DNA of 64,000 nt from Opitutaceae bacterium (GTDB taxonomy: Bacteria; Verrucomicrobiota; Verrucomicrobiia; Opitutales; Opitutaceae), in NCBI GenBank assembly GCA_965279695.1, contig OZ257259.1:3724531-3788530 (forward strand), in the 5' to 3' direction. Below the pieces are notes generated by a model. The model ran no database searches. It was given only the letters and a program-made list of their open reading frames with translations, and had not been told where the DNA came from. Positions 1 to 64,000 of this stretch are shown piece after piece; the stretch's first letter is position 1; every line of letters starts with the position of its first letter. A program made the translations under genes and the position numbers.

Positions 1-2805
1 CCAGTTCATCACACGCGGGGAGTAGCCGGAAAAGTTGTCTTTGCCGCTGCCTGTCACGCGCAGGTGCGTGGCGTTGATCCAAACCTGGAGGCCGCGCGAC
101 CACTTGGGCAACGCGGTGAAGGGTTTGAATGACTGGCGCCAGCTCCACTCGATGCCGTCGGTCGTGACGGTGTCGGTGGAGTTGCTCGTCGTGATCACGT
201 CGTAATCGAGATAGTCGTCAGAGAGACCCATCTCGGCGAGGAGCTCAAGCGTGGCGTCGGTGCGGCGGGTGACGAAGAAATTCGTGAGCTGCTTGCGAAA
301 CAGACTCGTGGAAAACGTGGCGCCTTTCACCGAGTAGGATTCGAGGCTGAGGTCGTAGTTGTCGGCGGTCCAGGGCTCGAGGGCGGTGTTGGTGGTGGTG
401 ATGGTGCGGGTGGCCTCGGTCGCACCGGGGTCCGTGATCGTGCGCGAGGGAATGATGAAGTTGAGATCGGGGCGGCCGATGGTGCGGGCGTAGGCGGCAC
501 GAGCGACAAAGTTGTCGGTGAACGAGTAGCTGGTGTTCACGCTCGGGTAATAGTCGCCGTAGCTCTTCTCCGCGAAGCTGGCGCGCTCCTTGTATTGGAG
601 CTTGGCGATGGCGAGCGCATCGGTGGAGACGCGCACGAGCTGGCCGGCGGCGTTGCGGATGAGGTTGCCCTGCGCGTCCTGCTGGTAGATGGCGCGGATG
701 TCGTTGAGCGCTCCCGCTCCCTTGTCGTCGGTGCGCTCATAGCGGGCGCCGGCGACGATCCAGAGGCGGTTCTCGAGGAGCTTCACGTCGGTGCGGAGGA
801 AGCCGGCGGAGATGGTCTCCTCAAGTTTTTGCGAGCCGTTGACGCGGGAGATGTGGTAAGCGGAGTCGTTGAGGACGAAGTAGGACGGCTGGGCTTGGTA
901 GAGGTCGTAAACCTTGCGCGGGTCGATCCACTGGACGTGATCGCCATTGCGGAAGGAGCGCTGCGAGGAATACGAGTAATTGATCAAATCGTAGCTGCTC
1001 ACGAGTCGCTCGGGGGAACCGGCGGCAAAGGTGGGGCGGAAATTCCACGTGCGCGTCTCGGCGCGGATGTCCCGCTCGTTGCGCGCGATGTCAATGCCGG
1101 CCATGAGGCGCGTGGCGAACGGGAGGGGGAGCGCGCGACTCGCGTTGAGCTTCACCGTGGTGAGATCATTTGTCATCAGCGGCTCCTGAGGGGAGGTCGC
1201 GGTGTTGAGCGTGTAGACCGCGCCATTCGTGATGTCGACCGGCTGGCCGGCACGCGTGCCGCGGACGGTGGGCGGCACGCCGAAGCGCAGGTCGCCGAAG
1301 CCGTCGCCGCGCAGGATGAGGCCGGTGAGCGTGGCGTTGGTCGTGCCGAAATATTCATGGCCAGGCTGGGCGCTAAGCGTCTGGCGGCGCGAGTGCGAGT
1401 GCGCGAGGGTGGCCTCAGTTTTCCAGCCGAGGAAATCGCCGCGATGGCCGAGCGCAGCGTGCCAGGTGCGCTTGAGCTGCTCGCGGTTTGTGGAGGAGAT
1501 CGTGGTCGTGCCGGCCGCCGCGGCAGTGCCGGCGGGCGTCGCGCCCTGGGTGAAATTCTCGCCGCCGGTGGCGCCCGCGCCGTAGGCCTGCGTGAAGGTG
1601 CCGATGCGCGTATGCACATCGTCGGTCGTGAACTGGAAGTTGGCGAAGAGGGCGTGTCCGGCGGCCGGTTTCCAATCGGCGCGGGCGGAGAAGGCGTTGC
1701 GCTCGCGCACGGCGATTTGGGCGGCGATGGCACTTTGGGTCTGGATGTTGGTCACGCGGTTCCAGGTGGGGACGAGGTTGTCCTTGTCCTCCCAGCGCGC
1801 GTTGTGGCCGGCGCTGAACGAGAGGGCAAAGGTGCGATTGACCGGGCGGATGTAGGTGACGTCGAAGCCGGGCCGGAAATGCGGTCCGCTCGTGTAGCGG
1901 TCCGAGCCGCCGCCGCGGAACAGCTCGCGCCCGAGCATCGAGAGCGGCTCCATCGTCGTGAGCAGGCCGAAGACACTGTAGGTGAACTGCGGATCGCGGC
2001 GGGAAAAACCGTTCTTGCCGATGACGTTGATCATGCCGCCGACGGCGTTGGCGGGCATATCGGGGGTCGGGACTTTGGTGACTTCGATGCGATCAATGTT
2101 GGCGGTGTTGGAGGCGGTGAAGCTCCCGCCGCGACCGGTCGGAAAATCGGTCGCGAGTTCGAGACCGTCGACCATGAGCAGCGTGCCACTCGAGGGCATG
2201 CCGCGAATCGTCGCGTCGCCGGGAATCGCCGGCGACATGGAAACCTGGATGCCGGGGACGAACTTGAGAAACTCGCCCGGGTTGCCGTCGCCGAGGTCGC
2301 CGAACTCCTCGAAGGCGACCACGTTTTTGATATTCGGCGCGGTGCGTTGCTCTTGGAGCGCGGCGGACTGAGCGCTGAGTTCGCGCTCGGCGACGGTGAA
2401 CGCATCGAGTTTCACGACCTCATCGCGCTTCGAAGCCATGGACGCCGCCGGGGCATCACTCGCGCCAAGATCGAAATCGTGGCGCGCGGTCTGTCCCGCG
2501 GCGACTATGATGCGCACAGTCTGCGCGGCGAAGCCGGCCACCGTGGCACGCAACGAGGCGGCACCCGCCGGCACGCCGACGACACGGAAATCGCCCGCTT
2601 CATTGGAATACGTTTCGAGGGCGGTGCCTTCGACGACGATGCGCACCTGCTTGAGGAAAGTGCCGGCGGCAGAGTTGGAAACGCGGCCTTCGATCGTGCC
2701 GGTGTTGGTGGATTGAGCGCCGCTGCGAAGTGGCGCGAGAAGCAGGAAAGCGAAAGCGAGCAGAGTGGTCGCGATCCGACGAACAAGGAGGTGGGTGGTT
2801 TGCAT
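1..2805 (-). CDS. TonB-dependent outer-membrane receptor (partial; C-terminus lies beyond window start), with N-terminal carboxypeptidase-regulatory-like domain
   Basis: The minus-strand frame is open from the ATG at 2805..2803 down to position 1. It is absent from the ORF track only because it is truncated. The translation starts MQTTHLLVRRIATTLLAFAFLLLAPLRSGAQS (signal peptide). It continues IEGRVSNSAAG...VRIVVEGTALETYSNEAGDFRVVGVPAG (CarbopepD_reg-like), followed by a plug and a long beta-barrel sequence. The 595..5571 plus-strand ORF is its antisense shadow. Confidence 0.8.
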   Translation of the reverse strand, partial: MQTTHLLVRRIATTLLAFAFLLLAPLRSGAQSTNTGTIEGRVSNSAAGTFLKQVRIVVEGTALETYSNEAGDFRVVGVPAGAASLRATVAGFAAQTVRIIVAAGQTARHDFDLGASDAPAASMASKRDEVVKLDAFTVAERELSAQSAALQEQRTAPNIKNVVAFEEFGDLGDGNPGEFLKFVPGIQVSMSPAIPGDATIRGMPSSGTLLMVDGLELATDFPTGRGGSFTASNTANIDRIEVTKVPTPDMPANAVGGMINVIGKNGFSRRDPQFTYSVFGLLTTMEPLSMLGRELFRGGGSDRYTSGPHFRPGFDVTYIRPVNRTFALSFSAGHNARWEDKDNLVPTWNRVTNIQTQSAIAAQIAVRERNAFSARADWKPAAGHALFANFQFTTDDVHTRIGTFTQAYGAGATGGENFTQGATPAGTAAAAGTTTISSTNREQLKRTWHAALGHRGDFLGWKTEATLAHSHSRRQTLSAQPGHEYFGTTNATLTGLILRGDGFGDLRFGVPPTVRGTRAGQPVDITNGAVYTLNTATSPQEPLMTNDLTTVKLNASRALPLPFATRLMAGIDIARNERDIRAETRTWNFRPTFAAGSPERLVSSYDLINYSYSSQRSFRNGDHVQWIDPRKVYDLYQAQPSYFVLNDSAYHISRVNGSQKLEETISAGFLRTDVKLLENRLWIVAGARYERTDDKGAGALNDIRAIYQQDAQGNLIRNAAGQLVRVSTDALAIAKLQYKERASFAEKSYGDYYPSVNTSYSFTDNFVARAAYARTIGRPDLNFIIPSRTITDPGATEATRTITTTNTALEPWTADNYDLSLESYSVKGATFSTSLFRKQLTNFFVTRRTDATLELLAEMGLSDDYLDYDVITTSNSTDTVTTDGIEWSWRQSFKPFTALPKWSRGLQVWINATHLRVTGSGKDNFSGYSPRVMNW

Positions 2806-2823
2806 GGCGAAAAAAGAAATCGG

Positions 2824-5724
2824 CTACTGCCGCAATTCGACGGCCGTGATCGTCGGGCCGGTGCCGGCTCCGCCGGTGCCGAGTTCCAACCGATAACGGA
2901 TCCGCTGGGCCGGATGCTCGAGCGCGACAATAAAGCTTCGGCTCGCTTCGGTCCTCGTGGCTCCTGGAGCGGGTTTCAACGCGGTCCAGGTGGTGGCCCC
3001 GTCGATCTGCACGCTCGCGGCACAATCGGCCCGACCGCGGAACGTGCCCTCGACCGACAACACGAAGCTTCCCGCGGCAAGCGGCGCGTCGCTCCACGGC
3101 GACGTATAGGTCTCGAACGGCCGGCGGCGCAGGACATCGCCGATCTCGGCGTTGATCGTCGCGTGCGGGCCGTAGGACGCGATCCACGTGCGCCGCGATT
3201 CGGCGAAGCCCTCGCGCGAGCCCCAATAGATCCACGAGCCGATGCTGTGCCGGCCGCTCTTCGTTACGCCGCCGACTTCACCCACCGGGCCGGTGTGGTT
3301 GAGGACGACGAGATCGTTGAAGCCATCAGCGTCGACATCGGCGACGAAGTGCGACGACGACGAGTAGGCCGGCAACTCCTGTTTTTGCGCGGAACGAAAC
3401 GCTCCCGCGGCGTCGGGCTGATAGATGAAGAGCGGCATGGTGCGCGTGGTCTCGCCGTGGTAGTTGCTGAACAAAGCATCCAGGCGGCCGACGGTTGCCG
3501 TGTCGGCGACGGACACCCAGTGCGCGCCGAACGTCCCGAGCGGCGTGCGATCGTCGAGGGCGAATTTGCCCGCGCGGTTCCAATAGATCGCGGAGTCGAG
3601 CGCGTTGCGGCGAGTCGACATCACGCGGTATTGCGCTGCGACAACCTCGGGAAAGCCGTCTTGGTTGAGATCGGCGACCGTGAGATGCTGGATTTGGAAA
3701 TCGCCGCTCACGCGCGTGGCGTGCGCGAGATCGGGCGTGCCGTCGGGCAGAATCGCACAGCGCAACCACCCGCCACGGCCGCCGAGGATCAGTTCGAGTT
3801 GGCCGGTGCCGCTGAGATCGGCGACGGCGGACGCGAGAACCTGCATGCCGGGCTGCAGGAGCTGGGGCGCTGCGAAACCGCCCTCCGCGCCGCGCAGCAG
3901 CGCGAGGCTGCCGCCGTTTGCGATGCTTCCAGCGATGAGATCGAGACGGCCATCGCGGTTGAAGTCGGCGACGGAGGACGTCATCGGCCCGAACGGCAGC
4001 GGGACGCGCACGCGGCCGGCGAGCTGGCGGCGCGCATCGAAGCGCACGAGCATCACGCCATGCTCGTCGGTGTAGGCGATCGAGGCGCGGCCCTCGTCGA
4101 AGAAATCGGCGGCGTTGCAACTGTAGCCGCCGAGGAGCGGCACCTTGGTGAGCGCGGCGGAGCTGAAGCTGCGGTGCGGATTGCCCCAATAGACATAGGA
4201 GTTGAGCGCCGCGGCGTCCTTGGTGAGCCCGCTGTCGCGGTTCGCGAAAAACAGATCGGTGCGGCCGTCGCGGTTGAGATCGCCGAGCGCGACCGAGGCG
4301 GGACCGAACGCGGTGAGCTCGGTGCGGCGCGCGGATGCGAAGCCACCGGCGGCGCCCCAATAGATGTAGGACGGCACGTCGAAGGTCGCGTTGTTGCGTT
4401 GATTGGCGACCACGAGATCGAGAAAACCGTCGCCGTTGAGATCGGCGGCGCGAAGCGCGGTGTTGCCGAGGACAGGGAGCGGCGTGGGCGGCGCGGTCAC
4501 GAGCGTGCGCGAGGCGGCGCCCCAGTAGATGCGCGCCTCGGTCTCGTAGTTTTCCTTGCCGTCGGCGCCGCGCGAGGCGAAGCCGCCGACCGCGACGTCG
4601 AGCAGGCCGTCGCGATTGAAATCGCCCATCGCGGCGGACATCGGCGAATTCGCGGGCAGCGCCGTGCGCGGCCAGTCGCGGAGATTGCCTCGGCCGGTCC
4701 AGAAGCGGTTCCAAAAAACCTGCGCGGCGTCGCCGCCCGCGGTCACGACGATATCGGGGCGCCCGTCGGCGTTGAGATCGGCGACGTTGATTTCGCCCGC
4801 TTGCTCATCATCGAAACCGCGACCTTCGACCGGGACTTGTTCGATGCGCTCGGCGGAAAAACCGCGCGCGTCGCCGTAAAACACGCGCAACCCCGGCGCA
4901 TCGCCGCCCTCCAGAAAAATCAGATCGAGCCGGCCGTCGCGGTCGAGATCGGCGGCTTTTGCATCGACGGCAAAGCGCGTGGGCAAATCGGTCACGCGGT
5001 CGACGGTGAAGCCGTTCGCTGTGTTCCAATAGATCCGCGAAGTGGAATTGGTCGGCGCGGGCGAGGTGCGGCGCGGGGCAGAGATGGCGGCGGTGACGGC
5101 ATCCTCGCTGCCGACGTTTGCGATGATCAGCTCGGGGCGGCCGTCGCCATCGAGATCTGCAGCGGTGAGGCCCAGAGCGGTTTCGGTGGGCAATTCCGAA
5201 CGCCGCTCCGCGGAAAAACCGGCGGCGGCGCCCCAGTAGATATACACCGGAAAATGATCGTGGGTGGAGCCATGGATGAAGTTGACGAACGCGAGATCGG
5301 CGAAGCCGTCACCATTGAGGTCCGCGATCAGACTGCGGCCGGCGCCGAGCGATGGGAGGAATTGCGTTTGCGATGCAGCGGCGCGCAGCGCGAGCAGGCG
5401 GTCGAATTCGCCGCCATCGCCGCCATGGATGGGAAGGAGCGAACGGAATCCTTCGGTGGGATGCTGGAAATAGATAAGCCCGTCGACGCTCTCGTGCGGG
5501 TTGTGCTCGTTGTTAATCACGATCTCCGGGTAGCCGTCGCGATCGAGATCGAACCAGTTGATCAGCTTTAGCTCGCCGCGCGTGGAGACGAAGAGGTTCT
5601 GGCCGGCGTTGCCGAACTCGCCGCGGGAGAGTTGGGCATGGCCGGAGTGCCGGAAGATGGGCTCGGCAGCGGTGACCGTGGAAACCGTCAGCAACGCGAC
5701 GGCGAGCGTGCGATGGAGGCTCAT
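2824..5724 (-). CDS. Secreted FG-GAP repeat protein with ASPIC/UnbV-like C-terminus (CRTAC1 family)
   Basis: The protein is about 966 aa. It has an N-terminal signal peptide, SLHRTLAVALLTVSTVTAAEP. It carries many repeated DxNxDGxxD calcium-binding FG-GAP motifs, for example ADLNGDGFADL, ADLDGDGRPEL and ADLNQDGFPEV. The start is moved to the second Met at 5724, which gives an ATGA overlap with the upstream stop. Confidence 0.8.
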   Translation of the reverse strand: MSLHRTLAVALLTVSTVTAAEPIFRHSGHAQLSRGEFGNAGQNLFVSTRGELKLINWFDLDRDGYPEIVINNEHNPHESVDGLIYFQHPTEGFRSLLPIHGGDGGEFDRLLALRAAASQTQFLPSLGAGRSLIADLNGDGFADLAFVNFIHGSTHDHFPVYIYWGAAAGFSAERRSELPTETALGLTAADLDGDGRPELIIANVGSEDAVTAAISAPRRTSPAPTNSTSRIYWNTANGFTVDRVTDLPTRFAVDAKAADLDRDGRLDLIFLEGGDAPGLRVFYGDARGFSAERIEQVPVEGRGFDDEQAGEINVADLNADGRPDIVVTAGGDAAQVFWNRFWTGRGNLRDWPRTALPANSPMSAAMGDFNRDGLLDVAVGGFASRGADGKENYETEARIYWGAASRTLVTAPPTPLPVLGNTALRAADLNGDGFLDLVVANQRNNATFDVPSYIYWGAAGGFASARRTELTAFGPASVALGDLNRDGRTDLFFANRDSGLTKDAAALNSYVYWGNPHRSFSSAALTKVPLLGGYSCNAADFFDEGRASIAYTDEHGVMLVRFDARRQLAGRVRVPLPFGPMTSSVADFNRDGRLDLIAGSIANGGSLALLRGAEGGFAAPQLLQPGMQVLASAVADLSGTGQLELILGGRGGWLRCAILPDGTPDLAHATRVSGDFQIQHLTVADLNQDGFPEVVAAQYRVMSTRRNALDSAIYWNRAGKFALDDRTPLGTFGAHWVSVADTATVGRLDALFSNYHGETTRTMPLFIYQPDAAGAFRSAQKQELPAYSSSSHFVADVDADGFNDLVVLNHTGPVGEVGGVTKSGRHSIGSWIYWGSREGFAESRRTWIASYGPHATINAEIGDVLRRRPFETYTSPWSDAPLAAGSFVLSVEGTFRGRADCAASVQIDGATTWTALKPAPGATRTEASRSFIVALEHPAQRIRYRLELGTGGAGTGPTITAVELRQ

Positions 5725-6869
5725 TTCCATGCGCTCCTCCAGCGTGTGAGTTCGATGCCAGTCTTATCGCCGCGGGTCAGGTAATACATGGAGAGCAAGG
5801 TGCCATCGTCGGCTTCGAGTGTGACGGGGTAGCCGCTGTCGGGCTTGAAGTCGGCGCCAGTGCGCAGGACGACGATGTCCTCCGCGCGCCAGGTGCGCCC
5901 GTCGTCGCGGCTGAGGCAGGCGCGAATTCCGATGGGTTGATCGCGCACGCCGTAGGTGCAAAGCAGCCGGCCGTCGCGCAGGCGCAGCAAGTGCGCGGGG
6001 TGGCCGTGAAGCGGCGTTTGCACGGGCTTGCTCCAGGTTTTCCCTCGATCCGCCGAGCGACACACCCACATGCAAGTGCCGTAGGCCGGCTCGGTGCGCA
6101 TCATCGCGACGATGTCGCCGTTGGCGGCCTGGGCCAGCGCGGTCTCGCCGTGGCTCACGTCGGCTTCGACGCTGGCGGCGAGCGGACCGAAATTCCATGT
6201 CTCGCCGTCATCTTCACTGCGCAACATCCACGTCTCATAGAAGCGCACGCGTGCGACGGGCTTGCCGTAGGTCGCCAGCAGGATTGTGCGGTTGTCGAGG
6301 CGCAGGAAGGCGCGGTCATCGCGATAGGACTGAATCAGCGCCACCTTGGGCAACTCCAGTTCGCGCGTCTGCCAGGTAGCGCCGCGGTCGTCACTCACCC
6401 GCACAAACCCGCCAACCGAATACGCGATCCGTTTATCGGGTGTGTTGCGCACCTCAAAGCCCTGCGCCTCGAAGTAGGCACGGCGATCCGGCGTGTCGTA
6501 ACGCCAACCGTGAGTATCGACGTCCACGACGCGCTGCGACGTCGAGTGGAACGCCGGGTTCAGCTCGTCGCGATCAGTGAGCTGCCAGGTGCGACCGCCG
6601 TCGGTGGAGATCGACGCGAGCTTTTGGATCGTCCGCGGGTCCATGTGATTGCTCGTGGGATTGGTGCCGAACTTCACGTAGAACGCGCCGTCGGCCAGCC
6701 GGTAAAAACGGAAGTTCCGGGCGTATTCCTCGCGGAAGATCACCTGGTGCTCCGCGCCGGCGGCGAGCGGCGGCGGCGGGTTGTCGGGCGGACCGGCAGC
6801 GGCGGCCATGCTGGCCGCACCGGCCAGAGCGAGGATCGCGAAACAGAGACGATGCAACATCGAGGTCAT
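5721..6869 (-). CDS. BNR-repeat sialidase-like glycoside hydrolase (exo-alpha-sialidase family-like), secreted
   Basis: It has five SxDxGxTW (BNR) motifs: STDGGRTWQ, SDDRGATWQ, SEDDGETW, SADRGKTWS and SRDDGRTWR. The start is placed at the signal-peptide Met of MTSMLHRLCFAILALAGAAS rather than the track start at 6935, which would overlap the upstream gene. Confidence 0.75.
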   Translation of the reverse strand: MTSMLHRLCFAILALAGAASMAAAAGPPDNPPPPLAAGAEHQVIFREEYARNFRFYRLADGAFYVKFGTNPTSNHMDPRTIQKLASISTDGGRTWQLTDRDELNPAFHSTSQRVVDVDTHGWRYDTPDRRAYFEAQGFEVRNTPDKRIAYSVGGFVRVSDDRGATWQTRELELPKVALIQSYRDDRAFLRLDNRTILLATYGKPVARVRFYETWMLRSEDDGETWNFGPLAASVEADVSHGETALAQAANGDIVAMMRTEPAYGTCMWVCRSADRGKTWSKPVQTPLHGHPAHLLRLRDGRLLCTYGVRDQPIGIRACLSRDDGRTWRAEDIVVLRTGADFKPDSGYPVTLEADDGTLLSMYYLTRGDKTGIELTRWRSAWK

Positions 6870-6888
6870 GACCTTTGCGCCGGCGATG

Positions 6889-8139
6889 TCATTTTTTCGC
6901 GTCGGCATCGGAGAGTCGTTTCTCGTGCGCGTCACGCGCTTTCCTCATTTCGTTGGTCGTGCGCACGCCGCCGCCATGATCGGCGAGACGGTTGATCATC
7001 TGGCGCAGGCGACTGTCCGGGTTGACGAGTTTGCCGGCCCTGATGTCGGCCTCGGTGATCTTGGCGAAAAGGATTTCCTGTTCGTCCTTCACGTAACGGC
7101 CGCGGTCGTAGATAAGATAGATGAACCCGTTCGCCCCCTCGGTGCCGTCGGGATACGTGACCAGCGCGCGGTCGTCGAGGAGCAGCCGGTGCGGCCAGGT
7201 GCGGCCCTCGTCCTCGGAGAGCAGGGCGGTCATGCGCGTGCGCACTTTCGGATCGTCGTTGAGCACGAGGAGCCACGCGCCGGACTTGAGCCGGCGGAAA
7301 TGGAAACGCGCGTTCACGCCTCGCTCGGTGGTGAACGGCCGGTCGTTTTTCCAAGTCGCCCCGCGATCGAACGACTCGATCTGCGCGATGCCGTAGGTCG
7401 CGCGTGAGAAGGCCAGAAGGCTGCCATCGCGACGCTCGACGACCATCTGCTCGGAAAAGTAGCCGTCCTTCACCGGTGTCTTGGAGAGAAACGAGAACGA
7501 CTTCCCCTGATCGCGCGACACCCAGAAGCGCGTGCGCAACGGATCGGTCTTGTCGAAGGTGTCGACGGGACGCAGCCAGTCGCCGTTCGACAAGACGATG
7601 GGTTTGTTCAGCGCGCTGCCGTAGCCCGCGAACACCGGCGCGCGCCACTTGGGCGACGGCACGTCTGGATCGTCGGTGCAGAATCCCCAGACGGAAAAGG
7701 TGCCGTTGGGGTCTTTCACCGGCAGGACGCGGTTGACGAACCACCACAACCGACCCGCCGGATCGATCCACAGATGCGGATCGAGCGTGATGCCGCCGAA
7801 AAACGGCGTGGCGTCGTAAACCGCGACGGGCGGCGACCACGTGCGGCCATCGTCGTCGCTCGTCACGAGCACGGCGTAGTTTCCCTCGCCCCGCTGTCCT
7901 TCGATGATGGGTCCGCCATACCACGTGGCCCACAGCCGGCCTCGCGCCGTGCGCTCGATGCTCGGAATCCCCTGCCACACCCGCAGGCGCGGCGAGTAAC
8001 GCGGGCCGGGCAGAAGGTCGAGGACGGGGGGCGTGAGATTCGAAGCTCCGAATGACTCTGGCGATTGGGCAGGGGCGAGGGCGAGCGATAGCAGAAACAG
8101 GGCGAGCGGGAAGAGAACGCGCATGATCGTCCGGCCCAC
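6889..8139 (-). CDS. BNR-repeat sialidase-like glycoside hydrolase, secreted (paralog of downstream gene)
   Basis: It has the signal peptide MGRTIMRVLFPLALFLLSLALAPAQS. Its BNR motifs are SDDDGRTWS, SRDQGKSFS, SFDRGATWK and SEDEGRTWP. Confidence 0.75.
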   Translation of the reverse strand: MGRTIMRVLFPLALFLLSLALAPAQSPESFGASNLTPPVLDLLPGPRYSPRLRVWQGIPSIERTARGRLWATWYGGPIIEGQRGEGNYAVLVTSDDDGRTWSPPVAVYDATPFFGGITLDPHLWIDPAGRLWWFVNRVLPVKDPNGTFSVWGFCTDDPDVPSPKWRAPVFAGYGSALNKPIVLSNGDWLRPVDTFDKTDPLRTRFWVSRDQGKSFSFLSKTPVKDGYFSEQMVVERRDGSLLAFSRATYGIAQIESFDRGATWKNDRPFTTERGVNARFHFRRLKSGAWLLVLNDDPKVRTRMTALLSEDEGRTWPHRLLLDDRALVTYPDGTEGANGFIYLIYDRGRYVKDEQEILFAKITEADIRAGKLVNPDSRLRQMINRLADHGGGVRTTNEMRKARDAHEKRLSDADAKK

Positions 8140-8144
8140 GTGGC

Positions 8145-10307
8145 CTAGAACTCGCGCGAGACGCGCAGCGTGAACGACCGCGGCGGAGCAAGAGAGATGA
8201 TGTTCCGGTTCACGGCGTTGTTGGCGTAGTATTCGTCGACGACGTTATCGACTTTCAGTTGGAACGCATATTTGCCCCACGCGTAGGTCGCGAACGCCTG
8301 GTAGAGGTTGGCGCCCGGCAGCCAGAACGTGTTGCCGGTGTCGCCTGCGCGGACGCCGCGCCACGTGTAGCCCGACCCGATCGCGAAGCCCTTCAACGGG
8401 CCGTTTTCGAACGCATACTTGGCTAGCACGCTCGCCTGCTTGTCCGGCACGCCGCGCGTGCGCAGGCCGGAGAGGGTCTTGGCTTCGAGCTTCGAGGCGC
8501 CGATCATTACCTGCAGCCCGGCAGCGGGATTGAGGTAGAGATCGATTTCGTTGCCGGTCATCTCGTCGCCGGCGATTTGGATCCGGTAACCGCCGCTCGC
8601 CCGGATCGGATCGGGGTCCTGGACGATAGTATTGCGATCCGAGCGTTTGTAGTGGGCGATCGTGGCGGACACCTTGCCCTTCACCAGATCGAACTTCACG
8701 CCGATTTCGTCCTGTTTGGAAGTCGGCGGGGTGAACGTCTTGCCGTCGGGATTCACGGTGAACACGGGCGTAAACGTCTCGGAGCGGCTCGCGTAGAGCG
8801 ACACGCCGTCGTGCGGCCGGTAAACGGCGCCGAAACGCGGTGTCCATTTGGTTTTCGCCGGCGGGGTGTCACGCACGCGGGTGATCGCGTTGAACCCCTC
8901 GGACTGGCTGCGGTTGAAGCGCACCGCGGCCTGAAGAATGAGCTGGTCTTGGAACAGGTAAGCCTGCTCCTGCACGGCGGTGCCGAAGCTGGAGCCTCGG
9001 CTTTCGGTGGAGGTGCTCAGGGCGGTCGAGGCCGGCTGCCCGCCGTAGACCGGATTGAGGATGTCGAGACGCGGGAGGACGTCGGTGGTGTTGCCCGTGG
9101 CGCTGCGGCCGAGATATTGCAGGACCTCGCTCTCACTCTTCGCATATTGAGCGAGCGCGATGAGCGTATGGCGGGTGGGTCCGAGCTTGAATTTCCACGC
9201 CGAGTCCAGCGCGAGCGTGTCCGCGTCGGCCGGATTGGCGGAGTAGCGCCAACTGCGCTGCATCAAATAGCGTCCGCCCACGAGCACGACATCGCGCAGG
9301 ATCGTGGTAGGCGATTCGTGGTAAGCATAGTGCGAGTGGAAGCCGGCAAACTTCAGCGACCAGCTCTCGCTGACCTTGTGTTCGACGCTGAGGTTGTAGC
9401 GGCGGCCCTGCTCGTATTGCACGGAGTAGGGCTCGGCCCAGGCGCGCTCGCGCGGCAGGTTGAGCACGAAGGAGAGCGCGAGGTTGTTGCCCACGTAGGG
9501 CGGCAGCGTGAAGGCCTGGCCCCAGCCCTTGTGATAACGATCCCAGAAGTCCGTGACCGTGACGGTCGCAGTCGTGGACGGCGTGACGCGCCAGGTGAAC
9601 ATCGGCGCCAGGAAACGGCGGTGCCCGTAATCGAAATCCTGCGAAGATTTTCTGCTCCAATACGTGCCGACCATCCGGAAGGCCATGTTCTGCCCGGTGC
9701 CGAGCGTCTGATTGGTGTCGAGGGTGGTCCGGTAGTGATCGTAGGAACCGAGCTCGAGATCGAGGAGCGTGCGCGGCCGGTCGAACTGCGGTTTCTTCGC
9801 GACGCGGTTGACCACTCCGCCCGCGGACGTCGAGCCGTAGATCACGGCCGAAGGTCCTTTCAGCACCTCGATGCGGTTGAACAAACTGAAATCGAGGCCC
9901 GCGCCCTGACTCGAACCGACCTCCGGCAAGCCATCGGTGAACGGCGAACTGATCGGCACGCCGCGGATGGCGAAGATGTCGCTGCCAGGGCTGTTGGTCT
10001 CGGCCGCGCCGCCGACATAACGCGCCACCTCGGCCAGGCTGTTGGGCGCGAGATCGCGCAGCATCTCCTGGTTAATGACCGCGATCGACTGCGACAGCTC
10101 GGCGATCGGGATCGCGATGCGCGAGGCGCCGATGGTGTCGCGGGCGGAGTAGCCCTTGTCCTTGGCGGATGTGATCTCGAAGGCAGACAACTGGACGACT
10201 TCGGTCGCGGCGCCGGAGGTGGCGGGAACCGGGCCGACGGACTGGGCAAAAGCGGGAGCGAGGGCCGCGAGGGAGCCAAACACAGCCAGGGAACGAGGGG
10301 ATTTCAT
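8145..10307 (-). CDS. TonB-dependent receptor (plug + 22-strand barrel type)
   Basis: It has a signal peptide (MKSPRSLAVFGSLAALAPAFAQS) and a plug-like N-terminal region. The barrel is long and ends with the C-terminal aromatic residue in ...RVSREF. The start is moved inward to the signal-peptide ATG at 10307. Confidence 0.8.
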   Translation of the reverse strand: MKSPRSLAVFGSLAALAPAFAQSVGPVPATSGAATEVVQLSAFEITSAKDKGYSARDTIGASRIAIPIAELSQSIAVINQEMLRDLAPNSLAEVARYVGGAAETNSPGSDIFAIRGVPISSPFTDGLPEVGSSQGAGLDFSLFNRIEVLKGPSAVIYGSTSAGGVVNRVAKKPQFDRPRTLLDLELGSYDHYRTTLDTNQTLGTGQNMAFRMVGTYWSRKSSQDFDYGHRRFLAPMFTWRVTPSTTATVTVTDFWDRYHKGWGQAFTLPPYVGNNLALSFVLNLPRERAWAEPYSVQYEQGRRYNLSVEHKVSESWSLKFAGFHSHYAYHESPTTILRDVVLVGGRYLMQRSWRYSANPADADTLALDSAWKFKLGPTRHTLIALAQYAKSESEVLQYLGRSATGNTTDVLPRLDILNPVYGGQPASTALSTSTESRGSSFGTAVQEQAYLFQDQLILQAAVRFNRSQSEGFNAITRVRDTPPAKTKWTPRFGAVYRPHDGVSLYASRSETFTPVFTVNPDGKTFTPPTSKQDEIGVKFDLVKGKVSATIAHYKRSDRNTIVQDPDPIRASGGYRIQIAGDEMTGNEIDLYLNPAAGLQVMIGASKLEAKTLSGLRTRGVPDKQASVLAKYAFENGPLKGFAIGSGYTWRGVRAGDTGNTFWLPGANLYQAFATYAWGKYAFQLKVDNVVDEYYANNAVNRNIISLAPPRSFTLRVSREF

Positions 10308-10543
10308 GGTGGGGAGAAAGCGGGGAAACGACCGGTGGAAGCCGCAGACAAACGCACTTCGTATTTCGGTATACCAAACTTTCCAACCAAGCCCCTTGTC
10401 AATGCATTTTCGGGCCATTTTCCCTGCTTCCACCTAAGAGTTTCGATCGGACGACCGACGTAAGATTGGAATACCAATTATCGAAATCGGAACCAAATCC
10501 GGTCTTTTCATTGCCGGAAGTGTCGTGTTGGATTCGACCCGTC

Positions 10544-11284
10544 ATGCCGAAACGCCGCCGAGTGTTTGAACCCAAAATCGACCGCACCCCGCCCAACTTA
10601 CAGAAACTGGTGAGATTGATTTTTTCCGAGGCGTTTTTGCCGGGCGACCGGCTCGTGGAGCGCGACCTCGCCGAAAAATTAGAGCTGAGCCGCATCCCGG
10701 TGCGCGAGGACCTGCAAAAACTCGTTTCGAAAGGCATTCTGCTGAAGGACCAAGTGAACCGCGGGCTGCGGCTGCGCGACTACGGTCCGGCGGAGGTCGC
10801 CCATCTCCACGAATACCGCGAGGCCATCGAACTCGCGGCGGCGCGGGTCGCTTGTCACAACCGCACGGCCACGGACCTCGTGCAGCTCGATTTGATCTGC
10901 GACGAGATGGAGCGCGAGGCGCCGAACGCACCATCACCGCGTTGGCTGGAGCTCGACTGGCAGTTTCACCAGACGATGGTCGAGGCGAGCGGGAACGAGA
11001 GGTTCATCAATGATTTCGATCTGCTCATGATCGAGTGCAACTACGTGTTCTATCGCCTGCCCGAGACGCGCATCGCGGCGACGAGCCGCGACAACCCGCT
11101 GCTCGCGACGCTGGTGCACGGCATCGTCGATGCGCACCGGCAAATCGTGAAGCTCCTCGAGAAGCGCGACACCAACGGAATCGTCGAGGCGATGCGCCTC
11201 CACCTCGCGGGGCTCAGCAACCGCGTGCACCGCGATCTGGTGAAGGATCAGTTGGCGAAGGCTCCGCCGGTGGCAAGCGCGTGA
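10544..11284 (+). CDS. GntR family transcriptional regulator (FadR-like, HTH + FCD-type C-terminal domain)
   Basis: The HTH signature is LVERDLAEKLELSRIPVREDLQKLVSKGIL. The gene is divergent from the receptor/sialidase operon. An alternative TTG start at 10466 is possible but would overlap a palindromic putative operator. Confidence 0.75.
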   Translation: MPKRRRVFEPKIDRTPPNLQKLVRLIFSEAFLPGDRLVERDLAEKLELSRIPVREDLQKLVSKGILLKDQVNRGLRLRDYGPAEVAHLHEYREAIELAAARVACHNRTATDLVQLDLICDEMEREAPNAPSPRWLELDWQFHQTMVEASGNERFINDFDLLMIECNYVFYRLPETRIAATSRDNPLLATLVHGIVDAHRQIVKLLEKRDTNGIVEAMRLHLAGLSNRVHRDLVKDQLAKAPPVASA

Positions 11285-11368
11285 GCGCCGGCGGTAGCGG
11301 CGGGCGTCCCTGCCCGCCGATGGTGCGCGCGGGCCCCCGCCTGAAACGGCGGGCAGAGACGCCCGCCG

Positions 11369-12262
11369 CTACGACCAGAGGCGCGCGGGATAGCGGCCGG
11401 CTTGGACGAGTGCGAGGAGCGCGGCTTGCACGCGGGGTTTGTCTTCCCGGTAGGTGACGCCGAACCAGGCGCTGTCGGTGGGGAGCACGCGCACAGTGGT
11501 CTCGCCGCGAGCGATCATCGTCGAGACAGAGGCAGGGAGGTAGAATTCCGACTTCGGCTCCGCGCCGCGCGCCGCGAAGAACTCGCGAAACTGCGTGTCG
11601 AGTCCGGCAAAGAGCGCGGGCGTGAAGCCCCAGCAGTTCATCGAGACGATGGTGTCGCCGGCAAATTTTTTCCCGGGGCCGACTTCGGCGGCGGTGATGC
11701 CGTGGGTCTCGACGATGCTCGCGAGGTGGCCGGTCGCATCGGTGGCGCACACGCCGCGCGAAACGGAGCCGTTTTCGGAGAGCGTGTTGGCCATACGGAA
11801 GCCGACGATCGCGAACTCATCCGCCGCTGAGGACTTCGCCGGCGCCGCGGTCAAAAACGCTGCGAGCCGGTTGAAGGAATCGGCTCCGTAAAAATCGTCG
11901 GCGTTGATGACGGCGAAGTTTTCTTTCACCGCGTCGCGTGCGCACCAGACAGCGTGGCCGGTGCCCCAGGGTTTCTCGCGGCCGGCGGGTGGCGTGTGGC
12001 CGAGCGGGAGCGCGTCGAGGGATTGAAACACGTAGTCGATGGCGATCTTGCCCGTGTAGCGCGCGCCGATCTGCGTGCGGAAGAGTTCCTCGAAATCGCG
12101 GCGGATCACGAAGACCACGCGGCCGAAACCGGCGCGCAGCGCATCGAAGACCGCGTAGTCGAGCACCGTCTCGCCGGAGGGACCGACAGGGTCGATTTGT
12201 TTCAGGCCGCCGTAGCGGGAGCCCATGCCGGCGGCGAGAACGAGGAGCGTAGGACGTGACAT
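11369..12262 (-). CDS. Sugar-phosphate nucleotidyltransferase (NTP_transferase family)
   Basis: The N-terminal motif LLVLAAGMGSRYGGLKQ is the G-x-G-S/T-R signature of NTP transferases. The start is moved to MSRPTLLVLAAG (ATG 12262). Confidence 0.65.
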   Translation of the reverse strand: MSRPTLLVLAAGMGSRYGGLKQIDPVGPSGETVLDYAVFDALRAGFGRVVFVIRRDFEELFRTQIGARYTGKIAIDYVFQSLDALPLGHTPPAGREKPWGTGHAVWCARDAVKENFAVINADDFYGADSFNRLAAFLTAAPAKSSAADEFAIVGFRMANTLSENGSVSRGVCATDATGHLASIVETHGITAAEVGPGKKFAGDTIVSMNCWGFTPALFAGLDTQFREFFAARGAEPKSEFYLPASVSTMIARGETTVRVLPTDSAWFGVTYREDKPRVQAALLALVQAGRYPARLWS

Positions 12263-12293
12263 GCGGGCGAGGAGAAGCGAACGGGCGGGGCGG

Positions 12294-13978
12294 TCACGCC
12301 CAAAGTTTTTTCTGCAAATCGGCGAACCGGCCGACGACCGGGCTCTGCAACGGGTGTTTCCAGCCGCTGACGCGTTGGCGGGCACCGACCCAGACTTCGC
12401 GGATCGCGCGCGGATTGGAGCCGAAGACGACGGCACCGAGCAGGCCTTCCGGCGAGGCGCCGACGATGGACGGATCGTAGATGTTTACGGTGAAGAAATC
12501 CGCGGGCCGGCCGACCTCGAGCGTGCCACCCGGTGCGCCGAGACTGCGGGCGCCCGTGACGGTCGCTGCGTGGAAAAACGCGGTCGCGAGATCCGCGGGA
12601 AACGCGCCGGGGCGTTTGCGATCGGAGCGGAGCTGAAACTCCAAAAGGCGCGCGTCGTCGAGCACGTTGGTCTGGTGCTGGCCGTCGGTGCCGAGGGCGA
12701 GTGCCACGCCCGCCGCGAGCAACTTGGCCGTCGGCAACACGCCTTCGCCCGCGGACATTTCCGAGGCGGGGCACGCGCAGACTGTCACGCGCGCGGTGCC
12801 GAGCACGCGAATATCGTCGTCGCTCAGGTGCGCGCCGTGCACGGCGGTGAAGCGTTTGTCGAGGAGGCCGTGTTCGGCGAGGAGCGCGGCGGGCGAGCGG
12901 CCGTATTCGGCAACGCAGGACGCGTGCTCGGCGGCGGTTTCCCCGAGCTGGAGATGCACGCGGCAACGTTTCGCGTGCGCGTAGGCCGAGATGGCTTTGA
13001 GCGCGTCGATCGGCACGGCGCCAAGGCTGTGCGGCGCGACGCCGACCCACACGTCGTCACCGGGGTAGTTTTTTTCGACGTGGGCAAAGAGCAGATCGGT
13101 CGAGCGCGTGAAGGCTTCGACGCTAGCCGAGAGGTAACGCGGCGACGCCGAACCCACGGGCGAACCAAAACCGGCACGCAGGGTGGCGCCGTTGAGCAAC
13201 GCGATGCGGATGCCGACATCGTGTGCCGCGCGCAGGACGGCGTGCGCCATCGCGCCGGCTTCGGGCAGCGGCGTGCCATCGGCCGCGTGGTGAAGGTAGT
13301 GGCATTCGCCGACCGTCGTGATGCCGGCGAGGAGCATCTCCATGAACGCCTCGCGCGCGGCGTCGTAGACATCCTCGTCGGAGAGACGCGCCAGCACTTT
13401 GTCATGGAGCTCGCGGGCGTTGCCGAGCGCGTCGCGGTCGGCGTGGGCTTTCAGTTCGAGGCGGCCGCGGAAGATGCGGTGCCAAGCGTGCGAGTGAGAA
13501 TTCACGAGGCCCGGGAGCGCGGCCTGGCCGGGGAGGCGTTTCGCCATTTCGAGATCGGCGGGTTCGCGGGAGAATCGCGTGATGCGTCCCGCGGCATCCA
13601 CGAAAAACGCGAGGCCGCTCTCGAACTTGTCGCCGGTGTAAACGCAGTCGGGCAGCCAGCCGAGTTCGCGCGGCGGCGCGGGCGGAGCCGGCGGTTTCGG
13701 GGGCGGCGGAGGTTGGGGCGCGGGCGCTGGACCGGCAGGGCGCGGCTGGCCGGGATTCTGGCCGGGGCCGCGGCTGGAATCGCGACCGGAATCACGGCGG
13801 GGATCGCGGCGCGGGTCTCGCCGCGGGTCGGAGTTTTGCTGCTGTGGGCCGCCGGGGCCGCGATTCGGGCCGGGACCGCGCGACGGACCGGGACCGCGTT
13901 GCGGGCCAGGCTGACGCGAGGGGCCGGGTTGACGTTGGGGGTTGGACGCGGCGGGGCCGCGACCATCGCGGGAGTTCA
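12294..13978 (-). CDS. Metal-dependent amidohydrolase (deaminase/HutF-like family) with ~110-aa disordered PG/RG/PRRD-repeat N-terminal extension
   Basis: The catalytic HxH motif is VNSHSHAWH, and the amidohydrolase core is ...GTDGQHQTNV.... There is no alternative start codon between MNSRDG (13978) and the catalytic core. The N-terminus is composed only of P, G, R, Q, S, D and N, including DPRRDPRRDPRRDSGRDSS. Confidence 0.65.
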
Positions 13979-14040
13979 TCGGGTTTTGCAAGAGGACCAG
14001 CACACGCGAGGACGCGGCGCGGTCAATGCCGCGGGTGAGT

Positions 14041-15039
14041 TCATGCGGCGGCCGCGAGGCGGCGAACGGGGCACGGCTCGGCGGCCGTGGCGACGATGTG
14101 TTCGTGGAGGCGGGCGTCGATATTGCGTCCGCAGATCGGCACGACGGCGGTGCGCGCGGAGATCTTTCCGGCGAGCACGGCCGCGAGCGCGGTCGCTCCG
14201 GCGCCTTCCGCCGTGATACCGGCGCGGCGCGTGAGTGTGGCGATCGCGGCTTCGCTGACCGTGACCACGTCGTCGACGAAGGGTGCGGCGAGGGCGAACG
14301 TGTTTGCGCCGACGCGCGCGACCGCGAGGCCGTCGGCGAGCGTGGGCGCGAGGGCGGCGGGCGCGGGGCCGCCGTGGAGATAAGCGGCGACGAAACCGGC
14401 CGCGTGCGCGGGCTCGACGGCAATCACGCGCACGTCGGGGCGCAGGGATTTCACGGCGGTGATCGTGCCGGCGAGCAGACCGCCGCCGCCGACTGGGATG
14501 ACAAGGGTGTCGAGGTGCGGCGTTTGCTCGAGGATTTCGAGGGCGAGGGTGCCCTGGCCGGCGATGACGTTGAGATCGTCGAAGGGATGCACAAGCGTCG
14601 CGCCGGTCGCGGCGGAGATCTGCTGCGCGTGGGTGTGGGCTTGTTCGAAGTTTTCGCCGTGCACCACGACGGCGGCGCCGAGACCGCGACAACGGTTGAT
14701 CTTCACGGCCGGGGCGGTCGCGGGGACGACGACGGTGACGTGCACGCCGAGTTGCGCGCCGTGGTAGGCGAGGCCGAGCGCGTGGTTGCCAGCCGAAGCG
14801 GCTACGACGCCGTGGGCGCGTTGCTCAGCGGTGAGACAGAGGAGCGCGTGCCGCGCGCCGCGCTCTTTGAACGAGCCGGTGCGCTGGAGATCGTCGCGTT
14901 TCAACCAGAGCTCCATGCCGACAATCTCCGAGAGCGCCGGTGCGATGAGGCACGGCGTGAGTCGAAGCCCGGTCGCGAGGCGACGGCGGGCGGCTACTAC
15001 ATCAGCGAGGCTGAGGGCCGGGAGGGTGGTGGTGTTCAT
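14041..15039 (-). CDS. Threonine ammonia-lyase / threonine dehydratase (PLP-dependent, short form)
   Basis: It has the PLP-lysine motif TGSFKERGA, a glycine-rich loop GGGGL, and is 332 aa long. Confidence 0.8.
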   Translation of the reverse strand: MNTTTLPALSLADVVAARRRLATGLRLTPCLIAPALSEIVGMELWLKRDDLQRTGSFKERGARHALLCLTAEQRAHGVVAASAGNHALGLAYHGAQLGVHVTVVVPATAPAVKINRCRGLGAAVVVHGENFEQAHTHAQQISAATGATLVHPFDDLNVIAGQGTLALEILEQTPHLDTLVIPVGGGGLLAGTITAVKSLRPDVRVIAVEPAHAAGFVAAYLHGGPAPAALAPTLADGLAVARVGANTFALAAPFVDDVVTVSEAAIATLTRRAGITAEGAGATALAAVLAGKISARTAVVPICGRNIDARLHEHIVATAAEPCPVRRLAAAA

Positions 15040-15321
15040 GGGCGGAAATGAATTTGGAAAAACAAAAAGCCCTGAGCGGTGATGCTCAGGGCTTCGGGAA
15101 AGTGGTGGTTGTTAAACTCGTTTTATTCAGCCACGCGCCGCCGCCCTGATTCGGGAAGAATCATAATAAGGACGGCCATAATGACGCTGCGGAGATTCAT
15201 GTAACGGCGCAGACGAAAGCAGCGGCGGTGGGACTTGTCGAGGGGCGAGTCGCCCGATGACAGAGTCGCGCGGCGACTTTTCGGCGAGACACCGCGCAGG
15301 GTTGGTCGCAGCGTCGCGCCC

Positions 15322-16344
15322 ATGTCTTCCTTGCCACGCATTCGCATCCTCGCCACCGGCGGCACCATCGCGGGCGCGCAGACGGACGGCGCGCGCGGCT
15401 ACAAGGCGGCGGCGTTTTCCGTGGAGGCGCTCGTAGCCGCAGTGCCGCAGCTTGCGACGCTCGCGCGGATCGAAGTCGAGCAGGTCGCCGCCATCGGTTC
15501 GCAGGACATGAACGAAACGGTGTGGCTGAAACTCGCGGCGCGCACCGCGGCGGCGCTGGCCGAGCCGGAGATTGCGGGCGTCGTGATCACGCACGGCACC
15601 GACACGATGGAGGAGACGGCGTTTTTCCTGAATCTCGTCGTCCGCGCAGAAAAACCCGTGGTGCTCGTCGGCGCGATGCGACCGGCCACTGCCATCAGCG
15701 CAGACGGGCCGATGAATCTCTACAACGCGGTCGCGGTCGCGGCGCACCCGGCGGCGCGGGGTCGCGGTGTGCTCGTGGTGGCCAACGACGAGATCCACTT
15801 TGCACGCGAGATCGCGAAGACCAACACGACGCAGGTCGGCACCTTTGCCAGCGGCCACCGCGGGCTCGCGGGCTTGGTGAACGCCGGGCGCCTCCACCTC
15901 TACGCGCCGCCGGTGCGGCGGCACACGACGCAGAGTGAGTTTGCGCTGGGCGAATCCAAAAACACGGGCGGGACGCCCGTGCCACCCGGGACGCTGCCGC
16001 GCGTCGACATCGTCTATGCCCACGCCGGGATGGGGCGCGAACTGATCGACGCAGCGGTGAAGGCCGGCGCGCGCGGACTAGTGATCGCCGGCATGGGCGA
16101 TGGCAATCTCGGCACGGTCGCACTCACGGCGGCCGCCGAAGCGGCGCGCGCGGGCGTCGCGGTCGTGCGGAGTTCGCGCGCCGGCGGCGGCGTGGTGGAA
16201 CGTAACATCGAGGTCGACGACGATGCGCGCGGGTTTATCGCGGCCGACGAATTAAATCCGCAGAAGGCCCGCGTGCTACTCATGCTCGGGCTCACGCGCA
16301 CGCGCGATGCGCGGGCACTACAGGAACTGTTTTTCGCGTATTGA
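15322..16344 (+). CDS. L-asparaginase (type II-like fold)
   Basis: The N-terminal active-site motif is RIRILATGGTIAG. The start is moved to ATG 15322 (MSSLPRIRIL). No signal peptide is evident. Confidence 0.8.
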   Translation: MSSLPRIRILATGGTIAGAQTDGARGYKAAAFSVEALVAAVPQLATLARIEVEQVAAIGSQDMNETVWLKLAARTAAALAEPEIAGVVITHGTDTMEETAFFLNLVVRAEKPVVLVGAMRPATAISADGPMNLYNAVAVAAHPAARGRGVLVVANDEIHFAREIAKTNTTQVGTFASGHRGLAGLVNAGRLHLYAPPVRRHTTQSEFALGESKNTGGTPVPPGTLPRVDIVYAHAGMGRELIDAAVKAGARGLVIAGMGDGNLGTVALTAAAEAARAGVAVVRSSRAGGGVVERNIEVDDDARGFIAADELNPQKARVLLMLGLTRTRDARALQELFFAY

Positions 16345-16365
16345 GCGCGGCCCGATTTTTTTCAC

Positions 16366-17022
16366 ATGCACAGCGGCACGTTTCAGCTTCCGGTTTTCTT
16401 CGATCTCGGCGCGACCTTCGCCTTCGCCCTCACGGGCGCGCTCGCGGCGATCAAGCGCGGCTACGATATCGTGGGCGTGTTTTTCCTCGCGCTCGTATCG
16501 AGCATCGGTGGCGGACTCATCCGCGACGGCGTGTTTATCCAGGGCACGGGCGCGACGCCGCTGCTCACGGACGCGCGCTACATCGAGCTGATTTTGGCGG
16601 CGACCATTGCGGGTGCGTTGTTCGGCGGACACGTGAAAAAATTTCACCGCCTCATCGCGGTGATCGACGCGCTGGGGCTCGGCGCCTACGCGGCGTTCGG
16701 CACACAGAAGGCGCTGGTGGCCGGACTCGCGGTGCCGGCGGCCATCCTCGTGGGCGTGATCAACGCCGCGGGCGGCGGTCTCCTGCGCGACATCATCACG
16801 CGCCAGGAACCCCTCGTGTTCAAACCGGGCCAATTCTACGTGCTCACAGCGTTGGCGGGCGCCGTGGTGTTTGTGTTTCTCACCGTGCAACTCGATCTGG
16901 AGGCGACGCTCGCCGCGCTCATCACAATCGTGGCAACCTTTGTTTTCCGCGTGCTAACGATCGTCTTCAACTGGCGCACGACCCCGGTGGGCAATCCGGC
17001 CGACAGCGATGTGACGCCCTAG
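16366..17022 (+). CDS. TRIC-type cation channel / UPF0126 family membrane protein
   Basis: It has two UPF0126 repeats with conserved glycine-rich helices (LTGALAAIKRGYDIVGV..., GGGLIRD...). Confidence 0.75.
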   Translation: MHSGTFQLPVFFDLGATFAFALTGALAAIKRGYDIVGVFFLALVSSIGGGLIRDGVFIQGTGATPLLTDARYIELILAATIAGALFGGHVKKFHRLIAVIDALGLGAYAAFGTQKALVAGLAVPAAILVGVINAAGGGLLRDIITRQEPLVFKPGQFYVLTALAGAVVFVFLTVQLDLEATLAALITIVATFVFRVLTIVFNWRTTPVGNPADSDVTP

Positions 17023-17063
17023 CAGCGCCGACCGCGCGGCAGACCCGCCGCCCGCCGACGCGC

Positions 17064-17768
17064 TCAGTATTTCACGCTCAGCTCGGCGTTGTTGAGCGCG
17101 AGGGTGTAGCTGTATCGGGAAATATGTTTCACGCGGACGAAGACGGGGTTGCCGTTGACGCGAGCCTTGAGGACATCGCCTTCTTTGTAGGGCACCTGAT
17201 TGATGATGAGGTGACCGAGGCCGTTGATCTGAATGGTGCCGGCCACCTTCAGCGTGGTGGCGGCGGCCTGGAGCATCTGGTAATCGGTGCCGGACGTGAC
17301 GGGCTTCGCGGGCGCATTGCCTACGGGCGCGCCGGGCGGCCGGCCTTTGGCGGGCTCCGCCGGCGCAGCACCGGCGGGGCGAAACGGATTCTTCCGCGGA
17401 TCGGCCACCGGCGGAGTCTCGTTGCGATGCCCGAGGAGGGCGGTGACGCGGTCGCGGACCTGTTGAAACCGCGGCGTCAGCGTGGGCGTGGCCGGCGTCT
17501 TCGCGGTGAGGGTAGGCGTATTCTTATCCGTGGCCACCGAGGCGGGCGCGGGAGTCGGAGCAGTTGCGACGGGAGCTGGGCCGGCGGGCGCGGCGGGCCC
17601 GGGCGCGCTCGCGGCCCCCGGGCGCTCGGGAACGTAGACTTCTTCGGCTGCGGCTTCGGTCGGCGCAGGCGCGGCTCCCGGCGGTGCTCCGGCCGGCGGC
17701 TGCGCGCCGAGCCCGCCTGCGGGGGCGGTCAGCACGAGGAGCCAAACGAGAGAGCGCAACGGGTTCAT
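17064..17768 (-). CDS. Secreted AP-rich low-complexity protein with C-terminal beta domain; PilP-like by position
   Basis: It has a signal peptide (MNPLRSLVWLLVLTAPAGG), a long Ala/Pro-rich linker and a compact C-terminal domain. It lies last in the pilM-N-O-x operon and its start overlaps the upstream stop by 4 nt. Confidence 0.45.
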   Translation of the reverse strand: MNPLRSLVWLLVLTAPAGGLGAQPPAGAPPGAAPAPTEAAAEEVYVPERPGAASAPGPAAPAGPAPVATAPTPAPASVATDKNTPTLTAKTPATPTLTPRFQQVRDRVTALLGHRNETPPVADPRKNPFRPAGAAPAEPAKGRPPGAPVGNAPAKPVTSGTDYQMLQAAATTLKVAGTIQINGLGHLIINQVPYKEGDVLKARVNGNPVFVRVKHISRYSYTLALNNAELSVKY

Positions 17769-18316
17769 TTTTTGCCGAGGAGTTCGAGGCTCAGGTCGAG
17801 CGAGACGCCGCCCTCGGCTTCGCGGCGGCTGAAGCTGAAGGCCGTGATGTTGGCGAGACGCGGTCCGGTCTCGATCGCGAAGAGGAAGGCCGAGACTTGC
17901 TCGTAGGTGCCGACAACGCGCAGCGTGTAGGGCACGCGACGATAGAGCGAACTGGTATCGGATGCGGGCGAAGTGAGCGGGTGCAATTCGGGGAGACGCG
18001 CCTTCGACTGCTCCTCGAATTTGTAGAAGTAGAAGGCGTTTTCCGCGAGATTGGAGTCGATCACGAGGTTCTCCTCGATGCGGCGCGCGGCTTCTTTGAC
18101 GGAGGCGAGTTCCTGGCGCTGGGTGGAGCCGCCGACGAGCAGGGCGAGCATCGCTTCGCCTTCTTTCGCGCGCTCCACGCGCACGGCCTCGAGGTCCGTA
18201 TTCTGGCCGGAGAGATACCACGTCGTGCCGGCCAGCGCCATCGTGGCGAGCGTGCAGGCCGCGCAGAATGGGTAGCGGCGCAACAAATACAGCAACGGTT
18301 CGAGGCGCGTGCTCAT
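17765..18316 (-). CDS. pilO: Type IV pilus / T2SS assembly protein PilO-like
   Basis: It is a single-TM bitopic protein of 183 aa. It sits in the pilM-pilN-pilO gene order and has an ATGA overlap with pilN. Confidence 0.55.
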   Translation of the reverse strand: MSTRLEPLLYLLRRYPFCAACTLATMALAGTTWYLSGQNTDLEAVRVERAKEGEAMLALLVGGSTQRQELASVKEAARRIEENLVIDSNLAENAFYFYKFEEQSKARLPELHPLTSPASDTSSLYRRVPYTLRVVGTYEQVSAFLFAIETGPRLANITAFSFSRREAEGGVSLDLSLELLGKK

Positions 18317-18924
18317 GGCTTCGTGGTTTTCAACCTGAAGGTGAGCTCAAAGTTCAGCAATTCGCCGCCGGCAGCGGCGCCGCCGCGGTCGAGACTAGTG
18401 AGCGCGATTTCGCGAAAGAGCGGCCCGATCTTATCGTCGTTCTTGAGTTGCTTGGTGTAGTTGCCGAGGAGCATCGCGGCACGCTGGGAATTTTCGCGCA
18501 CGTAGCCGCGGACGATGATGCCGGCCTCGGTCCAGTCGATCGTATCGATGCCGATTTGCTCGGGGCGACTGCGGCCCAGGTCGGAGACAAACCCGGTGAC
18601 GTAGAGCTGCGGTTTCACGAGCGCGTGGGCCTGGTCGATCTTGGCGGATTCGACGGCGTATTCCTTCTGCATGTATTTGATGTCGGCGACCTCGGCACGG
18701 TTGTCGCCGATGCGTTTCTCCCAGTCGTCGATCTGGTGCCGCAAGGTCCAATTCAAATAGCCGATCCAGCCGGTAAACAGCAGCGTGCCGAGCGTGACGG
18801 CGGCAAACACGACGTTGATGAGGAAACGCGTGCCGACGACATTGTCTTCGGGCAGCTCGGACTCGATCCGCAGATCGACGTGCCAGTGCTCGCTCAGACC
18901 GAGGGGATCACGTTCGCGGCTCAT
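18313..18924 (-). CDS. pilN: Type IV pilus / T2SS assembly protein PilN-like
   Basis: It has a short cytoplasmic N-terminus, one TM segment (FLINVVFAAVTLGTLLFTGWIGYL) and a periplasmic domain. It overlaps pilM. Confidence 0.55.
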   Translation of the reverse strand: MSRERDPLGLSEHWHVDLRIESELPEDNVVGTRFLINVVFAAVTLGTLLFTGWIGYLNWTLRHQIDDWEKRIGDNRAEVADIKYMQKEYAVESAKIDQAHALVKPQLYVTGFVSDLGRSRPEQIGIDTIDWTEAGIIVRGYVRENSQRAAMLLGNYTKQLKNDDKIGPLFREIALTSLDRGGAAAGGELLNFELTFRLKTTKP

Positions 18925-19963
18925 TGGCGGTCGGAGCGAGCTGAGCGATGAGGCTCAGCGGTTGAAACCAGGCGCGGGCCGCGGCCGGCGCACCTTCCGG
19001 AAACGCGAGGCCGACGGACGGCAGCCACGTGGCAAAATCCGGCACGAGAAACTCTAGGTCGACGGCGGCGCAGAGCGCTTCTTCGAGCCAGCCGAGGCTG
19101 GACGGCAGGTGCGCACAGTAGAGTGCCCCGATGGGTTGGCCGGTCTGCATCTCGAAATAATCGATCGCGGGCCGGAGGTGGCGCGTGAGCATGCGCACGA
19201 GGCGACGGCTGTGCGTGCGCAGTTCGTCGGTGGGGGCGAACAGTGCATCGCGCGCCACGCCGATGCCGGGCGCAGCGAGCTCCTTCATCGCCGCTTCCAT
19301 GATCGAGAGCAGGCCGTGCGGGAGCGTGGCGGGCGTGTGCACGCCGTCTTTCGCGAGAAAATAAACGCGCGTCTGGCCGAGGCCGATTTCGCAGACGACC
19401 ACGGCGTGCGGATAGGCGGTGTCGCGCACGTAGCGCGTGAGGGCCCCGAGCAGGGGCACGCTACCGAGCTCAAGCCGGCGCGGGCGGATGTTGAATTTGC
19501 GGAGCCGCTGCTGGAGGTCGCGGACGTTGGCGATCGGCAGGCCGAGCAGAAGCCCGGGACGCGTGGGCGTCGCGGAAGTAAATTCACCGCCGTCGATGGG
19601 ATGCAGCGCGGCCACGTGCCAATCTTTGACCGGAGGAATCTTGGCCGATTCGGCGAGCAACGTCGGCAGGTAGGCGGGTTCGGCCAGACGGCGGCTGTTG
19701 ATGATCTCGCGTTGCAGCACACGCTCCACCGGGTGGAAGCCGCCATAGCCGGTCAGAAATCCGGGGCCGCGGTCCGGGAACGCCATCCGCACCCACTGCG
19801 CAATGGCTTCATCGTCAGTCGTCGCCGGCAATTCCGTCAGCATATCCACGACCAGGGGCTTTTGCTCCAACTGCGCCAAGCGGGCAAACTGAAGGCCGTG
19901 GTCGTTCTGGTTGAAGAGAACGCCACCGCGCTTGCCACGGGTTAGCATCGAGAGGGCCGCCAT
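18908..19963 (-). CDS. pilM: Type IV pilus assembly ATPase-fold protein PilM-like (actin-like)
   Basis: It is a 351-aa cytoplasmic protein heading the pilN/pilO genes. Its size and architecture are typical of PilM/FtsA-like proteins. Confidence 0.6.
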   Translation of the reverse strand: MAALSMLTRGKRGGVLFNQNDHGLQFARLAQLEQKPLVVDMLTELPATTDDEAIAQWVRMAFPDRGPGFLTGYGGFHPVERVLQREIINSRRLAEPAYLPTLLAESAKIPPVKDWHVAALHPIDGGEFTSATPTRPGLLLGLPIANVRDLQQRLRKFNIRPRRLELGSVPLLGALTRYVRDTAYPHAVVVCEIGLGQTRVYFLAKDGVHTPATLPHGLLSIMEAAMKELAAPGIGVARDALFAPTDELRTHSRRLVRMLTRHLRPAIDYFEMQTGQPIGALYCAHLPSSLGWLEEALCAAVDLEFLVPDFATWLPSVGLAFPEGAPAAARAWFQPLSLIAQLAPTANEPRT

Positions 19964-20096
19964 GAAGGGGAAAGTGGCGATGACTAGGGCGAAAACAGCC
20001 GCCCCATGTCAATCCGACCCACGCCGACCTCGCTGCGGGAAACACGGGCAGCGGGCCGGGCGCGCAGGGGACTGTGGAACTCGGCGGCGGGGGACT

Positions 20097-21965
20097 TTAC
20101 GGCAAAGTGATCTTCTCCGCCGGGTCGGTGAGCTCGCGCCACTCGACGAGCCGATAGGGGCTGTCGATGAAGGTGCCGATGGCACCGGCAGTGCGGAGGG
20201 AGGTGTCGTAGTTGAGCACGGAGAGCGTCGAGGGGTAGCCGATATTTTTCGCGGAGATTGCCCCGCGGATCACAACGTTGGACCACGTGCTCACGTAGGC
20301 GTCGGGCATGTAGATCAGGCCGTAGAAGGGGGTGGCGGTCGCAGATGCATTCGCCCAATAGTAATGCGAGCCCGAAGAGTTGGCCGTGCTCGTGCCGACC
20401 AGCAGGCATTTCTTGGGATCGGTGGTGAGGTTTCTGATGCCTGTCGTGGCACTGCTGCCGACATAGAGCTGCCCAGTGAAATAAACTTCGAGCGAGCCGG
20501 TGGTCTCGATCTGGATCCTTCCGCTGTAGGTATAAAGAGGTCCGGTGACATTCAAGATCACGGGGCCCACAATGGTCAGCACATTGGCCGCGTTGTCCAA
20601 ATACAGGCCCGAATAGAGCGTCGTGCCGTTGTAGGTGCCTTCGATATTGTAAATGGACGGCGTGGTCGCGCCGGCTGTGCCCAGAGTATTCGCGCCGGCA
20701 TCAAGGTAGGTGCTGCCGCCAGCCGCCGCCGGCAAATTGGTGCCGCCGGTGACGGTCAATATGTCGAACTGCGGAATGTAGGGACTCCGGCTGATCCGCG
20801 TGGGATCGATGCGCGGCGAAGGGGTGGTGGGAGCGGCGACCGCGGTGACGATCCCCGAGGTGCTGTTCGTGTAGCGCGGAGCGTAGGGTGACGTCGCTGC
20901 GGATGGTGCCGCGAGGTAGCCGTTGATACGGGCGTTGGTGATGGCGATGGCGTTGCCGCCGGTATTGCCGCCGGCAACCACGGCCGAGGAACCGATGTTG
21001 GGACTGGCCACAGTGAAGGGCGCAGTCGTCTGATTGTAGGTGCCGAGGACGGAATTGTAGCTGTTGACGGTGCCGGTGCTGGCAAATGTCACGAGATTCT
21101 CCGCGCCGAGGGCGTTGGGAAACAGCGGCGCCGGCGCGAGCGTGGCGCGGATCTGCGTCTTCAGTTGCGTGGACCCGCTGTCGGGCAAGGTCGCAATGCC
21201 TTCAGCGTAGATCACCGGCGCGCTGAGCCAGTAAGCCGTGTTGGGCGGTGCCTGGTCGGTGTGGGCCGCGATACAACGATAGGCAATGCCGCCGGAGAGC
21301 GCGACCGTATCGACCGCGTAGACGGTAGACGAACTCCACGGCGCCACACTGTAAGCCGTCCAATAAGTGGCGTTCGGCGGCACCTGGTTGATATTCGCCG
21401 CGATGCAGCGATAGGCGGAGCCGCCGGAGAGCACGATGTTGCCGATGCGATAATTGGCGTAGGCATTCCAAGTCTCGGGCGCGGCCTTCCAATACGTGGC
21501 GTTGGAGGGGACTTGGTTGTTATAGGCCGGCGGCACCGCGACCGGCGGCGTCGCCGTGCAGAGATACCACACGCCCTGATACCAGACATAGTCGTTAGCG
21601 GTGTAGGCGGTGCGCTCGTTCCACACGGTCGCCTTGTTTGTGCTGCGGTAGTGGTCGACGCGGATATTTACATCCGCCGTGATGCCGCTGTTGCCGTAAT
21701 GACTGCTCGCAATGGAAAACGTGCGCGTCGCCGTCGTGGCGTCCGGCAGCGTCCAGCTGCCGAACGTATTCGCATTGTAGGAGCGCAGCGCGCGCTCAAG
21801 GCCCATCTCCGCGAGCTGTTTACTTACCGATTTCGCGTAGGTGCGGTTGCTGAGCCTCATGGCCTGGTTGCTCACCGAGAGAAAACTCGCCACGGCGATG
21901 CCGAGCACCGTGACACACGACAGTGCCACCAAGACCACCGAACCGTTGTGCGAGGAGCGACGCAT
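20097..21965 (-). CDS. PilX-like large pseudopilin-associated protein carrying three tandem CBM5/12-like (chitin-binding-type) modules
   Basis: The PilX_N-like N-terminus is MRRSSHNGSVVLVALSCVTVLGIAVASFLSVSNQAMR. There are three ~40-aa repeats matching the pattern W..AY..G..V.Y.G..Y.C....(H/N)......P.N..YW, for example WNAYANYRIGNIVLSGGSAYRCIAANINQVPPNATYW. The C-terminal region is G/S/T/N-rich. The start ATG shares 1 nt with the upstream stop (TGATG). Confidence 0.6.
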   Translation of the reverse strand: MRRSSHNGSVVLVALSCVTVLGIAVASFLSVSNQAMRLSNRTYAKSVSKQLAEMGLERALRSYNANTFGSWTLPDATTATRTFSIASSHYGNSGITADVNIRVDHYRSTNKATVWNERTAYTANDYVWYQGVWYLCTATPPVAVPPAYNNQVPSNATYWKAAPETWNAYANYRIGNIVLSGGSAYRCIAANINQVPPNATYWTAYSVAPWSSSTVYAVDTVALSGGIAYRCIAAHTDQAPPNTAYWLSAPVIYAEGIATLPDSGSTQLKTQIRATLAPAPLFPNALGAENLVTFASTGTVNSYNSVLGTYNQTTAPFTVASPNIGSSAVVAGGNTGGNAIAITNARINGYLAAPSAATSPYAPRYTNSTSGIVTAVAAPTTPSPRIDPTRISRSPYIPQFDILTVTGGTNLPAAAGGSTYLDAGANTLGTAGATTPSIYNIEGTYNGTTLYSGLYLDNAANVLTIVGPVILNVTGPLYTYSGRIQIETTGSLEVYFTGQLYVGSSATTGIRNLTTDPKKCLLVGTSTANSSGSHYYWANASATATPFYGLIYMPDAYVSTWSNVVIRGAISAKNIGYPSTLSVLNYDTSLRTAGAIGTFIDSPYRLVEWRELTDPAEKITLP

Positions 21966-22576
21966 CAGGGCAACAGAGGCTTGTTGCGCAGGACCAACCG
22001 CGGCGAGGCCGATTTGTAGACCTGGGTCAGCGTGCTGTTCACACTGCTGCCCGCTTGCGCGGTAAAGGCCACCGCGACCCGTTTGATACCCGGCAAATAG
22101 TTTACGTAGGTCGTGTAGGGGTTGCCGATCGTGTCGTAGTAGGAAAAGACGCACGTCAGCAGCGAGGAGTGCAGCGTGAGGGCTGTGCTGGTATCGCGGT
22201 CGATCCGCACCAGCGAAGTCGCGGGCACCGTCACACTGTAAACGGACACTGCGGAGGCAGAGCTGTTGAAGTAGTAGGTCACATTTTTCGTGCCGCCGTC
22301 GCTGCGCGGCACCGTGAGCGTCACCTCCGAGGCCGACGGGCTCGTCACCGCCGAAGCCATCTGCACATCCTGCGCCCACCACGCGAGCGTGCGCCGGCCC
22401 TGCGCTTCCAACGTCGGCTGGTTGGCCATGCCGAAACCGATCGTGCGATTGTAGCTCCGCGCCACGAAAACGTAGCTGCTGAGGACCCCCGTCATCACGA
22501 TCAACGAGAGGCCGACGCCGACCAGCAGTTCTCCGATGGTGAAGCCCGCGCAGCGGTTGAGACGTGGCGGGCTCAC
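21965..22576 (-). CDS. Prepilin-type pseudopilin (PilW/GspJ-like)
   Basis: The prepilin N-terminus is ...RLNRCAG/FTIGELLVGVGLSLIVM (G followed by FTxxE). The proposed GTG start at 22576 overlaps the upstream stop (GTGA). The track ORF start at 22879 would overlap the upstream gene. Confidence 0.55.
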   Translation of the reverse strand: MSPPRLNRCAGFTIGELLVGVGLSLIVMTGVLSSYVFVARSYNRTIGFGMANQPTLEAQGRRTLAWWAQDVQMASAVTSPSASEVTLTVPRSDGGTKNVTYYFNSSASAVSVYSVTVPATSLVRIDRDTSTALTLHSSLLTCVFSYYDTIGNPYTTYVNYLPGIKRVAVAFTAQAGSSVNSTLTQVYKSASPRLVLRNKPLLP

Positions 22577-23082
22577 GATTGCGGGTAGGAGAGGTGCAGA
22601 CCGTATTTGCCCAGCCACACCGAATTCGCCCGGGTATGCGTAAACGACACCCGGTTGCCTGAACCATCGCGTCGGCTGGTCTTCACGACCCACGTCACCG
22701 TGAAATTCACCTCGCGAATATTCGTCACCGGATCGGGACTCGTCACCGTGCGTGCGAGGGAGAACGTCACCGAATCCGCCGTAGTCCGGTAGTCGCCCAC
22801 CGCCTGCATCGCCTCGTGAAATTGGCTGTCGATGGTGATCGCCGTGCTGCCCGTCGGCAGCGCGGCAATAGTGGTCCAACTGGCGAGAAACAAATCCTCG
22901 ATCTCATGGTTGATGATCTGCGTCGCGAGCGTCTGCCGGCGCGCGTGGTCCATCGACGACGTGGCCACCGCGACCGCTTCCACCAAGCCGATAAATCCCA
23001 CCATCATGATGACGGCAGCCATCATCACTTCCACGAGAGTGAAGCCGGCGAGACGACGAGAATGGGAAGGCGACTTGTTCAA
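22573..23082 (-). CDS. Prepilin-type pseudopilin (PilV/GspI-like)
   Basis: The prepilin N-terminus is ...SHSRRLAG/FTLVEVMMAAVIMMVGF. The proposed TTG start at 23082 gives an 11-aa leader ending in Gly. Confidence 0.55.
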   Translation of the reverse strand: MNKSPSHSRRLAGFTLVEVMMAAVIMMVGFIGLVEAVAVATSSMDHARRQTLATQIINHEIEDLFLASWTTIAALPTGSTAITIDSQFHEAMQAVGDYRTTADSVTFSLARTVTSPDPVTNIREVNFTVTWVVKTSRRDGSGNRVSFTHTRANSVWLGKYGLHLSYPQS

Positions 23083-23426
23083 CGCGGAGAATAGGCAAAG
23101 TCTGTAACGGTGCCTACGACATGTCGGCAAGTGGACAATGCCTCCACAGGCGAACACCTCAGGAGGCGCGTGCGGTTGAGCCCTACGCACCGGCGGCCAG
23201 AAAGATTCGCCCCGCGCCACCCGTTTCCGTCCCACAAACGGGACGCTCTTTTCCCACCGGAAACACACTCGCGCCCACCGCGCCGCCCGCCCGCACAGTT
23301 TATCAACCTCCGCTACAGCGGCTTAACCAACCTCGCTCGCGCTGGCACGAGCGGTGCAAAGAGGCAGGCCTCTTCCCTCCCGGCCTCCCCCTTGACACTC
23401 AATCCACCCACCTCGTGACTTCCTTC

Positions 23427-24797
23427 ATGTCTGACGCGCCGCCTCTCCGCATTCTCATCGCCGACGATCAGGCCGACGTCCTCGAAGCGCTCCGCCTCCT
23501 CCTGAAGAGCGAGGGCTACGCCACCGAGGCCGTGAAATCTCCCGCCGCCGTCATCAAAGCCGTCGAGGCCCGCGACTACGCCCTCGTGTTGATGGATCTC
23601 AACTATGCGCGCGACACCACGAGCGGCCAGGAGGGTCTCGAACTCCTCCAAAAACTTCAGGCCATCGACGCCACGCTCCCCGTCGTCGTCATGACCGCGT
23701 GGGCCACCGTCGATGTCGCCGTCGAAGCCATGCGCCGCGGCGCGCGCGACTTCGTGACCAAACCTTGGGACAACCCGCGCCTCCTCGCGATCGTGCGCAA
23801 CCAGATCGACCTCGGCCACGCCGTCCGCGCCTACCGCCGCCTCGAGCAGGAAAACCAACTCCTCCGCGCCCCTGGCGGCAAAGCCGGCCCCACGCTCATC
23901 GCGCAATCCGCCGCGATGCGCCCCGTGCTCGACATCATCGCCCGCGTCGGCCCCTCCGATGCCAACGTCCTCATCACCGGCGAAAACGGCACCGGCAAAG
24001 GCCTCGTCGCCCAAGCCCTCCACGCCGTCTCCGCACGCGCCGGCAAACCCTTCATCTCAGTCAACATGGGCGGCCTCCCCGAGGGCGTCTTCGAAAGCGA
24101 ACTCTTCGGCCACGTCCGCGGCGCGTTCACCGACGCGAAATCCGACCGCGCCGGCCGCTTCGAACTCGCCGACACCGGCACACTCTTCCTCGACGAAATC
24201 GGCAACATCCCGCTCTCCCAGCAGGCGAAAATTCTTCGCACGATCGAGACCGGCGAATTCGAACGCGTCGGCTCCTCGCGCACCTTCCGCGCCAATGTCC
24301 GCCTCGTCTCCGCCACCAACTCCGACCTCCAGGCCGAAGTTGCCGCCGGCAAATTCCGCCAGGATCTCCTCTTCCGACTCAACACGATCCAGCTCCACCT
24401 CCCGCCGCTCCGCGAACGCCGCGAAGACATCGAACTCCTCGCGCAACATTTTCTAAAACAACACGTCGAACGCTACCGGAAACCCATCACCGGCTTCGAC
24501 GCCTCCGCGCTCGACGCCCTCAAGGCCTACCCCTGGCCCGGCAACGTCCGCGAACTCGACCACGCCGTCGAACGCGGCGTCCTCATGACGCCCGGCAAAG
24601 TCGTGCGCGCCCCCGACCTCGGCCTCAACGCCGCGCAGTCCGCCCCGCGCCTCGAAGAAATGAGCATCGAGGAAGTGGAGGCGTTTCTGATCAAAAAGAC
24701 CCTCGCCCGCTGCGACGGCAACGCCCGCAAAGCCGCCGAAGAACTCGGCCTCAGCCGCAGCGCCTTCTACCGCCGCCTGGAAAAATACGGGCTGTGA
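23427..24797 (+). CDS. Sigma-54-dependent response regulator (NtrC/PilR-like: REC + AAA+ sigma54-activation + HTH)
   Basis: The REC domain is LRILIADDQADVLE...D (phospho-accepting Asp). The AAA+ motifs are ITGENGTGKGLVAQALH and GAFTDA. It has a C-terminal HTH. The start is moved to MSDAPPLRIL (ATG 23427). Confidence 0.85.
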   Translation: MSDAPPLRILIADDQADVLEALRLLLKSEGYATEAVKSPAAVIKAVEARDYALVLMDLNYARDTTSGQEGLELLQKLQAIDATLPVVVMTAWATVDVAVEAMRRGARDFVTKPWDNPRLLAIVRNQIDLGHAVRAYRRLEQENQLLRAPGGKAGPTLIAQSAAMRPVLDIIARVGPSDANVLITGENGTGKGLVAQALHAVSARAGKPFISVNMGGLPEGVFESELFGHVRGAFTDAKSDRAGRFELADTGTLFLDEIGNIPLSQQAKILRTIETGEFERVGSSRTFRANVRLVSATNSDLQAEVAAGKFRQDLLFRLNTIQLHLPPLRERREDIELLAQHFLKQHVERYRKPITGFDASALDALKAYPWPGNVRELDHAVERGVLMTPGKVVRAPDLGLNAAQSAPRLEEMSIEEVEAFLIKKTLARCDGNARKAAEELGLSRSAFYRRLEKYGL

Positions 24798-24849
24798 AAA
24801 ATAGCCCCACGCAAAGAGCCTGAGGCTTTTAGCTCACAGCCGTCCCGCC

Positions 24850-26211
24850 ATGGCGAAGCCCGCTCGAAAACTCCCCCACGACCAGCTCGTCTTCCTCTAC
24901 GCGCTGCTCGCCGGCCTGCCCGCGGTCGCCGTCGCGGCGTATTACCTTTGGTTGGACGCCCCCGCGCCCGCGCCGAAAATCCAGTGGACGTTTTCCCTGC
25001 TGATTCTGGGATTTTGGTTCGGCTTCGCGGCCGCCACCCGCAACCGCGTCATGCGCCCGCTCCAGACGATGGCCAATCTTCTCTCCGCCCTCCGCGAGGG
25101 CGATTTCGCCGTGCGCGCCCGCGGCGCCCGCCGCGATGAACCCCTCGGCGACGTGATGTGGGAGATCAACACCCTCAGCCGCACGCTCCAGGACCAGCGC
25201 CTCAACGCCCTCGAAGCCACCGCCCTCCTCCGCACCGTGATGGAGGAAATCAACATCGCGATTTTCGCCTTCGACGCCGCCCACCAGCTCCGCCTCGCCA
25301 ACCACGCCGCGCAACTCCTCCTCAACCAACCCGCCGAGCGCATCCTCGGCCGCGACGCCACCGACCTCGGTCTCGCCGATTGCCTCGTCGGCGAACCCGC
25401 GCGCCTGCTCCACATCACGTTTCCCGGCGGCACTGGCCGATGGGGCATGCGCCGCAGCCAATTTCGCGAAGGCGGCCGCCCGCATCATCTCGTCGTCATC
25501 GCCGACCTCAGCCGCACGCTCCGCGAAGAGGAACTCCTCGCCTGGCAACGCCTCGTGCGCGTGCTCGGCCACGAACTCAACAACTCCCTCGCCCCGATCA
25601 AATCCATCGCCGGCAGCCTCAGCACGCTCCTCCGTCAGCCGAAGCGCGCCGCCGATTGGGAAGAGGATATGCGCAGCGGCCTCGACATCATCGCCTCGCG
25701 CTCAGAGAGCCTCGGCCGCTTCATGCAGGCCTACGCGCGCCTCGCCCGCCTGCCGCAGCCCACCGTCGCCCCCTGCGAGCTCGCCGCGCTCATCCAACGC
25801 GTCGTCGCCCTCGAACGCCGCCTCCCGGTCGAGCTGCTCGGCGGCCCCGCGCTCACGCTCGCCTGCGACGCCGCCCAGATCGAACAGGTCCTCATCAACC
25901 TGATCAAAAACGCCGTCGAAGCCGCCCTCGAGCAACGCGCCGAGGGCGACCCCGCCGCCACCGCCCGCATCTCCTGGCGCCGCGCCGCCGGCTCCGCCGA
26001 CACCGTCGAAATTCTCGTCGAAGACGACGGCCCCGGCATCGCGCAGACGACCAATCTCTTTGTGCCATTCTTCACCACGAAGCCCGAAGGCTCCGGCATC
26101 GGCCTCGTCCTCTGCCGCCAAATCGCCGAAAACCACCGCGGCGCCCTCACCCTCGCCAACCGCACCGGCGGCCTCTCCGGTTGCCTCGCCACCCTCCGTC
26201 TACCGGCCTAG
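24850..26211 (+). CDS. Sensor histidine kinase (two TM segments, HisKA + HATPase), partner of the sigma-54 response regulator
   Basis: The H-box is LGHELNNSLAPI. It has an N/G1/G2 ATPase region with GSGIGLVLCRQIAENHRGAL. It sits 52 bp downstream of the response regulator. Confidence 0.8.
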   Translation: MAKPARKLPHDQLVFLYALLAGLPAVAVAAYYLWLDAPAPAPKIQWTFSLLILGFWFGFAAATRNRVMRPLQTMANLLSALREGDFAVRARGARRDEPLGDVMWEINTLSRTLQDQRLNALEATALLRTVMEEINIAIFAFDAAHQLRLANHAAQLLLNQPAERILGRDATDLGLADCLVGEPARLLHITFPGGTGRWGMRRSQFREGGRPHHLVVIADLSRTLREEELLAWQRLVRVLGHELNNSLAPIKSIAGSLSTLLRQPKRAADWEEDMRSGLDIIASRSESLGRFMQAYARLARLPQPTVAPCELAALIQRVVALERRLPVELLGGPALTLACDAAQIEQVLINLIKNAVEAALEQRAEGDPAATARISWRRAAGSADTVEILVEDDGPGIAQTTNLFVPFFTTKPEGSGIGLVLCRQIAENHRGALTLANRTGGLSGCLATLRLPA

Positions 26212-26259
26212 CGCGCGGCACCCCGGACGCGACCGCGGCTCCGCGCATCCGGTTCTCCC

Positions 26260-27117
26260 CTACAGCCGCAGCTCCGCGCTCGCGATCTCGTAGCGCCGCC
26301 GCACGGTGCCGAGCCACCCGCCGAAATCCCCGATCTCCACCCCCGCCTCCGCCAGCCAGTGCTCCGCCGGCAGCTCCGGAATCAATTCATCCGGCACGCA
26401 AAACAGCGACCGCGCCCACCGCGCCGTCGCCACCACCATGCTCAGCGGCCGGTGCTCCTCCGCCGCTTCCGGCTCGATCTGGTATTTTACCGCCGCGATC
26501 ACCGGCTCCGAAAACCCCCACAGCTCCAGCAACGCCGCCCCCGCCTCCGCGTGCGAGAAGCCGAGCCACTCACGCTCCGCCGACGCGAAGTCCTGCGGGT
26601 AGCCCGACGATTCCAGTCGCCGGGGCGTTTTCTGCTGCGCCGCGTGCCGCTCGATCACCAGCAGACCGATGCCGTGCATGAGCCCCGCCGTGTAGGCATC
26701 GCCGCGATCCACGTCGCTCCGCTCGGCCAGACTCGCCGCCGCGATCGCGCACGCCACCGCCCGCGACCACAACGCCTGCGCGCCCAATCCATAGCTCCCC
26801 AACGGCCGCCCCACCAACTGCGCCGCCACCGCATAAGTCACCAACTCGTGCACCCCCGCGAGCCCCACCCGCTGGATCGCCTCCATGATCGTCGTCGCCG
26901 GCATCCCCCGGCCGAAGTGCGCGCTGCGGGCCATTTTCACGACGCGCGCCGACAACCCCGGCTCCAGTTGCACCACCGTCGCCACCTCCTCCAACGACGC
27001 GTCAGGCGCGTTCACCATCTGCTGCAGCTTGTGCAGCACCCTCGGCGCCTGCGGCAAATCGCGCACGCTCCGCACCAAGCTCTGTGGCGTGGGCCGAAAG
27101 AATGGTAGCGTGAACAT
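26260..27117 (-). CDS. HDOD domain signalling protein
   Basis: The HDOD-like segments are LPQAPRVLHKLQQMVNAPDASLEEVATVVQLEPGLSARVVKMA and GLMHGIGLLVI. Confidence 0.7.
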   Translation of the reverse strand: MFTLPFFRPTPQSLVRSVRDLPQAPRVLHKLQQMVNAPDASLEEVATVVQLEPGLSARVVKMARSAHFGRGMPATTIMEAIQRVGLAGVHELVTYAVAAQLVGRPLGSYGLGAQALWSRAVACAIAAASLAERSDVDRGDAYTAGLMHGIGLLVIERHAAQQKTPRRLESSGYPQDFASAEREWLGFSHAEAGAALLELWGFSEPVIAAVKYQIEPEAAEEHRPLSMVVATARWARSLFCVPDELIPELPAEHWLAEAGVEIGDFGGWLGTVRRRYEIASAELRL

Positions 27118-27249
27118 ATCCTCAGGATACGCCCATCCCGCCCGTTTATATAGGGCGAAAACACCTATTCCCCCTGCTCCGATAGAATCGGCGCAGCCTT
27201 CCGCAAAATCTGCGGAGGCTCGGCCGGCCGGACAGGATATGCTGCTATT

Positions 27250-28923
27250 ATGGACGCAACCGTTTCTTCACCCGGATTGTCCGCTTTCGGCGACCTTCCC
27301 CACCTCAAAGGTCACGACGTTCTGACGAATCCCCTCGTCAACAAAGGAACCGCCTTCACCGAAGCCGAGCGCGACGCTCTCGGCCTCCGCGGCCTCCTCC
27401 CGCCGCGCGTGTTTACCCTCGAAGAGCAACACCAGCGCACGCTCAACTCCGTCCGCGGCAAGCCCACCAATCTCGAGAAATACATCTACCTCACCACGCT
27501 CCAAAACCGCAACGAGACCCTCTTCTACCGTCTCGTCACCGAGCACATCGAGGAGATGGTGCCCCTTATCTACACGCCCACCGTCGGCGAAGCCTGCATC
27601 CAATACGGCTCCATCTACCGCCGCCCGCGCGGCATGTTCATCAGCCTCCGCGAGCGCGGCCACATCGCCGAAATGCTCCGCCACTGGCCCATCCAAGGCG
27701 TCCGCCTCATCGTCGTCACCGACGGCGAACGCATCCTCGGCCTCGGCGATCTCGGCGCCCTCGGCATGGGCATCCCCGTCGGCAAACTCTCCCTCTACAC
27801 CGCCTGCGCCGGCGTCCACCCCAGCTACTGCCTCCCCATCACCCTCGATGTCGGCACCGAAAACGCCTCGCTCCAGACCGGCTCCGCCTACATCGGCCTG
27901 AAACAAAAACGCGTCCGCGGCGCCGAATACGACGCCTTCATCGCCGAATTTGTCGCCGCCGTGAAAGAGGTCTTCCCGAAAGCCCTCATGCAGTGGGAAG
28001 ATTTCGGCAACACCAACGCCTTCCGCCTCCTCGAGGACTACCGCCGCGCCCTCCCCAGCTTCAACGACGACATCCAGGGCACCGCCGCCGTCGCCCTCGC
28101 CGGCGTCATCGGCGCCCTCCAACTCACCGGCGGCAAACTCGCCGAACAAAAACTCCTCTTCCTCGGCGCCGGTGAAGCCGGCACCGGCATCGCCGATCTC
28201 TACGTCGCCGCCGCCCGCGCCGCCGGCCTCACCGAAGCCGAAGCCCGCGCCCGCTGCTGGTTCGTCGATTCCAAAGGCCTCGTCGTGAAAAACCGCGGCG
28301 ACGTCCTCGCGCATCACAAACTCCCCTACGCGCACGAACACCCGTTCATCGCCACGCTGGAAGAAGCCGTCAACGCGCTGAAGCCCACCGCCCTCATCGG
28401 CGTCTCCGGCACCCCCGCCACCTTCACCCAGCCGATCGTCACCGCCATGGCGTCGTTCAACGCCCGCCCGATCATCTTCGCGCTCTCGAACCCCACCTCG
28501 AAAGCCGAGTGCACCGCCGCGCAAGCCTACACCTGGTCCGACGGCCGCGCCATCTTCGCCAGCGGCAGCCCCTTCGCCCCCTTCGAGTTCAAAGGCCGCG
28601 TCCACGTCTCCGGCCAGGGCAACAACATCTACATCTTCCCCGGCGTCGGCCTCGGCGCCCTCGTCAGCGAATCCCGCGAAGTCACCGACGAGATGTTCCT
28701 CGTCGCCGCGCAGACCCTCGCGAGCATGGTCGGCCCCGACGATCTCTCCGTGGGCCGCGTCTACCCCGCGCTCACGAAAGTCCGCGAAGTCTCGCTGCGC
28801 ATCGCGGTCGCCGTCGCCGAAGTCGCCTACCGCACCGGCCTCGCCGCCCTCCCGCGCCCCGCCGACCTCACGGAAGATATCCGCAGCCGGATGTTCCAAC
28901 CCGTCTACCGCGACTACACCTGA
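27250..28923 (+). CDS. NAD(P)-dependent malic enzyme
   Basis: The malic enzyme N-terminus is LNKGTAFTEAERDALGLRGLLPP. It has a Rossmann NAD-binding region, FLGAGEAGTGIA, and is 557 aa long. Confidence 0.85.
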   Translation: MDATVSSPGLSAFGDLPHLKGHDVLTNPLVNKGTAFTEAERDALGLRGLLPPRVFTLEEQHQRTLNSVRGKPTNLEKYIYLTTLQNRNETLFYRLVTEHIEEMVPLIYTPTVGEACIQYGSIYRRPRGMFISLRERGHIAEMLRHWPIQGVRLIVVTDGERILGLGDLGALGMGIPVGKLSLYTACAGVHPSYCLPITLDVGTENASLQTGSAYIGLKQKRVRGAEYDAFIAEFVAAVKEVFPKALMQWEDFGNTNAFRLLEDYRRALPSFNDDIQGTAAVALAGVIGALQLTGGKLAEQKLLFLGAGEAGTGIADLYVAAARAAGLTEAEARARCWFVDSKGLVVKNRGDVLAHHKLPYAHEHPFIATLEEAVNALKPTALIGVSGTPATFTQPIVTAMASFNARPIIFALSNPTSKAECTAAQAYTWSDGRAIFASGSPFAPFEFKGRVHVSGQGNNIYIFPGVGLGALVSESREVTDEMFLVAAQTLASMVGPDDLSVGRVYPALTKVREVSLRIAVAVAEVAYRTGLAALPRPADLTEDIRSRMFQPVYRDYT

Positions 28924-29385
28924 GCCAGGTGGGCGGGCGCGTCCCTGCGCCCGCATTCCCCGCGCCCCGGTCCCTCTCCCGCCGCCGCCCCCTTCTCCGA
29001 GGTGGAGCGCGTTGACCCTAACGCGCTTGCCCGCCGCCCCGTGCCACGGCTCTCCCGACCCGTGATCTCCTTTCCGCCCTCACTTTCCGCCGAAAAACTC
29101 TCGCAGCGCCCAGCCACCACGCCCGTTTCCCCGTTGCCACCCACCCCGCACGCCGATTTTCTCCCGCCAACCCATCGCCGCCTCCCTCTTCGGTCCACCC
29201 CGCCGCCCCCATTTCGCCACCCGACATCCAGTAAGGCATTTCGCGGTCTGCCGTTTGCCCCCGAAAAGCCTTACCCAACCTCCATCGCTTTTAGACCATG
29301 AATAACTTGCGCCCACTCGCTCTCCCGAATCCCGCCCCGCGAGTAAGGCAATCGGGTAAGGGCGAATAACACTGTTAGGCAAAAA

Positions 29386-29970
29386 ATGACCGCTTCCGCT
29401 GCAATACTTCGCTTTCGAATCACGATGGCCGTTTTCATCGTGGGATTACTCGTTAGCGGCATTACGGCATTTCCACTTTTGGCGGAGATGAAGCTCCTGA
29501 CGTCGTGGCTCGGTCTTGCCGAAGCGACGTCGCCCGCTGGTCACACTGGCTTGGATTTCTGGATTCTCACCGTGAAGTTCGGCCTTGAGGACATGTATGC
29601 GCGCTATCCGTGGATCGCTTACGGCACCGACTGGTTGGCTTTCGGCCACATCACGATCGCACTTTTCTTTATCGGACCGTTCTTCCGGCCGGTAGAAGGT
29701 CGCTCGGTTGTCTGCGCCGGGATAGCGGCATGCGTTTTAGTGATCCCTCTGGCGCTAGTTTGCGGTGCGGTCAGAGGGATTCCCCTCTATTGGCGTTTGA
29801 TCGATTGTTCGTTTGGCGTGTTTGGCGTCCTTCCGCTTTTCTATTGCTTACGACTGCTGCGGCACATCGCCCCAAAACCGCCTAACCAGTCGCTAGAGCC
29901 AACGACCCTGCTTGGCACGTCGGCTGCGCAGCAGCCTTTGGTGCCAAGCAGGGTCGTGGCTCATCTGTAA
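29386..29970 (+). CDS. Hypothetical multi-TM membrane protein (low-GC island ORFan)
   Basis: There are 4-5 hydrophobic helices. The local GC is about 53%, against about 67% in the surrounding DNA. I recognise no family. Confidence 0.45.
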   Translation: MTASAAILRFRITMAVFIVGLLVSGITAFPLLAEMKLLTSWLGLAEATSPAGHTGLDFWILTVKFGLEDMYARYPWIAYGTDWLAFGHITIALFFIGPFFRPVEGRSVVCAGIAACVLVIPLALVCGAVRGIPLYWRLIDCSFGVFGVLPLFYCLRLLRHIAPKPPNQSLEPTTLLGTSAAQQPLVPSRVVAHL

Positions 29971-29985
29971 CGTTCGGCAAAAATA

Positions 29986-30363
29986 ATGAAAACCGCCAAA
30001 ACATTTCTCCTCTTTTTCGTCATCGCTACAGCATTTTTATTCGCTGAAGAAACCAAGACTCCGGCACTTCCCGCCTTAGCCGAAATCTTCACGGTCGAAG
30101 TGCTGCGGTATTCGGGAAATACCTTTTCTCCAGATTTTCAGTTTGATCGCGAGTCATTCCTCGCCACGTATCCAAGGTTGCAGCCCGCCAAAGTGGAGAT
30201 TCCAGTGGGTATTAGTTTCATATGGCAGAACGGCGTTATCGTCACCAAAGATAAGCGGGTGCTTTTCTGGCGCACGTGCGACAAGCGATTTATTTTCGTC
30301 GATGATTCTACGGGAACGTTTGCTTATGGCGTCGCCGAAAAGATTTCCCTTTTTGACCGCTAA
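29986..30363 (+). CDS. Hypothetical small secreted protein (low-GC island ORFan)
   Basis: It has the signal peptide MKTAKTFLLFFVIATAFLFA. The local GC is about 48%. I recognise no family. Confidence 0.4.
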   Translation: MKTAKTFLLFFVIATAFLFAEETKTPALPALAEIFTVEVLRYSGNTFSPDFQFDRESFLATYPRLQPAKVEIPVGISFIWQNGVIVTKDKRVLFWRTCDKRFIFVDDSTGTFAYGVAEKISLFDR

Positions 30364-30444
30364 AAACCCAAACCTACAGAGCCGAATCGGGTAGCCGGAG
30401 GTAATTAGCCCCCGGCCCCCACACCACCGGACATGCGGGTCCGG

Positions 30445-30560
30445 AAAAGCAGCCGAACGACGTCAGGTCTTAAAAGCAGCCGAACGACGTCAGGTCTTGA
30501 CTCTTGACTGTTTGCCCGGCCTCCGCCCTGTTTTCCTCCCTGGCAGACCTCTGCTCATCG
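30445..30560 (+). repeat. Solo copy of the tandem-repeat element: two perfect 27-bp direct repeats (aaaagcagccgaacgacgtcaggtctt) + gactcttgactg + ~50-bp conserved block
   Basis: The two 27-bp units at 30445-30471 and 30472-30498 are identical. The following block, gtcttgactcttgactgtttgcccggcctccgccctgttttcctccctggcagacctctgc, is about 85% identical to 33239-33310. Confidence 0.7.
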
Positions 30561-31048
30561 CCCCCGCTCCCGGCCACTCCGCCTGCATTCGACGCGACTC
30601 GTCGATTCCAGCGTCGAACTCACCATTTCTTCTTCGCGCGTTCGATTCCCCACCACATCACAAGGCATAGCAGTCATCTGGGCCGGCTATCGCGAGTTAC
30701 GCGGCCTACGTAGCGGCGGATCTTGCGCGTCCGCCGTTCCGCCGCATTCTCCATCTCGTTCTTTGGATACGCACGCCTAAGAGACGCCGCTTCCTCGGCG
30801 TTTTCACGGGGGACCCACATTTCCGTCACGCACTCTTGCGCGGCGGACGGGGCGAACGGACGCAGGCAACTGCGCCCAAGGTGACTTCCTAGCACCGAGC
30901 CCGTCAGCTAACCTCGTCGGCAATGGGAAGGGTGATCCACTGCGCGCCAGCTCGGGCTGCGCGTCACGGTCGCTCCACTACATCCGCACCGTCGTGCGCG
31001 CTTGCCCCAACCATGCGCGCCTGGCGGGGCATTTCGGAGTCCTCCACC

Positions 31049-32989
31049 ATGTCCGCTTCCTTCGCTTCCGCCCTCGCCTCCGCAGGTTCGCTCTGCGCGC
31101 TCCTGCTTCTCGTCGCCGCGAGTCTCGTGCTCAAAGGCCTCGCCCTTCAGCCACGCTCGCTCGTCTCCCGGCTCATCCTCGGCGGCATATCGCTGGCCCT
31201 TTTGCTCACGGCCTTTATCGTCGCCGATGGCTGGCTCACGCGCGCCGTGTTGTTCGTCTTCGGCGTCATCTTCGCGCCGCTGCTCTACGGCGTCGTCATC
31301 ATTCGCGAGGACCAGGTCGGCGTCGTCATCAAGAAATTCGCCCGCCGTAATCTCCCGCCCGGCGAACTCATCGCACTGCACGGCGAGGCCGGCTACCAGG
31401 CCGACACGCTCCCGCCCGGTCTGCACTTTGGCTACGGCTTCTGGCAATTCCGCGTCGCCAAATCCCCCATGGTCATCGTGCCGCAGGGCGAGATCGCCTG
31501 CGTCGTCTCCGCCGCCGGCGCGCAGATCCCACCCGAGCGTCTCCTCGCGAAGGTCATCGCGTGTGATAATTTCCAGGACGCCCGCGCCTTCCTCACCTCC
31601 GGTGGCGAAAAGGGCCGCCAGCTCGGCATTCTCACTGCCGGCAGTTACCGCATCAACCCGGCCCTCTTCACTGTCATCACCGCCGACCACGCTCACGATC
31701 ACGGGATGATTTCCGAACAGCTCGCCGTCACGCGCATCCAGCCCGACATGGTCGGCATCGTCACCACCCTCGACGGCCGTCCCATCGATCCGGGCGATAT
31801 CGCCGGCTCGCTCATCCACGACCACGACAACTTCCAAAACGCCCAATCCTTCCTCGCCGACGGCGGCCGCCGTGGCCTCCAGGAGCAAGTCCTCCTCTCC
31901 GGCGCCTGGAATCTCAACCCGTGGTTCGCCTCCGTCGAATCCGTCCCGATGCTCAACATCCCCATCGGCTCAGTCGGCGTGGTGATCTCCTTTGTCGGCC
32001 TCGCCCACGAAGATATCAGCGGTGCCGCGTTTAAACACGGTGACCTCGTCAACGTCGGCCACAAGGGCGTCTGGGTCACGCCGCTCAATCCCGGCAAGCA
32101 TCCGATCAACACTCGCATCATGCGCGTCGAACTCGTGCCCACCACCAACATCGTCCTCAACTGGGCCAACCGCTCCGAGGCGCACCACTACGACGAGAAA
32201 CTCAACTCGATAACCGTGCGCTCCAAAGACGGCTTTGCCTTCAATCTCGATGTATCCCAACTCATCCACGTCGGCGCCCTCGATGCGCCGAAAGTCATCT
32301 CGCGCCTCGGCTCGATGCAAAATCTCGTCGACCACGCGTTGCAGCCGATCGTCGGAAATTATTTCCGCAACTCCGCGCAGCACCACACCGTCCTCGATTT
32401 CCTCAACGCCCGCAGCGACCGCCAGGTCGAGGCCGCCGCCCACATCCGCACCGCCCTCGCCGCCTACGACGTGCAGGCCATCGACACGCTCATCGGCGAC
32501 ATCACGCCGCCCATCGAACTGATGAAAACTCAGACCGACCGCAAAATCGCCGAGGAGGAAAAGAAAACCTATGAGACCCAGGAGGCCGCCCAACGCCAGC
32601 GCCAGGAACTCGTGAAGGCCACCGCCCTCGCCAACATCCAGCAGCAGATGGTCGACGCCGACCAGGGCGTGCGCATCGCCGAACTCCACGCCCAGGCCGC
32701 CATTCGCTCCGCGAGCGGTGAAGCCGAGTCCACTAAACTTCGCGCTCTCGGCGAAGCCGACGCCATCCGCGCGACCGGTAACGCGAAAGCCGAAGCCTAC
32801 CGCGCCGGCGTCGAGTCTCTCGGTGGCGCCAACTACACCGTCATGCAGCTTACGCAGACGCTCGCCGACAAAAACATCCGCCTCGTTCCCGACGTCAGCG
32901 TCACCGGCGCCCAAGGCGGCAACGGTCTCCTCGACTCGATGCTCGCCCTTCTCGTCCGCGAGAAAGCCGACACGCACAAAGCCGCCTAA
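31049..32989 (+). CDS. Flotillin / SPFH (band-7) family membrane protein, YqiK-like
   Basis: It has an N-terminal TM helix and an SPFH domain (REDQVGVVIKKF...). The internal flotillin repeats are DNFQDARAFLTSGGEKGRQ... and DNFQNAQSFLADGGRRGLQ.... The C-terminus is coiled-coil, rich in A/E/Q. The start is moved to ATG 31049. Confidence 0.75.
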   Translation: MSASFASALASAGSLCALLLLVAASLVLKGLALQPRSLVSRLILGGISLALLLTAFIVADGWLTRAVLFVFGVIFAPLLYGVVIIREDQVGVVIKKFARRNLPPGELIALHGEAGYQADTLPPGLHFGYGFWQFRVAKSPMVIVPQGEIACVVSAAGAQIPPERLLAKVIACDNFQDARAFLTSGGEKGRQLGILTAGSYRINPALFTVITADHAHDHGMISEQLAVTRIQPDMVGIVTTLDGRPIDPGDIAGSLIHDHDNFQNAQSFLADGGRRGLQEQVLLSGAWNLNPWFASVESVPMLNIPIGSVGVVISFVGLAHEDISGAAFKHGDLVNVGHKGVWVTPLNPGKHPINTRIMRVELVPTTNIVLNWANRSEAHHYDEKLNSITVRSKDGFAFNLDVSQLIHVGALDAPKVISRLGSMQNLVDHALQPIVGNYFRNSAQHHTVLDFLNARSDRQVEAAAHIRTALAAYDVQAIDTLIGDITPPIELMKTQTDRKIAEEEKKTYETQEAAQRQRQELVKATALANIQQQMVDADQGVRIAELHAQAAIRSASGEAESTKLRALGEADAIRATGNAKAEAYRAGVESLGGANYTVMQLTQTLADKNIRLVPDVSVTGAQGGNGLLDSMLALLVREKADTHKAA

Positions 32990-33134
32990 AGCACGTCCGC
33001 TCCAACGGCCCGACGTGTTCCCAACCGCCGCCGCGCCCACGCCCCGTAGCCGCACCGGTTACGGGGCGCTCCCGTCCACCCTCTCCGTCCCCTTCCTCGG
33101 TAGGGCAGGCTTTACGCCCCGACGATCCGTTCCT

Positions 33135-33289
33135 CCACGCAGCGAACAACGTCACTCCACGCAGCGAACAACGTCAGGAACGCCGAACGACGTCAGGTCT
33201 TAACGCAGCGAACAACGTCAGTTAACGCAGCGAACAACGTCAGGTCTTGACTCTTGACTGATCGCCCGGCCCCCGCCCTGCTCCCCGCC
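33135..33289 (+). repeat. Iteron-like array: about five ~22-bp direct repeats (consensus a/cacgcagcgaacaacgtcag) + gtcttgactcttgactg + conserved block
   Basis: The units lie at about 33137-56, 33158-77, 33179-201, 33202-22 and 33223-45. Each contains or approximates the GACGTC palindrome. The array runs straight into the start codon at 33290. Confidence 0.7.
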
Positions 33290-34273
33290 ATGGCCAGACC
33301 TCTGCGCATCGAATTTGCCGGCGCTTGTTTCCACGTCATCAACCGCGGCAATTACCGCCGCACGCTCTTCACCGGCGACGGCGCGGCCGCCGCGTTTGAA
33401 CGCACCCTCGCCGAAGCCGCCACTCGCTTCCAGTGGCGCATCCACGCCTACGTGGTCATGAGCAACCACTTTCACCTCGCGCTCCAGCTCACCGAGCCGA
33501 ACCTCAGCGAGGGCATGAAGTGGCTCCAGGGCACCTGGATTCGCCGCTACAACGCCCTGCGCCGCCTCATCGGCCGTCCCTTCCAAGGCCGTTACAAAGC
33601 CCTGCTCGTCGAGCCCGGCCACGCGTTGGCCCAGGTCTGCCACTACATCCACCTCAACCCCGTGCGCGCCCGCCTCGTGCCGCCCGCCCAAGCCGCCCAC
33701 TACCCGTGGAGCAGCCTGCCGAAATTCATCGCCCGACCACGCCCCGCCTGGCTCGAAGCCGCGGAGTTTTTGGAGGCGGCCGGCGGTCTCGCGGACACTC
33801 CCGGCGGTTGGAAAAAATACCTGACCTACCTCGAGTTTCTCGCCGAAGACGAACCCTCGCGCAAAAGCCTCGTGGCCGAGCGTCTCAGCCGCGGCTGGTG
33901 TGTCGGCGGCGCGGAATTTCGGGCCTCGCTGAAACAGAAACTCGCCGCCCGCGGCGCCCTCGAAGAACGCTTTGCCGGCCTCGAACCCGCCACCGTGCGA
34001 GCCGAGCGCGAAACCCTCTGGGCCGAGCGCCTCATCGCCTTCGCCCGCGTCGCCAAGATCGACTTGGCCAAGCTGCCCGCGCCGAAATCCTCGCCCGAAA
34101 AAGTCCTGCTGGCCGCCGCCCTCAAGCAAACCTCCTCCGTGTCCAATGCTTGGCTGGCCACCCGGCTCGCCATGGGTGAGCCCGCCTCCGCGAGCCAATT
34201 CGTGCGCCGCCATCTCCTCACCAAGGAGGGTCGCACCGCGACGGCCGCACTGATCGCGAAAACCAAAATCTGA
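33290..34273 (+). CDS. IS200/IS605-family Y1 (HUH) tyrosine transposase homolog, RAYT-like, with ~170-aa C-terminal HTH-like extension
   Basis: The HUH motif is HAYVVMSNHFHLAL. The catalytic Tyr region is GRPFQGRYKALLV...CHYIHLNPVRARLV, which matches the transposase_17 signature ...YIxxNPVxxGLV. The C-terminal 170 aa are extra, with a DnaA-C-like helix-turn-helix flavour. Confidence 0.7.
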   Translation: MARPLRIEFAGACFHVINRGNYRRTLFTGDGAAAAFERTLAEAATRFQWRIHAYVVMSNHFHLALQLTEPNLSEGMKWLQGTWIRRYNALRRLIGRPFQGRYKALLVEPGHALAQVCHYIHLNPVRARLVPPAQAAHYPWSSLPKFIARPRPAWLEAAEFLEAAGGLADTPGGWKKYLTYLEFLAEDEPSRKSLVAERLSRGWCVGGAEFRASLKQKLAARGALEERFAGLEPATVRAERETLWAERLIAFARVAKIDLAKLPAPKSSPEKVLLAAALKQTSSVSNAWLATRLAMGEPASASQFVRRHLLTKEGRTATAALIAKTKI

Positions 34274-34602
34274 GCCCGCCCGCGGCCGTCGCTCCGCAGC
34301 CGCGCCCGTCCCGCGCAGCCCGCGCCCCCCGGCCCACGCGCAGTCGTCCGCCGCGATCGCAGTCCGCGCCCCAACCGGCGGTCCCCCCGCGCACTTCACC
34401 GCGCATTCCCGTTTCCCCCCGCGGTCATCGCTCCGCCGCCGCCCCCGTCCCACTTCCGGGAAACCCCCGTCCCGCCACCGCAGCCCCGGCCCAGCCCTAG
34501 CCGCCGCCCGATTTTCCCCGGAAAATTTCTTCCCGCTTCCGGCCAATCACTTAGCCACCGCCGCACCCCGCGGGCACGCCCGTTGCAAATGTCCCCGTCT
34601 CC

Positions 34603-35856
34603 ATGGACATCGCGCGCCCCGACCAATCTAAAGCCAAGCGGAAGAAACGCCTCATCTACGGCGCCCTCGCCGTCCTCGCCCTCGTCGCCATCACCGTCCT
34701 CCTCGCGGGCCTCAAACCCGCCGCGCCCACGCTCGACCGCAATCTCGTCTACATCGACACCGTGAAACGCGGCCAGATGCTGCGCCAAGTCCGCGGCCTC
34801 GGCACCCTCGTCCCCGAAGAAATCCGCTGGATCGCCGCCCGCACCCCCGGGCGCGTCGACAAGATCATCCTCCGCCCCGGCGCCACCGTCACCCCCGACA
34901 GCGTCATCCTCATGCTCGCCAACCCCGACGTCGAGCAGGCCGCCGCCAACGCCGATTCCCAGCTCAAAGCCGCCGAAGCCGAACTCGCCAATCTCCGCGT
35001 CACCCTCGAATCCGCCGTCCTCCAGGCCGAATCCGTCGCCGCCGGTGCCAACGCCGATTACCAAACCTCCAAACTCCGCGCCGAGGTCAACGACCAGCTC
35101 TTCAAAGACGGCCTCGTCTCCTCCCTCGACCGCCAGCTCTCCAAAGTCACCGCCGAGCAGGCCGCCACCCGCCACGCCATCGAGCAGAAACGCTTCGCCT
35201 TCGCCCAAGCCTCCATCGCCCCGCAGCTCGCCGTGAAACAGGCCGAGGTCGACCGCCTCCGCGCCCAAGCCCGCCTCCGCCGCGACGAACTCGACGCCCT
35301 CGCCGTGCGCTCCTCCATGCACGGCGTCCTCCAACTCCTCCCCGTCGAAGTCGGCGCCCAAGTCCAACCCGGCACCAACCTCGCCCGCGTCGCCGACCCC
35401 GCCCGCCTCAAAGCCGAAGTCCGCGTCGCCGAGACCCAGGCCAAAGACATCCTCATCGGCCAACCCGCCACCATCGACACCCGCAACGGCCTCGTCACCG
35501 GCCAAGTCTCCCGCATCGATCCCTCCGTCCAAAACGGCACCGTCACCGTCGACGTCCGCCTCACGGCCGAACTCCCCAAAGGCGCCCGCCCCGACCTCTC
35601 CGTCGACGGCACCATCGAACTCGAGCGCCTCACCGAGGTGCTCTACGTCGGCCGCCCCGCCTTCGGTGGCGAGAAGAGCGACGTCGGCATCTTCAAACTC
35701 GATGCCACCGGCCCCTACGCCGTTCGCACCCGCGTCAAACTCGGCCGCAGCTCCGTCAACACCATCGAAATCGTCTCCGGCCTCGCCCCCGGCGACCGCG
35801 TCATCCTCTCCGACATGTCCCAGTGGGACGCCAACGACCGCATCAAACTCAACTGA
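34603..35856 (+). CDS. HlyD-family periplasmic adaptor (membrane fusion protein, MacA-like)
   Basis: It has an N-terminal TM anchor, a coiled-coil hairpin (AANADSQLKAAEAELANLRVTLES) and a beta-barrel/MP domain. It is the first gene of the adaptor-ATPase-permease operon. Confidence 0.8.
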   Translation: MDIARPDQSKAKRKKRLIYGALAVLALVAITVLLAGLKPAAPTLDRNLVYIDTVKRGQMLRQVRGLGTLVPEEIRWIAARTPGRVDKIILRPGATVTPDSVILMLANPDVEQAAANADSQLKAAEAELANLRVTLESAVLQAESVAAGANADYQTSKLRAEVNDQLFKDGLVSSLDRQLSKVTAEQAATRHAIEQKRFAFAQASIAPQLAVKQAEVDRLRAQARLRRDELDALAVRSSMHGVLQLLPVEVGAQVQPGTNLARVADPARLKAEVRVAETQAKDILIGQPATIDTRNGLVTGQVSRIDPSVQNGTVTVDVRLTAELPKGARPDLSVDGTIELERLTEVLYVGRPAFGGEKSDVGIFKLDATGPYAVRTRVKLGRSSVNTIEIVSGLAPGDRVILSDMSQWDANDRIKLN

Positions 35857-36131
35857 TCCGTCCTACGATCAACCGCCCCTCCTCTCAAATACTCCGTAAC
35901 CTTTCGTGTCTTCCGTGTGTTTCGTGGGCACCACCGCTTCTTCCACCGCCACACTCACCGCCCGCCAACGCCACGTCGCACCGCCCGCCATGATCGCCCT
36001 CACCCTCGTCCTCGCCCTGATGATCGCCTTCGTCGCCCACGACACCGCCGATCACCGCTAAACTCTTCCGCCCCGCCGCCACCACTCCGTCCTCCCAAAT
36101 CGAAAATCGTAAATCCCAAATCATAAATTCC

Positions 36132-36830
36132 ATGTCCCCCACCTCTCTCATCAAACTCGATGGCGTCACCAAAGTTTTCCTCACCGACGAAGTCGAAACC
36201 CACGCCCTCTCCGGCATCCACCTCGACATCCGCCAGGGCGAATACGTGGCCATCGCCGGCCCCTCCGGCTGCGGCAAATCCACCCTCCTCTCCATCCTCG
36301 GCCTCCTCGATTCCCCCACCGACGGCACCTACCTCCTCAACGGCCGCCCCGTCCAAAGCCTCTCGCTCCCCGAGCGCGCCCGCATCCGCAACCGCGAGAT
36401 CGGTTTCATTTTCCAATCCTTCAACCTCATCGGCGACCTCACCGTCTACGAAAACGTCGAACTCCCCCTCACCTACCGCGGCATGCCCGCCGCCGAGCGC
36501 AAAACCGCCGTCACCACCGCCCTCGAAAAAGTCGGCATGGGCCACCGCGCCAAACACCTCCCGTCGCAGCTCTCCGGCGGACAACAACAACGCGTTGCCG
36601 TCGCCCGCGCCCTCGCCGGCTCGCCCGCCGTCCTCCTCGCCGACGAGCCCACCGGCAATCTCGATTCGAAAAACGGCGACTCAGTCATGGCTCTCCTCGC
36701 CGATCTCCACAAAGCCGGCGCCACGATCGTGATGGTTACGCACGACACCCGCTTCGCGCGCCACGCCGAACGCACCGTCCACATCTTCGACGGCCGCGTC
36801 GTCCAAGAGCACACCGAAGCCGCGCACTGA
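36132..36830 (+). CDS. ABC transporter ATP-binding protein (MacB/LolD-like)
   Basis: Walker A is GPSGCGKST. The ABC signature is LSGGQQQRVAVARAL. Walker B is LLADEPTGNLD. Confidence 0.9.
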   Translation: MSPTSLIKLDGVTKVFLTDEVETHALSGIHLDIRQGEYVAIAGPSGCGKSTLLSILGLLDSPTDGTYLLNGRPVQSLSLPERARIRNREIGFIFQSFNLIGDLTVYENVELPLTYRGMPAAERKTAVTTALEKVGMGHRAKHLPSQLSGGQQQRVAVARALAGSPAVLLADEPTGNLDSKNGDSVMALLADLHKAGATIVMVTHDTRFARHAERTVHIFDGRVVQEHTEAAH

Positions 36831-36974
36831 GGAGCACCGCGCGGCCGCGCACTCTAGGCTCTAGGCTGTAAGCTCTAAGCTTTAAGCGCTAAGCAAACGA
36901 CCCACCTCCCGAGGGAACGCCAACATCCCCGACCCCACCGCCTAAAGCTTACCGCTTACCGCCTTCCGCCCTTC

Positions 36975-39395
36975 ATGCTCTCCGACCTCCGCTTCGCCTT
37001 CCGCCAACTCCTGAAGTCTCCCGGCTTCACGCTCGTGGCGGTCGTCGCGCTCGCGCTCGGCGTCGCCACCTCGACGACGATGTTCACGTTTTACAACGCC
37101 CTCCTCGTCCGCCCCCTCCCGTTTCTCACCGACGAAGACACCCTCCTCACCATCCGCAGCTACAACGTCCGCGAACCCCGCGACGATTTCGAAAACTCCG
37201 TCCCCGATTTTCACGACATCCGCCGCACCTCGCAGACCCTCGCCAACGCTCTCACCGCCTGGAACCGCACCTACATCCTCGGCACCAGCGAACGCCCGGA
37301 ACGCGCCCTCGGCGCCTGGATCACCGCCGACGGTTTTCAGACCCTCGGCGTCCAACCCGCCCTCGGCCGCCTCTTCCGCCCCGACGAAAGTAAACCCGGC
37401 GCCCCCCAAGTCGCGATCCTCAGCCACGCCCTCTGGCAACGCTCTTACGGCGGCAACCCCGAGATCCTCGGCCAAATCGTCACCCTCAACAACCACCCCG
37501 TCACCATCGTCGGCGTGATGCCTCCTGGCTTCGGTTTCCCGGAGACCTGCCAGCTCTGGCAACCCTTCCCCGACGACATGCAGACCGGCGAAGAAAACCG
37601 CGGCTCCCACGGCTGGCCCATCTACGCCCGCCTCAAGCCCGGCACCACGCGCGAGCAGGCCCAGGCCGAGCTCGACACCCTCGCCCGCCGCCTCGAAACC
37701 GAGCACCCCAAAACCAACACCGGCATCCGCTACCGCGCCCTCTTCATCCGCGAAGAAGCCGTGCGCGACGAGAAACTCGCGATGCAGCTCATGCTCGGCG
37801 CCGTCCTCGCCGTCCTCCTTATCGCCTGCGGCAACGTCGCCAACCTCCTCCTCGCCCGCGCCTCCGCCCGCTCCCGCGAGATCGCCGTCCGCGCCGCCCT
37901 CGGCGCCGGCCGCTTCCGCCTCATCCGCCAGCTGCTCACCGAGAGCCTCCTCCTCGGCGTCTGCGGCGGCCTCGCCGGCCTCGTCCTCACCTTCTGGCAG
38001 ATCGACTTCGTCTGCAGCTTTATCCCCGTCGAGATTCCCTTCTGGATCCGCTTCGAAATCGATTGGCGCGTCCTCGTCTTCGGCCTCGCCGCCACCACCG
38101 GCTCCAGCCTCCTCTTCGGGCTCTTCCCCGCGCTGCAAATCTCCCGCCCCGACCTCGCCCACGAACTCAAAGACGGCGGTCGCGGCGGCACTGGCTCCGG
38201 CCGCGGCCAACGTCTCCGCAGCTACCTCGTCGTCGCCCAACTCGCCCTCACCCTCGTCCTCCTCGTCATCGCCGGCCTGATGACCCGCAGCTTCCTCCAT
38301 CTCCAGTCCGCCGACCCCGGCCTCGACCCCCAAGGCGTGTTCACCTTCCGCACCGGCATCCCGCCCACCATCGACAAAGACGAGAAAAAATCCGCGCAGT
38401 TTTTCGCCACCGCCGCCGACCGCCTCCGCGAGCTCCCCGGCGTCGAACACGCCGGCTTCCTCAGCTACCTCCCGATCGCGAACTCCACCAACTACTACTC
38501 GTTCGCCATCGAGGGCCGCCCCGAACCCAAACCCGGCGAACGCCCCGCGGCCCTCTTCCGCGCCGCCACCCCCGGCGTCTTCCCCGCGCTCCGCATCCCG
38601 CTCCGCCGCGGACGCCTCTTCGACGACCGCGACACCGCCGACCACCCCTACGTCGTCCTCGTCAGCGACTCGTTTGTCCGCAAACATTTCCCCAACGAAG
38701 ATCCCCTCGGCCGCCGCCTCAGCTTCGAAGACCACAAAGACGGCGAACCAAAAAAATTCGCCACCATCGTCGGCGTCATCGGCGACATCATGCAACACCC
38801 CACCGCCCCGGAGCCCGGCGCCTCCATCTGGGTGCCGTCCGCGCAGAAACCCGATAACTTCATGAGCGCCGTCGTCCGCGTGCAGGGCGATCCCGCGACC
38901 TTTGCGCAAGCCGCCCAAGACGCCATCGTCGCCGCCCGCCCCGGCATCCCAATCTACAACCCGGCCCCGCTCACCAAAACCGCGAGCGACGCCAGGTGGT
39001 CGCAACGTTTCTTTGGTGGCCTCATGGCCAGCTTCGCGGGTCTCGCACTCTTCCTCGCCGCCCTCGGCATCTACGGCGTGATGACGTATTCGGTTTCCCA
39101 ACGCACGCAGGAGATCGGCGTCCGCATGGCGCTCGGCGCCGAACCCGCCGCCGTCGTCCGCCTCATTTTGCGCCAAGGCCTCCTCCTCGTCGCCTGCGGC
39201 CTCGTCCTCGGCTTCATCGGCGCCTGGTTCACCGCCCAACTCCTCGCCGGCTTCCTCCACGGCATCGAGCCCCACGACCCGCCCACCTTCGCCCTCGTCC
39301 CGTTGCTCCTCGCCCTCGTCGCCGCCGTCGCGTGCTACCTCCCCAGCCGCCGCGCCACCCGCATCGACCCCAACCTCGCCCTCCGCAGCGACTGA
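36975..39395 (+). CDS. ABC transporter permease, duplicated FtsX/MacB-type (ADOP family), 806 aa
   Basis: There are two FtsX-like 4-TM modules, each preceded by a large periplasmic domain. The N-terminus MLSDLRFAFRQLLKSPGFTLVAVVALALGV is typical. Confidence 0.85.
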   Translation: MLSDLRFAFRQLLKSPGFTLVAVVALALGVATSTTMFTFYNALLVRPLPFLTDEDTLLTIRSYNVREPRDDFENSVPDFHDIRRTSQTLANALTAWNRTYILGTSERPERALGAWITADGFQTLGVQPALGRLFRPDESKPGAPQVAILSHALWQRSYGGNPEILGQIVTLNNHPVTIVGVMPPGFGFPETCQLWQPFPDDMQTGEENRGSHGWPIYARLKPGTTREQAQAELDTLARRLETEHPKTNTGIRYRALFIREEAVRDEKLAMQLMLGAVLAVLLIACGNVANLLLARASARSREIAVRAALGAGRFRLIRQLLTESLLLGVCGGLAGLVLTFWQIDFVCSFIPVEIPFWIRFEIDWRVLVFGLAATTGSSLLFGLFPALQISRPDLAHELKDGGRGGTGSGRGQRLRSYLVVAQLALTLVLLVIAGLMTRSFLHLQSADPGLDPQGVFTFRTGIPPTIDKDEKKSAQFFATAADRLRELPGVEHAGFLSYLPIANSTNYYSFAIEGRPEPKPGERPAALFRAATPGVFPALRIPLRRGRLFDDRDTADHPYVVLVSDSFVRKHFPNEDPLGRRLSFEDHKDGEPKKFATIVGVIGDIMQHPTAPEPGASIWVPSAQKPDNFMSAVVRVQGDPATFAQAAQDAIVAARPGIPIYNPAPLTKTASDARWSQRFFGGLMASFAGLALFLAALGIYGVMTYSVSQRTQEIGVRMALGAEPAAVVRLILRQGLLLVACGLVLGFIGAWFTAQLLAGFLHGIEPHDPPTFALVPLLLALVAAVACYLPSRRATRIDPNLALRSD

Positions 39396-39760
39396 GCCCC
39401 GCCGCTGATCAAGGCCGGCCGCCACATGCTCCGGTAGCCGCTCGTGTTAACGAGCGGTAGCTGCGCCCGCGTTCTGCGTGTGCGAATTAGAAAACCCCTC
39501 AGTCCGTGCACTTGCCACACCCGCTCCGCCGCGCGCTTCGCCGATCAGGCGAAGCCCGCACGCGTCCGCTCGCCCGCACCGTCTCAGAAAAATCAGCGCA
39601 GATTAGCGGTTCACCCTTCTCCATTCCGCTCCCTCCCGCGCACTTAAACTTCATCTTCCCCACTTAAACTCGCCGCGCGACGCATCGCGGCGTCGCGCCG
39701 CGCCCCTTTTCGCTTCATTTCCCCCGCGCGCCCGCCCACGTTGGCCGGCTTAACCCCCTC

Positions 39761-42106
39761 ATGCCCGCCTTCGCTCTCACCATCTTCACCGGCGCGTTTC
39801 TCCTCTTCCAAGTCCAACCGCTCGTCGGGAAATACATCCTGCCGTGGTTCGGTGGCGGCCCCGGCATCTGGACGACGTGCATGTTGTTTTTCCAACTGCT
39901 CCTCCTCGGCGGCTACGCCTACGCCCACGCCGTGAGCCGCTACCTGCGGCCGCGCACGCAGGCAATTCTCCACCTCGTCTTGCTCGCCGCCGCCCTCGCC
40001 TCACTCCCGATCACGCCGAGCGACACGTGGAAACCCACCGATGCCAGTGATCCCGTATGGCGTATCCTCGCCCTTCTCACCGTCAGCCTCGGGCTCCCGT
40101 ATCTCGTCCTGTCCGCCACCGGCCCGCTCCTCCAAGAATGGTTTCGGCGCACCTCCCCTGGCGCCTCGCCCTACCGCCTCTATGCGCTCTCCAACGTCGG
40201 CTCGCTCCTCGCGCTGATCAGTTACCCGTTCTACTTCGAAACGAATTTCACCCGTCTCGCACAAGCCCAATTCTGGTCCTGGGGACTCGTATTCTACGCC
40301 GCCTGCTGCGGCTTCTGCGCGTGGCGCGTCATCAAAACATCCCCGGCCGCGTCCGCCTCCTCCGCGCCCACCACGTCCGCTTCCTCTTCTCTCCCCGTCT
40401 CCGCTCTCCCCCTCTCTCCCTCTTCGGATACCCCCGCCCCGCGCCCGACCCTCTATCAACGCGTCCTCTGGCTCTGCCTGCCCGCCTGCGCCTCGATCCT
40501 CCTCCTCGCCGTCACCAACAAGATGTGCCAGGACGTCGCCGTCATTCCGTTCCTCTGGGTGCTCCCGCTCGCCCTATATCTCGTCACCTTCATTATCAGT
40601 TTCGACAGTCCGCGCTGGTATTCACGTTTCTGGTTCACGCTCCTGCTCGTCGTCGCGATGGTCGCCATCTGTCACGCGATCTTCGAAGGCGCCGATATGC
40701 CGATCATCCAACAGGTCGTGATCTACTCCGCCACCATGTTCGTCGGCGCAATGATCTGCCACGGCGAACTCTACCGCCAAAAACCCCACCCGTCCCACCT
40801 CACGTCTTACTACCTCATGATTTCCGCCGGCGGTGCGGTCGGCGGCCTGTTCGTGGCCCTCGTCGCCCCGGCCATTTTTAACAACTACTACGAGATGCAC
40901 CTCAGCCTCGTGCTGGTCGTGCTCCTGCTGCTCGCCCTTTCGTTCACCGATGCCGCCGCCCTGAGTCCGTGGCGCACACGCGTGCTCACCGGCGTCCTCG
41001 CGCTCGCCGCCACCTTCGGCGCCGATCACGCGCTCACCGCGGGCGTCGCCCTCCTCCGCAATCACGACCTCGCGTGGCTCGCGTCGTTCGAAATTTTCTG
41101 GACCGACCACACGCGCGCCGGCCTGCACTGGCCGTTCTGGATCGCCGTCGCCGTGTTCGCCGCCGCCTTCGCGTTTCTCCGTCGGCGCCGGCCCGCACCC
41201 GCCGACGCCCGCTTCGCCACGTGCAGCCTCCTCGGCCTCGGTCTGTGCAGTCTCGTCGTCATGCTGCTCGTGCAGATCCGCACCAACTCGAGCGACGCCC
41301 TCGTGAGCGCGCGGAATTTCTACGGCGTGCTCGCCGTCAACGAATACGAAAAAGGCAACGAGTCCTCGCACCACTATCTCCTGCAGCACGGGCGCATCAC
41401 GCACGGCTTCCAATTCGCCTCGCCCGATCTCGCCACGAAACCGACCTCCTACTTCGGCCCGCTGAGCGGACTCGCCCTCGCCCTGCGTAATTTCCCGCGT
41501 CAGGAAAACCAGCGCATCGGCCTCCTCGGCCTCGGCGTCGGCACCATCGCTGCCTACGGCAAACCCGGCGACTACCTCCGCATCTATGAAATCGATCCGC
41601 AGGTCACCGCCATCGCCGCGAAGCCTTTCACCTACCTCGCCCGCAGCCCCGCCAAAATCGACATCGTCATGGGCGACGGCCGCCTCTCGCTCGAACACGA
41701 GCCGCCGCAGAATTTCGACTTCATCATCATGGACGCCTTCAGCAGCGACGCCGTCCCCGTGCACCTGCTCACGAAAGAGGCCTTCGCCATTTACCAACGC
41801 CACCTGAAGCCCGACGGCGCGATCATCGTGAACATCTCCAACCGCTACCTCGATCTCCGCCCCGTCGTGGAAAACGCGGCCCGCGCCTTCGGCCTGCAGG
41901 TCCACCAAATCGAGTGCGAAGACGGCGCCAGCGACGAAGAAGAAGGCGCCTGGTGGCTCTACGGCTCGACGTTTATGATCCTGAGCAAAAACCAGGAGTT
42001 CATGGCCAACCCCCGGCTCACTGCCGCCGCCAGCCCGCCCGCCGGCCCCAACTCCATTCCCCTCTGGACCGACGACTACACGAGCATGTTTCGCGTGCTA
42101 AAATAG
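39761..42106 (+). CDS. Spermidine-synthase-like (aminopropyltransferase fold) protein fused to large N-terminal polytopic membrane domain
   Basis: The N-terminus is about 500 aa with at least 12 TM helices. The C-terminus carries a class I MTase / spermidine synthase motif, DIVMGDGRLSLEHEPPQNFDFIIMDAFSSDAVP. Confidence 0.7.
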   Translation: MPAFALTIFTGAFLLFQVQPLVGKYILPWFGGGPGIWTTCMLFFQLLLLGGYAYAHAVSRYLRPRTQAILHLVLLAAALASLPITPSDTWKPTDASDPVWRILALLTVSLGLPYLVLSATGPLLQEWFRRTSPGASPYRLYALSNVGSLLALISYPFYFETNFTRLAQAQFWSWGLVFYAACCGFCAWRVIKTSPAASASSAPTTSASSSLPVSALPLSPSSDTPAPRPTLYQRVLWLCLPACASILLLAVTNKMCQDVAVIPFLWVLPLALYLVTFIISFDSPRWYSRFWFTLLLVVAMVAICHAIFEGADMPIIQQVVIYSATMFVGAMICHGELYRQKPHPSHLTSYYLMISAGGAVGGLFVALVAPAIFNNYYEMHLSLVLVVLLLLALSFTDAAALSPWRTRVLTGVLALAATFGADHALTAGVALLRNHDLAWLASFEIFWTDHTRAGLHWPFWIAVAVFAAAFAFLRRRRPAPADARFATCSLLGLGLCSLVVMLLVQIRTNSSDALVSARNFYGVLAVNEYEKGNESSHHYLLQHGRITHGFQFASPDLATKPTSYFGPLSGLALALRNFPRQENQRIGLLGLGVGTIAAYGKPGDYLRIYEIDPQVTAIAAKPFTYLARSPAKIDIVMGDGRLSLEHEPPQNFDFIIMDAFSSDAVPVHLLTKEAFAIYQRHLKPDGAIIVNISNRYLDLRPVVENAARAFGLQVHQIECEDGASDEEEGAWWLYGSTFMILSKNQEFMANPRLTAAASPPAGPNSIPLWTDDYTSMFRVLK

Positions 42107-42133
42107 CACCCGCCACGAAACAAATTCCTCCCC

Positions 42134-43096
42134 TCACCACAGCCGCTTCGCCCGCTGCGCCTCGACCTGGCTTTCCGCCGCGTCGTCGAGTTCGCTGAGG
42201 AAATCGAGCCCCGTGCGTCGTTGGATTTCCGTTACACTCGTCAGGTAGCGCTCCGGATCGATCGAGGCCGGCGCGTCCTGCGGCACGACGAAGGCCAGCG
42301 TGCGCAGCTTCCCTTCGTTTTCGTCGATCACGATCAGGAAAAACGCCTCCGGCACCGCGACGCTGCCGCGCAATTTTTTCGGCGCCGCGCCAAACACCGG
42401 CCCCGTGAGCACCCAGACTTCCTCGTAGCGGGCCGGATAACTCGTCGCGATTTTCAGCTCCAATTCCTTCCACAGCCCCGCATTCAGCGAATGGAGCTGC
42501 GGCGTGATGTTCGACATGAGAAACGTCTCTTTCTGCGCAACCGCGCCGTAACGCGTGGCGATCGCGTAGTTGGGCGCAAGGTGTCCGCGGTCGTAGCCGC
42601 TGTTTGCGTAGTCCGTCGGCGAAATCCGCGCCGCCGTGCGCCGGTCGGTCTCGAATTTTTCCGGCCGCGCTCCCGCCGCGGGCAAGGTCGCGAGATCGCG
42701 CACGCGGTAGGCCGCCCACACCGGATTGCCGAGCGCATCGCTATAGCCGACCGCGTAGCCTTGGTTCGTCAGCACGCGGAAACTCGGCGCATTGGCTCCC
42801 GTGCCCGGCCGCGGTGCGCCGCCGTAGACGAGCGTCTTGTCGCCACTGGCAATGCGCCCGGTCGCGCTGTCGGCGTAGTAGAGTTGCCAAATATCCCACG
42901 CGACATCGAGGGCGGTGACGCGTTTGTTGTGCTCGAGGGCATTCTCCACCAACCGCCGCACCTCGCGTTGGCGCGATGCCGGTTGCGCGACAAACCAACC
43001 GCCGAGCAGCACGCCCACCGCGAGATTGAGCGCGAGAAAGAAACGCACCGCGCCGCGGGGCACGGGAAAGCGGAGAGGTTTGGCGCGGCGCGGCAT
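42134..43096 (-). CDS. Secreted/anchored DNA/RNA non-specific endonuclease (Serratia NucA family)
   Basis: The active-site motif is GYDRGHLAPN. It has an N-terminal TM/signal anchor. Confidence 0.8.
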   Translation of the reverse strand: MPRRAKPLRFPVPRGAVRFFLALNLAVGVLLGGWFVAQPASRQREVRRLVENALEHNKRVTALDVAWDIWQLYYADSATGRIASGDKTLVYGGAPRPGTGANAPSFRVLTNQGYAVGYSDALGNPVWAAYRVRDLATLPAAGARPEKFETDRRTAARISPTDYANSGYDRGHLAPNYAIATRYGAVAQKETFLMSNITPQLHSLNAGLWKELELKIATSYPARYEEVWVLTGPVFGAAPKKLRGSVAVPEAFFLIVIDENEGKLRTLAFVVPQDAPASIDPERYLTSVTEIQRRTGLDFLSELDDAAESQVEAQRAKRLW

Positions 43097-43201
43097 GTCG
43101 CGAGGAAGGTTTCCATTTGTCGCCCACGCACAAGCCCGGCTTCATCGAATTCATCCCTGCCCGCGAATTCGTGCCGCGCGCTCCCCGGCCCTCCCATTTC
43201 C

Positions 43202-44377
43202 ATGAAATTTTTTCTGCTCTGCGCCGCTCTCCTCGCCGCTGTCGTTAGTCGCGCCGCCGCGCCCACCGAGGTCCGCGTTCGCGATGCGGCTGAGTTCCGC
43301 GCCGCGCTCGCCGCGGCGAAGCCCGGCACGCGGCTCCTGCTCGCGGGCGGTGCGTATGGCGGCGGGTTTCAGCGCGCAAATCTGCGCGGCGAGCCCGGTC
43401 GGCCCATCTTAATCGCCGCCGCCGATCCGCAGAACCCGCCCGTTTTCTCAAACGCCAAAACCGGCCTGCAGCTCTCCAATCCGGCGCACATCGAGTTGCA
43501 CGATCTTGTTTTCGAAAAACTGTCCGACAATGGCCTGAACATCGACGACGGCGGGATCTTCTCAGAAGGAGATGCCGGCGCGCACCACGTGGTGCTCCGC
43601 GGCCTCGTCGCGCGCGACGTCGGCGCGACCGGCAACCAAGACGGCATCAAGCTCTCTGGTCTCCGGGATTTTCGCGTCGAAGGCTGCACCATCGAGCGCT
43701 GGGGCACGGGCGGTGGCTCGGCGATCGACATGGTCGGTTGCCATCGGGGCGTCGTGATCGACTGCGTCATCCGTCACCGCGAGCCCGAGCCGCCCAATTG
43801 CACTGGCGTGCAGTGCAAAGGCGGCACGAGCGAGGTCGCGATTCTGCGCAACCGCTTCGAACACGCCGGCGGTCGTGCGGTGAATATCGGCGGCAGCACC
43901 GGCCGGCCGTTTTTCCGTCCGCCACTCGTGGCCGGCGCGGCGCCCGGCACTTACGCCGAGGCGCGTGCGATCCGCGTCGAGGGCAACACGTTTGTCGGCG
44001 GCATGGCGACTATGGGCTTCGTCGGCGTCGACGGCGCCGTCGTGCGCTTCAACACCATCGAGCGGCCCGGTCGCTGGGCGCTGCGCATTTTGCAGGAGAA
44101 TCGCGCGCCGGACTTCATCGCCTGCCGCGGCGGCGTGTTTTCCGACAACGTGATTGCCTTCGATTCCGCCGCGTGGGCTTCGGGCGGCGTCAATCTCGGA
44201 CCGGGCACCGCGCCCGAGACGTTTTCGTTTGCGCGCAATTGGTGGTGGTGCCGCGACCGTCCCGACCGCAGCCGGCCGACGCTGCCCACGCCGGAAGTCG
44301 ACGGTGTCTACGGCCGCGATCCCGTGGAGGCGAAAGGCCAAGCCGGCGCAGGTGCGTGGCGCGGTGAAAAATTGTAG
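43202..44377 (+). CDS. Secreted right-handed parallel beta-helix repeat protein (pectate-lyase-fold)
   Basis: It has the signal peptide MKFFLLCAALLAAVVSRAAAP. There are repeated beta-helix coil motifs (NxxDGI, GxxxIxxN). The start is moved from the spurious track start at 42221. Confidence 0.6.
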   Translation: MKFFLLCAALLAAVVSRAAAPTEVRVRDAAEFRAALAAAKPGTRLLLAGGAYGGGFQRANLRGEPGRPILIAAADPQNPPVFSNAKTGLQLSNPAHIELHDLVFEKLSDNGLNIDDGGIFSEGDAGAHHVVLRGLVARDVGATGNQDGIKLSGLRDFRVEGCTIERWGTGGGSAIDMVGCHRGVVIDCVIRHREPEPPNCTGVQCKGGTSEVAILRNRFEHAGGRAVNIGGSTGRPFFRPPLVAGAAPGTYAEARAIRVEGNTFVGGMATMGFVGVDGAVVRFNTIERPGRWALRILQENRAPDFIACRGGVFSDNVIAFDSAAWASGGVNLGPGTAPETFSFARNWWWCRDRPDRSRPTLPTPEVDGVYGRDPVEAKGQAGAGAWRGEKL

Positions 44378-44435
44378 GCCACTCGTTCGGAATCAGGCTG
44401 GAGCAGTCGCGCCGACCTGTCACTTTCGCGCTACT

Positions 44436-46529
44436 ATGCGCCTGCTTTCACTCCCCTTTTTTCTCGTCGCTGCGCTCGTCTCGCTCCGCGCGGCGACGGC
44501 TCCCACGACGGCCGATGTCGTGATTTACGGCGGCACTTCCTCCGGTGTCGCCGCCGCGATTCAGACTGCCCGCATGGGCAAGACCGCCGTGCTCATCGAG
44601 CCCACGCAATTTCTCGGCGGCCTCACCACCGGCGGCCTCGGCGCCACGGATATCGGCAACAAGCGCGCCATCGGCGGCATCTCCCGCGAGTTCTACGGGC
44701 GCATCTGGGAGCACTACCAGAAACCCGGCTCGTGGACGCGCCAGTCGCGCGCCGACTACTTCGACCGCCGGAACAAGACCACCGGCGCCGACGAGAAGAC
44801 GATGTGGACCTTTGAGCCCCACGTCGCGACGAAGGTCTACGACGACATGCTCCGCGAAGCCGGCGCCAAAATCACCGTCGTGCGCGGCGAGCGTCTCGAT
44901 CTCGCGAAGGGCAAGGGCGTCGTCAAAGACGGCGCGCGCATCGTGCGCATCGTGATGGAGAGCGGCCGCGCGTTTGCGGCACCCATGTTTATCGACGCCA
45001 CCTACGAAGGCGATCTGCTCGCCAAAGCCGGCGTGAGCTACCACGTCGGCCGCGAGGCCAACGCCGTTTACGGCGAGACCATCAATGGCGTGCAAGTCGC
45101 GCACACCGTGAGCCACCAGTTTACCAAGAAAGTCGATCCCTACGTGAAGCCCGGCGATCCGAAGAGCGGCCTCCTCCCCGGCATCAATCCCGACGGCCCC
45201 GGCGTCGAATTTTCCGGTGACCGCAAAGTGCAGGCCTACAATTTCCGCATGACCACGACCGATGTGCCGGAAAATCGCCGCGTGTGGGAGAAGCCCGCCA
45301 ACTACGATCCGCAATGGTTCGAACTCGCGCTCCGCAACGTCGAGGCCGGCGATCATCGCATCTCGTGGAATCCCGTCTGGATGCCCAACCGGAAGACCGA
45401 CACGAACAACAATTTCGCGATCAGCACCGATTTCATCGGGCAAAATTGGGACTACCCCGAGGCCGACTACGCCACGCGCGCGAAGATCGTGCAGGCCCAC
45501 GTCGATTGGCAGAAAGGCCTGATGTGGACCTACGCGCACCACCCGCGCGTCCCCGAAAAAATCCGCGCCGAGTTCCAGCGCCTCGGCCTTGCGAAAGATG
45601 AGTTTACCGACAACGACAACTGGCCGCGTCAGATGTATGTGCGCGAGGCGCGCCGCATGGTGAGCGATTACGTGATGACCGAGAAGAACTGCATCCGCGC
45701 CGAAGTCGCCCCCGACAGCGTCGGCATGGGTGCCTACAATATGGATTCGCACAACATCCAGCGCTTCGTGACCGCCGAGGGCTTCGTGCGCAACGAAGGC
45801 GACGTGCAGGTGCGCGTGCGCCCCTACCCGATCAGCTACCGCAGCCTCCGCCCGCGCGCTTCCGAGTGCACCAATCTTCTCGCGCCGGCCTGCCTCAGCT
45901 CTTCGCACATCGCCTTCGGTTCCATCCGCATGGAGCCCGTTTTCATGGTCCTCGGCCAGAGCGCCGCGACCGCCGCTGTGCACGCGATCGACGAGCGCAC
46001 GACGATTCAGAAAATCGACGCGAAGAAACTCGAAGCCCGTCTCCTCAAAGACGGCCAGGTGCTCGATTTCGTGAGCGACCCGCTCCCGCCGCGCAACGGA
46101 CCGAAACAAGCGAATCCTCCCGGCATCGTGGTCGATGACGACGCGGCGCAGTTAAAAGGCTTCCGTTCTTCCAGTGGCGCCAACTCCCCCTTCGTCGGCC
46201 ACGGCTATCTCCACGATGCTAATACGGACAAAGGCGAGCAGACCGCGCGCTTCACGCCCGAACTGCCGAAGGACGGCCGCTACACCGTCGCGATAGCCTA
46301 TCCCGTGAACGCAAACCGCGCCTCCAACGTGCCCGTCACGATCCGTCACGCCGACGGCGAGACCAAGGTCGTGCTCGACCAAAAGAAGAAGCCCGCCGTC
46401 GACGGCCTGCTCCAGCCCGTGGGCACCTTCCGTTTCACGAAAGGCAAAGCCGGCTACGTCGAATTCTCCAACGCCGGCACCGACGGCTACGTCGTGGTCG
46501 ACGCCGTGCAGTGGCTCGAAGCGAAGTGA
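44436..46529 (+). CDS. FAD-dependent oxidoreductase (FAD_oxidored/PF12831-like) with C-terminal accessory domain, secreted
   Basis: It has a signal peptide, then the FAD-binding motif VVIYGGTSSGVAAAIQTARMGKTAVLIEP (GxGxxG). It is 697 aa long. The start is moved to ATG 44436. Confidence 0.65.
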   Translation: MRLLSLPFFLVAALVSLRAATAPTTADVVIYGGTSSGVAAAIQTARMGKTAVLIEPTQFLGGLTTGGLGATDIGNKRAIGGISREFYGRIWEHYQKPGSWTRQSRADYFDRRNKTTGADEKTMWTFEPHVATKVYDDMLREAGAKITVVRGERLDLAKGKGVVKDGARIVRIVMESGRAFAAPMFIDATYEGDLLAKAGVSYHVGREANAVYGETINGVQVAHTVSHQFTKKVDPYVKPGDPKSGLLPGINPDGPGVEFSGDRKVQAYNFRMTTTDVPENRRVWEKPANYDPQWFELALRNVEAGDHRISWNPVWMPNRKTDTNNNFAISTDFIGQNWDYPEADYATRAKIVQAHVDWQKGLMWTYAHHPRVPEKIRAEFQRLGLAKDEFTDNDNWPRQMYVREARRMVSDYVMTEKNCIRAEVAPDSVGMGAYNMDSHNIQRFVTAEGFVRNEGDVQVRVRPYPISYRSLRPRASECTNLLAPACLSSSHIAFGSIRMEPVFMVLGQSAATAAVHAIDERTTIQKIDAKKLEARLLKDGQVLDFVSDPLPPRNGPKQANPPGIVVDDDAAQLKGFRSSSGANSPFVGHGYLHDANTDKGEQTARFTPELPKDGRYTVAIAYPVNANRASNVPVTIRHADGETKVVLDQKKKPAVDGLLQPVGTFRFTKGKAGYVEFSNAGTDGYVVVDAVQWLEAK

Positions 46530-46531
46530 CG

Positions 46532-46557
46532 TAGGGCAGGGTCTCTGACCCGCCCTA
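46532..46557. terminator. Stem-loop between convergent genes, followed by UAUUUCUU on plus strand (putative intrinsic terminator)
   Basis: The stem is tagggcaggg / cccgcccta with a 7-nt loop tctctga. It lies immediately after the stop at 46527-46529. Confidence 0.4.
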
Positions 46558-46566
46558 TTTCTTCAC

Positions 46567-47616
46567 TCAAAACTTCGGCAGTTTCTCCCCGCAGTCTGGA
46601 TCGAGCGCCGTCGCCGTGCCGACGGCCTCGACCGGATGCGTGAAGAGATATTTCCACACGGCTTCGTGGACGAATTTTCCTTTGGCATCCTTGGCGGCCG
46701 AGCCGCCGGGAACCACCGAGCCGTGCGCGCGCTTGGCGTCACCCTTTACGTCGAACTTCGTGATGAGCCGGCGTGAGTTGCCCCACGGCGCGGCGTTCGC
46801 ATCGACATCCGTAATCGGGCCGAACGCGTGTAGCCCGAGCATCTGCCACGAGCGACAGTAGTGATCGCCAGTCCAGCCACTGTCGAGGACGTGGCTGAAT
46901 CCAAAAAACCGATTCGCCGGCGTGGCCGACGGAAATCCCTGCCAGCTTTCGAGTTGGTCGCGCGGTCCGCAGAACATCACGACGCGGTCCACGCGTTGGT
47001 GCACCGCGAAGCGCGCCGCCGAAGTCGCGCCGTGCGACGACCCGGCAATGATCACTCGGTCCCAACGCAGCCCGGCGCCGTCAGCCGCGATGAACTGATC
47101 CCAGCGCGCCTGCGGATTCTCTTTCGCGAGCCATTTCACAAACTGAAACGCGCGCTCTTGCATCCCGTCGGGTTTCGGAATCGCGCAGAGCGGCGAGAAG
47201 TCTTCGCCCGTCGTGGCCTCGAGGCGCATCTTTCCGAGGCTCGTGCCATCGTCGCGCGCCTGGGTGGGAATGATCCCGAACCACTTGTTGGCGTAGCTGA
47301 CTTGGATCGCGTGCAGCCCGTAGTCGCCGAGGCGCTCGAAGAGCGGGCCGCTGTAGCCCATGAGCCAGATCACGAGACGGCCGCGCGGCGCGACGCGCGT
47401 ATCGACGACGGCGTTTTCCACGTCCTGCGGTTTGCCGGCCTTGTCTTTGAAAACGAAATCGATCGCGGGATGTTCCCGCGTGCGCGGATCGATCTCACTC
47501 GCACGTTTGGTGAGATGATGACGCTGCGGCGTTTTGTCGGCGTAAGCCGGCGCGGCGGATTCGGCGGCGATGCCGGCAGTGGAGAGGAATAAAAACAGAA
47601 TGAGGTGAGCGCGCAT
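46567..47616 (-). CDS. Secreted alpha/beta-hydrolase fold esterase
   Basis: It has a signal peptide. The nucleophile elbow is IIAGSSHGATS (GxSxG). Confidence 0.65.
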   Translation of the reverse strand: MRAHLILFLFLSTAGIAAESAAPAYADKTPQRHHLTKRASEIDPRTREHPAIDFVFKDKAGKPQDVENAVVDTRVAPRGRLVIWLMGYSGPLFERLGDYGLHAIQVSYANKWFGIIPTQARDDGTSLGKMRLEATTGEDFSPLCAIPKPDGMQERAFQFVKWLAKENPQARWDQFIAADGAGLRWDRVIIAGSSHGATSAARFAVHQRVDRVVMFCGPRDQLESWQGFPSATPANRFFGFSHVLDSGWTGDHYCRSWQMLGLHAFGPITDVDANAAPWGNSRRLITKFDVKGDAKRAHGSVVPGGSAAKDAKGKFVHEAVWKYLFTHPVEAVGTATALDPDCGEKLPKF

Positions 47617-47643
47617 GGCAGTGGTGGGAGTTGGGGAGCGAGA

Positions 47644-48885
47644 TTATTTTATGGCAGCGGATTTGGCCCGCCACACGACGAATTCCAAAAACAGACCCCA
47701 CTCGCGCGGGCCGAGCGGGGCGGTGCCGCGGCGATATTGGTCGGAGATGAGTTGGCCGAGGGCGTCGAGCGCCGCGGCGGAGTGCGATTCGCGCAGGAAC
47801 GCCGTGTCGCTGGCGAATGCGCGGTTCACGAAGAGCAGTGCTTCCATCGCCTTGTCTTTGTTGGCCGTGCCGGGGCCGAGGATTTCCGCGTTGCGGGTCC
47901 GCAACCCGAGGAGGAGAGCCTGTCTGATTTCAGCCCGGTCCGGATGATCCGCCGGCAACACCGCGGCGAGCTGCGCGAGCGCCCGCATCATGATGTAGTG
48001 GTAGGCGGGGCGCGCATTGTGGGCGTCGACCCAACGTCCCGCGTGCGGGCCGTCGGTGAGCTGGCCCGGGATCACACCGACGCAGGCTTTGTGCACCGCG
48101 GCGTCGAGGTAGCGGCGCTCGCCCGTCGCGCGAAACGCTTCGGCGAGCAGAGCGACGCTGAAGCTGTTGTAATTCCAATTGCGCGCGAGCGGTCGTTTCT
48201 CCGCCCAGTCGGCCGCCTTCCGCGCCGACGTGAGATATTTTTCATCCTTCGTCGCGGCGTAGAGCTCGAACAGCGCGATGCCCGCTTCGCCGTTGTCGAA
48301 CTGCAGACCGCCGTCTCCGAGGTCGTCGATGGTCCATCCTCGATGCACCACTTGATCTAGTTTTCCCGCGCGCACGGCCTTCGCGAGAAACTGATCCGCG
48401 GCCACAAAGGCCTTGTCGCGCGTCTCGCCGCGCACGGCGGGAAACGGAAACACGCCCGTGCCACCCTCGGCCTGCGCCCACACCAGAAAATCCCCGGCCT
48501 CGCGGGCAAACGCGAGCGAGCGCGGCGCGCCGTCGAGCTCCGCGCGCACGGCGTGCACGCAGCCTGACACAACGGCCGCCGGTTCGCGCAGCGCGTGCGT
48601 GAGCTTCGCGGGTTCGAGGCCGATTTTCCACCAGCGGAGTTGCGCGAGTTTGCCGTGCATTTTGGCAAACGCCCCCTGCGCCTCGGCGGCCGTGAGCCAG
48701 CGCGCGTCACGCGGGATGGCGATAAATTTGTCCGGCACTTCCGGCACGCCGGCTTTGTCGCCGAGTTTCTCGCGATAGGCGGCGACCTCGGCGCGGATGG
48801 CCGTGAGCTCGTCGGCTGCGCAAAGCGAACCAATGAGCACGACGATGCACACGAAATATCGGCCGAGAAATACAGTGGGGCTCAT
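47644..48885 (-). CDS. Hypothetical membrane-anchored/secreted protein, possible alpha/alpha-toroid fold
   Basis: The start is moved to MSPTVFLGRYFVCIVVLIGSLCAADE (signal/anchor). I recognise no catalytic motif. It is co-oriented with the esterase, with a 27-bp gap. Confidence 0.4.
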   Translation of the reverse strand: MSPTVFLGRYFVCIVVLIGSLCAADELTAIRAEVAAYREKLGDKAGVPEVPDKFIAIPRDARWLTAAEAQGAFAKMHGKLAQLRWWKIGLEPAKLTHALREPAAVVSGCVHAVRAELDGAPRSLAFAREAGDFLVWAQAEGGTGVFPFPAVRGETRDKAFVAADQFLAKAVRAGKLDQVVHRGWTIDDLGDGGLQFDNGEAGIALFELYAATKDEKYLTSARKAADWAEKRPLARNWNYNSFSVALLAEAFRATGERRYLDAAVHKACVGVIPGQLTDGPHAGRWVDAHNARPAYHYIMMRALAQLAAVLPADHPDRAEIRQALLLGLRTRNAEILGPGTANKDKAMEALLFVNRAFASDTAFLRESHSAAALDALGQLISDQYRRGTAPLGPREWGLFLEFVVWRAKSAAIK

Positions 48886-48990
48886 CGCAGTAGAGGGGGC
48901 GGCCGCAGCTTCGGACAGTTTTCCGGTCGCGGCGAGCGACGGCTTGTATCTGCACCGGCGCGGTCCGACGCTCCGCGCGTTACCTCCACC

Positions 48991-50403
48991 ATGACCGCTC
49001 CCCTCGCCCCTTCGCCCGCCACCTCGCGTCGCACGTTTTTGAAACACTCGGCGCTCGCCGCCGGTGCGGCCGCGGTGAGTTTTCCCGCGGTGCTGCGCGC
49101 CGCGAATCCCAACAGCCGCGTGCAGGTCGCCGCCATCGGTGCCGACGGCCAGGGCTTCAGCGATCTGCACAATATCTCAAAACACGCGCAGGCGGCGTTC
49201 GTGGGGTTTTGCGATGTCGACACCGCGCGGTTCAAGCGCGCCGACGCCGCGGTGCCCGGCGTGCCGCACTTTCGCGATTTTCGCGAGATGCTCGCGCAGC
49301 TCGGCGACAAGGTCGACGCGGTGTGCATCGCGATCCCCGACCACATGCACGCTCTCGCCGCCATCGAGGCGATGAAGCGCGGCAAACACGTTTACTGCCA
49401 AAAACCGCTCGCGCAGACCGTCTGGGAGGCGCGCCAGATGCGCCTCTGGGCCGAGCGGAAAAACGTCGTTACCCAGATGGGCAACCACATCCACTCCGCC
49501 GTCGAATATCGCCTCGCCACGCGCCTGATCCGCGATGGCGCGATCGGCAAAGTGAAGGAAGTTTACTCGTGGGTCTCCGTCTCCGGCAACGAGCGCACGC
49601 GCCTCCTAGAGCCCACGAGTTCCGGTCCTGTGCCGGAGAATCTCGATTGGAATCTCTGGATCGGCGGCGCGCCCATGCGGCCCTACGCGCCGGTGATTTA
49701 CCACCCGTTCGCGTGGCGCGATTGGCAGGACTTCGGCGGCGGCGCGATCGGGGATTTCGCGTGCCACATTCTCGACCCGGTCTTCACCGCGCTCGGCCTG
49801 CGCGCGCCGCTCACGATCGGCGCCGACAACAGCGGCATCAACCGCCACATCTGGCCCACCGCGGAAACCGTGAAATACGTTTTCCCCGGCACGGAATTTA
49901 CCGCCGGTCCGCAGATCAACGTTACCTGGTCCGACGGCGGCCTCCGCCCCGACCGCAAACTCGCGCAGCTCCCGCCCGAGCTCGATCTGCCGCGCAGCGG
50001 TTCGCTCTTCCTCGGCGAAAAGGGCAATCTCGTGCTGCCACACGTCGGCGGCCCGCGCCTCTACCCGGTGGATAATTTCAAGGACTTCGCCTATCCAAAA
50101 GACATCAAGGGCCTGAACCACTACCACCGGTGGATTGACGCGATCCTCGGCGGCACGAAGACAAGCGACGGTTTCGACTACGCCGGCTGGCTCAGCGAGA
50201 CGGCGCAGCTCGGCAATATCGCGACGCGCGTCGTGCGCCGTCCGGCGAATCCGCGCGGGGCCTTGAGCACGCAGCCCGCCGATCTCAACGTGCTCCAGTG
50301 GGACGCTGACGCTCTCCGCATCACGAACGATCCCGCCGCCCACGCCCTGCTCACGCGCCCCTATCGCCCCGGCTGGGAAGTGACGCCCGCGCCGGGTGCT
50401 TAG
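48991..50403 (+). CDS. Tat-exported Gfo/Idh/MocA family NAD-binding oxidoreductase (GH109-like architecture)
   Basis: The twin-arginine signal is SRRTFLKHSALAAGAAAVSFPAVLRA. The Rossmann region is VQVAAIGADGQG. The Gfo/Idh/MocA C-terminal domain is present. Confidence 0.8.
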   Translation: MTAPLAPSPATSRRTFLKHSALAAGAAAVSFPAVLRAANPNSRVQVAAIGADGQGFSDLHNISKHAQAAFVGFCDVDTARFKRADAAVPGVPHFRDFREMLAQLGDKVDAVCIAIPDHMHALAAIEAMKRGKHVYCQKPLAQTVWEARQMRLWAERKNVVTQMGNHIHSAVEYRLATRLIRDGAIGKVKEVYSWVSVSGNERTRLLEPTSSGPVPENLDWNLWIGGAPMRPYAPVIYHPFAWRDWQDFGGGAIGDFACHILDPVFTALGLRAPLTIGADNSGINRHIWPTAETVKYVFPGTEFTAGPQINVTWSDGGLRPDRKLAQLPPELDLPRSGSLFLGEKGNLVLPHVGGPRLYPVDNFKDFAYPKDIKGLNHYHRWIDAILGGTKTSDGFDYAGWLSETAQLGNIATRVVRRPANPRGALSTQPADLNVLQWDADALRITNDPAAHALLTRPYRPGWEVTPAPGA

Positions 50404-50435
50404 CGGGGGGCCGCAAACGGAATCGCGGCGTATCG

Positions 50436-51191
50436 CTACTCACCCGCCGCCACCATCGCTCCGGGGAGGCGCGGCTTTAGATCGGGCCAGTAGAGCCGCC
50501 CCACCGGCAGGTCTTTGGCCAACCCGTGCACTTGCAGCAAAACGGACTTCTGCACATCGCGCCGAAACCCGGTCAGGCGCGCGAGATTCACAATCACCGC
50601 GCGGTGCACGCGCATGAACTGCGTCGTCGGGAGAATTTCCTCCCACGCTTTCAAGCTGCGCCGCACGAGCACGCTGCTGCCGTCGGCGAGGTGCACGAGC
50701 GAGTAGTTCTCCTCCGCCTCGATCGCGCTCAAATCCATGATCGGGGCGAACCTCGCCGAGGAACCCGAGCTGAGATGGATGATATCGTCGGGGCGCAGTG
50801 CCATGCCCGTCTCGGCCGGCGGCGCACTCTCGTCCTGCCCGGCCGGTGGCTCCAACCGCGTGAGCGCCCGCGCCAGCCGCTCGGCCTTCACGGGCTTGAG
50901 CAGGTAGTCGAGAGCGTTGACCTCAAACGCGCGCACCGCGTGCTCGTTGAACGCCGTCACAAAAATAATTTTCGCGCCGGCTTTCACGTTTGGCACCAGA
51001 TCGAACCCAGTGCCGCCGATGATCTGGATATCGAGAAACACGAGGCCGTAGTCGGCCTCGGCGAGCAGCGCGCGCGCGGATTTCACCGTCGCCGCTTCGC
51101 CGACGATTTCGATCTCCGGATGCGCGGCGAGCATCGCGCGCATATCAGTGCGGGCGGTTTTCTCGTCGTCGATGAGGAGCGCGCGGATCAT
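50436..51191 (-). CDS. LytTR-family response regulator (REC + LytTR DNA-binding domain)
   Basis: The REC domain is MIRALLIDDEKTARTDMRAMLAAHPEIEIVGEA...FLDIQI. It has a C-terminal LytTR domain. The start ATG overlaps the upstream kinase stop (ATGA). Confidence 0.85.
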   Translation of the reverse strand: MIRALLIDDEKTARTDMRAMLAAHPEIEIVGEAATVKSARALLAEADYGLVFLDIQIIGGTGFDLVPNVKAGAKIIFVTAFNEHAVRAFEVNALDYLLKPVKAERLARALTRLEPPAGQDESAPPAETGMALRPDDIIHLSSGSSARFAPIMDLSAIEAEENYSLVHLADGSSVLVRRSLKAWEEILPTTQFMRVHRAVIVNLARLTGFRRDVQKSVLLQVHGLAKDLPVGRLYWPDLKPRLPGAMVAAGE

Positions 51192-54100
51192 TTCGCAAGG
51201 GTGGCGGACTTCAGCTCTAGGCGCACGCGCACCCAGCCGTCGACTACGGAGTGCGTGAACACATGCGCATCCGGATAGTGGCGACGCAGCCGTTCGCGCA
51301 GATTGTCGTGACCGATGCCCGTCGAGGGAATCCCCGGCCGCGAGCCGCGCTCGACCCACGTGCCGGTGTTCGAAATTTCAAACACGAGCGCGTTTTCGCC
51401 CGCGCCGGACAGGCGCTGTGCGGAGATTTTCAGGCCGAGCGTATCTTCACTCGTGGCCTGGCCGTATTTGAGCGCGTTCTCCACGAGCGGCAGCAGCAGC
51501 AGCCGCGGCATGAGCACGCCATCGAGCGACCCATCGACGTTGAACTCCACGCTGAGCAACTCGCCCATGCGCGTCTGCTCGATGTCCAGATACGCGCGCA
51601 GCATGGCAATTTCCTCGCCCACCGTCGTGCGCTCCTCGGCTTTGCGGCCCGTGAGCGTGAGCCGGCAAAAATCCGCGAGCCGATCGAGCGTGTCGCGCGC
51701 CGAGCCCAGCGCCGGCGGGATCTGCGAGCGGATCGACGTGAGCGAGTTGAAGAGAAAGTGCGGGTTGAGCTGATAACGCAGCACGTCGAGCTGCGCTTTT
51801 TCCGCAGCGAGGCGCGCCGTGATTTTCTCGTCCAGCTCCAGTTTATGGAGACGCGCGAGTTCGCCGTTCTGCCGGCGCAGATCGTCTGTGCGAGTCGCGA
51901 CGATTTTTTCGAGCTGCTCGTTTTTCTTCCGCAGAGCGCGCGTGCGCAGCCGCACCGAACCGAAAATCGTCAGGCCCAGCATCGCCGCGTAGCCGCCATA
52001 CGCCCACCACGTCCGCCACCACGGCGGCAAAATCGTAAATGCCAGCGTCGCCGGTGCACTCAGGTGGCCGTCGATATCGCGGGCCTGCACTTCGAAGCGG
52101 TAGCGGCCGGTATCAAGCCGGGGAAACTCGCGCCGCCGCTCAAGGTCCCACGTCGACCACGCGCCTTCCTCGCCGACGAGCCGGGAGCGGTATCTTACGG
52201 CGTGGTGCGGGGCAAATCGCGGCGCCATAAAGCGGAATTCCACCGAGCGGCGATCATAGGACAGTGCGCCACCATCGCGAAGGCCGGAGACCGGCGACCA
52301 CACCGAGGCGGCGTAGCCAACCGGTGGAGTCAACGCGCGCGTGACGTCCACTCGCACGACTCCGGTGGTGCCGGCGACCCACAGCACGCGCCCGTCGGGC
52401 CCCGGCTCTTCATGAAAACACGTCGCCGAAGTCAAAAGCTGCTTCACGCTTTGCGGCAGGGTTTGGATGCCGCCGCCGCGCGCGAACCGATGGACGCGCG
52501 ATTCGCTGAGCGATGTCTTGAACGAATTCGCCACCCAGAGCGCTTCGGGAGAGTTCGCCCCGATGAAATTGCCGCCAAACTTATAGGGGCCCGGCATCGC
52601 GTCCACGCCGCGCAACGGCACGAATTTTCGGACCGCCGGATCGAACTCCAAGAGCGTCGGGCTCACCGACATCGTGAACACGAGCTGTTCACCCCACCGG
52701 ACCACGCGAGCGGAGGTGGGGTGGCCGTCGCCGGGAGGAAAAAACTCAATCGCCGGCGTAATGCCCGTGGCGTTGTCCGCAGTCCCGGGGGGCAGCACGA
52801 CGCGGGCAAACCCGCGGGTTGTGGTCGAGACCCAGATCGCACCGTCGGGCGCCTCGGCCAATCCTTGCAGGCGCTCGTTGTCGAGCTCCTTGACGCGAAA
52901 GGCGCTTTGCCAGCCGGCGACGTCCCGGCGCAGCACAGTGAGACCGATGGTTTTGGCGAGCCACAGCCACGAAGGGTGGGCCGCCGAGTGGTGCAGTGCC
53001 ACGACAGTGCCGCGGTCGGGCCGCTTCGACGACGTCAGCTCGCCGCCCGCATTCAAGTGGAAGATTTTCTCGACCGTGGCCGCCCAAAGACCCGTTTCGT
53101 CGGCGTGGAGCGAGAGAAAGGAGCCCTCGATCACCTGTTCCCATTTCGCCGGTTGCGTCGGGCCATCCGCCGGGCGCAGTCGATAGATGCCCCGGCCCGT
53201 GGAGGCGTAGAGTGAACCGGCATGCCGGCACAATTTTTGGACCGTTCCCTTTGGCAGGCCATCCGCTTCGTCGAACACCGTCACGGCTGGCCCCCAGCCC
53301 ACGTGGGCGAGGCCGCGGTTCAGGCCCAGCCAATATCCGCCCGTGCGTTCTGGGGTGAGGCTGACGACGGAGTCAGCCGGTAAGCCGTTGGTGTCGTCGA
53401 GGACTTTGAGAAAGCGCCCGTCGGCGGCCAGCAACCAAAGGCCCTTACGGCCGATGATCTTGAGCGCCAAAGATCCGTCCTGTAACTGCCAGATCCGGTT
53501 AATCCTGAGTCCGCTCAGCACGGCATCGAGTCCCGTGGGCCAAGGTGCGATTCTTCCGTCCCGCAGCGTGTGAAACTGCGCCCGTTCCGTGCCGATCAGG
53601 ACCGCTCCGTCCGGCGTTTTGCCCATGAGCAGCACCAGGTTTTTCAAGAACAGGGGATCGCGATGAGTGACCGTGAAGCGGGTCCCTTCGAAGAGCATGA
53701 GCGGTCGCTCTCTGGCCTGGAAATAGAGCTGGCCGTCGACGACATGGAACAGCCCCGGGTCTTCCAGTTTCTGCACCGTGAGTTTGCCATTTCGCCAGAC
53801 CACCAGGCTCGTGGGCGTCACCGCGTAGATCGTGTCGCCGTGGGCGATCATATGGTTGATACTTTTGAAATCGCGCTCCGGCTCGGCGAGTTGCTCCACC
53901 AGCGACTCGAACGTGTGGGTTCCATCCCGTTGGTCCCGCAATGCTCCAAAGACGCCGGTGCCTCCGACATAGACGACCCCGTCTTGCCCCAACACCAGCT
54001 GGCGGCAGCCAACTTGGGACTTCGGAATCCGGCGCCACGTCGCACCATCGAAGGAGATCAGACCCGGGCCGTCGCAAAAGAAGAGCACTCCCGACTTATC

Positions 54101-54271
54101 CTGGACGACGGCCATGATCTGGGCGCTGGTGCCATTGAAGTCCTGCTGGGAGTAGGTTTTCACCACGAGCCGGCCGAGCTCGTTGGCCACGGGAGCGGAC
54201 TCCGTGCGGCCCACCGCGGCGCAGCCCGCAAGGCAGATGACGAGAACGAGACGGAGCAGCGTGCGTCTCAT
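51188..54271 (-). CDS. Sensor histidine kinase: periplasmic beta-propeller repeats + Y_Y_Y domain + TM + LytS-type His_kinase (PF06580-like) + HATPase
   Basis: It has a signal peptide. The Y_Y_Y segment is VRYRSRLVGEEGAWSTWD...RYRFEVQARD. The TM helix is WWAYGGYAAMLGLTIFG. There is a coiled coil. The LytS-type H-box is LRYQLNPHFLFNSLTSI. The C-terminus is ATPase. Confidence 0.85.
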   Translation of the reverse strand: MRRTLLRLVLVICLAGCAAVGRTESAPVANELGRLVVKTYSQQDFNGTSAQIMAVVQDKSGVLFFCDGPGLISFDGATWRRIPKSQVGCRQLVLGQDGVVYVGGTGVFGALRDQRDGTHTFESLVEQLAEPERDFKSINHMIAHGDTIYAVTPTSLVVWRNGKLTVQKLEDPGLFHVVDGQLYFQARERPLMLFEGTRFTVTHRDPLFLKNLVLLMGKTPDGAVLIGTERAQFHTLRDGRIAPWPTGLDAVLSGLRINRIWQLQDGSLALKIIGRKGLWLLAADGRFLKVLDDTNGLPADSVVSLTPERTGGYWLGLNRGLAHVGWGPAVTVFDEADGLPKGTVQKLCRHAGSLYASTGRGIYRLRPADGPTQPAKWEQVIEGSFLSLHADETGLWAATVEKIFHLNAGGELTSSKRPDRGTVVALHHSAAHPSWLWLAKTIGLTVLRRDVAGWQSAFRVKELDNERLQGLAEAPDGAIWVSTTTRGFARVVLPPGTADNATGITPAIEFFPPGDGHPTSARVVRWGEQLVFTMSVSPTLLEFDPAVRKFVPLRGVDAMPGPYKFGGNFIGANSPEALWVANSFKTSLSESRVHRFARGGGIQTLPQSVKQLLTSATCFHEEPGPDGRVLWVAGTTGVVRVDVTRALTPPVGYAASVWSPVSGLRDGGALSYDRRSVEFRFMAPRFAPHHAVRYRSRLVGEEGAWSTWDLERRREFPRLDTGRYRFEVQARDIDGHLSAPATLAFTILPPWWRTWWAYGGYAAMLGLTIFGSVRLRTRALRKKNEQLEKIVATRTDDLRRQNGELARLHKLELDEKITARLAAEKAQLDVLRYQLNPHFLFNSLTSIRSQIPPALGSARDTLDRLADFCRLTLTGRKAEERTTVGEEIAMLRAYLDIEQTRMGELLSVEFNVDGSLDGVLMPRLLLLPLVENALKYGQATSEDTLGLKISAQRLSGAGENALVFEISNTGTWVERGSRPGIPSTGIGHDNLRERLRRHYPDAHVFTHSVVDGWVRVRLELKSATLAK

Positions 54272-57200
54272 GAGGAACGAGGCGGCATGCGCAACGCTAG
54301 GCGCACGCGCACCCAGCCGTCCATCGTCGAGTGGGTAAACGCATGCGCATCCGGATAGTGGCGACGCAGCCGTTCGCGGAGATTATCGTGCCCGATGCCC
54401 GTCGAGGGAATCCCCGGCCGCGAGCCGCGCTCCACCCACGTGCCGGTATTCGAAATTTCAAACACGAGCGCGTTTTCACCCGCGTCGGGCAGGCGCTGCG
54501 CGGAAATTTTTAGGGCCAACATCTCTTCGCTCGTGGCCTGGCCGTATTTGAGCGCGTTTTCCACCAGCGGCAGCAGCAGTAGCCGTGGCATGAACACACC
54601 GTCGAGCGACGTATCGACGGCAAACTCCACGCTGAGCAACTCACCCATGCGCGTCTGCTCGATGTCCAGATACGCGCGCAGCATGGCAATTTCCTCGCCC
54701 ACCGTCGTGCGCTCTTCGGCTTTGCGACCGGTCAGCGTGAGTCGGCAAAAATCTGCGAGGCGGTCGAGTGTGTCGCGCGCCGAGCCGAGCGCAGGAGGGA
54801 TCTGCGAGCGGATCGACGTGAGCGAGTTGAAGAGAAAGTGCGGGTTGAGCTGATAACGCAGCACGTCGAGCTGCGCTTTTTCCGCAGCGAGGCGCGCCGT
54901 GATTTTTTCGTCGAGCTCGAGTTTGTGCAGACGCGCGAGCTCGCCGTTTTGCCGGCGGAGATCGTCCGTGCGCGTCGCGACGATTTTTTCGAGCTGCTCG
55001 TTTTTCTTCTGCAACGCGCGGGTGCGCAGGCGCGCGAAGCCGAGGAGAGCGGCGCCGAAAGCGAGCGTGTAGCCGCCGTAGGCCCACCCGGTGCGCCACC
55101 ACGGCGGCAACACGGAGAAAGCGATCGTCGCCGATGTGCCGATACGTCCATCGGCGTCGCGCGGCTGCACTTCAAACGTGTAAGCGCCTTCGCGGAGATT
55201 GGTAAACGAACGCCGATGTTCCCGCGACCAAGCAGTCCATTCGTCTTCGAAACCGACGAGCCGCGTGCGGTAGTCGGGCGCCTCGTAGGTCGGCGCGGTG
55301 GGCGCGACAAAATCGAAATCGACCGAGTTGCGCGCCGCGGGCTGCACGGCGCCCGGGGCGAGTTCGCGGCCGTTGACGAGCGCGGCGAGCGACGGCGACG
55401 ACGCAAACGCCCGCGCAAGCTCGACGCGCACGACGCCGTCGGTGCCGCCGATCCAGAGCACGCCCTCCCCGACGTCTTCGTAGAGCGCCGAATTTTCGCG
55501 CAGAGCGCTGCTGATGGGATAAGGGAGCGTTTCGAGTTTTTCGCCACTGAGGCGATGGACTCCGGGACCGGGTGGAGTTTCGCGGTCGTGGTCGAGCGTG
55601 AGCACCCAGAGGTGGCGCGGGTTTTGGGGTGCCAGGGCGACGGCGTTGAGTTCGAGCGTAGCGGGCAGCGGCACCAAGCCCGTGAACGGCGCGAAGGCCC
55701 GCTTTGCTTCGTCGAAGCGGAGGATCTCGTGGCTATTGCCGAGGAGAAAATAGGTCTCGTCGCGCCACGTGCCGAGCCGGGCGCGGCTGCGTTTCATGTC
55801 TTCCCCAGGCCCGGCGAGAAAACGTTCCACCTTGGCCCCAGTGGCAGGGGCGGACGTTCCGGGGGTGATTTGGAAATATCCCTGGCTATCGATCCCCACC
55901 CAAAGCTGGCCGGTCGGCGTTTCGGAAATCGCGCGCACCATGCCGGACAAACCGGGCACCAAACCTTCATTGCGCCAGCCGGTCGGTGTTTCGCGAAAGG
56001 CGCGGAGGCCGTCGGCGTGTCCGATCCAGCGCAGGCTCGGGTCGCGCTTCGAACGCAACATCGCGTAAGCGAGCGTCGGCAAAGGCGTGACGGTGGTGAA
56101 ACCCGTCGGCGTGAGGCGGATGATTTTGTGATCGGCGACACCGTAGAGATCGGCGCCCTCGGAAATGAGGGCGAAGACTCCGCCAGTAAACACGCGCTCG
56201 AATTTCGCCGGTGTCTGCGGCGCGCGCCCGGGGAGCAGGCGAAAGAGGCCCGTGCTATTGCCGACGTAAAGCGTGCCGTCGTGACGCGCGATCGCGCTGA
56301 CAATGGCCCGGTCCAATCCGTTGGCGGTTTGAAATAACGTCGTAGCGGCAGGCCAATCGACGTAGGCCGTGCCGTAGTCGAGACACAGCCAGAGTCCGCC
56401 GTGGCGGCTGGCGGCCAGACCGTAGACGACGCTGTTGGGCAGGCCCGTGGTGGCGTCGAGATAGTTGAGAAACGCGCCGTCCGCGCCGATGAGCGCGAGA
56501 CCGCCGCCGGACGCGGCTGCAAACGCGACGGCGACCGAACCGTCGGCGAGGCGAAGTGCGCGGTAGATTTGTTTCGTTTTAAACAACTCGTCGATCGCCG
56601 TGACCCAACGCGTGGCGCGGCCGGTGGCGAGGTCGAGATGGGAGAGTCCGTGCTTGGCCGAGGCCACGAGGAGAGTGCCGGGAGTGGGGCCGGGGCCGAG
56701 GTAGCGGCTGATATCGCCGAGGAAAATCGGATCTTCGGATACGCGCACGAGGCGGTCGCCTTCGATGCGCTGGAGCGGAGAGTTGGGCGAATGGAGAAAA
56801 ACCTGATCGGCGACGACATCGAGTCGGCCCACGGCATGGGGGATATGCGCAAAGCGGCCGGCCCGGAAAATCAGGAGATGTTTCCCCGTCGTGAAATAAA
56901 CCGCGTCGCCGTGCGCGACGATTTGGAAGACCTCTTGGAAATCACGCGCGGCCTCGGGCAGGTCGCCGAGGAGAGAGACGTGTTCGTGGCGTCCGCCCGG
57001 CAACGGACGGAGCCAGCCAAGATCGCCGAGCGAACCGACGTAAATGCGACCGTCGGCGGCGAGTGCGACCGCCCGCGTGACAGGGGAGAAGCGCTCGGCG
57101 CGAGTGATGCGCGAGGTAGCTCCATCATAGGTGACGATGCCGGCGGAGTTGGCGAAGTGCACACGGCCGGCGGCATCCTCCACGGCCGCCCAGTTCTGGG

Positions 57201-57342
57201 TGGCTGCATTGGTGGGCGCGGGCTCGAAGGCACGGATCGCCGGGCGCCCATGCTCGGACGTCGTGCGAGGCACCGCCGCGCACACCTGCCACGCCGCGAA
57301 GAAAAACGCGGCATGCAGCAAGTGGGGAATTCGGCGTCGCAT
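54268..57342 (-). CDS. Sensor histidine kinase paralog (propeller + Y_Y_Y + LytS-type kinase core); C-terminal ~265 aa ~95% identical to downstream kinase
   Basis: It has the same domain order as the downstream kinase. The start is moved to the signal-peptide Met MRRRIPHLLHAAFFFAAWQVCAA (57342). The stop overlaps the downstream kinase start (ATGA). Confidence 0.85.
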   Translation of the reverse strand: MRRRIPHLLHAAFFFAAWQVCAAVPRTTSEHGRPAIRAFEPAPTNAATQNWAAVEDAAGRVHFANSAGIVTYDGATSRITRAERFSPVTRAVALAADGRIYVGSLGDLGWLRPLPGGRHEHVSLLGDLPEAARDFQEVFQIVAHGDAVYFTTGKHLLIFRAGRFAHIPHAVGRLDVVADQVFLHSPNSPLQRIEGDRLVRVSEDPIFLGDISRYLGPGPTPGTLLVASAKHGLSHLDLATGRATRWVTAIDELFKTKQIYRALRLADGSVAVAFAAASGGGLALIGADGAFLNYLDATTGLPNSVVYGLAASRHGGLWLCLDYGTAYVDWPAATTLFQTANGLDRAIVSAIARHDGTLYVGNSTGLFRLLPGRAPQTPAKFERVFTGGVFALISEGADLYGVADHKIIRLTPTGFTTVTPLPTLAYAMLRSKRDPSLRWIGHADGLRAFRETPTGWRNEGLVPGLSGMVRAISETPTGQLWVGIDSQGYFQITPGTSAPATGAKVERFLAGPGEDMKRSRARLGTWRDETYFLLGNSHEILRFDEAKRAFAPFTGLVPLPATLELNAVALAPQNPRHLWVLTLDHDRETPPGPGVHRLSGEKLETLPYPISSALRENSALYEDVGEGVLWIGGTDGVVRVELARAFASSPSLAALVNGRELAPGAVQPAARNSVDFDFVAPTAPTYEAPDYRTRLVGFEDEWTAWSREHRRSFTNLREGAYTFEVQPRDADGRIGTSATIAFSVLPPWWRTGWAYGGYTLAFGAALLGFARLRTRALQKKNEQLEKIVATRTDDLRRQNGELARLHKLELDEKITARLAAEKAQLDVLRYQLNPHFLFNSLTSIRSQIPPALGSARDTLDRLADFCRLTLTGRKAEERTTVGEEIAMLRAYLDIEQTRMGELLSVEFAVDTSLDGVFMPRLLLLPLVENALKYGQATSEEMLALKISAQRLPDAGENALVFEISNTGTWVERGSRPGIPSTGIGHDNLRERLRRHYPDAHAFTHSTMDGWVRVRLALRMPPRSS

Positions 57343-57413
57343 GTCTGCCTGAGGCTGGGCGCCACCGAAAAGCCGCCAAGGAATTTTCCGTGAGCAGTTT
57401 CCGCAGGGGGACG

Positions 57414-58640
57414 CTACGGAGCGGCGGCGACCGCCAGTTGCCCGCAGCCCGCAGCGATATCGATACCGCGTCGCTGGCGCACCGTGCTCGGAATCTGGAA
57501 TTCGGAGGAGAGGATGTGTTGGAAGGCCCGCGCGGCGGCGGTGTGCGTCGGTGCGCCGTCGTAGCCGGCCGTGGGGTTGAGCGGGATGAGGTTCACCTGC
57601 GCCGGCAGGCCGTGGAGCAAATTGCCGACCGCGCGCGCCGTCTCGACGGAATCGTTTTTCCCTTCGATGAGCGTCCACTCGTAGAAAATTTTCCGGCCAG
57701 TCGCTTCGCTGTAGGTGCGGCACGCAGCCAAGAGTTCATCGAGCGGCCACTTTTTCGCCGCGGGCACGAGCGCCGCGCGCTCCGCCTGCGTCGCGGCGTG
57801 CAGCGAGACGGCGAGGTGAAACGCGCGCTTCTCCTGCGCCAGCCGCAAAATCCCCGGCACCACGCCCACCGTGCTGACCGTGATGCGCTCGCCACCGAGG
57901 GCGAGTCCCGCCTCGTCGCGGAGGATATCAACCGCGTGCATCACCGCGTCGTAATTATGGAGCGGCTCGCCCATCCCCATCAGGACAATGTTGCGTAGTC
58001 GCTCGCCGGCTTTGGCCGCCTCGGCGCGCGCGCGCGCTTGTTCGGCCGATGACGTGTAACCCAATAGGTTACACGTTGGCGGATTTGCCGAGGGCGCGGT
58101 GGCTTCGGGCGCATCCGGGGACGTGTAACCTATTGGGTTACACGTGGTGGGTTCGGACGGGCGAAGGACGGGGGTGCGGGAGTCGCGCAGCGCGCGGGCG
58201 ACGTGCACGGCCTGCGCGACGATTTCGCCTGGCGTGAGGTGCCGCGTGTAGCCCATTTGGCCGGTCGCGCAAAACACACAGCCCATCGCACAGCCCACCT
58301 GCGAACTCACGCACGCGGTGACGCGGCCTTTGTAGCGCATGAGCACGGTCTCGATGCGTTCGCCGTCGGCGAGACGAAGGAGATATTTGCGCGTGAAGCC
58401 GTCGGTGGAATCGGTCTCGAGCGCGGTCGGCAGGACGCCGAGGGAGGTTTCCGCGAGGAGGCGGGTGCGAACCTTCGGCGGGAGGTCCGGCATCGCCGCT
58501 TCGGAAAACGACTCGGCGAGCCCGAGGTAGAGGTAGTTCCACAACGTCGCCGCGTGCACCGGCGACAATTCCCACGAAACCAACAGCGCGCGCAGTTGCT
58601 CGCGGGTGAGGTCGTAGAGATTGAGCGGCGCGGCGGACAT
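57414..58640 (-). CDS. rlmN: 23S rRNA (adenine2503-C2)-methyltransferase RlmN (radical SAM), carrying an in-frame ~50-aa insertion
   Basis: The radical-SAM cluster motif is CAMGCVFCATG. The conserved motifs are MGMGEPLHN and GVVPGI. The insertion lies between EIVAQAVHVARAL and RNIVLMGMGEP and encodes TCNPIGYTS...TCNLLGYTS. Confidence 0.85.
   Translation of the reverse strand: MSAAPLNLYDLTREQLRALLVSWELSPVHAATLWNYLYLGLAESFSEAAMPDLPPKVRTRLLAETSLGVLPTALETDSTDGFTRKYLLRLADGERIETVLMRYKGRVTACVSSQVGCAMGCVFCATGQMGYTRHLTPGEIVAQAVHVARALRDSRTPVLRPSEPTTCNPIGYTSPDAPEATAPSANPPTCNLLGYTSSAEQARARAEAAKAGERLRNIVLMGMGEPLHNYDAVMHAVDILRDEAGLALGGERITVSTVGVVPGILRLAQEKRAFHLAVSLHAATQAERAALVPAAKKWPLDELLAACRTYSEATGRKIFYEWTLIEGKNDSVETARAVGNLLHGLPAQVNLIPLNPTAGYDGAPTHTAAARAFQHILSSEFQIPSTVRQRRGIDIAAGCGQLAVAAAP
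58053..58145. repeat. Two inverted copies of a 23-bp palindromic hairpin (cgtgtaacc-caata-ggttacacg at 58053-58075; exact reverse complement at 58122-58144) inside rlmN coding sequence
   Basis: I read these directly from the sequence. Each copy has a 9-bp perfect stem. The second copy equals the reverse complement of the first, so the loop is flipped. Both are in frame, each encoding TCN(P/L)(I/L)GYTS. Confidence 0.85.
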
Positions 58641-58668
58641 GACGGGGCGAAGCGACGCGCGGGCGCGC

Positions 58669-59487
58669 TCAGCGCAGCGACGCGAGGGCGGCGGGGATGG
58701 GGATGGACTGGCGGCGGCGGTCGAGGAAGACGTTGATTTCGGTGTAGCCGGCTTCTTGCAGCGTGCGGAGGGCGCTGGCGTAGCCGTCGGCGACGCGGCC
58801 GGGGCGGTGGGCGTCGGAGCCGAGGACGACGGGGATGCCGCGGGCCTGCATCAGGCGAAGGATGCTCGGGCTCGGGTTGATTTCGCGGATGGCTTTGTTC
58901 GCACCGCTGGTGTTCAGCTCCATCGCCACGCCGGTGGCGGCGATGCGGTCGAGGGCACGCTCGATGAACGGCACGATGCGCTCGAAGTGCCACTCGGTGG
59001 GCGACTCGTTTTTGATGAGATCGGGATGCGCGAGGGTGTCGTAGAGGCCGGTCTCGGCGGAGCGGGCGAGGTGGTCGAAGTAGGTTTGTTGATACTCGAA
59101 CCAGTTGCCGTGGAAGAAGCGCGCGCGGTAGTCAGGGACCTGCGGGTGGACGGAGCCGAGCACGTGGTGGAGCGGGAAGCGGGCGTGGAGTTTTTCGAGC
59201 CACGGTTCGACGCCGGGATAATAATCGCTCTCCAGGCCGAGGCGCACGTCGAGGCGGCCGGCGAATTGTTCGCGGGTGGCGGCGACGAGCTCGACGTAGT
59301 GGTCGTATTGCTCGGGCGTCATGCGCACGGCGTGCGAGATGCGGTCGGGCAGCGGGCAGTGGCAGGTGAAGATGATGCCCTTCAGGCCGCGCGCGAGGGC
59401 CTCGGCGGCGTATTCCACGGGTTCACCGTGCGCGTGTTTGCACAGGGGGGTGTGGCAGTGGGATTCGTAGAGGAGGCGGGTGGGCAC
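58669..59487 (-). CDS. PHP-family histidinol-phosphatase-like metal-dependent phosphoesterase
   Basis: The N-terminal PHP motif is YESHCHTPLCKHAHG. Metal-binding His and Asp residues are distributed through the sequence. It has a GTG start. Confidence 0.7.
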   Translation of the reverse strand: MPTRLLYESHCHTPLCKHAHGEPVEYAAEALARGLKGIIFTCHCPLPDRISHAVRMTPEQYDHYVELVAATREQFAGRLDVRLGLESDYYPGVEPWLEKLHARFPLHHVLGSVHPQVPDYRARFFHGNWFEYQQTYFDHLARSAETGLYDTLAHPDLIKNESPTEWHFERIVPFIERALDRIAATGVAMELNTSGANKAIREINPSPSILRLMQARGIPVVLGSDAHRPGRVADGYASALRTLQEAGYTEINVFLDRRRQSIPIPAALASLR

Positions 59488-59512
59488 GGGTGCGCGGAGC
59501 GGTTTTCGGAAA

Positions 59513-59601
59513 ATCGTTCCTCGTTCTCGTAATCGTTCCTCGTTCTCTCAATCCAACGGGAGGAAGAGAGAACGATTACGAGAACGAGGAACGAGAACGA
59601 T
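59513..59601. repeat. Long imperfect inverted repeat of cgttc(c)tcgttctc-type units (arms ~35 nt, 16-nt loop) in intergenic region
   Basis: The left arm is atcgttcctcgttctcgtaatcgttcctcgttctctc. The right arm is gagagaacgattacgagaacgaggaacgagaacgat. A related direct-repeat motif, gaacgagaacgattaagagaacgagaacgac, recurs at 61647-61680. Confidence 0.7.
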
Positions 59602-59604
59602 TGA

Positions 59605-61032
59605 TCAGAAGAACGTGTAGTATTTCTGCTCGGCAAGGCGCTGGATGAGGAGCGCGAGCTCCATCGCGTGGTAGTCGCCCCACATCGATGATTCGCCGTT
59701 CGGGACCTTTTGGCCCTTCGCAACGTGGTCCCAGCCGTTCGGACGGTGGTAGACACTGTGGAGGAGGAGACCCTGGTGTTTCTTGTCTGTCGAAAGATAG
59801 GGTTCGTCGAAGAGCGTGTCGGCGATGGTGAGGCCGGCTTGGAAGTATTTTTTGCCGGCGGCGGTGTCGCCTTTCGCGGTGAGGTAGGTGCCGAGGCGGA
59901 GGAAGCCTTGCGCGGCGATGGCGGCGGCGGAGCTGTCGACGGGTTCGTGGGCGTTGTAGGGATCGGCGTTTTTCTTGGTGATGTCGCCGAGCTTGTGGCT
60001 GTTGAGCGCCATCGAATCCCAGTAGGGCACGCCGTCTTTGGCAGAGTAGCCGTCGATGTAATAGTCGCTCGTGGCGCGGGCGGTCTCGAGGAAGAGATCC
60101 GTCACGGCGCGGCGGCCGCCGACGGCGTCGAGGTCGGTGCCTTTGACCGTATCCAGGAACTCGAGCTGCTCGGCGTAGCCGGCGATGATCCAGGCGGCGC
60201 CGCGGGTCCAGGTGGTGAACGGCGAGTAACCCTGCTGCGAGGACGGGCAACGGAACTGGCCGTCGTTGCGATTGAAGACCGACTCGTGCGCGACGCGGCC
60301 GCGGACGTCGTAGCTGTCGCGACCGGTGCCGAAGAAGACGTTGAAACGCGCGGTGGTGGCGGCGTGCTCGATGGCGCGGTGGAGGAGATTGGTGGGCTTG
60401 TCGCCCTCACCCATCAGCGCGTGGCCGAGCTGGTGCGCGACGACGAGGGAACGCATGGAGCGGATCGTGTCGGCGAAGAGGGACTGCGGGCCGTTGAAGG
60501 AGTAGACGTAGCCGCTGGGGGCGACGCCACCGGATGCGGGCGAGCCGCCCGCGCTCCCGGGGGACCACGGGGCTTTGGCGTTGGTGGTCGCGTAGCGCGC
60601 GGCTTGGACGGCGCCGGAAACTTTGAGGGCGATTTCGGTGAAGTTCAGCTCGTCCTGGTTGTGCGGGATTTTTCCCTCGAGGATCAGGCGGCGGAGATTG
60701 CCGTAGGTGGAGACGTTGTTGAAGCCGTGGTCGTGCACGCCGACGTGCGAGACGTGGGAGGCCATGAGTTTCACGGTCTTCTCGCGGGCGAGCTTGAGCG
60801 AGGAGGCGTCGCCCGTGGCGTCGAAGTGGAGGAAGCCCATGCCGAACTGGAAGCCCTGGGTCCACTCGGTCCAGCCGCGCGAGGTGTATTTGCCGGCGAC
60901 GGTGAAGACGGGCGTGCCGTTGGCGGGATCCCAAGCGGCGTCGATGGCGCGGATCTTCTGGCCGGCGAGTTCAAAGACGCGCGCGGTTTTTTTGGTGAGG
61001 CGCTGGGGGGTGAGCGTGGCGTTGATTTTCAT
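59605..61032 (-). CDS. Glycoside hydrolase family 88-like (unsaturated glucuronyl hydrolase-type alpha/alpha6 barrel), cytoplasmic
   Basis: The GH88/GH105-like segments are ...GYSPFTTWTRGAAWIIAGYAEQ... and ...WGDYHAMELALL.... There is no signal peptide. The start is moved to MKINATL (61032). Confidence 0.6.
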   Translation of the reverse strand: MKINATLTPQRLTKKTARVFELAGQKIRAIDAAWDPANGTPVFTVAGKYTSRGWTEWTQGFQFGMGFLHFDATGDASSLKLAREKTVKLMASHVSHVGVHDHGFNNVSTYGNLRRLILEGKIPHNQDELNFTEIALKVSGAVQAARYATTNAKAPWSPGSAGGSPASGGVAPSGYVYSFNGPQSLFADTIRSMRSLVVAHQLGHALMGEGDKPTNLLHRAIEHAATTARFNVFFGTGRDSYDVRGRVAHESVFNRNDGQFRCPSSQQGYSPFTTWTRGAAWIIAGYAEQLEFLDTVKGTDLDAVGGRRAVTDLFLETARATSDYYIDGYSAKDGVPYWDSMALNSHKLGDITKKNADPYNAHEPVDSSAAAIAAQGFLRLGTYLTAKGDTAAGKKYFQAGLTIADTLFDEPYLSTDKKHQGLLLHSVYHRPNGWDHVAKGQKVPNGESSMWGDYHAMELALLIQRLAEQKYYTFF

Positions 61033-61299
61033 GGCGTGGGAAGGTGAGGGAAGGCGGAGAAAGAACCACGAAACGCGGGAAACACACGAACGATTTTTAC
61101 GACGTGGGCGGACGGTCAATCGGTGGGCCTGGCGCGCGGCCTGGGGCGCGGAGCAGAGGTCGCGCGGCGGTTACGAGACGATTACGCGGTGGAGCCTCTC
61201 GAAAATGGGCGCTTAAAAAAGCGCCCCTCCGGGTGGAGTGGGCGCTGGTGGCGCGGGTGCGAGGGATGGCCGGTGATTCTGCCCGGCGCGGCAGGACGA

Positions 61300-61557
61300 T
61301 CAGTAATCGTGGAGCGTGATGAGGCCCCAGAAGAGCGTGGTCTTTTTGCCGGAGGGATTGCCGCCACTCATGATTTTCGAGGTGTCGGCATCGACAGTGG
61401 CGGGCGTGATGGGCTCGAAAGAATTGGTGGCCACGGTGACGGCCCCGCCGAGGAGAGTAGTCTCGCGTCCGCCGCTCGCCGTGGTGCGCGTGGCGCAACC
61501 GGAGGAGAACAGGACGGCCGAGGTGAGGGCGGCGAGGAGGAGGAGCTTCGATTTCAT
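61300..61557 (-). CDS. Small lipoprotein (85 aa)
   Basis: It has a signal peptide with the lipobox LFSSGC. It sits in its own small intergenic slot. Confidence 0.5.
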   Translation of the reverse strand: MKSKLLLLAALTSAVLFSSGCATRTTASGGRETTLLGGAVTVATNSFEPITPATVDADTSKIMSGGNPSGKKTTLFWGLITLHDY

Positions 61558-61705
61558 GGGGGACTAAAAGTGAGGCGGTGATGGGACGCTGAGGCGCGGC
61601 GGAAGTTTCGCAAGATTTGGGTGGAGACGGGCAGGGTGGGGGGCTGACGAACGAGAACGATTAAGAGAACGAGAACGACTCTGGGGGTGTGAAAGGAAGG
61701 GGGCG

Positions 61706-62881
61706 TTAGACTTTTAGGGAGGGTTCGTGGCGGAGGAGGGTCGCCTGCCAGGGGAGGAGGTGGTCGTCGATTTGCCGGGGGGCGCGGGCGATTTGCGCGA
61801 GTTGGGAGCGGTTGGCGATGAGGGTGGCCTCGATACCGAGTTTTTGGGCGACGCGGTCGCGGTCGGTCTTGATGCGCTCCTGAAGCTCGATCTCGGCTTG
61901 GCTGAGGGAGACGTGATTGGGATCGCGACCGGGGCGGCGGGGGAGCGTCTTTGGGTCGCGGGCGAGGCCGGCGTGGACGGCGGCGGCGAGCGAGGGGAAG
62001 AGGCGTGAGTGGCGTTTGCCGAGGTCGACGCGCTGAAGAATGGAGGCCTCGGAATCGCCCTGCTCGGCGGCTTCGGCGATCTGGAGGACGAGGGTGTTGC
62101 CGCAGACTTTGAAGGGAGGGGTGTCGATGCGTTGAGCCTGATCTTCGCGCCAGTGCCAGACGGCGTGGAGGACGCCGAGGCCGGCGCCGCGGAGACGTTC
62201 GCTGCGGCCGATGCGCCAATCGGTCTCGGTGGAGGGCGCGAAACCGGTGGATCCGGCGTCGATCTGGGCGCGGCATTGTTGCTCAAGCCAATCGAGGCGG
62301 CCGAGTTTCTTGAGGTCGCGTTTGAGAATGTCACGGAGGGCGGGGAGGTGCCAGACGTCGAGGGCGGCGTAGTTGAGGAGTTTCGGCGTGATGGGACGCT
62401 GGGACCAGTTGGCCTTCTGGCCGGATTTGTCGACGGCGACGCCGAAGTGCTCCTCGAGGAGACCGGCGAGACCGATGCGTTGGCGGCCGAGGAGTTGGGC
62501 AGCGAGCATCGTGTCGAAGATGCTTTTTGGGCGGAAGCCGCAGAGGTCGTGGAGGAGGCGGAGATCGAAATCGCTGCCGTGCATCACGAGGTGTTTCTGC
62601 GCGAGGACGGCGAGGAGCGGCTCGACGTTTAGGCCGGGGGCGAGGACATCGACGAGGTAGACTTCACCGTCGACGAGGAGCTGAAAGAGGCAGACGCGGG
62701 TCTTGTAATGATACATGTTGTCCGCCTCGGTATCGAGGAAGACCTCCTCCACGCGGGCCAGCGCGGTGAGCAGCGGTTGGAGTGAACCGGGCTGGTCGAG
62801 GAGCTGATAGGCGGGCGGACGAGTGGTCACTTTGACGCCGAGCAAACGGCGAACGGGCAGTGGGAGGAAGCGAGAAATCAT
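61706..62881 (-). CDS. rnd: Ribonuclease D (DEDDy 3'-5' exonuclease + HRDC)
   Basis: The Exo I motif is FLDTEADN. The Exo II motif is LVMHGSDFDLRLL. The Exo III motif is YAALDVWHL. It has a C-terminal HRDC-like region. Confidence 0.8.
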   Translation of the reverse strand: MISRFLPLPVRRLLGVKVTTRPPAYQLLDQPGSLQPLLTALARVEEVFLDTEADNMYHYKTRVCLFQLLVDGEVYLVDVLAPGLNVEPLLAVLAQKHLVMHGSDFDLRLLHDLCGFRPKSIFDTMLAAQLLGRQRIGLAGLLEEHFGVAVDKSGQKANWSQRPITPKLLNYAALDVWHLPALRDILKRDLKKLGRLDWLEQQCRAQIDAGSTGFAPSTETDWRIGRSERLRGAGLGVLHAVWHWREDQAQRIDTPPFKVCGNTLVLQIAEAAEQGDSEASILQRVDLGKRHSRLFPSLAAAVHAGLARDPKTLPRRPGRDPNHVSLSQAEIELQERIKTDRDRVAQKLGIEATLIANRSQLAQIARAPRQIDDHLLPWQATLLRHEPSLKV

Positions 62882-62917
62882 GCGTCAGGCTGAGCGGCGG
62901 CAGGAGGCTGCTGCGAA

Positions 62918-63904
62918 TTAAGAGGCGGTTTTGTCCCACGCCGAGAGGAAGGCTTCAACCAACAAAGGAAGATCTTCGCTATAACCTCCTTCAAGAATGG
63001 CGGCGGCGGGAATGGAGCGTGGCGCGGACGAGGCGGCGGCGGAGGCCGGCGCCGGGAGACGCGCTTCGGCGAGCCAACGGCCGAGGGTGGCGAAATCGTC
63101 GCGCTCCAGCGTCATCGAGGTGATGGGATCGCGCGCGTAGGCATCGAAGCCGGCGGAGACGAGGATCAGGTCGGGGCGAAACGCGATGACGGCGTCGAGC
63201 GAGGCGCGGAGGGCGGCCATATGTTGCTCGCGTGGGGTGCGCGGGGCGACGGGCCAGTTGCGAATCTGCGGGCCGAGGTCGCGCGTGCCGGTGCCGGGAT
63301 AGCCGGGGTGTTGGTGGACGGAGGCGAAGAAGAAAGCAGCGCGGGCGCCTGGGGACGAAGCGGCGGACGAGACGAAGTGGTGGAGAATGGCTTCGGTGCC
63401 GTTGCCGTGGTGGGCATCGAAGTCCCACACGGCGACGCGGCGCGTGGGTGCGATGGGTGGTGTGGCGGTGCCGGGGAAATCGTAGGCGGCGTGAACGGCG
63501 GCGAGGGCGATCTGGTTCAAATAACAGAAGCCCATGGCCTGCGTCGCGGTGGCGTGGTGACCGGGAGGACGCATGAGTGAAAAGACGGGCGTGCGGTGCG
63601 CGAGGGCGTGACGCGCGGCGGCGAGCGCGGCGGAGACGGAGCGGCGGGCGTGATCGCCGATGTCGTCGAAAAACGGGGTATCGGCATCGAAGTCGCGGGG
63701 TTGCGCGAGGCGCCGGAGGTGGGCTGGGGCGTGGACGAGCGTGAGCGCGGCATCGGTGATGGATGCGGCGGGCGGGGGCAGACGAAACTCCCAGCCGGGG
63801 CGCGCGGCGCGGAGATGCGCGGCGGTGCGGACGACGCGGGCGGGCTGCTCGGGACGCATCGAAGAGCCGTAGTTGGCGCACTGCGGATCGTGGAGAATGA
63901 GCAT
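62918..63904 (-). CDS. Histone deacetylase superfamily protein (acetoin utilization AcuC / deacetylase-like)
   Basis: The motifs are PGHHA, GFCYLNQIALAAV and DFDAHHGNGT. The start is moved to MLILHDPQ. The track shows an upstream GTG at 63988. Confidence 0.8.
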   Translation of the reverse strand: MLILHDPQCANYGSSMRPEQPARVVRTAAHLRAARPGWEFRLPPPAASITDAALTLVHAPAHLRRLAQPRDFDADTPFFDDIGDHARRSVSAALAAARHALAHRTPVFSLMRPPGHHATATQAMGFCYLNQIALAAVHAAYDFPGTATPPIAPTRRVAVWDFDAHHGNGTEAILHHFVSSAASSPGARAAFFFASVHQHPGYPGTGTRDLGPQIRNWPVAPRTPREQHMAALRASLDAVIAFRPDLILVSAGFDAYARDPITSMTLERDDFATLGRWLAEARLPAPASAAASSAPRSIPAAAILEGGYSEDLPLLVEAFLSAWDKTAS

Positions 63905-64000
63905 GAGGGGAGTGAAAGGCAGAGTGACGGTGAAAGGGAAAGGGAAAGTGAGCGGACAAGGGAAGCGGGCCGGTGGGAGGGCGGTCACTTGCGTTCGCGG

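Follow-up and report, generated by a model that had tools for sequence, protein, structure and literature searches.

Ancient tandem propeller/Y_Y_Y sensor kinases with transmitter modules probably homogenised by selection and gene conversion, adjoining a single REC-LytTR regulator gene

Organisation of the locus

The locus was analysed within a 64-kb window, i.e. the whole stretch of DNA considered, from Opitutaceae bacterium (GCA_965279695.1, contig OZ257259.1). The host genome studied is referred to as W and its relatives by handles (L001, L002 and so on). The following features were annotated, with the evidence given in brackets:

57414-58640, minus strand: rlmN-like radical-SAM rRNA methyltransferase, upstream neighbour of the kinase-regulator module (Pfam; NCBIfam TIGR00048, 308.7 bits)
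57343-57413, minus strand: rlmN-k2 spacer of 71 nt, candidate promoter or operator (alignment of seven loci)
54268-57342, minus strand: k2, sensor histidine kinase of 1024 aa, upstream gene (ORF, translation, Pfam)
51188-54271, minus strand: k1, sensor histidine kinase of 1027 aa, downstream of k2 (ORF, Pfam, AlphaFold2, Foldseek, PDB sequence matches)
50436-51191, minus strand: REC + LytTR response regulator of 251 aa (Pfam, NCBIfam similarity, junction sequence)

An earlier, sequence-only reading had described two head-to-tail kinases of ~1025 aa, with ATGA overlaps between kinase 2, kinase 1 and a LytTR regulator. Both points were confirmed by the gene lengths, the order k2, k1, regulator on the minus strand and the junction sequences, in which the stop of k2 overlaps the start of k1 and the stop of k1 overlaps the start of the regulator gene. 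Further copies of the transmitter or the regulator were not found within the 64-kb window.

The same order with the same overlaps was present in the independent assemblies L002, L001, L159 and L160, and the W and L002 loci were identical in length (6907 nt) without any indels. Orthologues of k2 were found in L002 and L001 and, as a single k2-type kinase with the same regulator, in L005, L006, L079 and L080. The rlmN-like neighbour of the module was syntenic in L002, L003, L006, L079 and L080.

In the alignment of seven loci, the rlmN-k2 spacer contained an invariant CTTGGCG (57372-57380) and a direct repeat, GCGGAAACT / CGGAAAATT, at 57380-57404. The composite motif was unique in the 64-kb window (0.01 chance matches expected), while CTTGGCGRC by itself was not enriched. 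The adjacent carbohydrate-active genes had been presumed to be the targets of the system. This proposal found no support: gene content downstream of the regulator varies between relatives, L001 included, and the conserved motif upstream of k2 has no second occurrence in the window; direct repeats upstream of 48991, a further place suggested for inspection, were not found.

Domain architecture of the kinases and the regulator

Reg_prop, Y_Y_Y and His_kinase (PF06580) were matched by Pfam in both k1 and k2, in agreement with the beta-propeller/Y_Y_Y sensor and LytS-type core recognised earlier. Both proteins follow the same plan, comprising a signal/anchor helix, a periplasmic sensor with a double beta-propeller and Y_Y_Y domain, a TM helix, a PF06580 DHp domain and a putative ATPase domain. 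The PF06580 match had an E value of 4.9e-19 and 68.8 bits in each kinase (cut-off 25.2). The H-box NPHFLFN lies at residues 836-842 of k1 and 833-839 of k2, and its His and first Asn were invariant in an alignment of 13 sequences. Both kinases carry the N-box LVENALKYG and the G-box STGIGHDNL; HATPase_c scored 20.4 bits in k1, under the Pfam cut-off of 26.4, and was unreported for k2. Pfam matches to HisKA, Response_reg or HTH_AraC were found in neither kinase, nor was there one to the multi-TM 5TM-Lyt (LytS-YhcK) sensor domain, both proteins having a single TM helix after an all-beta region of ~750 residues. NCBIfam kinase models gave no match for k1 or k2.

When k1 was modelled with AlphaFold2 (mean pLDDT 78), a helix at the N-terminus led into an all-beta region reaching residue ~750; a long TM/linker helix, the DHp helices and, at 881-1020, an alpha/beta domain taken to be the ATPase came after it. 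The closest structures were the periplasmic domains of Bacteroides BT4663, BT3049 and BT4673 (Foldseek E 1e-29 to 1e-25), which accounted for all of the best 15 matches. Sequence matches in the PDB were 4a2l, 3v9f, 3ott and 6swj ('Histidine kinase', E 3e-9). The regulator matched Response_reg (65.1 bits, E 7.8e-18) and LytTR (57.3 bits, E 1.9e-15), both over the cut-off; its nearest NCBIfam models were BtsR/LytR, with scores well under the equivalog cut-offs.

Extent of the shared transmitter block

The limits of the repeat were mapped by nucleotide and codon-by-codon alignment of the two genes, giving the following features:

51221-51940, minus strand: k1 transmitter block, repeat copy 1, with juxtamembrane linker, DHp with H-box and ATPase domain (compared with copy 2)
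54301-55020, minus strand: k2 transmitter block, repeat copy 2, offset +3080 (nucleotide alignment with copy 1)
51717-51826, minus strand (k2 copy 54797-54906): 110-nt perfect k1/k2 tract holding the H-box NPHFLFN (51746-51766), the longest perfect run
51947-52012, minus strand (k2 equivalent 55027-55092): k1 TM helix, 5' boundary of the shared block, diverged between the paralogues (breakpoint map, model)
51188-51220, minus strand: diverged k1 tail of ~10 final codons with the stop codon, bounding the block on its 3' side (48% identity to the k2 tail)

The copies extend over 720 nt with 91.1% nucleotide identity (82 to 100% in 50-nt windows) and differ at dN 0.026 and dS 0.31. At the same ungapped offset of 3080, the sensor halves show 30% nucleotide identity (background); their protein identity is 34-36%. 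The sequence-only reading had reported a block of ~800 bp with 93-100% identity. The repeat is real, but its size and identity had been put too high, identity over 51188-52000 being 87.1%. Correctly noted were the perfect identity around NPHFLFN, the diverged sensors and the differing last 10 codons. The second-longest perfect run comprises 71 nt (51564-51634). Translation initiation of the regulator gene falls in a region that the k1 tail overlaps; the corresponding k2 segment (54268-54300) precedes the k1 start. Sites in the tail follow the orthologue pattern only.

Purifying selection and gene conversion

Across the Opitutaceae relatives, protein identity of the transmitter was 75-88%, while that of the sensors was 33-60%. 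A comparison of dN/dS between the two halves, as proposed earlier, gave 0.05-0.09 for the transmitter block (about 0.06-0.08 when taken family-wide) and 0.11-0.17 for the sensor orthologues of k1 and of k2, indicating purifying selection on both. Since the transmitter is the most conserved domain family-wide, most of the identity at the protein level can be ascribed to purifying selection. An old duplication without conversion, in which the block is just the most constrained domain, would fit these values, as well as the opening ~130 codons of the block, which differ between k1 and k2 by ~35 synonymous and no amino acid changes. It is nevertheless improbable, because selection on the protein cannot bring the synonymous sites of the paralogues (dS 0.31) three times nearer than those of the orthologues, each W transmitter differing from its own L001 orthologue at dS 0.85-0.98 (dS approaches saturation at about 1). 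The sequence-only reading had itself allowed that the block might merely be the most conserved domain with normal synonymous divergence; the former applies within the family, the latter does not. Also against this explanation, k1 and k2 of W agree at every site of an in-frame stretch of 108 nt whose codons carry 6-22 synonymous differences in all other sequences, and trees from third codon positions unite the W and L002 copies at 100%.

For the codons of the H-box tract, k1 equals k2 in W only, with 6-7 synonymous differences in the L002 orthologues and 13-22 in other relatives. A home-made permutation test of the Sawyer type flagged this W tract of 106-110 nt (p = 0.0008 for a run spanning 23 polymorphic sites, or ~0.012 once corrected for the 15 pairs compared), which is the probable product of a later gene-conversion event in W.

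Neighbour-joining trees of the two halves were in conflict. In the transmitter tree, the four copies from W and L002 formed one clade with 100% bootstrap support, with all sites and with third codon positions alone, and orthologue clades received 0%. The sensor tree supported the orthologue clades at 100% and placed k2 with the single kinases of L006, L079 and L080 (99.6%); dS between the k1 and k2 sensors was saturated (>1.2). This conflict points to gene conversion in the common ancestor of W and L002. Inside the W/L002 transmitter clade, the two k1 copies paired with 90% and the two k2 copies with 99% support, which places the main event before the W/L002 split. Transmitter paralogue dS was 0.31-0.45, against a W-L002 background of 0.17-0.33, and the last block-wide homogenisation dates to about that split. 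The gene conversion put forward by the sequence-only reading is hence upheld by synonymous divergence, tree incongruence and the run test, while its description as ongoing found weak support, given this date. Both W transmitters were nearer to L001_k2 (dS 0.85-0.88) than to L001_k1 (dS 0.98-1.24), a hint on which the direction of conversion was tentatively assigned as k2 to k1. The exact k2-k1 pair occurs only in three close lineages (W, L002 and the L001 group), so that the number and direction of events are tentative. The four W/L002 copies are nearly star-like, with many clustered singleton differences, a pattern that gene exchange with paralogues or strains outside the sample might also produce.

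Recombination between lineages was evident as well. W and L002 agree at ~99% of positions in the k1 sensor (about 52050-54450), compared with ~92-93% in its surroundings; one end of this tract lies within the k2 transmitter, the other at the TM helix of k1. The TM segment is a mosaic, W_k1 resembling L002_k2 and both L001 copies, with the other type in W_k2 and L002_k1. Part of the mosaicism is therefore not due to intra-genomic conversion.

The sequence-only reading had named recent duplication as the other possible source of the pattern. In such a scenario, a whole-gene tandem duplication would have been followed by rapid divergence or replacement of one sensor half by domain shuffling, with a transmitter that was never homogenised. 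Shuffling of N-terminal sensors in lineage-specific expansions is the documented main source of new histidine kinases (PMC1630713), and L093 carries a TPR-sensor and a propeller-sensor kinase with a common transmitter (~90% aa / 85% nt) beside one LytTR regulator. The scenario has a low probability for k1 and k2, however, because both sensors occur in the same order and with ATGA junctions in L001, L159 and L160, with 100% orthologue support, and the k2 sensor is orthologous to the single kinases of L005, L006, L079 and L080. The pair is accordingly older than the similarity of its transmitters and predates the L001 split (W vs L001 regulator dS 1.18). Duplication and shuffling could still describe its original, much older birth. 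An assembly artefact, in which repeat copies of a metagenome-derived assembly were collapsed or fused, is exceedingly improbable. All three L001-like assemblies break within the k2 gene, which marks the locus as hard to assemble; yet arrangement and length (W vs L002) are identical in independent assemblies, one of which carries, on an 8.86-Mb contig, a protein reported to be 100% identical to k1. The copies moreover differ at ~9% of sites in a codon-respecting pattern, and both ORFs are intact. Probably, then, this locus of an Opitutus sp. GAS368-like verrucomicrobium contains ancient tandem propeller/Y_Y_Y sensor kinases that would share one REC-LytTR regulator, with transmitters homogenised by selection plus gene conversion.

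Proposed signalling mechanism

k2, k1 and the regulator are predicted to be co-transcribed and translationally coupled. The two periplasmic sensors diverged long ago and purifying selection acts on each, so that each presumably recognises its own ligand. The similarity of their double-propeller/Y_Y_Y fold to BT4663 makes a glycan fragment the best guess for this ligand. The likeness of the transmitters, which begins where the TM helix meets the cytoplasm and ceases ~10 codons short of the stop, is attributed to two forces: strong family-wide purifying selection, and intra-locus conversion, with a block-wide event in the W/L002 ancestor after the L001 split (k2 as the tentative donor) and at least one later tract of ~110 nt around the H-box in W. 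Conversion tracts would end where homology ends, at the TM/sensor side and in the tail that overlaps the start region of the next gene.

With DHp surfaces for partner choice and dimerisation that are identical over ~130 residues, k1 and k2 are expected to act on one and the same LytTR regulator, by phosphorylation or dephosphorylation. From the operon structure and the DHp identity, a branched pathway with two inputs and one output can reasonably be inferred, and k1/k2 heterodimers may form. If the heterodimer were obligate, it would be the reason why homogeneity is maintained, and k1 and k2 would make up a single composite sensor rather than two independent inputs to one regulator. The DHp/coiled-coil region, the dimer interface in histidine kinases, is 100% identical over those ~130 residues, translational coupling favours equimolar synthesis, and, going by the titles of PDB entries 4a2l and 4a2m, sensors of the BT4663 type form dimers in crystals. 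An obligate heterodimer is nonetheless unlikely: k1 and k2 have strongly dissimilar TM helices and periplasmic domains, and relatives that possess just one kinase, of the k2 type, alongside the same regulator indicate that a homodimer suffices in this family.

The branched pathway would be a well-resolved natural example of how multi-input signalling is built up, the sensor halves evolving freely while selection and conversion hold the partner-recognition half identical and thereby keep both kinases matched to one regulator. The pattern is opposite to the usual view of duplicated kinases diverging into mutual insulation, and the locus offers a simple setting, in a little-studied phylum, the Verrucomicrobia, for examining how pathways converge, whether kinases heterodimerise and how modular their sensors are.

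Comparison with known systems

The locus neatly illustrates a familiar pattern and does not represent a new class of system. With the Bacteroides HTCS proteins (BT4663, a heparin/heparan sulphate sensor, BT3049 and BT4673), k1 and k2 share two beta-propellers, a Y_Y_Y Ig-like domain and one TM helix. They differ in their low sequence identity to BT4663-type HTCS (~13-16%), verrucomicrobial host, lack of an adjacent PUL, PF06580 (LytS-type) instead of HisKA core, and separate LytTR protein in place of a fused receiver and AraC domain. LytSR, BtsS/BtsR and YpdA/YpdB likewise combine a DHp of the PF06580 family, its H-box being of the NPHFLFN type, with a REC + LytTR regulator encoded beside the kinase; they have a GHKL ATPase domain, which is putative in k1 and k2. 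Canonical LytS/BtsS-class sensors are multi-TM 5TM-Lyt domains, whereas k1 and k2 have a periplasmic propeller of ~720 aa and form a pair beside one regulator gene. Several sensors with different inputs and one output protein, as presumed here, are known from many-to-one phosphorelays (LuxN/LuxQ/CqsS to LuxU in Vibrio; KinA-E to Spo0F in Bacillus), whose kinases are dispersed and their transmitters diverged; k1 and k2, by contrast, are in tandem, with predicted translational coupling and transmitters homogenised by conversion.

Concerted evolution by gene conversion is established for tuf and rRNA operons. A study of prokaryotic paralogues lists 26 genes in such evolution, with no kinase among them (PMC6053082). 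k1 and k2 resemble these cases in that copies within a genome are closer than orthologues between genomes and identity is tract-like, but their conversion is segmental, affecting only the 720-nt transmitter of a 3.1-kb gene, and concerns signalling genes. Alm et al. 2006 (PMC1630713) described how histidine kinases expand within lineages while their sensor domains are shuffled; gene conversion is unmentioned there (0 occurrences). Neighbouring paralogues with related kinase domains and unrelated or diverged N-terminal sensors are common to both, except that the transmitter likeness of k1 and k2 is younger than the gene pair and renewed by conversion, not inherited from duplication. Arrays with shared transmitters in unrelated taxa (L093, L050, L020), with TPR, propeller and 7TMR-DISM sensors, fit the described expansions directly.

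The ~99% tract of the k1 sensor, the reshuffled TM segments and the mixed-sensor arrays in other phyla also bear on a doubtful further reading, in which transmitter blocks serve as portable homology arms, the sensor between them is an exchangeable cassette and concerted evolution of the transmitter is itself selected. Sensors could then be swapped, added or deleted on a fixed kinase-regulator chassis, possibly yielding heterodimeric sensors.

Operon structure and domain architecture

Two sensor kinases and one regulator are encoded head to tail on the minus strand, with an ATGA stop/start overlap at both junctions; k1, k2 and the single LytTR regulator are translationally coupled.

54268-57342, minus strand, upstream sensor kinase (k2), 1024 aa
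51188-54271, minus strand, downstream sensor kinase (k1), 1027 aa
50436-51191, minus strand, response regulator, 251 aa

In Pfam searches, both kinases matched Reg_prop, Y_Y_Y and His_kinase (PF06580), and the regulator matched Response_reg and LytTR. HATPase_c fell below threshold in k1 and was unreported for k2; the N-box LVENALKYG and the G-box STGIGHDNL were found in both proteins alike. An AlphaFold2 model of k1 (mean pLDDT 78), generated from a shallow alignment of 13 sequences, comprised, from the N- to the C-terminal end, an N-terminal helix, an all-beta region reaching to about residue 750, a long transmembrane (TM)/linker helix, DHp helices and an alpha/beta ATPase domain. When this model was compared with the PDB using Foldseek, all of the top 15 matches were periplasmic domains of BT4663, BT3049 and BT4673 (E 1e-29 to 1e-25), which are Bacteroides hybrid two-component sensors, BT4663 being a sensor of heparin/heparan sulphate. 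Weak sequence matches of k1 to 4a2l, 3v9f and 3ott agreed with this result. Since the Pfam domains, the k1 model and both kinds of PDB match agree, the kinase architecture that had been assigned from the sequence alone was correct. The signal peptide of k1 contains a lipobox-like LAGC, which is not kept in the related locus L001, and the classification of k1 as a lipoprotein was dropped.

Distribution of the locus

The organism is a close relative of the MAG 'Opitutus sp. GAS368' (L002), with ~93% nucleotide identity across 14 kb. The same k2-k1-regulator operon was found in L002, in the Opitutae MAG L001 (81% nucleotide identity) and in L159 and L160, two more assemblies of the L001 organism. 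A more distant Opitutaceae genome (L003) carries a different tandem pair with the regulator, four loci (L005, L006, L079 and L080) carry one k2-type kinase with the regulator, and L004 has a single kinase. The operon of this genome (W) and that of L002 have exactly the same length (6907 nt). Because the arrangement recurs in independent assemblies, a duplication created by faulty assembly is very unlikely.

In scans of genome and metagenome contigs, only L001 and L002 were close to k1, with L003-L006, L079 and L080 at 44-55% identity, so that the conversion history described below rests on few lineages. A homologue search with the transmitter alone as query returned short fragments only. The contigs of L001, L159 and L160 all break off at their starts within the k2 sensor, at different points (798, 987 and 636 residues kept, respectively), and variation of that sensor from strain to strain is a possible cause of these breaks.

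Extent and divergence of the transmitter block

With an offset of 3080 nt, the 3' parts of k1 and k2 give a gap-free alignment. The near-identical block, which encodes the cytoplasmic kinase half (transmitter), spans 720 nt (51221-51940 against 54301-55020) and is 91.1% identical at the nucleotide level. The repeat reported in the sequence-only reading is therefore real, but its identity figures needed correction, as the span proposed there (51188-52000) reaches 87.1%. The longest perfect runs measure 110 nt (51717-51826, with the H-box inside at 51746-51766) and 71 nt. At its 5' edge, the block stops where the TM helix, itself diverged, meets the cytoplasm; at its 3' edge, it ends 9-10 codons ahead of the stop, and the differing kinase tails beyond overlap the translation-initiation regions of the following genes. 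An antisense hairpin at 51777 and 54857 was set aside, being doubled simply as part of the repeat.

Codon differences within the block amount to ~55 synonymous and ~13 non-synonymous changes, and its first ~130 codons show no amino-acid change at all. With a dN of 0.026 and a dS of 0.31 (dN/dS 0.08), its divergence does not look like that of a very recent event, and the claim of a recent duplication is not supported. The sensor halves of k1 and k2 are 34-36% identical at the protein level, with saturated dS.

Evidence for gene conversion of the transmitter module

Such a block could simply be the most conserved domain of these proteins. Protein-level identity among all relatives is 75-88% in the transmitter and 33-60% in the sensors, and the transmitter is also more conserved than the regulator (70-81% identical among relatives), so that a great deal of the transmitter identity is constraint. 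The amino-acid identity between the k1 and k2 transmitters (95%) is only modestly above that to L001 (88-92%). This explanation, which the sequence-only reading had offered as an alternative, is therefore half right at the protein level, but it is wrong at synonymous sites.

Synonymous divergence (dS) of the transmitter block and of reference genes
Transmitter block, W_k1 vs W_k2: 0.31
Transmitter block, L002_k1 vs L002_k2: 0.45
Transmitter block, W vs L002 orthologues: 0.23-0.32
Transmitter block, any W copy vs any L001 copy: 0.85-1.24
Flanking genes (background), W vs L002: 0.17-0.33
Regulator gene, W vs L001: 1.18

The dS of 0.31 between the W paralogues, set against 0.85-0.98 from each to its own L001 orthologue, places them about threefold closer to each other. 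Neighbour-joining trees with bootstrap were calculated separately for the two halves of the kinases. In the sensor tree, k1 and k2 each form an orthologue group with 100% support, and k2 joins the single kinases of L006, L079 and L080 (99.6%). The same groupings receive 0% support in the transmitter tree, where the four W and L002 copies form one clade (100%), also on third codon positions alone. Within this clade, W_k1 pairs with L002_k1 (90%) and W_k2 with L002_k2 (99%). The clade and its internal pairs thus date block-wide homogenisation to the ancestor shared by W and L002, once L001 had split off. Gene conversion of the transmitter module, as originally proposed, is supported by both the synonymous distances and the conflict between the trees; the initial observation was confirmed with corrected numbers, and its interpretation was partly right.

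By dS, both W transmitter copies are slightly nearer L001_k2 than L001_k1, which hints, loosely, at k2 as the donor. Separate homogenisation in L001 and L003 is not claimed, given bootstrap values of 62.6% and 81.2%, respectively, for all sites and 51.4% and 48.2% for third positions.

Later recombination at the locus

W_k1 and W_k2 agree at 23 successive polymorphic sites (51721-51826; Sawyer-type permutation test, p = 0.0008; ~0.012 once corrected for 15 pairs). The tract holds 108 in-frame bases, all of them identical between the two copies, against 6-7 synonymous differences in the L002 orthologues and 13-22 in all other relatives. The identity is thus not a matter of nucleotide-level constraint but of a probable later, small conversion in the W lineage. 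The description of conversion as 'ongoing' is borne out by this one tract and in no other sense.

The TM helices (51947-52012 in k1, 55027-55092 in k2) occur as two sequence types with a mosaic spread. Type A is found in W_k1, L002_k2 and both L001 copies, the other type in W_k2 (B) and L002_k1 (B'), whose version resembles that of L003_kA. L002_k2 also has k1-like sequence immediately ahead of its TM helix. Between ~52050 and 54450, an interval made up of the k1 sensor and the final ~180 nt of k2, W and L002 are ~99% identical, the remainder of their shared 14-kb region being ~92-93% identical. The ends of this stretch fall at or beside conserved transmitter and TM segments, and its high identity indicates that different lineages recombined recently, through either an import or a sweep of the k1 sensor. 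Taken together, the later tract, the TM mosaic and the ~99% stretch mark the locus as a mosaic prone to recombination rather than a simple duplicate.

Proposed mode of action

Both kinases are intact and co-oriented and carry catalytic motifs, their DHp regions are identical, and both sensors are under purifying selection between orthologues (dN/dS 0.11-0.17). Each sensor would recognise a ligand of its own in the periplasm (by analogy with BT4663, probably a fragment of a glycan), and the phosphorylation of the one regulator would be set by both kinases. As their DHp helices are identical, the kinases would have the same partner specificity and meet no barrier to forming heterodimers. An obligate k1/k2 heterodimer is the less likely reading, because single-kinase relatives show that a homodimer suffices in this family. 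For two kinases acting on one regulator, conversion together with selection may hold both matched to it.

Regulatory sites and neighbouring genes

The k2 leader comprises 71 nt (57343-57413). It contains the motif CTTGGCG, invariant in seven loci and located ~35-45 nt ahead of the start codon (57372-57404, minus strand, including the repeat). A direct repeat, GCGGAAACT / CGGAAAATT, is kept in W, L002 and L003, and its first half occurs in inverted orientation in L006, L079 and L080. Typical LytTR sites are spaced ~21-22 nt apart; as the spacing in the leader is 13-14 nt, the repeat was not called a LytTR operator. CTTGGCG was rejected by eye as a sigma-54 element, owing to the wrong spacing to any GC element. 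The composite motif GCGGAAACT-N5-CGGRAAATTCC occurs once in the window, where CTTGGCGRC is not enriched (3 found, 2.7 expected). Using 7-nt seeds, no direct repeats were detected in the k2 leader, at the 3' end of the regulator gene or upstream of 48991, where LytTR sites had been suggested. Over 50.3-57.6 kb, no sigma-70 promoter was found and terminator-like sites were not above chance; an Rfam scan at the gathering threshold gave nothing within or near the operon. Elsewhere, the window contains a c-di-AMP riboswitch (RF00379; 30764-30937, plus strand; 54.9 bits, E 5.5e-10), whose 3' end overlaps the start of a 688-aa ORF (30923-32989, plus strand).

Upstream of k2 lie housekeeping-type genes:

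57414-58640, rlmN-like radical-SAM methyltransferase
58669-59487, histidinol-phosphatase-like PHP protein
59605-61119, minus strand, GH88-like protein, ~476-504 aa

This gene order is kept in L003, L006 and L079 and, in part, in L080 and L005. W/L002 synteny breaks just upstream of rlmN (58641 in the window, 5630 in L002), where L002 has neither the PHP nor the GH88-like gene. The genes downstream of the regulator are convergent to it and not conserved: W and L002 carry GFO/IDH/MocA and FAD-oxidoreductase/Golvesin genes, L001 and L005 a DAHP synthase gene and L003 a gene for a giant adhesin-like protein. Given these unconserved downstream genes, the unique leader motif and the lack of repeats upstream of 48991, the proposal that adjacent carbohydrate-active genes are the targets is unsupported.

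The sole lead on targets, which is speculation, is the GH88-like neighbour. Its product had no match in Pfam or NCBIfam and a weak PDB match to 1vd5 (E 5e-7), from the GH88 unsaturated glucuronyl hydrolases. It is syntenic with the kinase-regulator module and 82-91% identical in distant Opitutaceae, above the neighbouring rlmN (72-76%). A role as target would fit the BT4663 analogy, because BT4663 senses heparin/heparan sulphate and the GH88 family acts hydrolytically on unsaturated glucuronyl saccharides. Some 580 nt of non-coding sequence separate the RNase D gene from the GH88-like gene; here, at 61649-61678, GAACGAGAACGA occurs twice, 18 nt apart.

Comparable kinase arrays

Three loci fetched for other reasons show that the shared-transmitter design is not unique to the window. 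A metagenome contig (L093, 4852-11157) carries in a row a PF06580 kinase with a TPR sensor, a PF06580 kinase with a propeller/Y_Y_Y sensor and one REC-LytTR regulator; the transmitter blocks are 85% identical at the nucleotide and ~90% at the amino-acid level, and the sensors are unrelated. A Chitinophagaceae locus (L050, 63-23310) contains about nine HisKA kinases with TPR, propeller/Y_Y_Y or 7TMR-DISM sensors and transmitters that are 75-79% identical in nucleotide sequence. These arrays, and a third from Cytophagia (L020), match what is already known of kinases, which expand within lineages while their sensors are shuffled (PMC1630713), a paper whose discussion does not include gene conversion; no kinases are listed in a survey of prokaryotic genes under long-lasting concerted evolution (PMC6053082). 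The locus studied here joins several known kinds of system, namely propeller/Y_Y_Y sensor kinases, LytTR systems, modular-sensor kinase expansion and segmental concerted evolution. In the Cytophagia locus (62-15014), four HisKA kinases, of which three have a propeller/Y_Y_Y sensor and the fourth a GAF sensor, have transmitters that are 71-79% identical at the nucleotide level, and PD-(D/E)XK nuclease genes are interspersed among them.

Follow-up and report, generated by a model that had tools for sequence, protein, structure and literature searches.

The rlmN gene of this Opitutaceae bacterium contains, within its coding sequence, two copies of a perfect hairpin in inverted orientation. The segment they delimit (58052-58145) is best explained as an inverted pair of REP-like stem-loops, members of a family dispersed through Opitutaceae and other Verrucomicrobia, that a permissive, disordered surface loop of RlmN tolerates as passengers; we put the probability of this reading at roughly 0.8. 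The in-frame residence of palindromic repeats in genes is itself a known kind of event. Positions refer to the window, the whole 64-kb stretch of DNA that was analysed, and the features discussed are collected in Table 1.

Two inverted 23-bp elements separated by 46 bp had been described in an earlier note on this DNA, and these cores are found exactly (58053-58075 and 58122-58144; start-to-start distance 69 nt, equal to 23 codons). The stems are actually 10 bp long, and both hairpins are perfect over 25 nt, with 100% complementary arms in an inverted-repeat search. Units 1 and 2 are exact reverse complements of each other, and the forward strand reads ACGTGTAACC-CAATA-GGTTACACGT at 58052-58076 and ACGTGTAACC-TATTG-GGTTACACGT at 58121-58145. 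A pattern search allowing up to three mismatches, with 100 shuffled sequences as control, returned two copies in the window, both in rlmN (chance expectation 0.03; two or more copies in 0 of 100 shuffles), and no further copy in the 64 kb, with relaxed stems as well.

Table 1. Features of the window bearing on the rlmN hairpin pair (units are numbered in gene order).
Feature	Position	Strand	Description
rlmN	57414..58640	-	23S rRNA/tRNA adenine-C2 methyltransferase (radical SAM); intact 408-aa ORF hosting the insertion
Lineage-specific RlmN loop	58026..58187	-	aa ~152-205, helix alpha1 to strand beta2 (AlphaFold and PDB alignment)
Hairpin unit 1	58121..58145	-	sense ACGTGTAACC-CAATA-GGTTACACGT; codes T-C-N-P-I-G-Y-T, aa 166-173
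Spacer between hairpin units	58077..58120	-	44 nt; codes S-P-D-A-P-E-A-T-A-P-S-A-N-P-P
Hairpin unit 2	58052..58076	-	sense ACGTGTAACC-TATTG-GGTTACACGT; codes T-C-N-L-L-G-Y-T, aa 189-196
IS200-like Y1 (HUH) transposase-family gene	33290..34270	+	Pfam PF01797 Y1_Tnp, E = 7e-11, 42.7 bits (cutoff 23)

The same hairpin pair is seen in independent assemblies (an NCBI MAG and a Logan assembly) and in three further alleles, which excludes an assembly artefact; the RlmN of a MAG carrying the pair is 97% identical to that of the window. Compared with the closest allele, the hairpins show no differences over 50 nt and the spacer shows four, against 70 differences over 1227 nt for the whole gene (P = 0.05, which is not decisive for constraint), 54 of the 70 falling at third codon positions. 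The spacer's weak self-complementarity is absent from the closest allele, i.e. it is not conserved. Point changes inside the hairpin units are present in allele P0124.

The identity of the host gene is supported by PDB matches to RlmN (6FZ6, E = 4e-83; E. coli 3RF9, E = 1.8e-52), and its orthologues are named RlmN by the source databases. The insertion is in frame, as had been proposed: the ORF is intact, its translation contains ...PTTCNPIGYTS...PPTCNLLGYTS..., and C110, C117, C121, C124 and C399 are invariant across the orthologue alignment, the catalytic cysteines being intact. A loop about 50 aa longer than that of solved RlmN structures had also been claimed correctly, since query residues ~156-209 have no counterpart in them; on the E. 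coli protein the insert separates residues 163 and 164, downstream of the CX3CX2C cluster motif and upstream of MGMGEP. In the AlphaFold model, residues 156-197 form coil with pLDDT <50, followed by a helix (198-210) and a strand (215-221), which places the insert on the surface, in the radical-SAM core loop that joins helix alpha1 to strand beta2. The N-terminal part of this loop, which bears the hairpins, is predicted to be disordered, and the loop ends C-terminally in a short helix specific to the clade (AEQARARAEAAKAG). The ORFs at 56.5-60 kb encode RlmN, a PHP-domain-like product, a histidine-kinase-like protein and an unannotated 504-aa product; a PHP-domain protein matching this neighbour also sits beside rlmN in related loci.

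The suspicion that the palindrome belongs to a dispersed family was borne out when the genomes of 185,579 species were scanned, a collection outside which the window's own genome (an 8.86-Mb contig) lies. The pattern CGTGTAACC-N5-GGTTACACG matched 68 loci, 47 of them in Verrucomicrobia MAGs, with 74 copies. In the closest relative MAG, 11 contigs carry 14 exact copies, those in rlmN included, and further MAGs contain between 6 and 12 loci apiece, the loci occupying many unrelated sites in Opitutaceae and other Verrucomicrobia. The 5-nt hairpin loop is conserved (CAATA or TATTG in 53 of 73 Verrucomicrobia copies), giving the consensus CGTGTAACC-YAWTR-GGTTACACG with a stem of 9-10 bp and a total of 23-25 nt. 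Outside this phylum the loop sequences of the matches are diverse and unrelated, and runs of T follow several of them, as in terminator hairpins. About 80% of the 74 Verrucomicrobia copies lie outside long ORFs. The other 15 (~20%) lie well inside long ORFs, called heuristically as a spanning ORF of at least 150 aa with high GC3, and all are in the frame CN..GYT. Pfam-confirmed hosts are UvrA, TatD, a 3-beta-HSD/epimerase, a Wzy_C ligase, a Bac_transf sugar transferase and NAD(P)HX epimerase/dehydratase (nnr), in which the hairpin lies between the two domains; like rlmN, the other host genes keep their frame around the in-frame hairpin.

Paired copies are spaced 46, 57, 69 or 99 nt apart, in direct as well as inverted orientation, and the spacers of the pairs in the scanned loci are unrelated, so the spacer of the rlmN pair is not common to other pairs. 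Since spacing, spacer and orientation all vary by locus, the doublet is not a conserved replicating unit. Ten units occur in tandem in locus L024, with a higher-order period of 200 bp, and further arrays of this hairpin or of a sister palindrome are found in L161, L163 and L165, all of them intergenic.

The sister palindrome, TTGTCACGTAWTACGTGACAA, is more widespread still; most of its loci are intergenic and some are arrays. A search for TGTCACGTAWTACGTGACA gave at least 169 copies in at least 120 metagenome loci; among the matches listed, several loci are tandem arrays, ~11% of the copies are intragenic and ~89% lie outside long ORFs, and only three loci are rlmN. The exact hairpin sequences have no match in the searchable literature, and CGTGTAACC-YAWTR-GGTTACACG and TTGTCACGTAWTACGTGACAA are apparently two related, undescribed families of Opitutaceae hairpins.

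Among 112 orthologues, the RlmN loop ranges from 10 to 81 aa. It bears C[HN]x[ILMV][RGSN][DYN] motifs, found nowhere else in the protein, in 37 of them, and in 25 consists of no more than a bare 10-aa stretch resembling LRTAREPHRL. Where occupied, it contains at the DNA level one to four palindromes of 19-25 nt, so that occupancy runs from zero to four copies. Sister palindromes in this position comprise TTGTCACGTAWTACGTGACAA, TTGTAACGTAWTACGTTACAA, TGTCACTTAWTAAGTGACA and an inferred TGTCACC...GGTGACA, and the palindromes differ by changes on both stem arms, i.e. they co-vary. Codon-level variants read CHV.RD, CNV.RY, CN[PL].GY, CH[PL].GD and CHL.SD, and L007 has TGTCACTTAATAAGTGACA; the loop of P0015 reads CNLIGYT. 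Unit 2 of the window aligns with the downstream palindrome in orthologues L003, L005 and L006, and other orthologues have single copies, or pairs that share one central base and are thus in direct orientation. That the loop is variable between lineages is further seen in two close relatives (P0003 and P0004, 87% identity), whose loops have no palindromes. A right-arm remnant may persist in allele L004, which looks empty, and decayed copies are represented by the first copy of L008, CNILGYT in P0124 and CRAMRDK in P0073. The same loop holds a GTAG-tagged REP hairpin in L198, and the 'LSTLSxQLST' loop of L199 is a low-complexity direct repeat rather than a hairpin.

The variable copy number, the GTAG-tagged REP and the bare loops together indicate a permissive, recurrently occupied site rather than an rlmN-specific regulatory structure. 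In the orthologue loci, which extend up to 21 kb, palindromes lie within rlmN only; the rlmN-restricted palindrome that these loci suggested was overturned by the genome and metagenome scans. A neighbour-joining tree of the core RlmN sequences (~70-75% identity) is too poorly resolved to separate one ancient insertion from many independent ones, and the data could fit either recurrent insertion or ancient residence with turnover. Occupancy in a third of the orthologues together with co-varying stems could also stem from a single old insertion retained by selection on structure. It is doubtful that the alpha1-beta2 loop is a specific landing site, conserved across the family, in which the resident hairpin is repeatedly replaced by, or converted to, the currently spreading variant. 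If this were true, orthologous full, empty and replaced alleles would supply a series for studying the movement of untagged REP-like hairpins that have no known transposase.

The 94-nt segment folds as RNA into one long hairpin (-62 kcal/mol, z = -8.3), and its stability as DNA is similarly far beyond that of shuffled controls (-36 to -39 kcal/mol, z about -8.7), the comparison that the earlier note had proposed; the units alone as DNA give -10.2 kcal/mol (unit 1, z = -6.3) and -10.6 kcal/mol (unit 2, z = -7.1). This stability lends some appeal to the idea of an ancient, selected mRNA or DNA hairpin specific to rlmN, which would tune translation, mRNA stability or co-translational folding, with the dispersed copies secondary or unrelated. 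Such a structure would also account for the shared position of the palindromes, immediately before strand beta2, in the 37 occupied orthologues, for lineage differences in the stem that keep pairing on both arms, and for the unchanged hairpins relative to the closest allele, at a P of only 0.05. We nevertheless consider it improbable. Hairpins identical down to the loop recur at dozens of unrelated loci, both between and within genes, which undermines the regulatory mRNA structure that the earlier note had entertained. Copy numbers down to zero, the palindrome-free relatives and the many 10-aa loops likewise stand against it, as do the decayed copies and the replacement REP in L198. No Rfam family reached its gathering score; the sole matches were sub-threshold ones to generic miRNA-precursor hairpins (22-38 bits against gathering scores of 97-268). 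Co-option of the hairpin in modulating rlmN expression is a further, doubtful possibility.

An intragenic inverton, in which flipping of the 44-nt spacer would switch the loop peptide between SPDAPEATAPSANPP and LADLPRARWLRAHPG, is very improbable. Intragenic invertons have reportedly been described in a bioRxiv preprint (10.1101/2023.03.11.532203), and the perfect 25-nt inverted repeats, together with a 69-nt spacing and a palindrome frame symmetry that keep both orientations open in frame, would suit one; a plus-strand ORF of 117 aa also spans both hairpins in the TCN..GYT frame. The spacer, however, has the same orientation in all five alleles of the 90% cluster, orthologue loops contain single copies or direct-orientation pairs, and the repeats are generic dispersed hairpins. 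A 44-nt spacer is moreover very short for recombinase-mediated inversion.

Selection on the encoded peptide, with the Cys and His of paired C-N-x-x-G-Y-T or C-H-V-I-R-D units forming a metal or redox site, is just as hard to credit: each unit does supply a cysteine, CH...CH pairs resemble Cys2His2 and RlmN uses cysteines catalytically, but the identical peptide appears in UvrA, TatD, Nnr and a sugar transferase where the hairpin lands, the unit number varies from zero to four, the window's variant has Asn for His in a region predicted to be disordered, and the co-varying residues are those dictated by palindrome base pairing. In two of the three palindrome frames a stop codon occurs in at least one orientation, so surviving intragenic copies use the open frame T-C-N-[PL]-[IL]-G-Y-T and always translate as C-N-[PL]-[IL]-G-Y-T. 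It is thus the DNA palindrome that dictates this peptide, which arises as a side effect and is not itself a motif under selection.

For the dispersed, passenger hairpin that we favour, the broad REP definition fits, as it is a short stem-loop palindrome (23-25 nt, within the required 20-40 nt) that in the relatives' MAGs is dispersed, mostly between genes, and present in dimers and clusters. No conserved end tetranucleotide is present, which excludes it from the GTAG-tagged REP superfamily; information content over 71 oriented copies of the hairpin and 164 of the sister revealed nothing conserved outside the palindrome. It does not belong to the CGTC-tagged repeats, since its CGTG...CACG or TTGTC...GACAA pair lies within the stem on both sides and no tail is conserved, and a REPIN is rejected because pair spacing, spacer and orientation are all variable. 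The earlier note's REP/MITE-like description thus stands for its REP-like half, given the dispersal and the disordered loop, and fails for a MITE or composite element: no target-site duplication is present at the rlmN insertion (flanks ...CCGATG / GGTGGG...), and the internal 44 nt are not common to other pairs.

The suggested link to the RAYT-like gene is not supported. The window's Y1_Tnp gene lies 24 kb from the rlmN hairpins, and its flanks hold other repeats and not the hairpin. Three Y1-like proteins taken from the data were searched against every locus, and Pfam was added; this turned up further Y1_Tnp-like genes in L008, L068 (118-582, below Pfam significance), L139 and L140, and no RAYT-like gene within 1.5 kb of a hairpin in ~1.2 Mb of locus fragments. 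By analogy with REPs, the hairpins might spread as single-stranded DNA, handled in trans by a HUH/Y1-type enzyme or a comparable mechanism. A resident hairpin, or the tolerance of the loop, could favour new insertions at this site as well as tandem duplication (45-nt period), decay and deletion. The RlmN insert probably has no rlmN-specific function.

An odd 50-aa insertion in RlmN is best explained as a repeat-element passenger and not as a functional domain or regulatory RNA. The peptide footprints CN[PL][IL]GYT, CHV[IL]RD and VTYYVT would allow annotators to mask both hairpin families, and the RlmN loop with its co-varying palindromes offers a comparative system for the spread, turnover and tolerance, inside proteins, of short untagged palindromes that lack an associated transposase.

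Several known systems invite comparison. REPIN doublets and E. coli BIMEs (Bertels and Rainey 2011) share with the present pair the folding of inverted units into one long hairpin, and with the family the intergenic tandem arrays of units; unlike in REPINs, the units here are spaced 46-99 nt apart with a locus-dependent spacer and orientation, and the locus fragments yielded no RAYT gene with the repeats on its flanks. Rickettsia palindromic elements (RPE; Ogata et al. 2000) are likewise in-frame palindromes in many genes that leave the host ORF intact, as rlmN remains intact around ~50 residues absent from solved structures. RPE sites are also typically surface-exposed, and no dedicated transposase has been identified for them. 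They differ in sequence and phylum, and RPE-1 is 100-150 bp long compared with the symmetric 21-25-bp palindrome here. The CGTC families, which include RPE-4 (CGTC-4) and RPE-6 (CGTC-1), have a one-sided CGTC/TGTC tag, A-T at the first two stem positions and a short unpaired CCA-like tail (PMC3733652), whereas the present palindrome is symmetric, without tag or tail; dRS3 is also CGTC-tagged.

A close parallel in family and habit is Opitutus terrae, with its GTAG-17 to GTAG-20 families (Di Nocera, De Gregorio and Rocco 2013, BMC Genomics 14:522; PMC3733652). Canonical hairpins with GTAG and GTGG tags are present in the window itself (11294-11372 and 28927-29027). The O. terrae REPs encode VAGVADPG, VGPALAAG or GTGVPPV, unlike CNPIGYT or CHVIRD here, and the present hairpin is without a GTAG/GTGG tag or conserved outside nucleotide. 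Among the radical SAM, Cfr and methyltransferase entries in the supplementary files of PMC3733652, none is an O. terrae ORF resembling RlmN. Both are nonetheless dispersed stem-loops of the same bacterial family that form dimers and clusters and reside in frame, singly or as dimers, in housekeeping genes. The earlier note's view that such insertions are rarely annotated therefore holds only in part: intragenic REPs were catalogued in 2013 in O. terrae, where they are most numerous, and include both of its uvrA genes (PMC3733652), uvrA also being a host of the present hairpin, in locus L037.

Among solved structures, the rlmN product has RlmN matches at 4e-83 (6FZ6) and 1.8e-52 (E. coli 3RF9), and its relatives carry the source name RlmN. 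The intact ORF reads in frame (...PTTCNPIGYTS...PPTCNLLGYTS...) through the two inverted 25-nt palindromic hairpins (23-bp cores in the earlier note), which are exact reverse complements starting 69 nt apart, each with a perfect 10-bp stem (repeat-finder entries I22 and I23). Searching the 64-kb window for CGTGTAACC-N5-GGTTACACG with up to 3 mismatches returns 2 matches, both from this pair (shuffles expect 0.03), and the octamer GTGTAACC is confined in the window to its four arms. The full 94-nt segment is an imperfect palindrome (38-nt arms, 87% complementary) and, in the RNA fold that note proposed as a check, forms a single long hairpin (-62 kcal/mol, z=-8.3). For DNA, the folding energies are ~-10 kcal/mol for a single unit (z -6 to -7) and -36 to -39 kcal/mol for the pair.

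Residues ~156-209 are unmatched in both PDB alignments, at a gap between E. coli residues 163 and 164, past the helix following the CX3CX2C cluster motif and ahead of the strand leading into MGMGEP; the ~50-aa excess over E. coli RlmN and its placement between the cluster region and MGMGEP were thus read correctly. An AlphaFold model built on the orthologue alignment (moderate quality, mean pLDDT 67) shows residues 156-197 as coil with pLDDT below 50, flanked by helix 137-153 and a clade-specific helix 198-210, with strand 215-221 next, and the insert is on this basis predicted to be a disordered excursion out of a surface loop. The catalytic cysteines (C110, C117, C121, C124, C399) are invariant among 25 aligned orthologues. 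The gene differs from its closest allele at 70 nucleotides, 54 of them third codon positions, indicating purifying selection on rlmN.

Features in the window and in loci (L-numbers) fetched from genomes and metagenomes
Feature	Source	Position	Remarks
rlmN ORF	window	57414-58640	minus strand, 408 aa
Hairpin ACGTGTAACC-CAATA-GGTTACACGT	window	58052-58076	as read in window 57400-58900
Hairpin ACGTGTAACC-TATTG-GGTTACACGT	window	58121-58145	as read in window 57400-58900
Y1_Tnp (IS200-like) family gene	window	33290-34270	Pfam 7e-11
Five direct copies of ~ACGCAGCGAACAACGTCAG	window	33140-33250	directly upstream of Y1_Tnp-family gene
GTAG-tagged REP dimer	window	11294-11372	intergenic gap; GTAG-CGGCGGGC-GTCCCT-GCCCGCCG, then inverted partner CGGCGGGC-AGAGAC-GCCCGCCG-CTAC 50 nt on
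557-aa ORF	window	27250-28923	GTGG-tagged hairpins directly past its stop codon
Hairpin GTGG-GCGGGCGC-GTCCCT-GCGCCCGC	window	28927-28955	
Hairpin GTGG-AGCGCGTT-GACCCT-AACGCGCT	window	29001-29027	
Window's hairpin variant	L001 rlmN loop		97% identical rlmN
TTGTAACGTA(A/T)TACGT(T/G)ACAA	L003 rlmN loop		
No palindrome	L004 rlmN loop		87% identity
TTGTCACGTA(A/T)TACGTGACAA	rlmN loops		L005 x1; L006 x2; L009 x4, 45-nt period; also L007, L008
TGTCACTTAATAAGTGACA	L007 rlmN loop		second copy
GTAG-CCGGC-GTCGCTGA...TCAGCGAC	L198 rlmN loop	about 1150-1200	encodes VAGVAEAG
uvrA locus	L037	2-3193	TCNPIGYT and degenerate CNPIGYS units in unbroken frame, between UvrA-like C-terminal ABC-ATPase end and start of full UvrA
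GGCCAT-hairpin-ATGGCC	L036	957	
GGCCAT-hairpin-ATGGCC	L069	943	
Intergenic array	L024	2392-3011	ten units, spacing 66-68 nt, 200-bp higher-order repeat

The loop is hypervariable in the orthologue alignment, ranging from 10 to 81 aa among 112 RlmN orthologues with recognisable anchors. A bare 10-aa loop (LRTAREPHRL type) is found in 25 of these, and the extra residues are lineage-variable. Short motifs recur (CHVIRD, CHVLRD, CNVLRY, CNLIGYT), each of which is a palindrome at the DNA level in loops extracted from fetched orthologue DNA. The pattern C[HN]x[ILMV][RGSN][DYN] is present in the loop of 37/112 orthologues and never elsewhere in the protein, and its classes co-vary precisely as base pairing dictates (H with D, N with Y, V with R, TTA-encoded L with S, and L/P encoded by CTA/CCA with G). 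The window's downstream palindrome aligns at the DNA level with those of L003, L005 and L006. Decayed copies occur in L008 (first copy) and in the orthologues P0073, P0089 and P0124. The "empty" L004 loop (protein P0003) has CACCGGTG / GGTGCC where relatives have the palindrome right arm, and by its sequence may be a right-arm deletion remnant, not a never-occupied site. In L198 (protein P0044) the loop peptide resembles the Opitutus terrae GTAG-17 peptide VAGVADPG, and in L199 the loop holds a non-palindromic insert of low complexity. This history could reflect either many independent insertions or a single ancient one with later turnover, duplication and loss; the resolution of the core-protein tree is too low to tell them apart.

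Across the orthologue loci, which are up to 21 kb long, the palindromes are confined to rlmN. This could mean a gene-specific structure, but genome and metagenome scans say otherwise. CGTGTAACC-N5-GGTTACACG occurs at 68 loci in the species-representative genome set. Verrucomicrobia account for 47 of these loci, with 74 copies between them, including two MAGs labelled Opitutus sp. GAS368 by NCBI, Opitutaceae D1_MAG_00083, OH_PBB_241, a 66-71% GC 'Akkermansia' MAG and others, and the loop is CAATA/TATTG in 53 of 73 Verrucomicrobia copies. The loops of matches in Bacteroidota, Firmicutes and Betaproteobacteria are diverse and unrelated, and several of these matches resemble terminator hairpins. 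The MAG with the 97%-identical rlmN carries 14 exact copies on 11 contigs, a dispersed family of the kind the earlier note proposed to look for. The sister palindrome TGTCACGTAWTACGTGACA has at least 169 copies at at least 120 loci in the metagenome scan, with rlmN accounting for 3 loci among the at least 120 matches listed. Neither family has conserved nucleotides outside the palindrome. An 'uncultured Akkermansia sp.' MAG (contigs CAZOGV01...), whose label looks wrong, carries the window's family at nine loci of 63-71% GC (L011, L015, L018, L024, L035, L040, L044, L061, L075).

Intragenic copies were called by a heuristic (a spanning ORF with a minimum of 150 aa, GC3 exceeding the locus GC by 10 points or more, and a minimum of 40 codons between the ORF 5' end and the copy), which gives 15/74 for the window's family and 19/169 among the sister copies listed, a few of which may sit 5' of the real start codon. 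Pfam confirms genuine hosts: UvrA, TatD, a DUF5107/TPR protein, a bifunctional NAD(P)HX epimerase/dehydratase and a Bac_transf sugar transferase (hairpin between domains in both), a 3-beta-HSD/epimerase (two copies) and a Wzy_C ligase (two copies directly past the domain). In the window's family, CN[PL][ILMT]GYT is the frame read in each of the 15 intragenic copies. Read directly from the sequence, one alternative frame contains TAA in both orientations and the other contains TAG in the CAATA orientation; the latter (RVTYWVTR) is open in one orientation and unused by intragenic copies. The sister family has two frames of its own, CHV[IL]RD and VTYYVT, and both are used among the copies listed.

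Selection is unlikely to act on the encoded Cys/His peptide, since unrelated proteins that carry the palindrome have this peptide too and the RlmN loop is disordered by prediction. An intragenic inverton, for which either orientation would keep the frame, is highly improbable with 5/5 alleles in one orientation. A selected structure specific to rlmN, as recurrence at one position across orthologues and stem co-variation would suggest, is contradicted by identical copies elsewhere, by varying presence and copy number at the loop, by decayed copies and by another repeat type in the same loop; the regulatory mRNA structure offered in the earlier note is likewise unsupported. What that note saw in the sequence is confirmed, and its primary reading, a REP/MITE-like pair tolerated in a surface loop, is supported by the dispersed copies and the predicted disorder of the loop, except for MITE membership.

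Intergenic copies often have stems lengthened by complementary flanks specific to the locus or genome, such as CAGC...GCTG, with a T run after it, in D1_MAG_00083. In several MAGs the extended stem GGCCAT...ATGGCC overlaps a start codon. This subfamily (also in L023, L030 and L042) precedes orthologous genes in L036 and L069; judging from sequence, the gene downstream appears to start at the right-arm ATG, a start codon that the hairpin could occlude in mRNA. The L024 array, from a Verrucomicrobia MAG, has loops cycling CATTA, CAATA, CATTG and divergent genes on either side, resembling a BIME cluster; further intergenic arrays occur in L161, L163 and L165.

The rlmN hairpin family may spread as single-stranded hairpins acted on in trans by an enzyme of HUH/Y1 type, or by a similar mechanism. 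The proposed link to the RAYT-like (REP-associated Y1 transposase) gene is unsupported: the Y1_Tnp gene is 24 kb from rlmN, a window search finds no rlmN-type hairpin near it, and the Y1-like genes of L008, L068, L139 and L140 have none within 1.5 kb. The product of the window's Y1_Tnp gene has a C-terminal extension of ~200 aa past the transposase domain, and the repeats upstream look like iterons or candidate binding sites. The window's canonical GTAG/GTGG-tagged hairpins, the GTAG dimer being another family than the rlmN hairpin, are more plausible RAYT partners.

Di Nocera et al. 2013 (PMC3733652) recognise two superfamilies of prokaryotic REPs (repetitive extragenic palindromes), GTAG and CGTC; the window's GTGG tag agrees with the variant they describe in O. 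terrae GTAG-20 elements. The rlmN element has no GTAG tag, CGTC-type tag or tail, target-site duplication or conserved doublet unit, and so lacks the hallmarks of GTAG REPs, CGTC repeats, REPINs and MITEs, although it behaves like all of them. Rfam has no family matching the segment, the exact hairpin sequences were not found in any paper that could be searched, and the PMC3733652 supplementary files show no RlmN-like O. terrae ORF under radical SAM, Cfr or methyltransferase. The two hairpin families and the rlmN site thus appear undescribed, whereas in-frame intragenic palindromes are already known within Opitutaceae. The O. terrae REP peptides VAGVADPG, VGPALAAG and GTGVPPV are unrelated to those of the rlmN hairpin family. 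In recB of two Xanthomonas species, different REPs occupy about the same site, and in O. terrae, REP singles or dimers interrupt both uvrA genes (PMC3733652), uvrA being also a hairpin host in L037.
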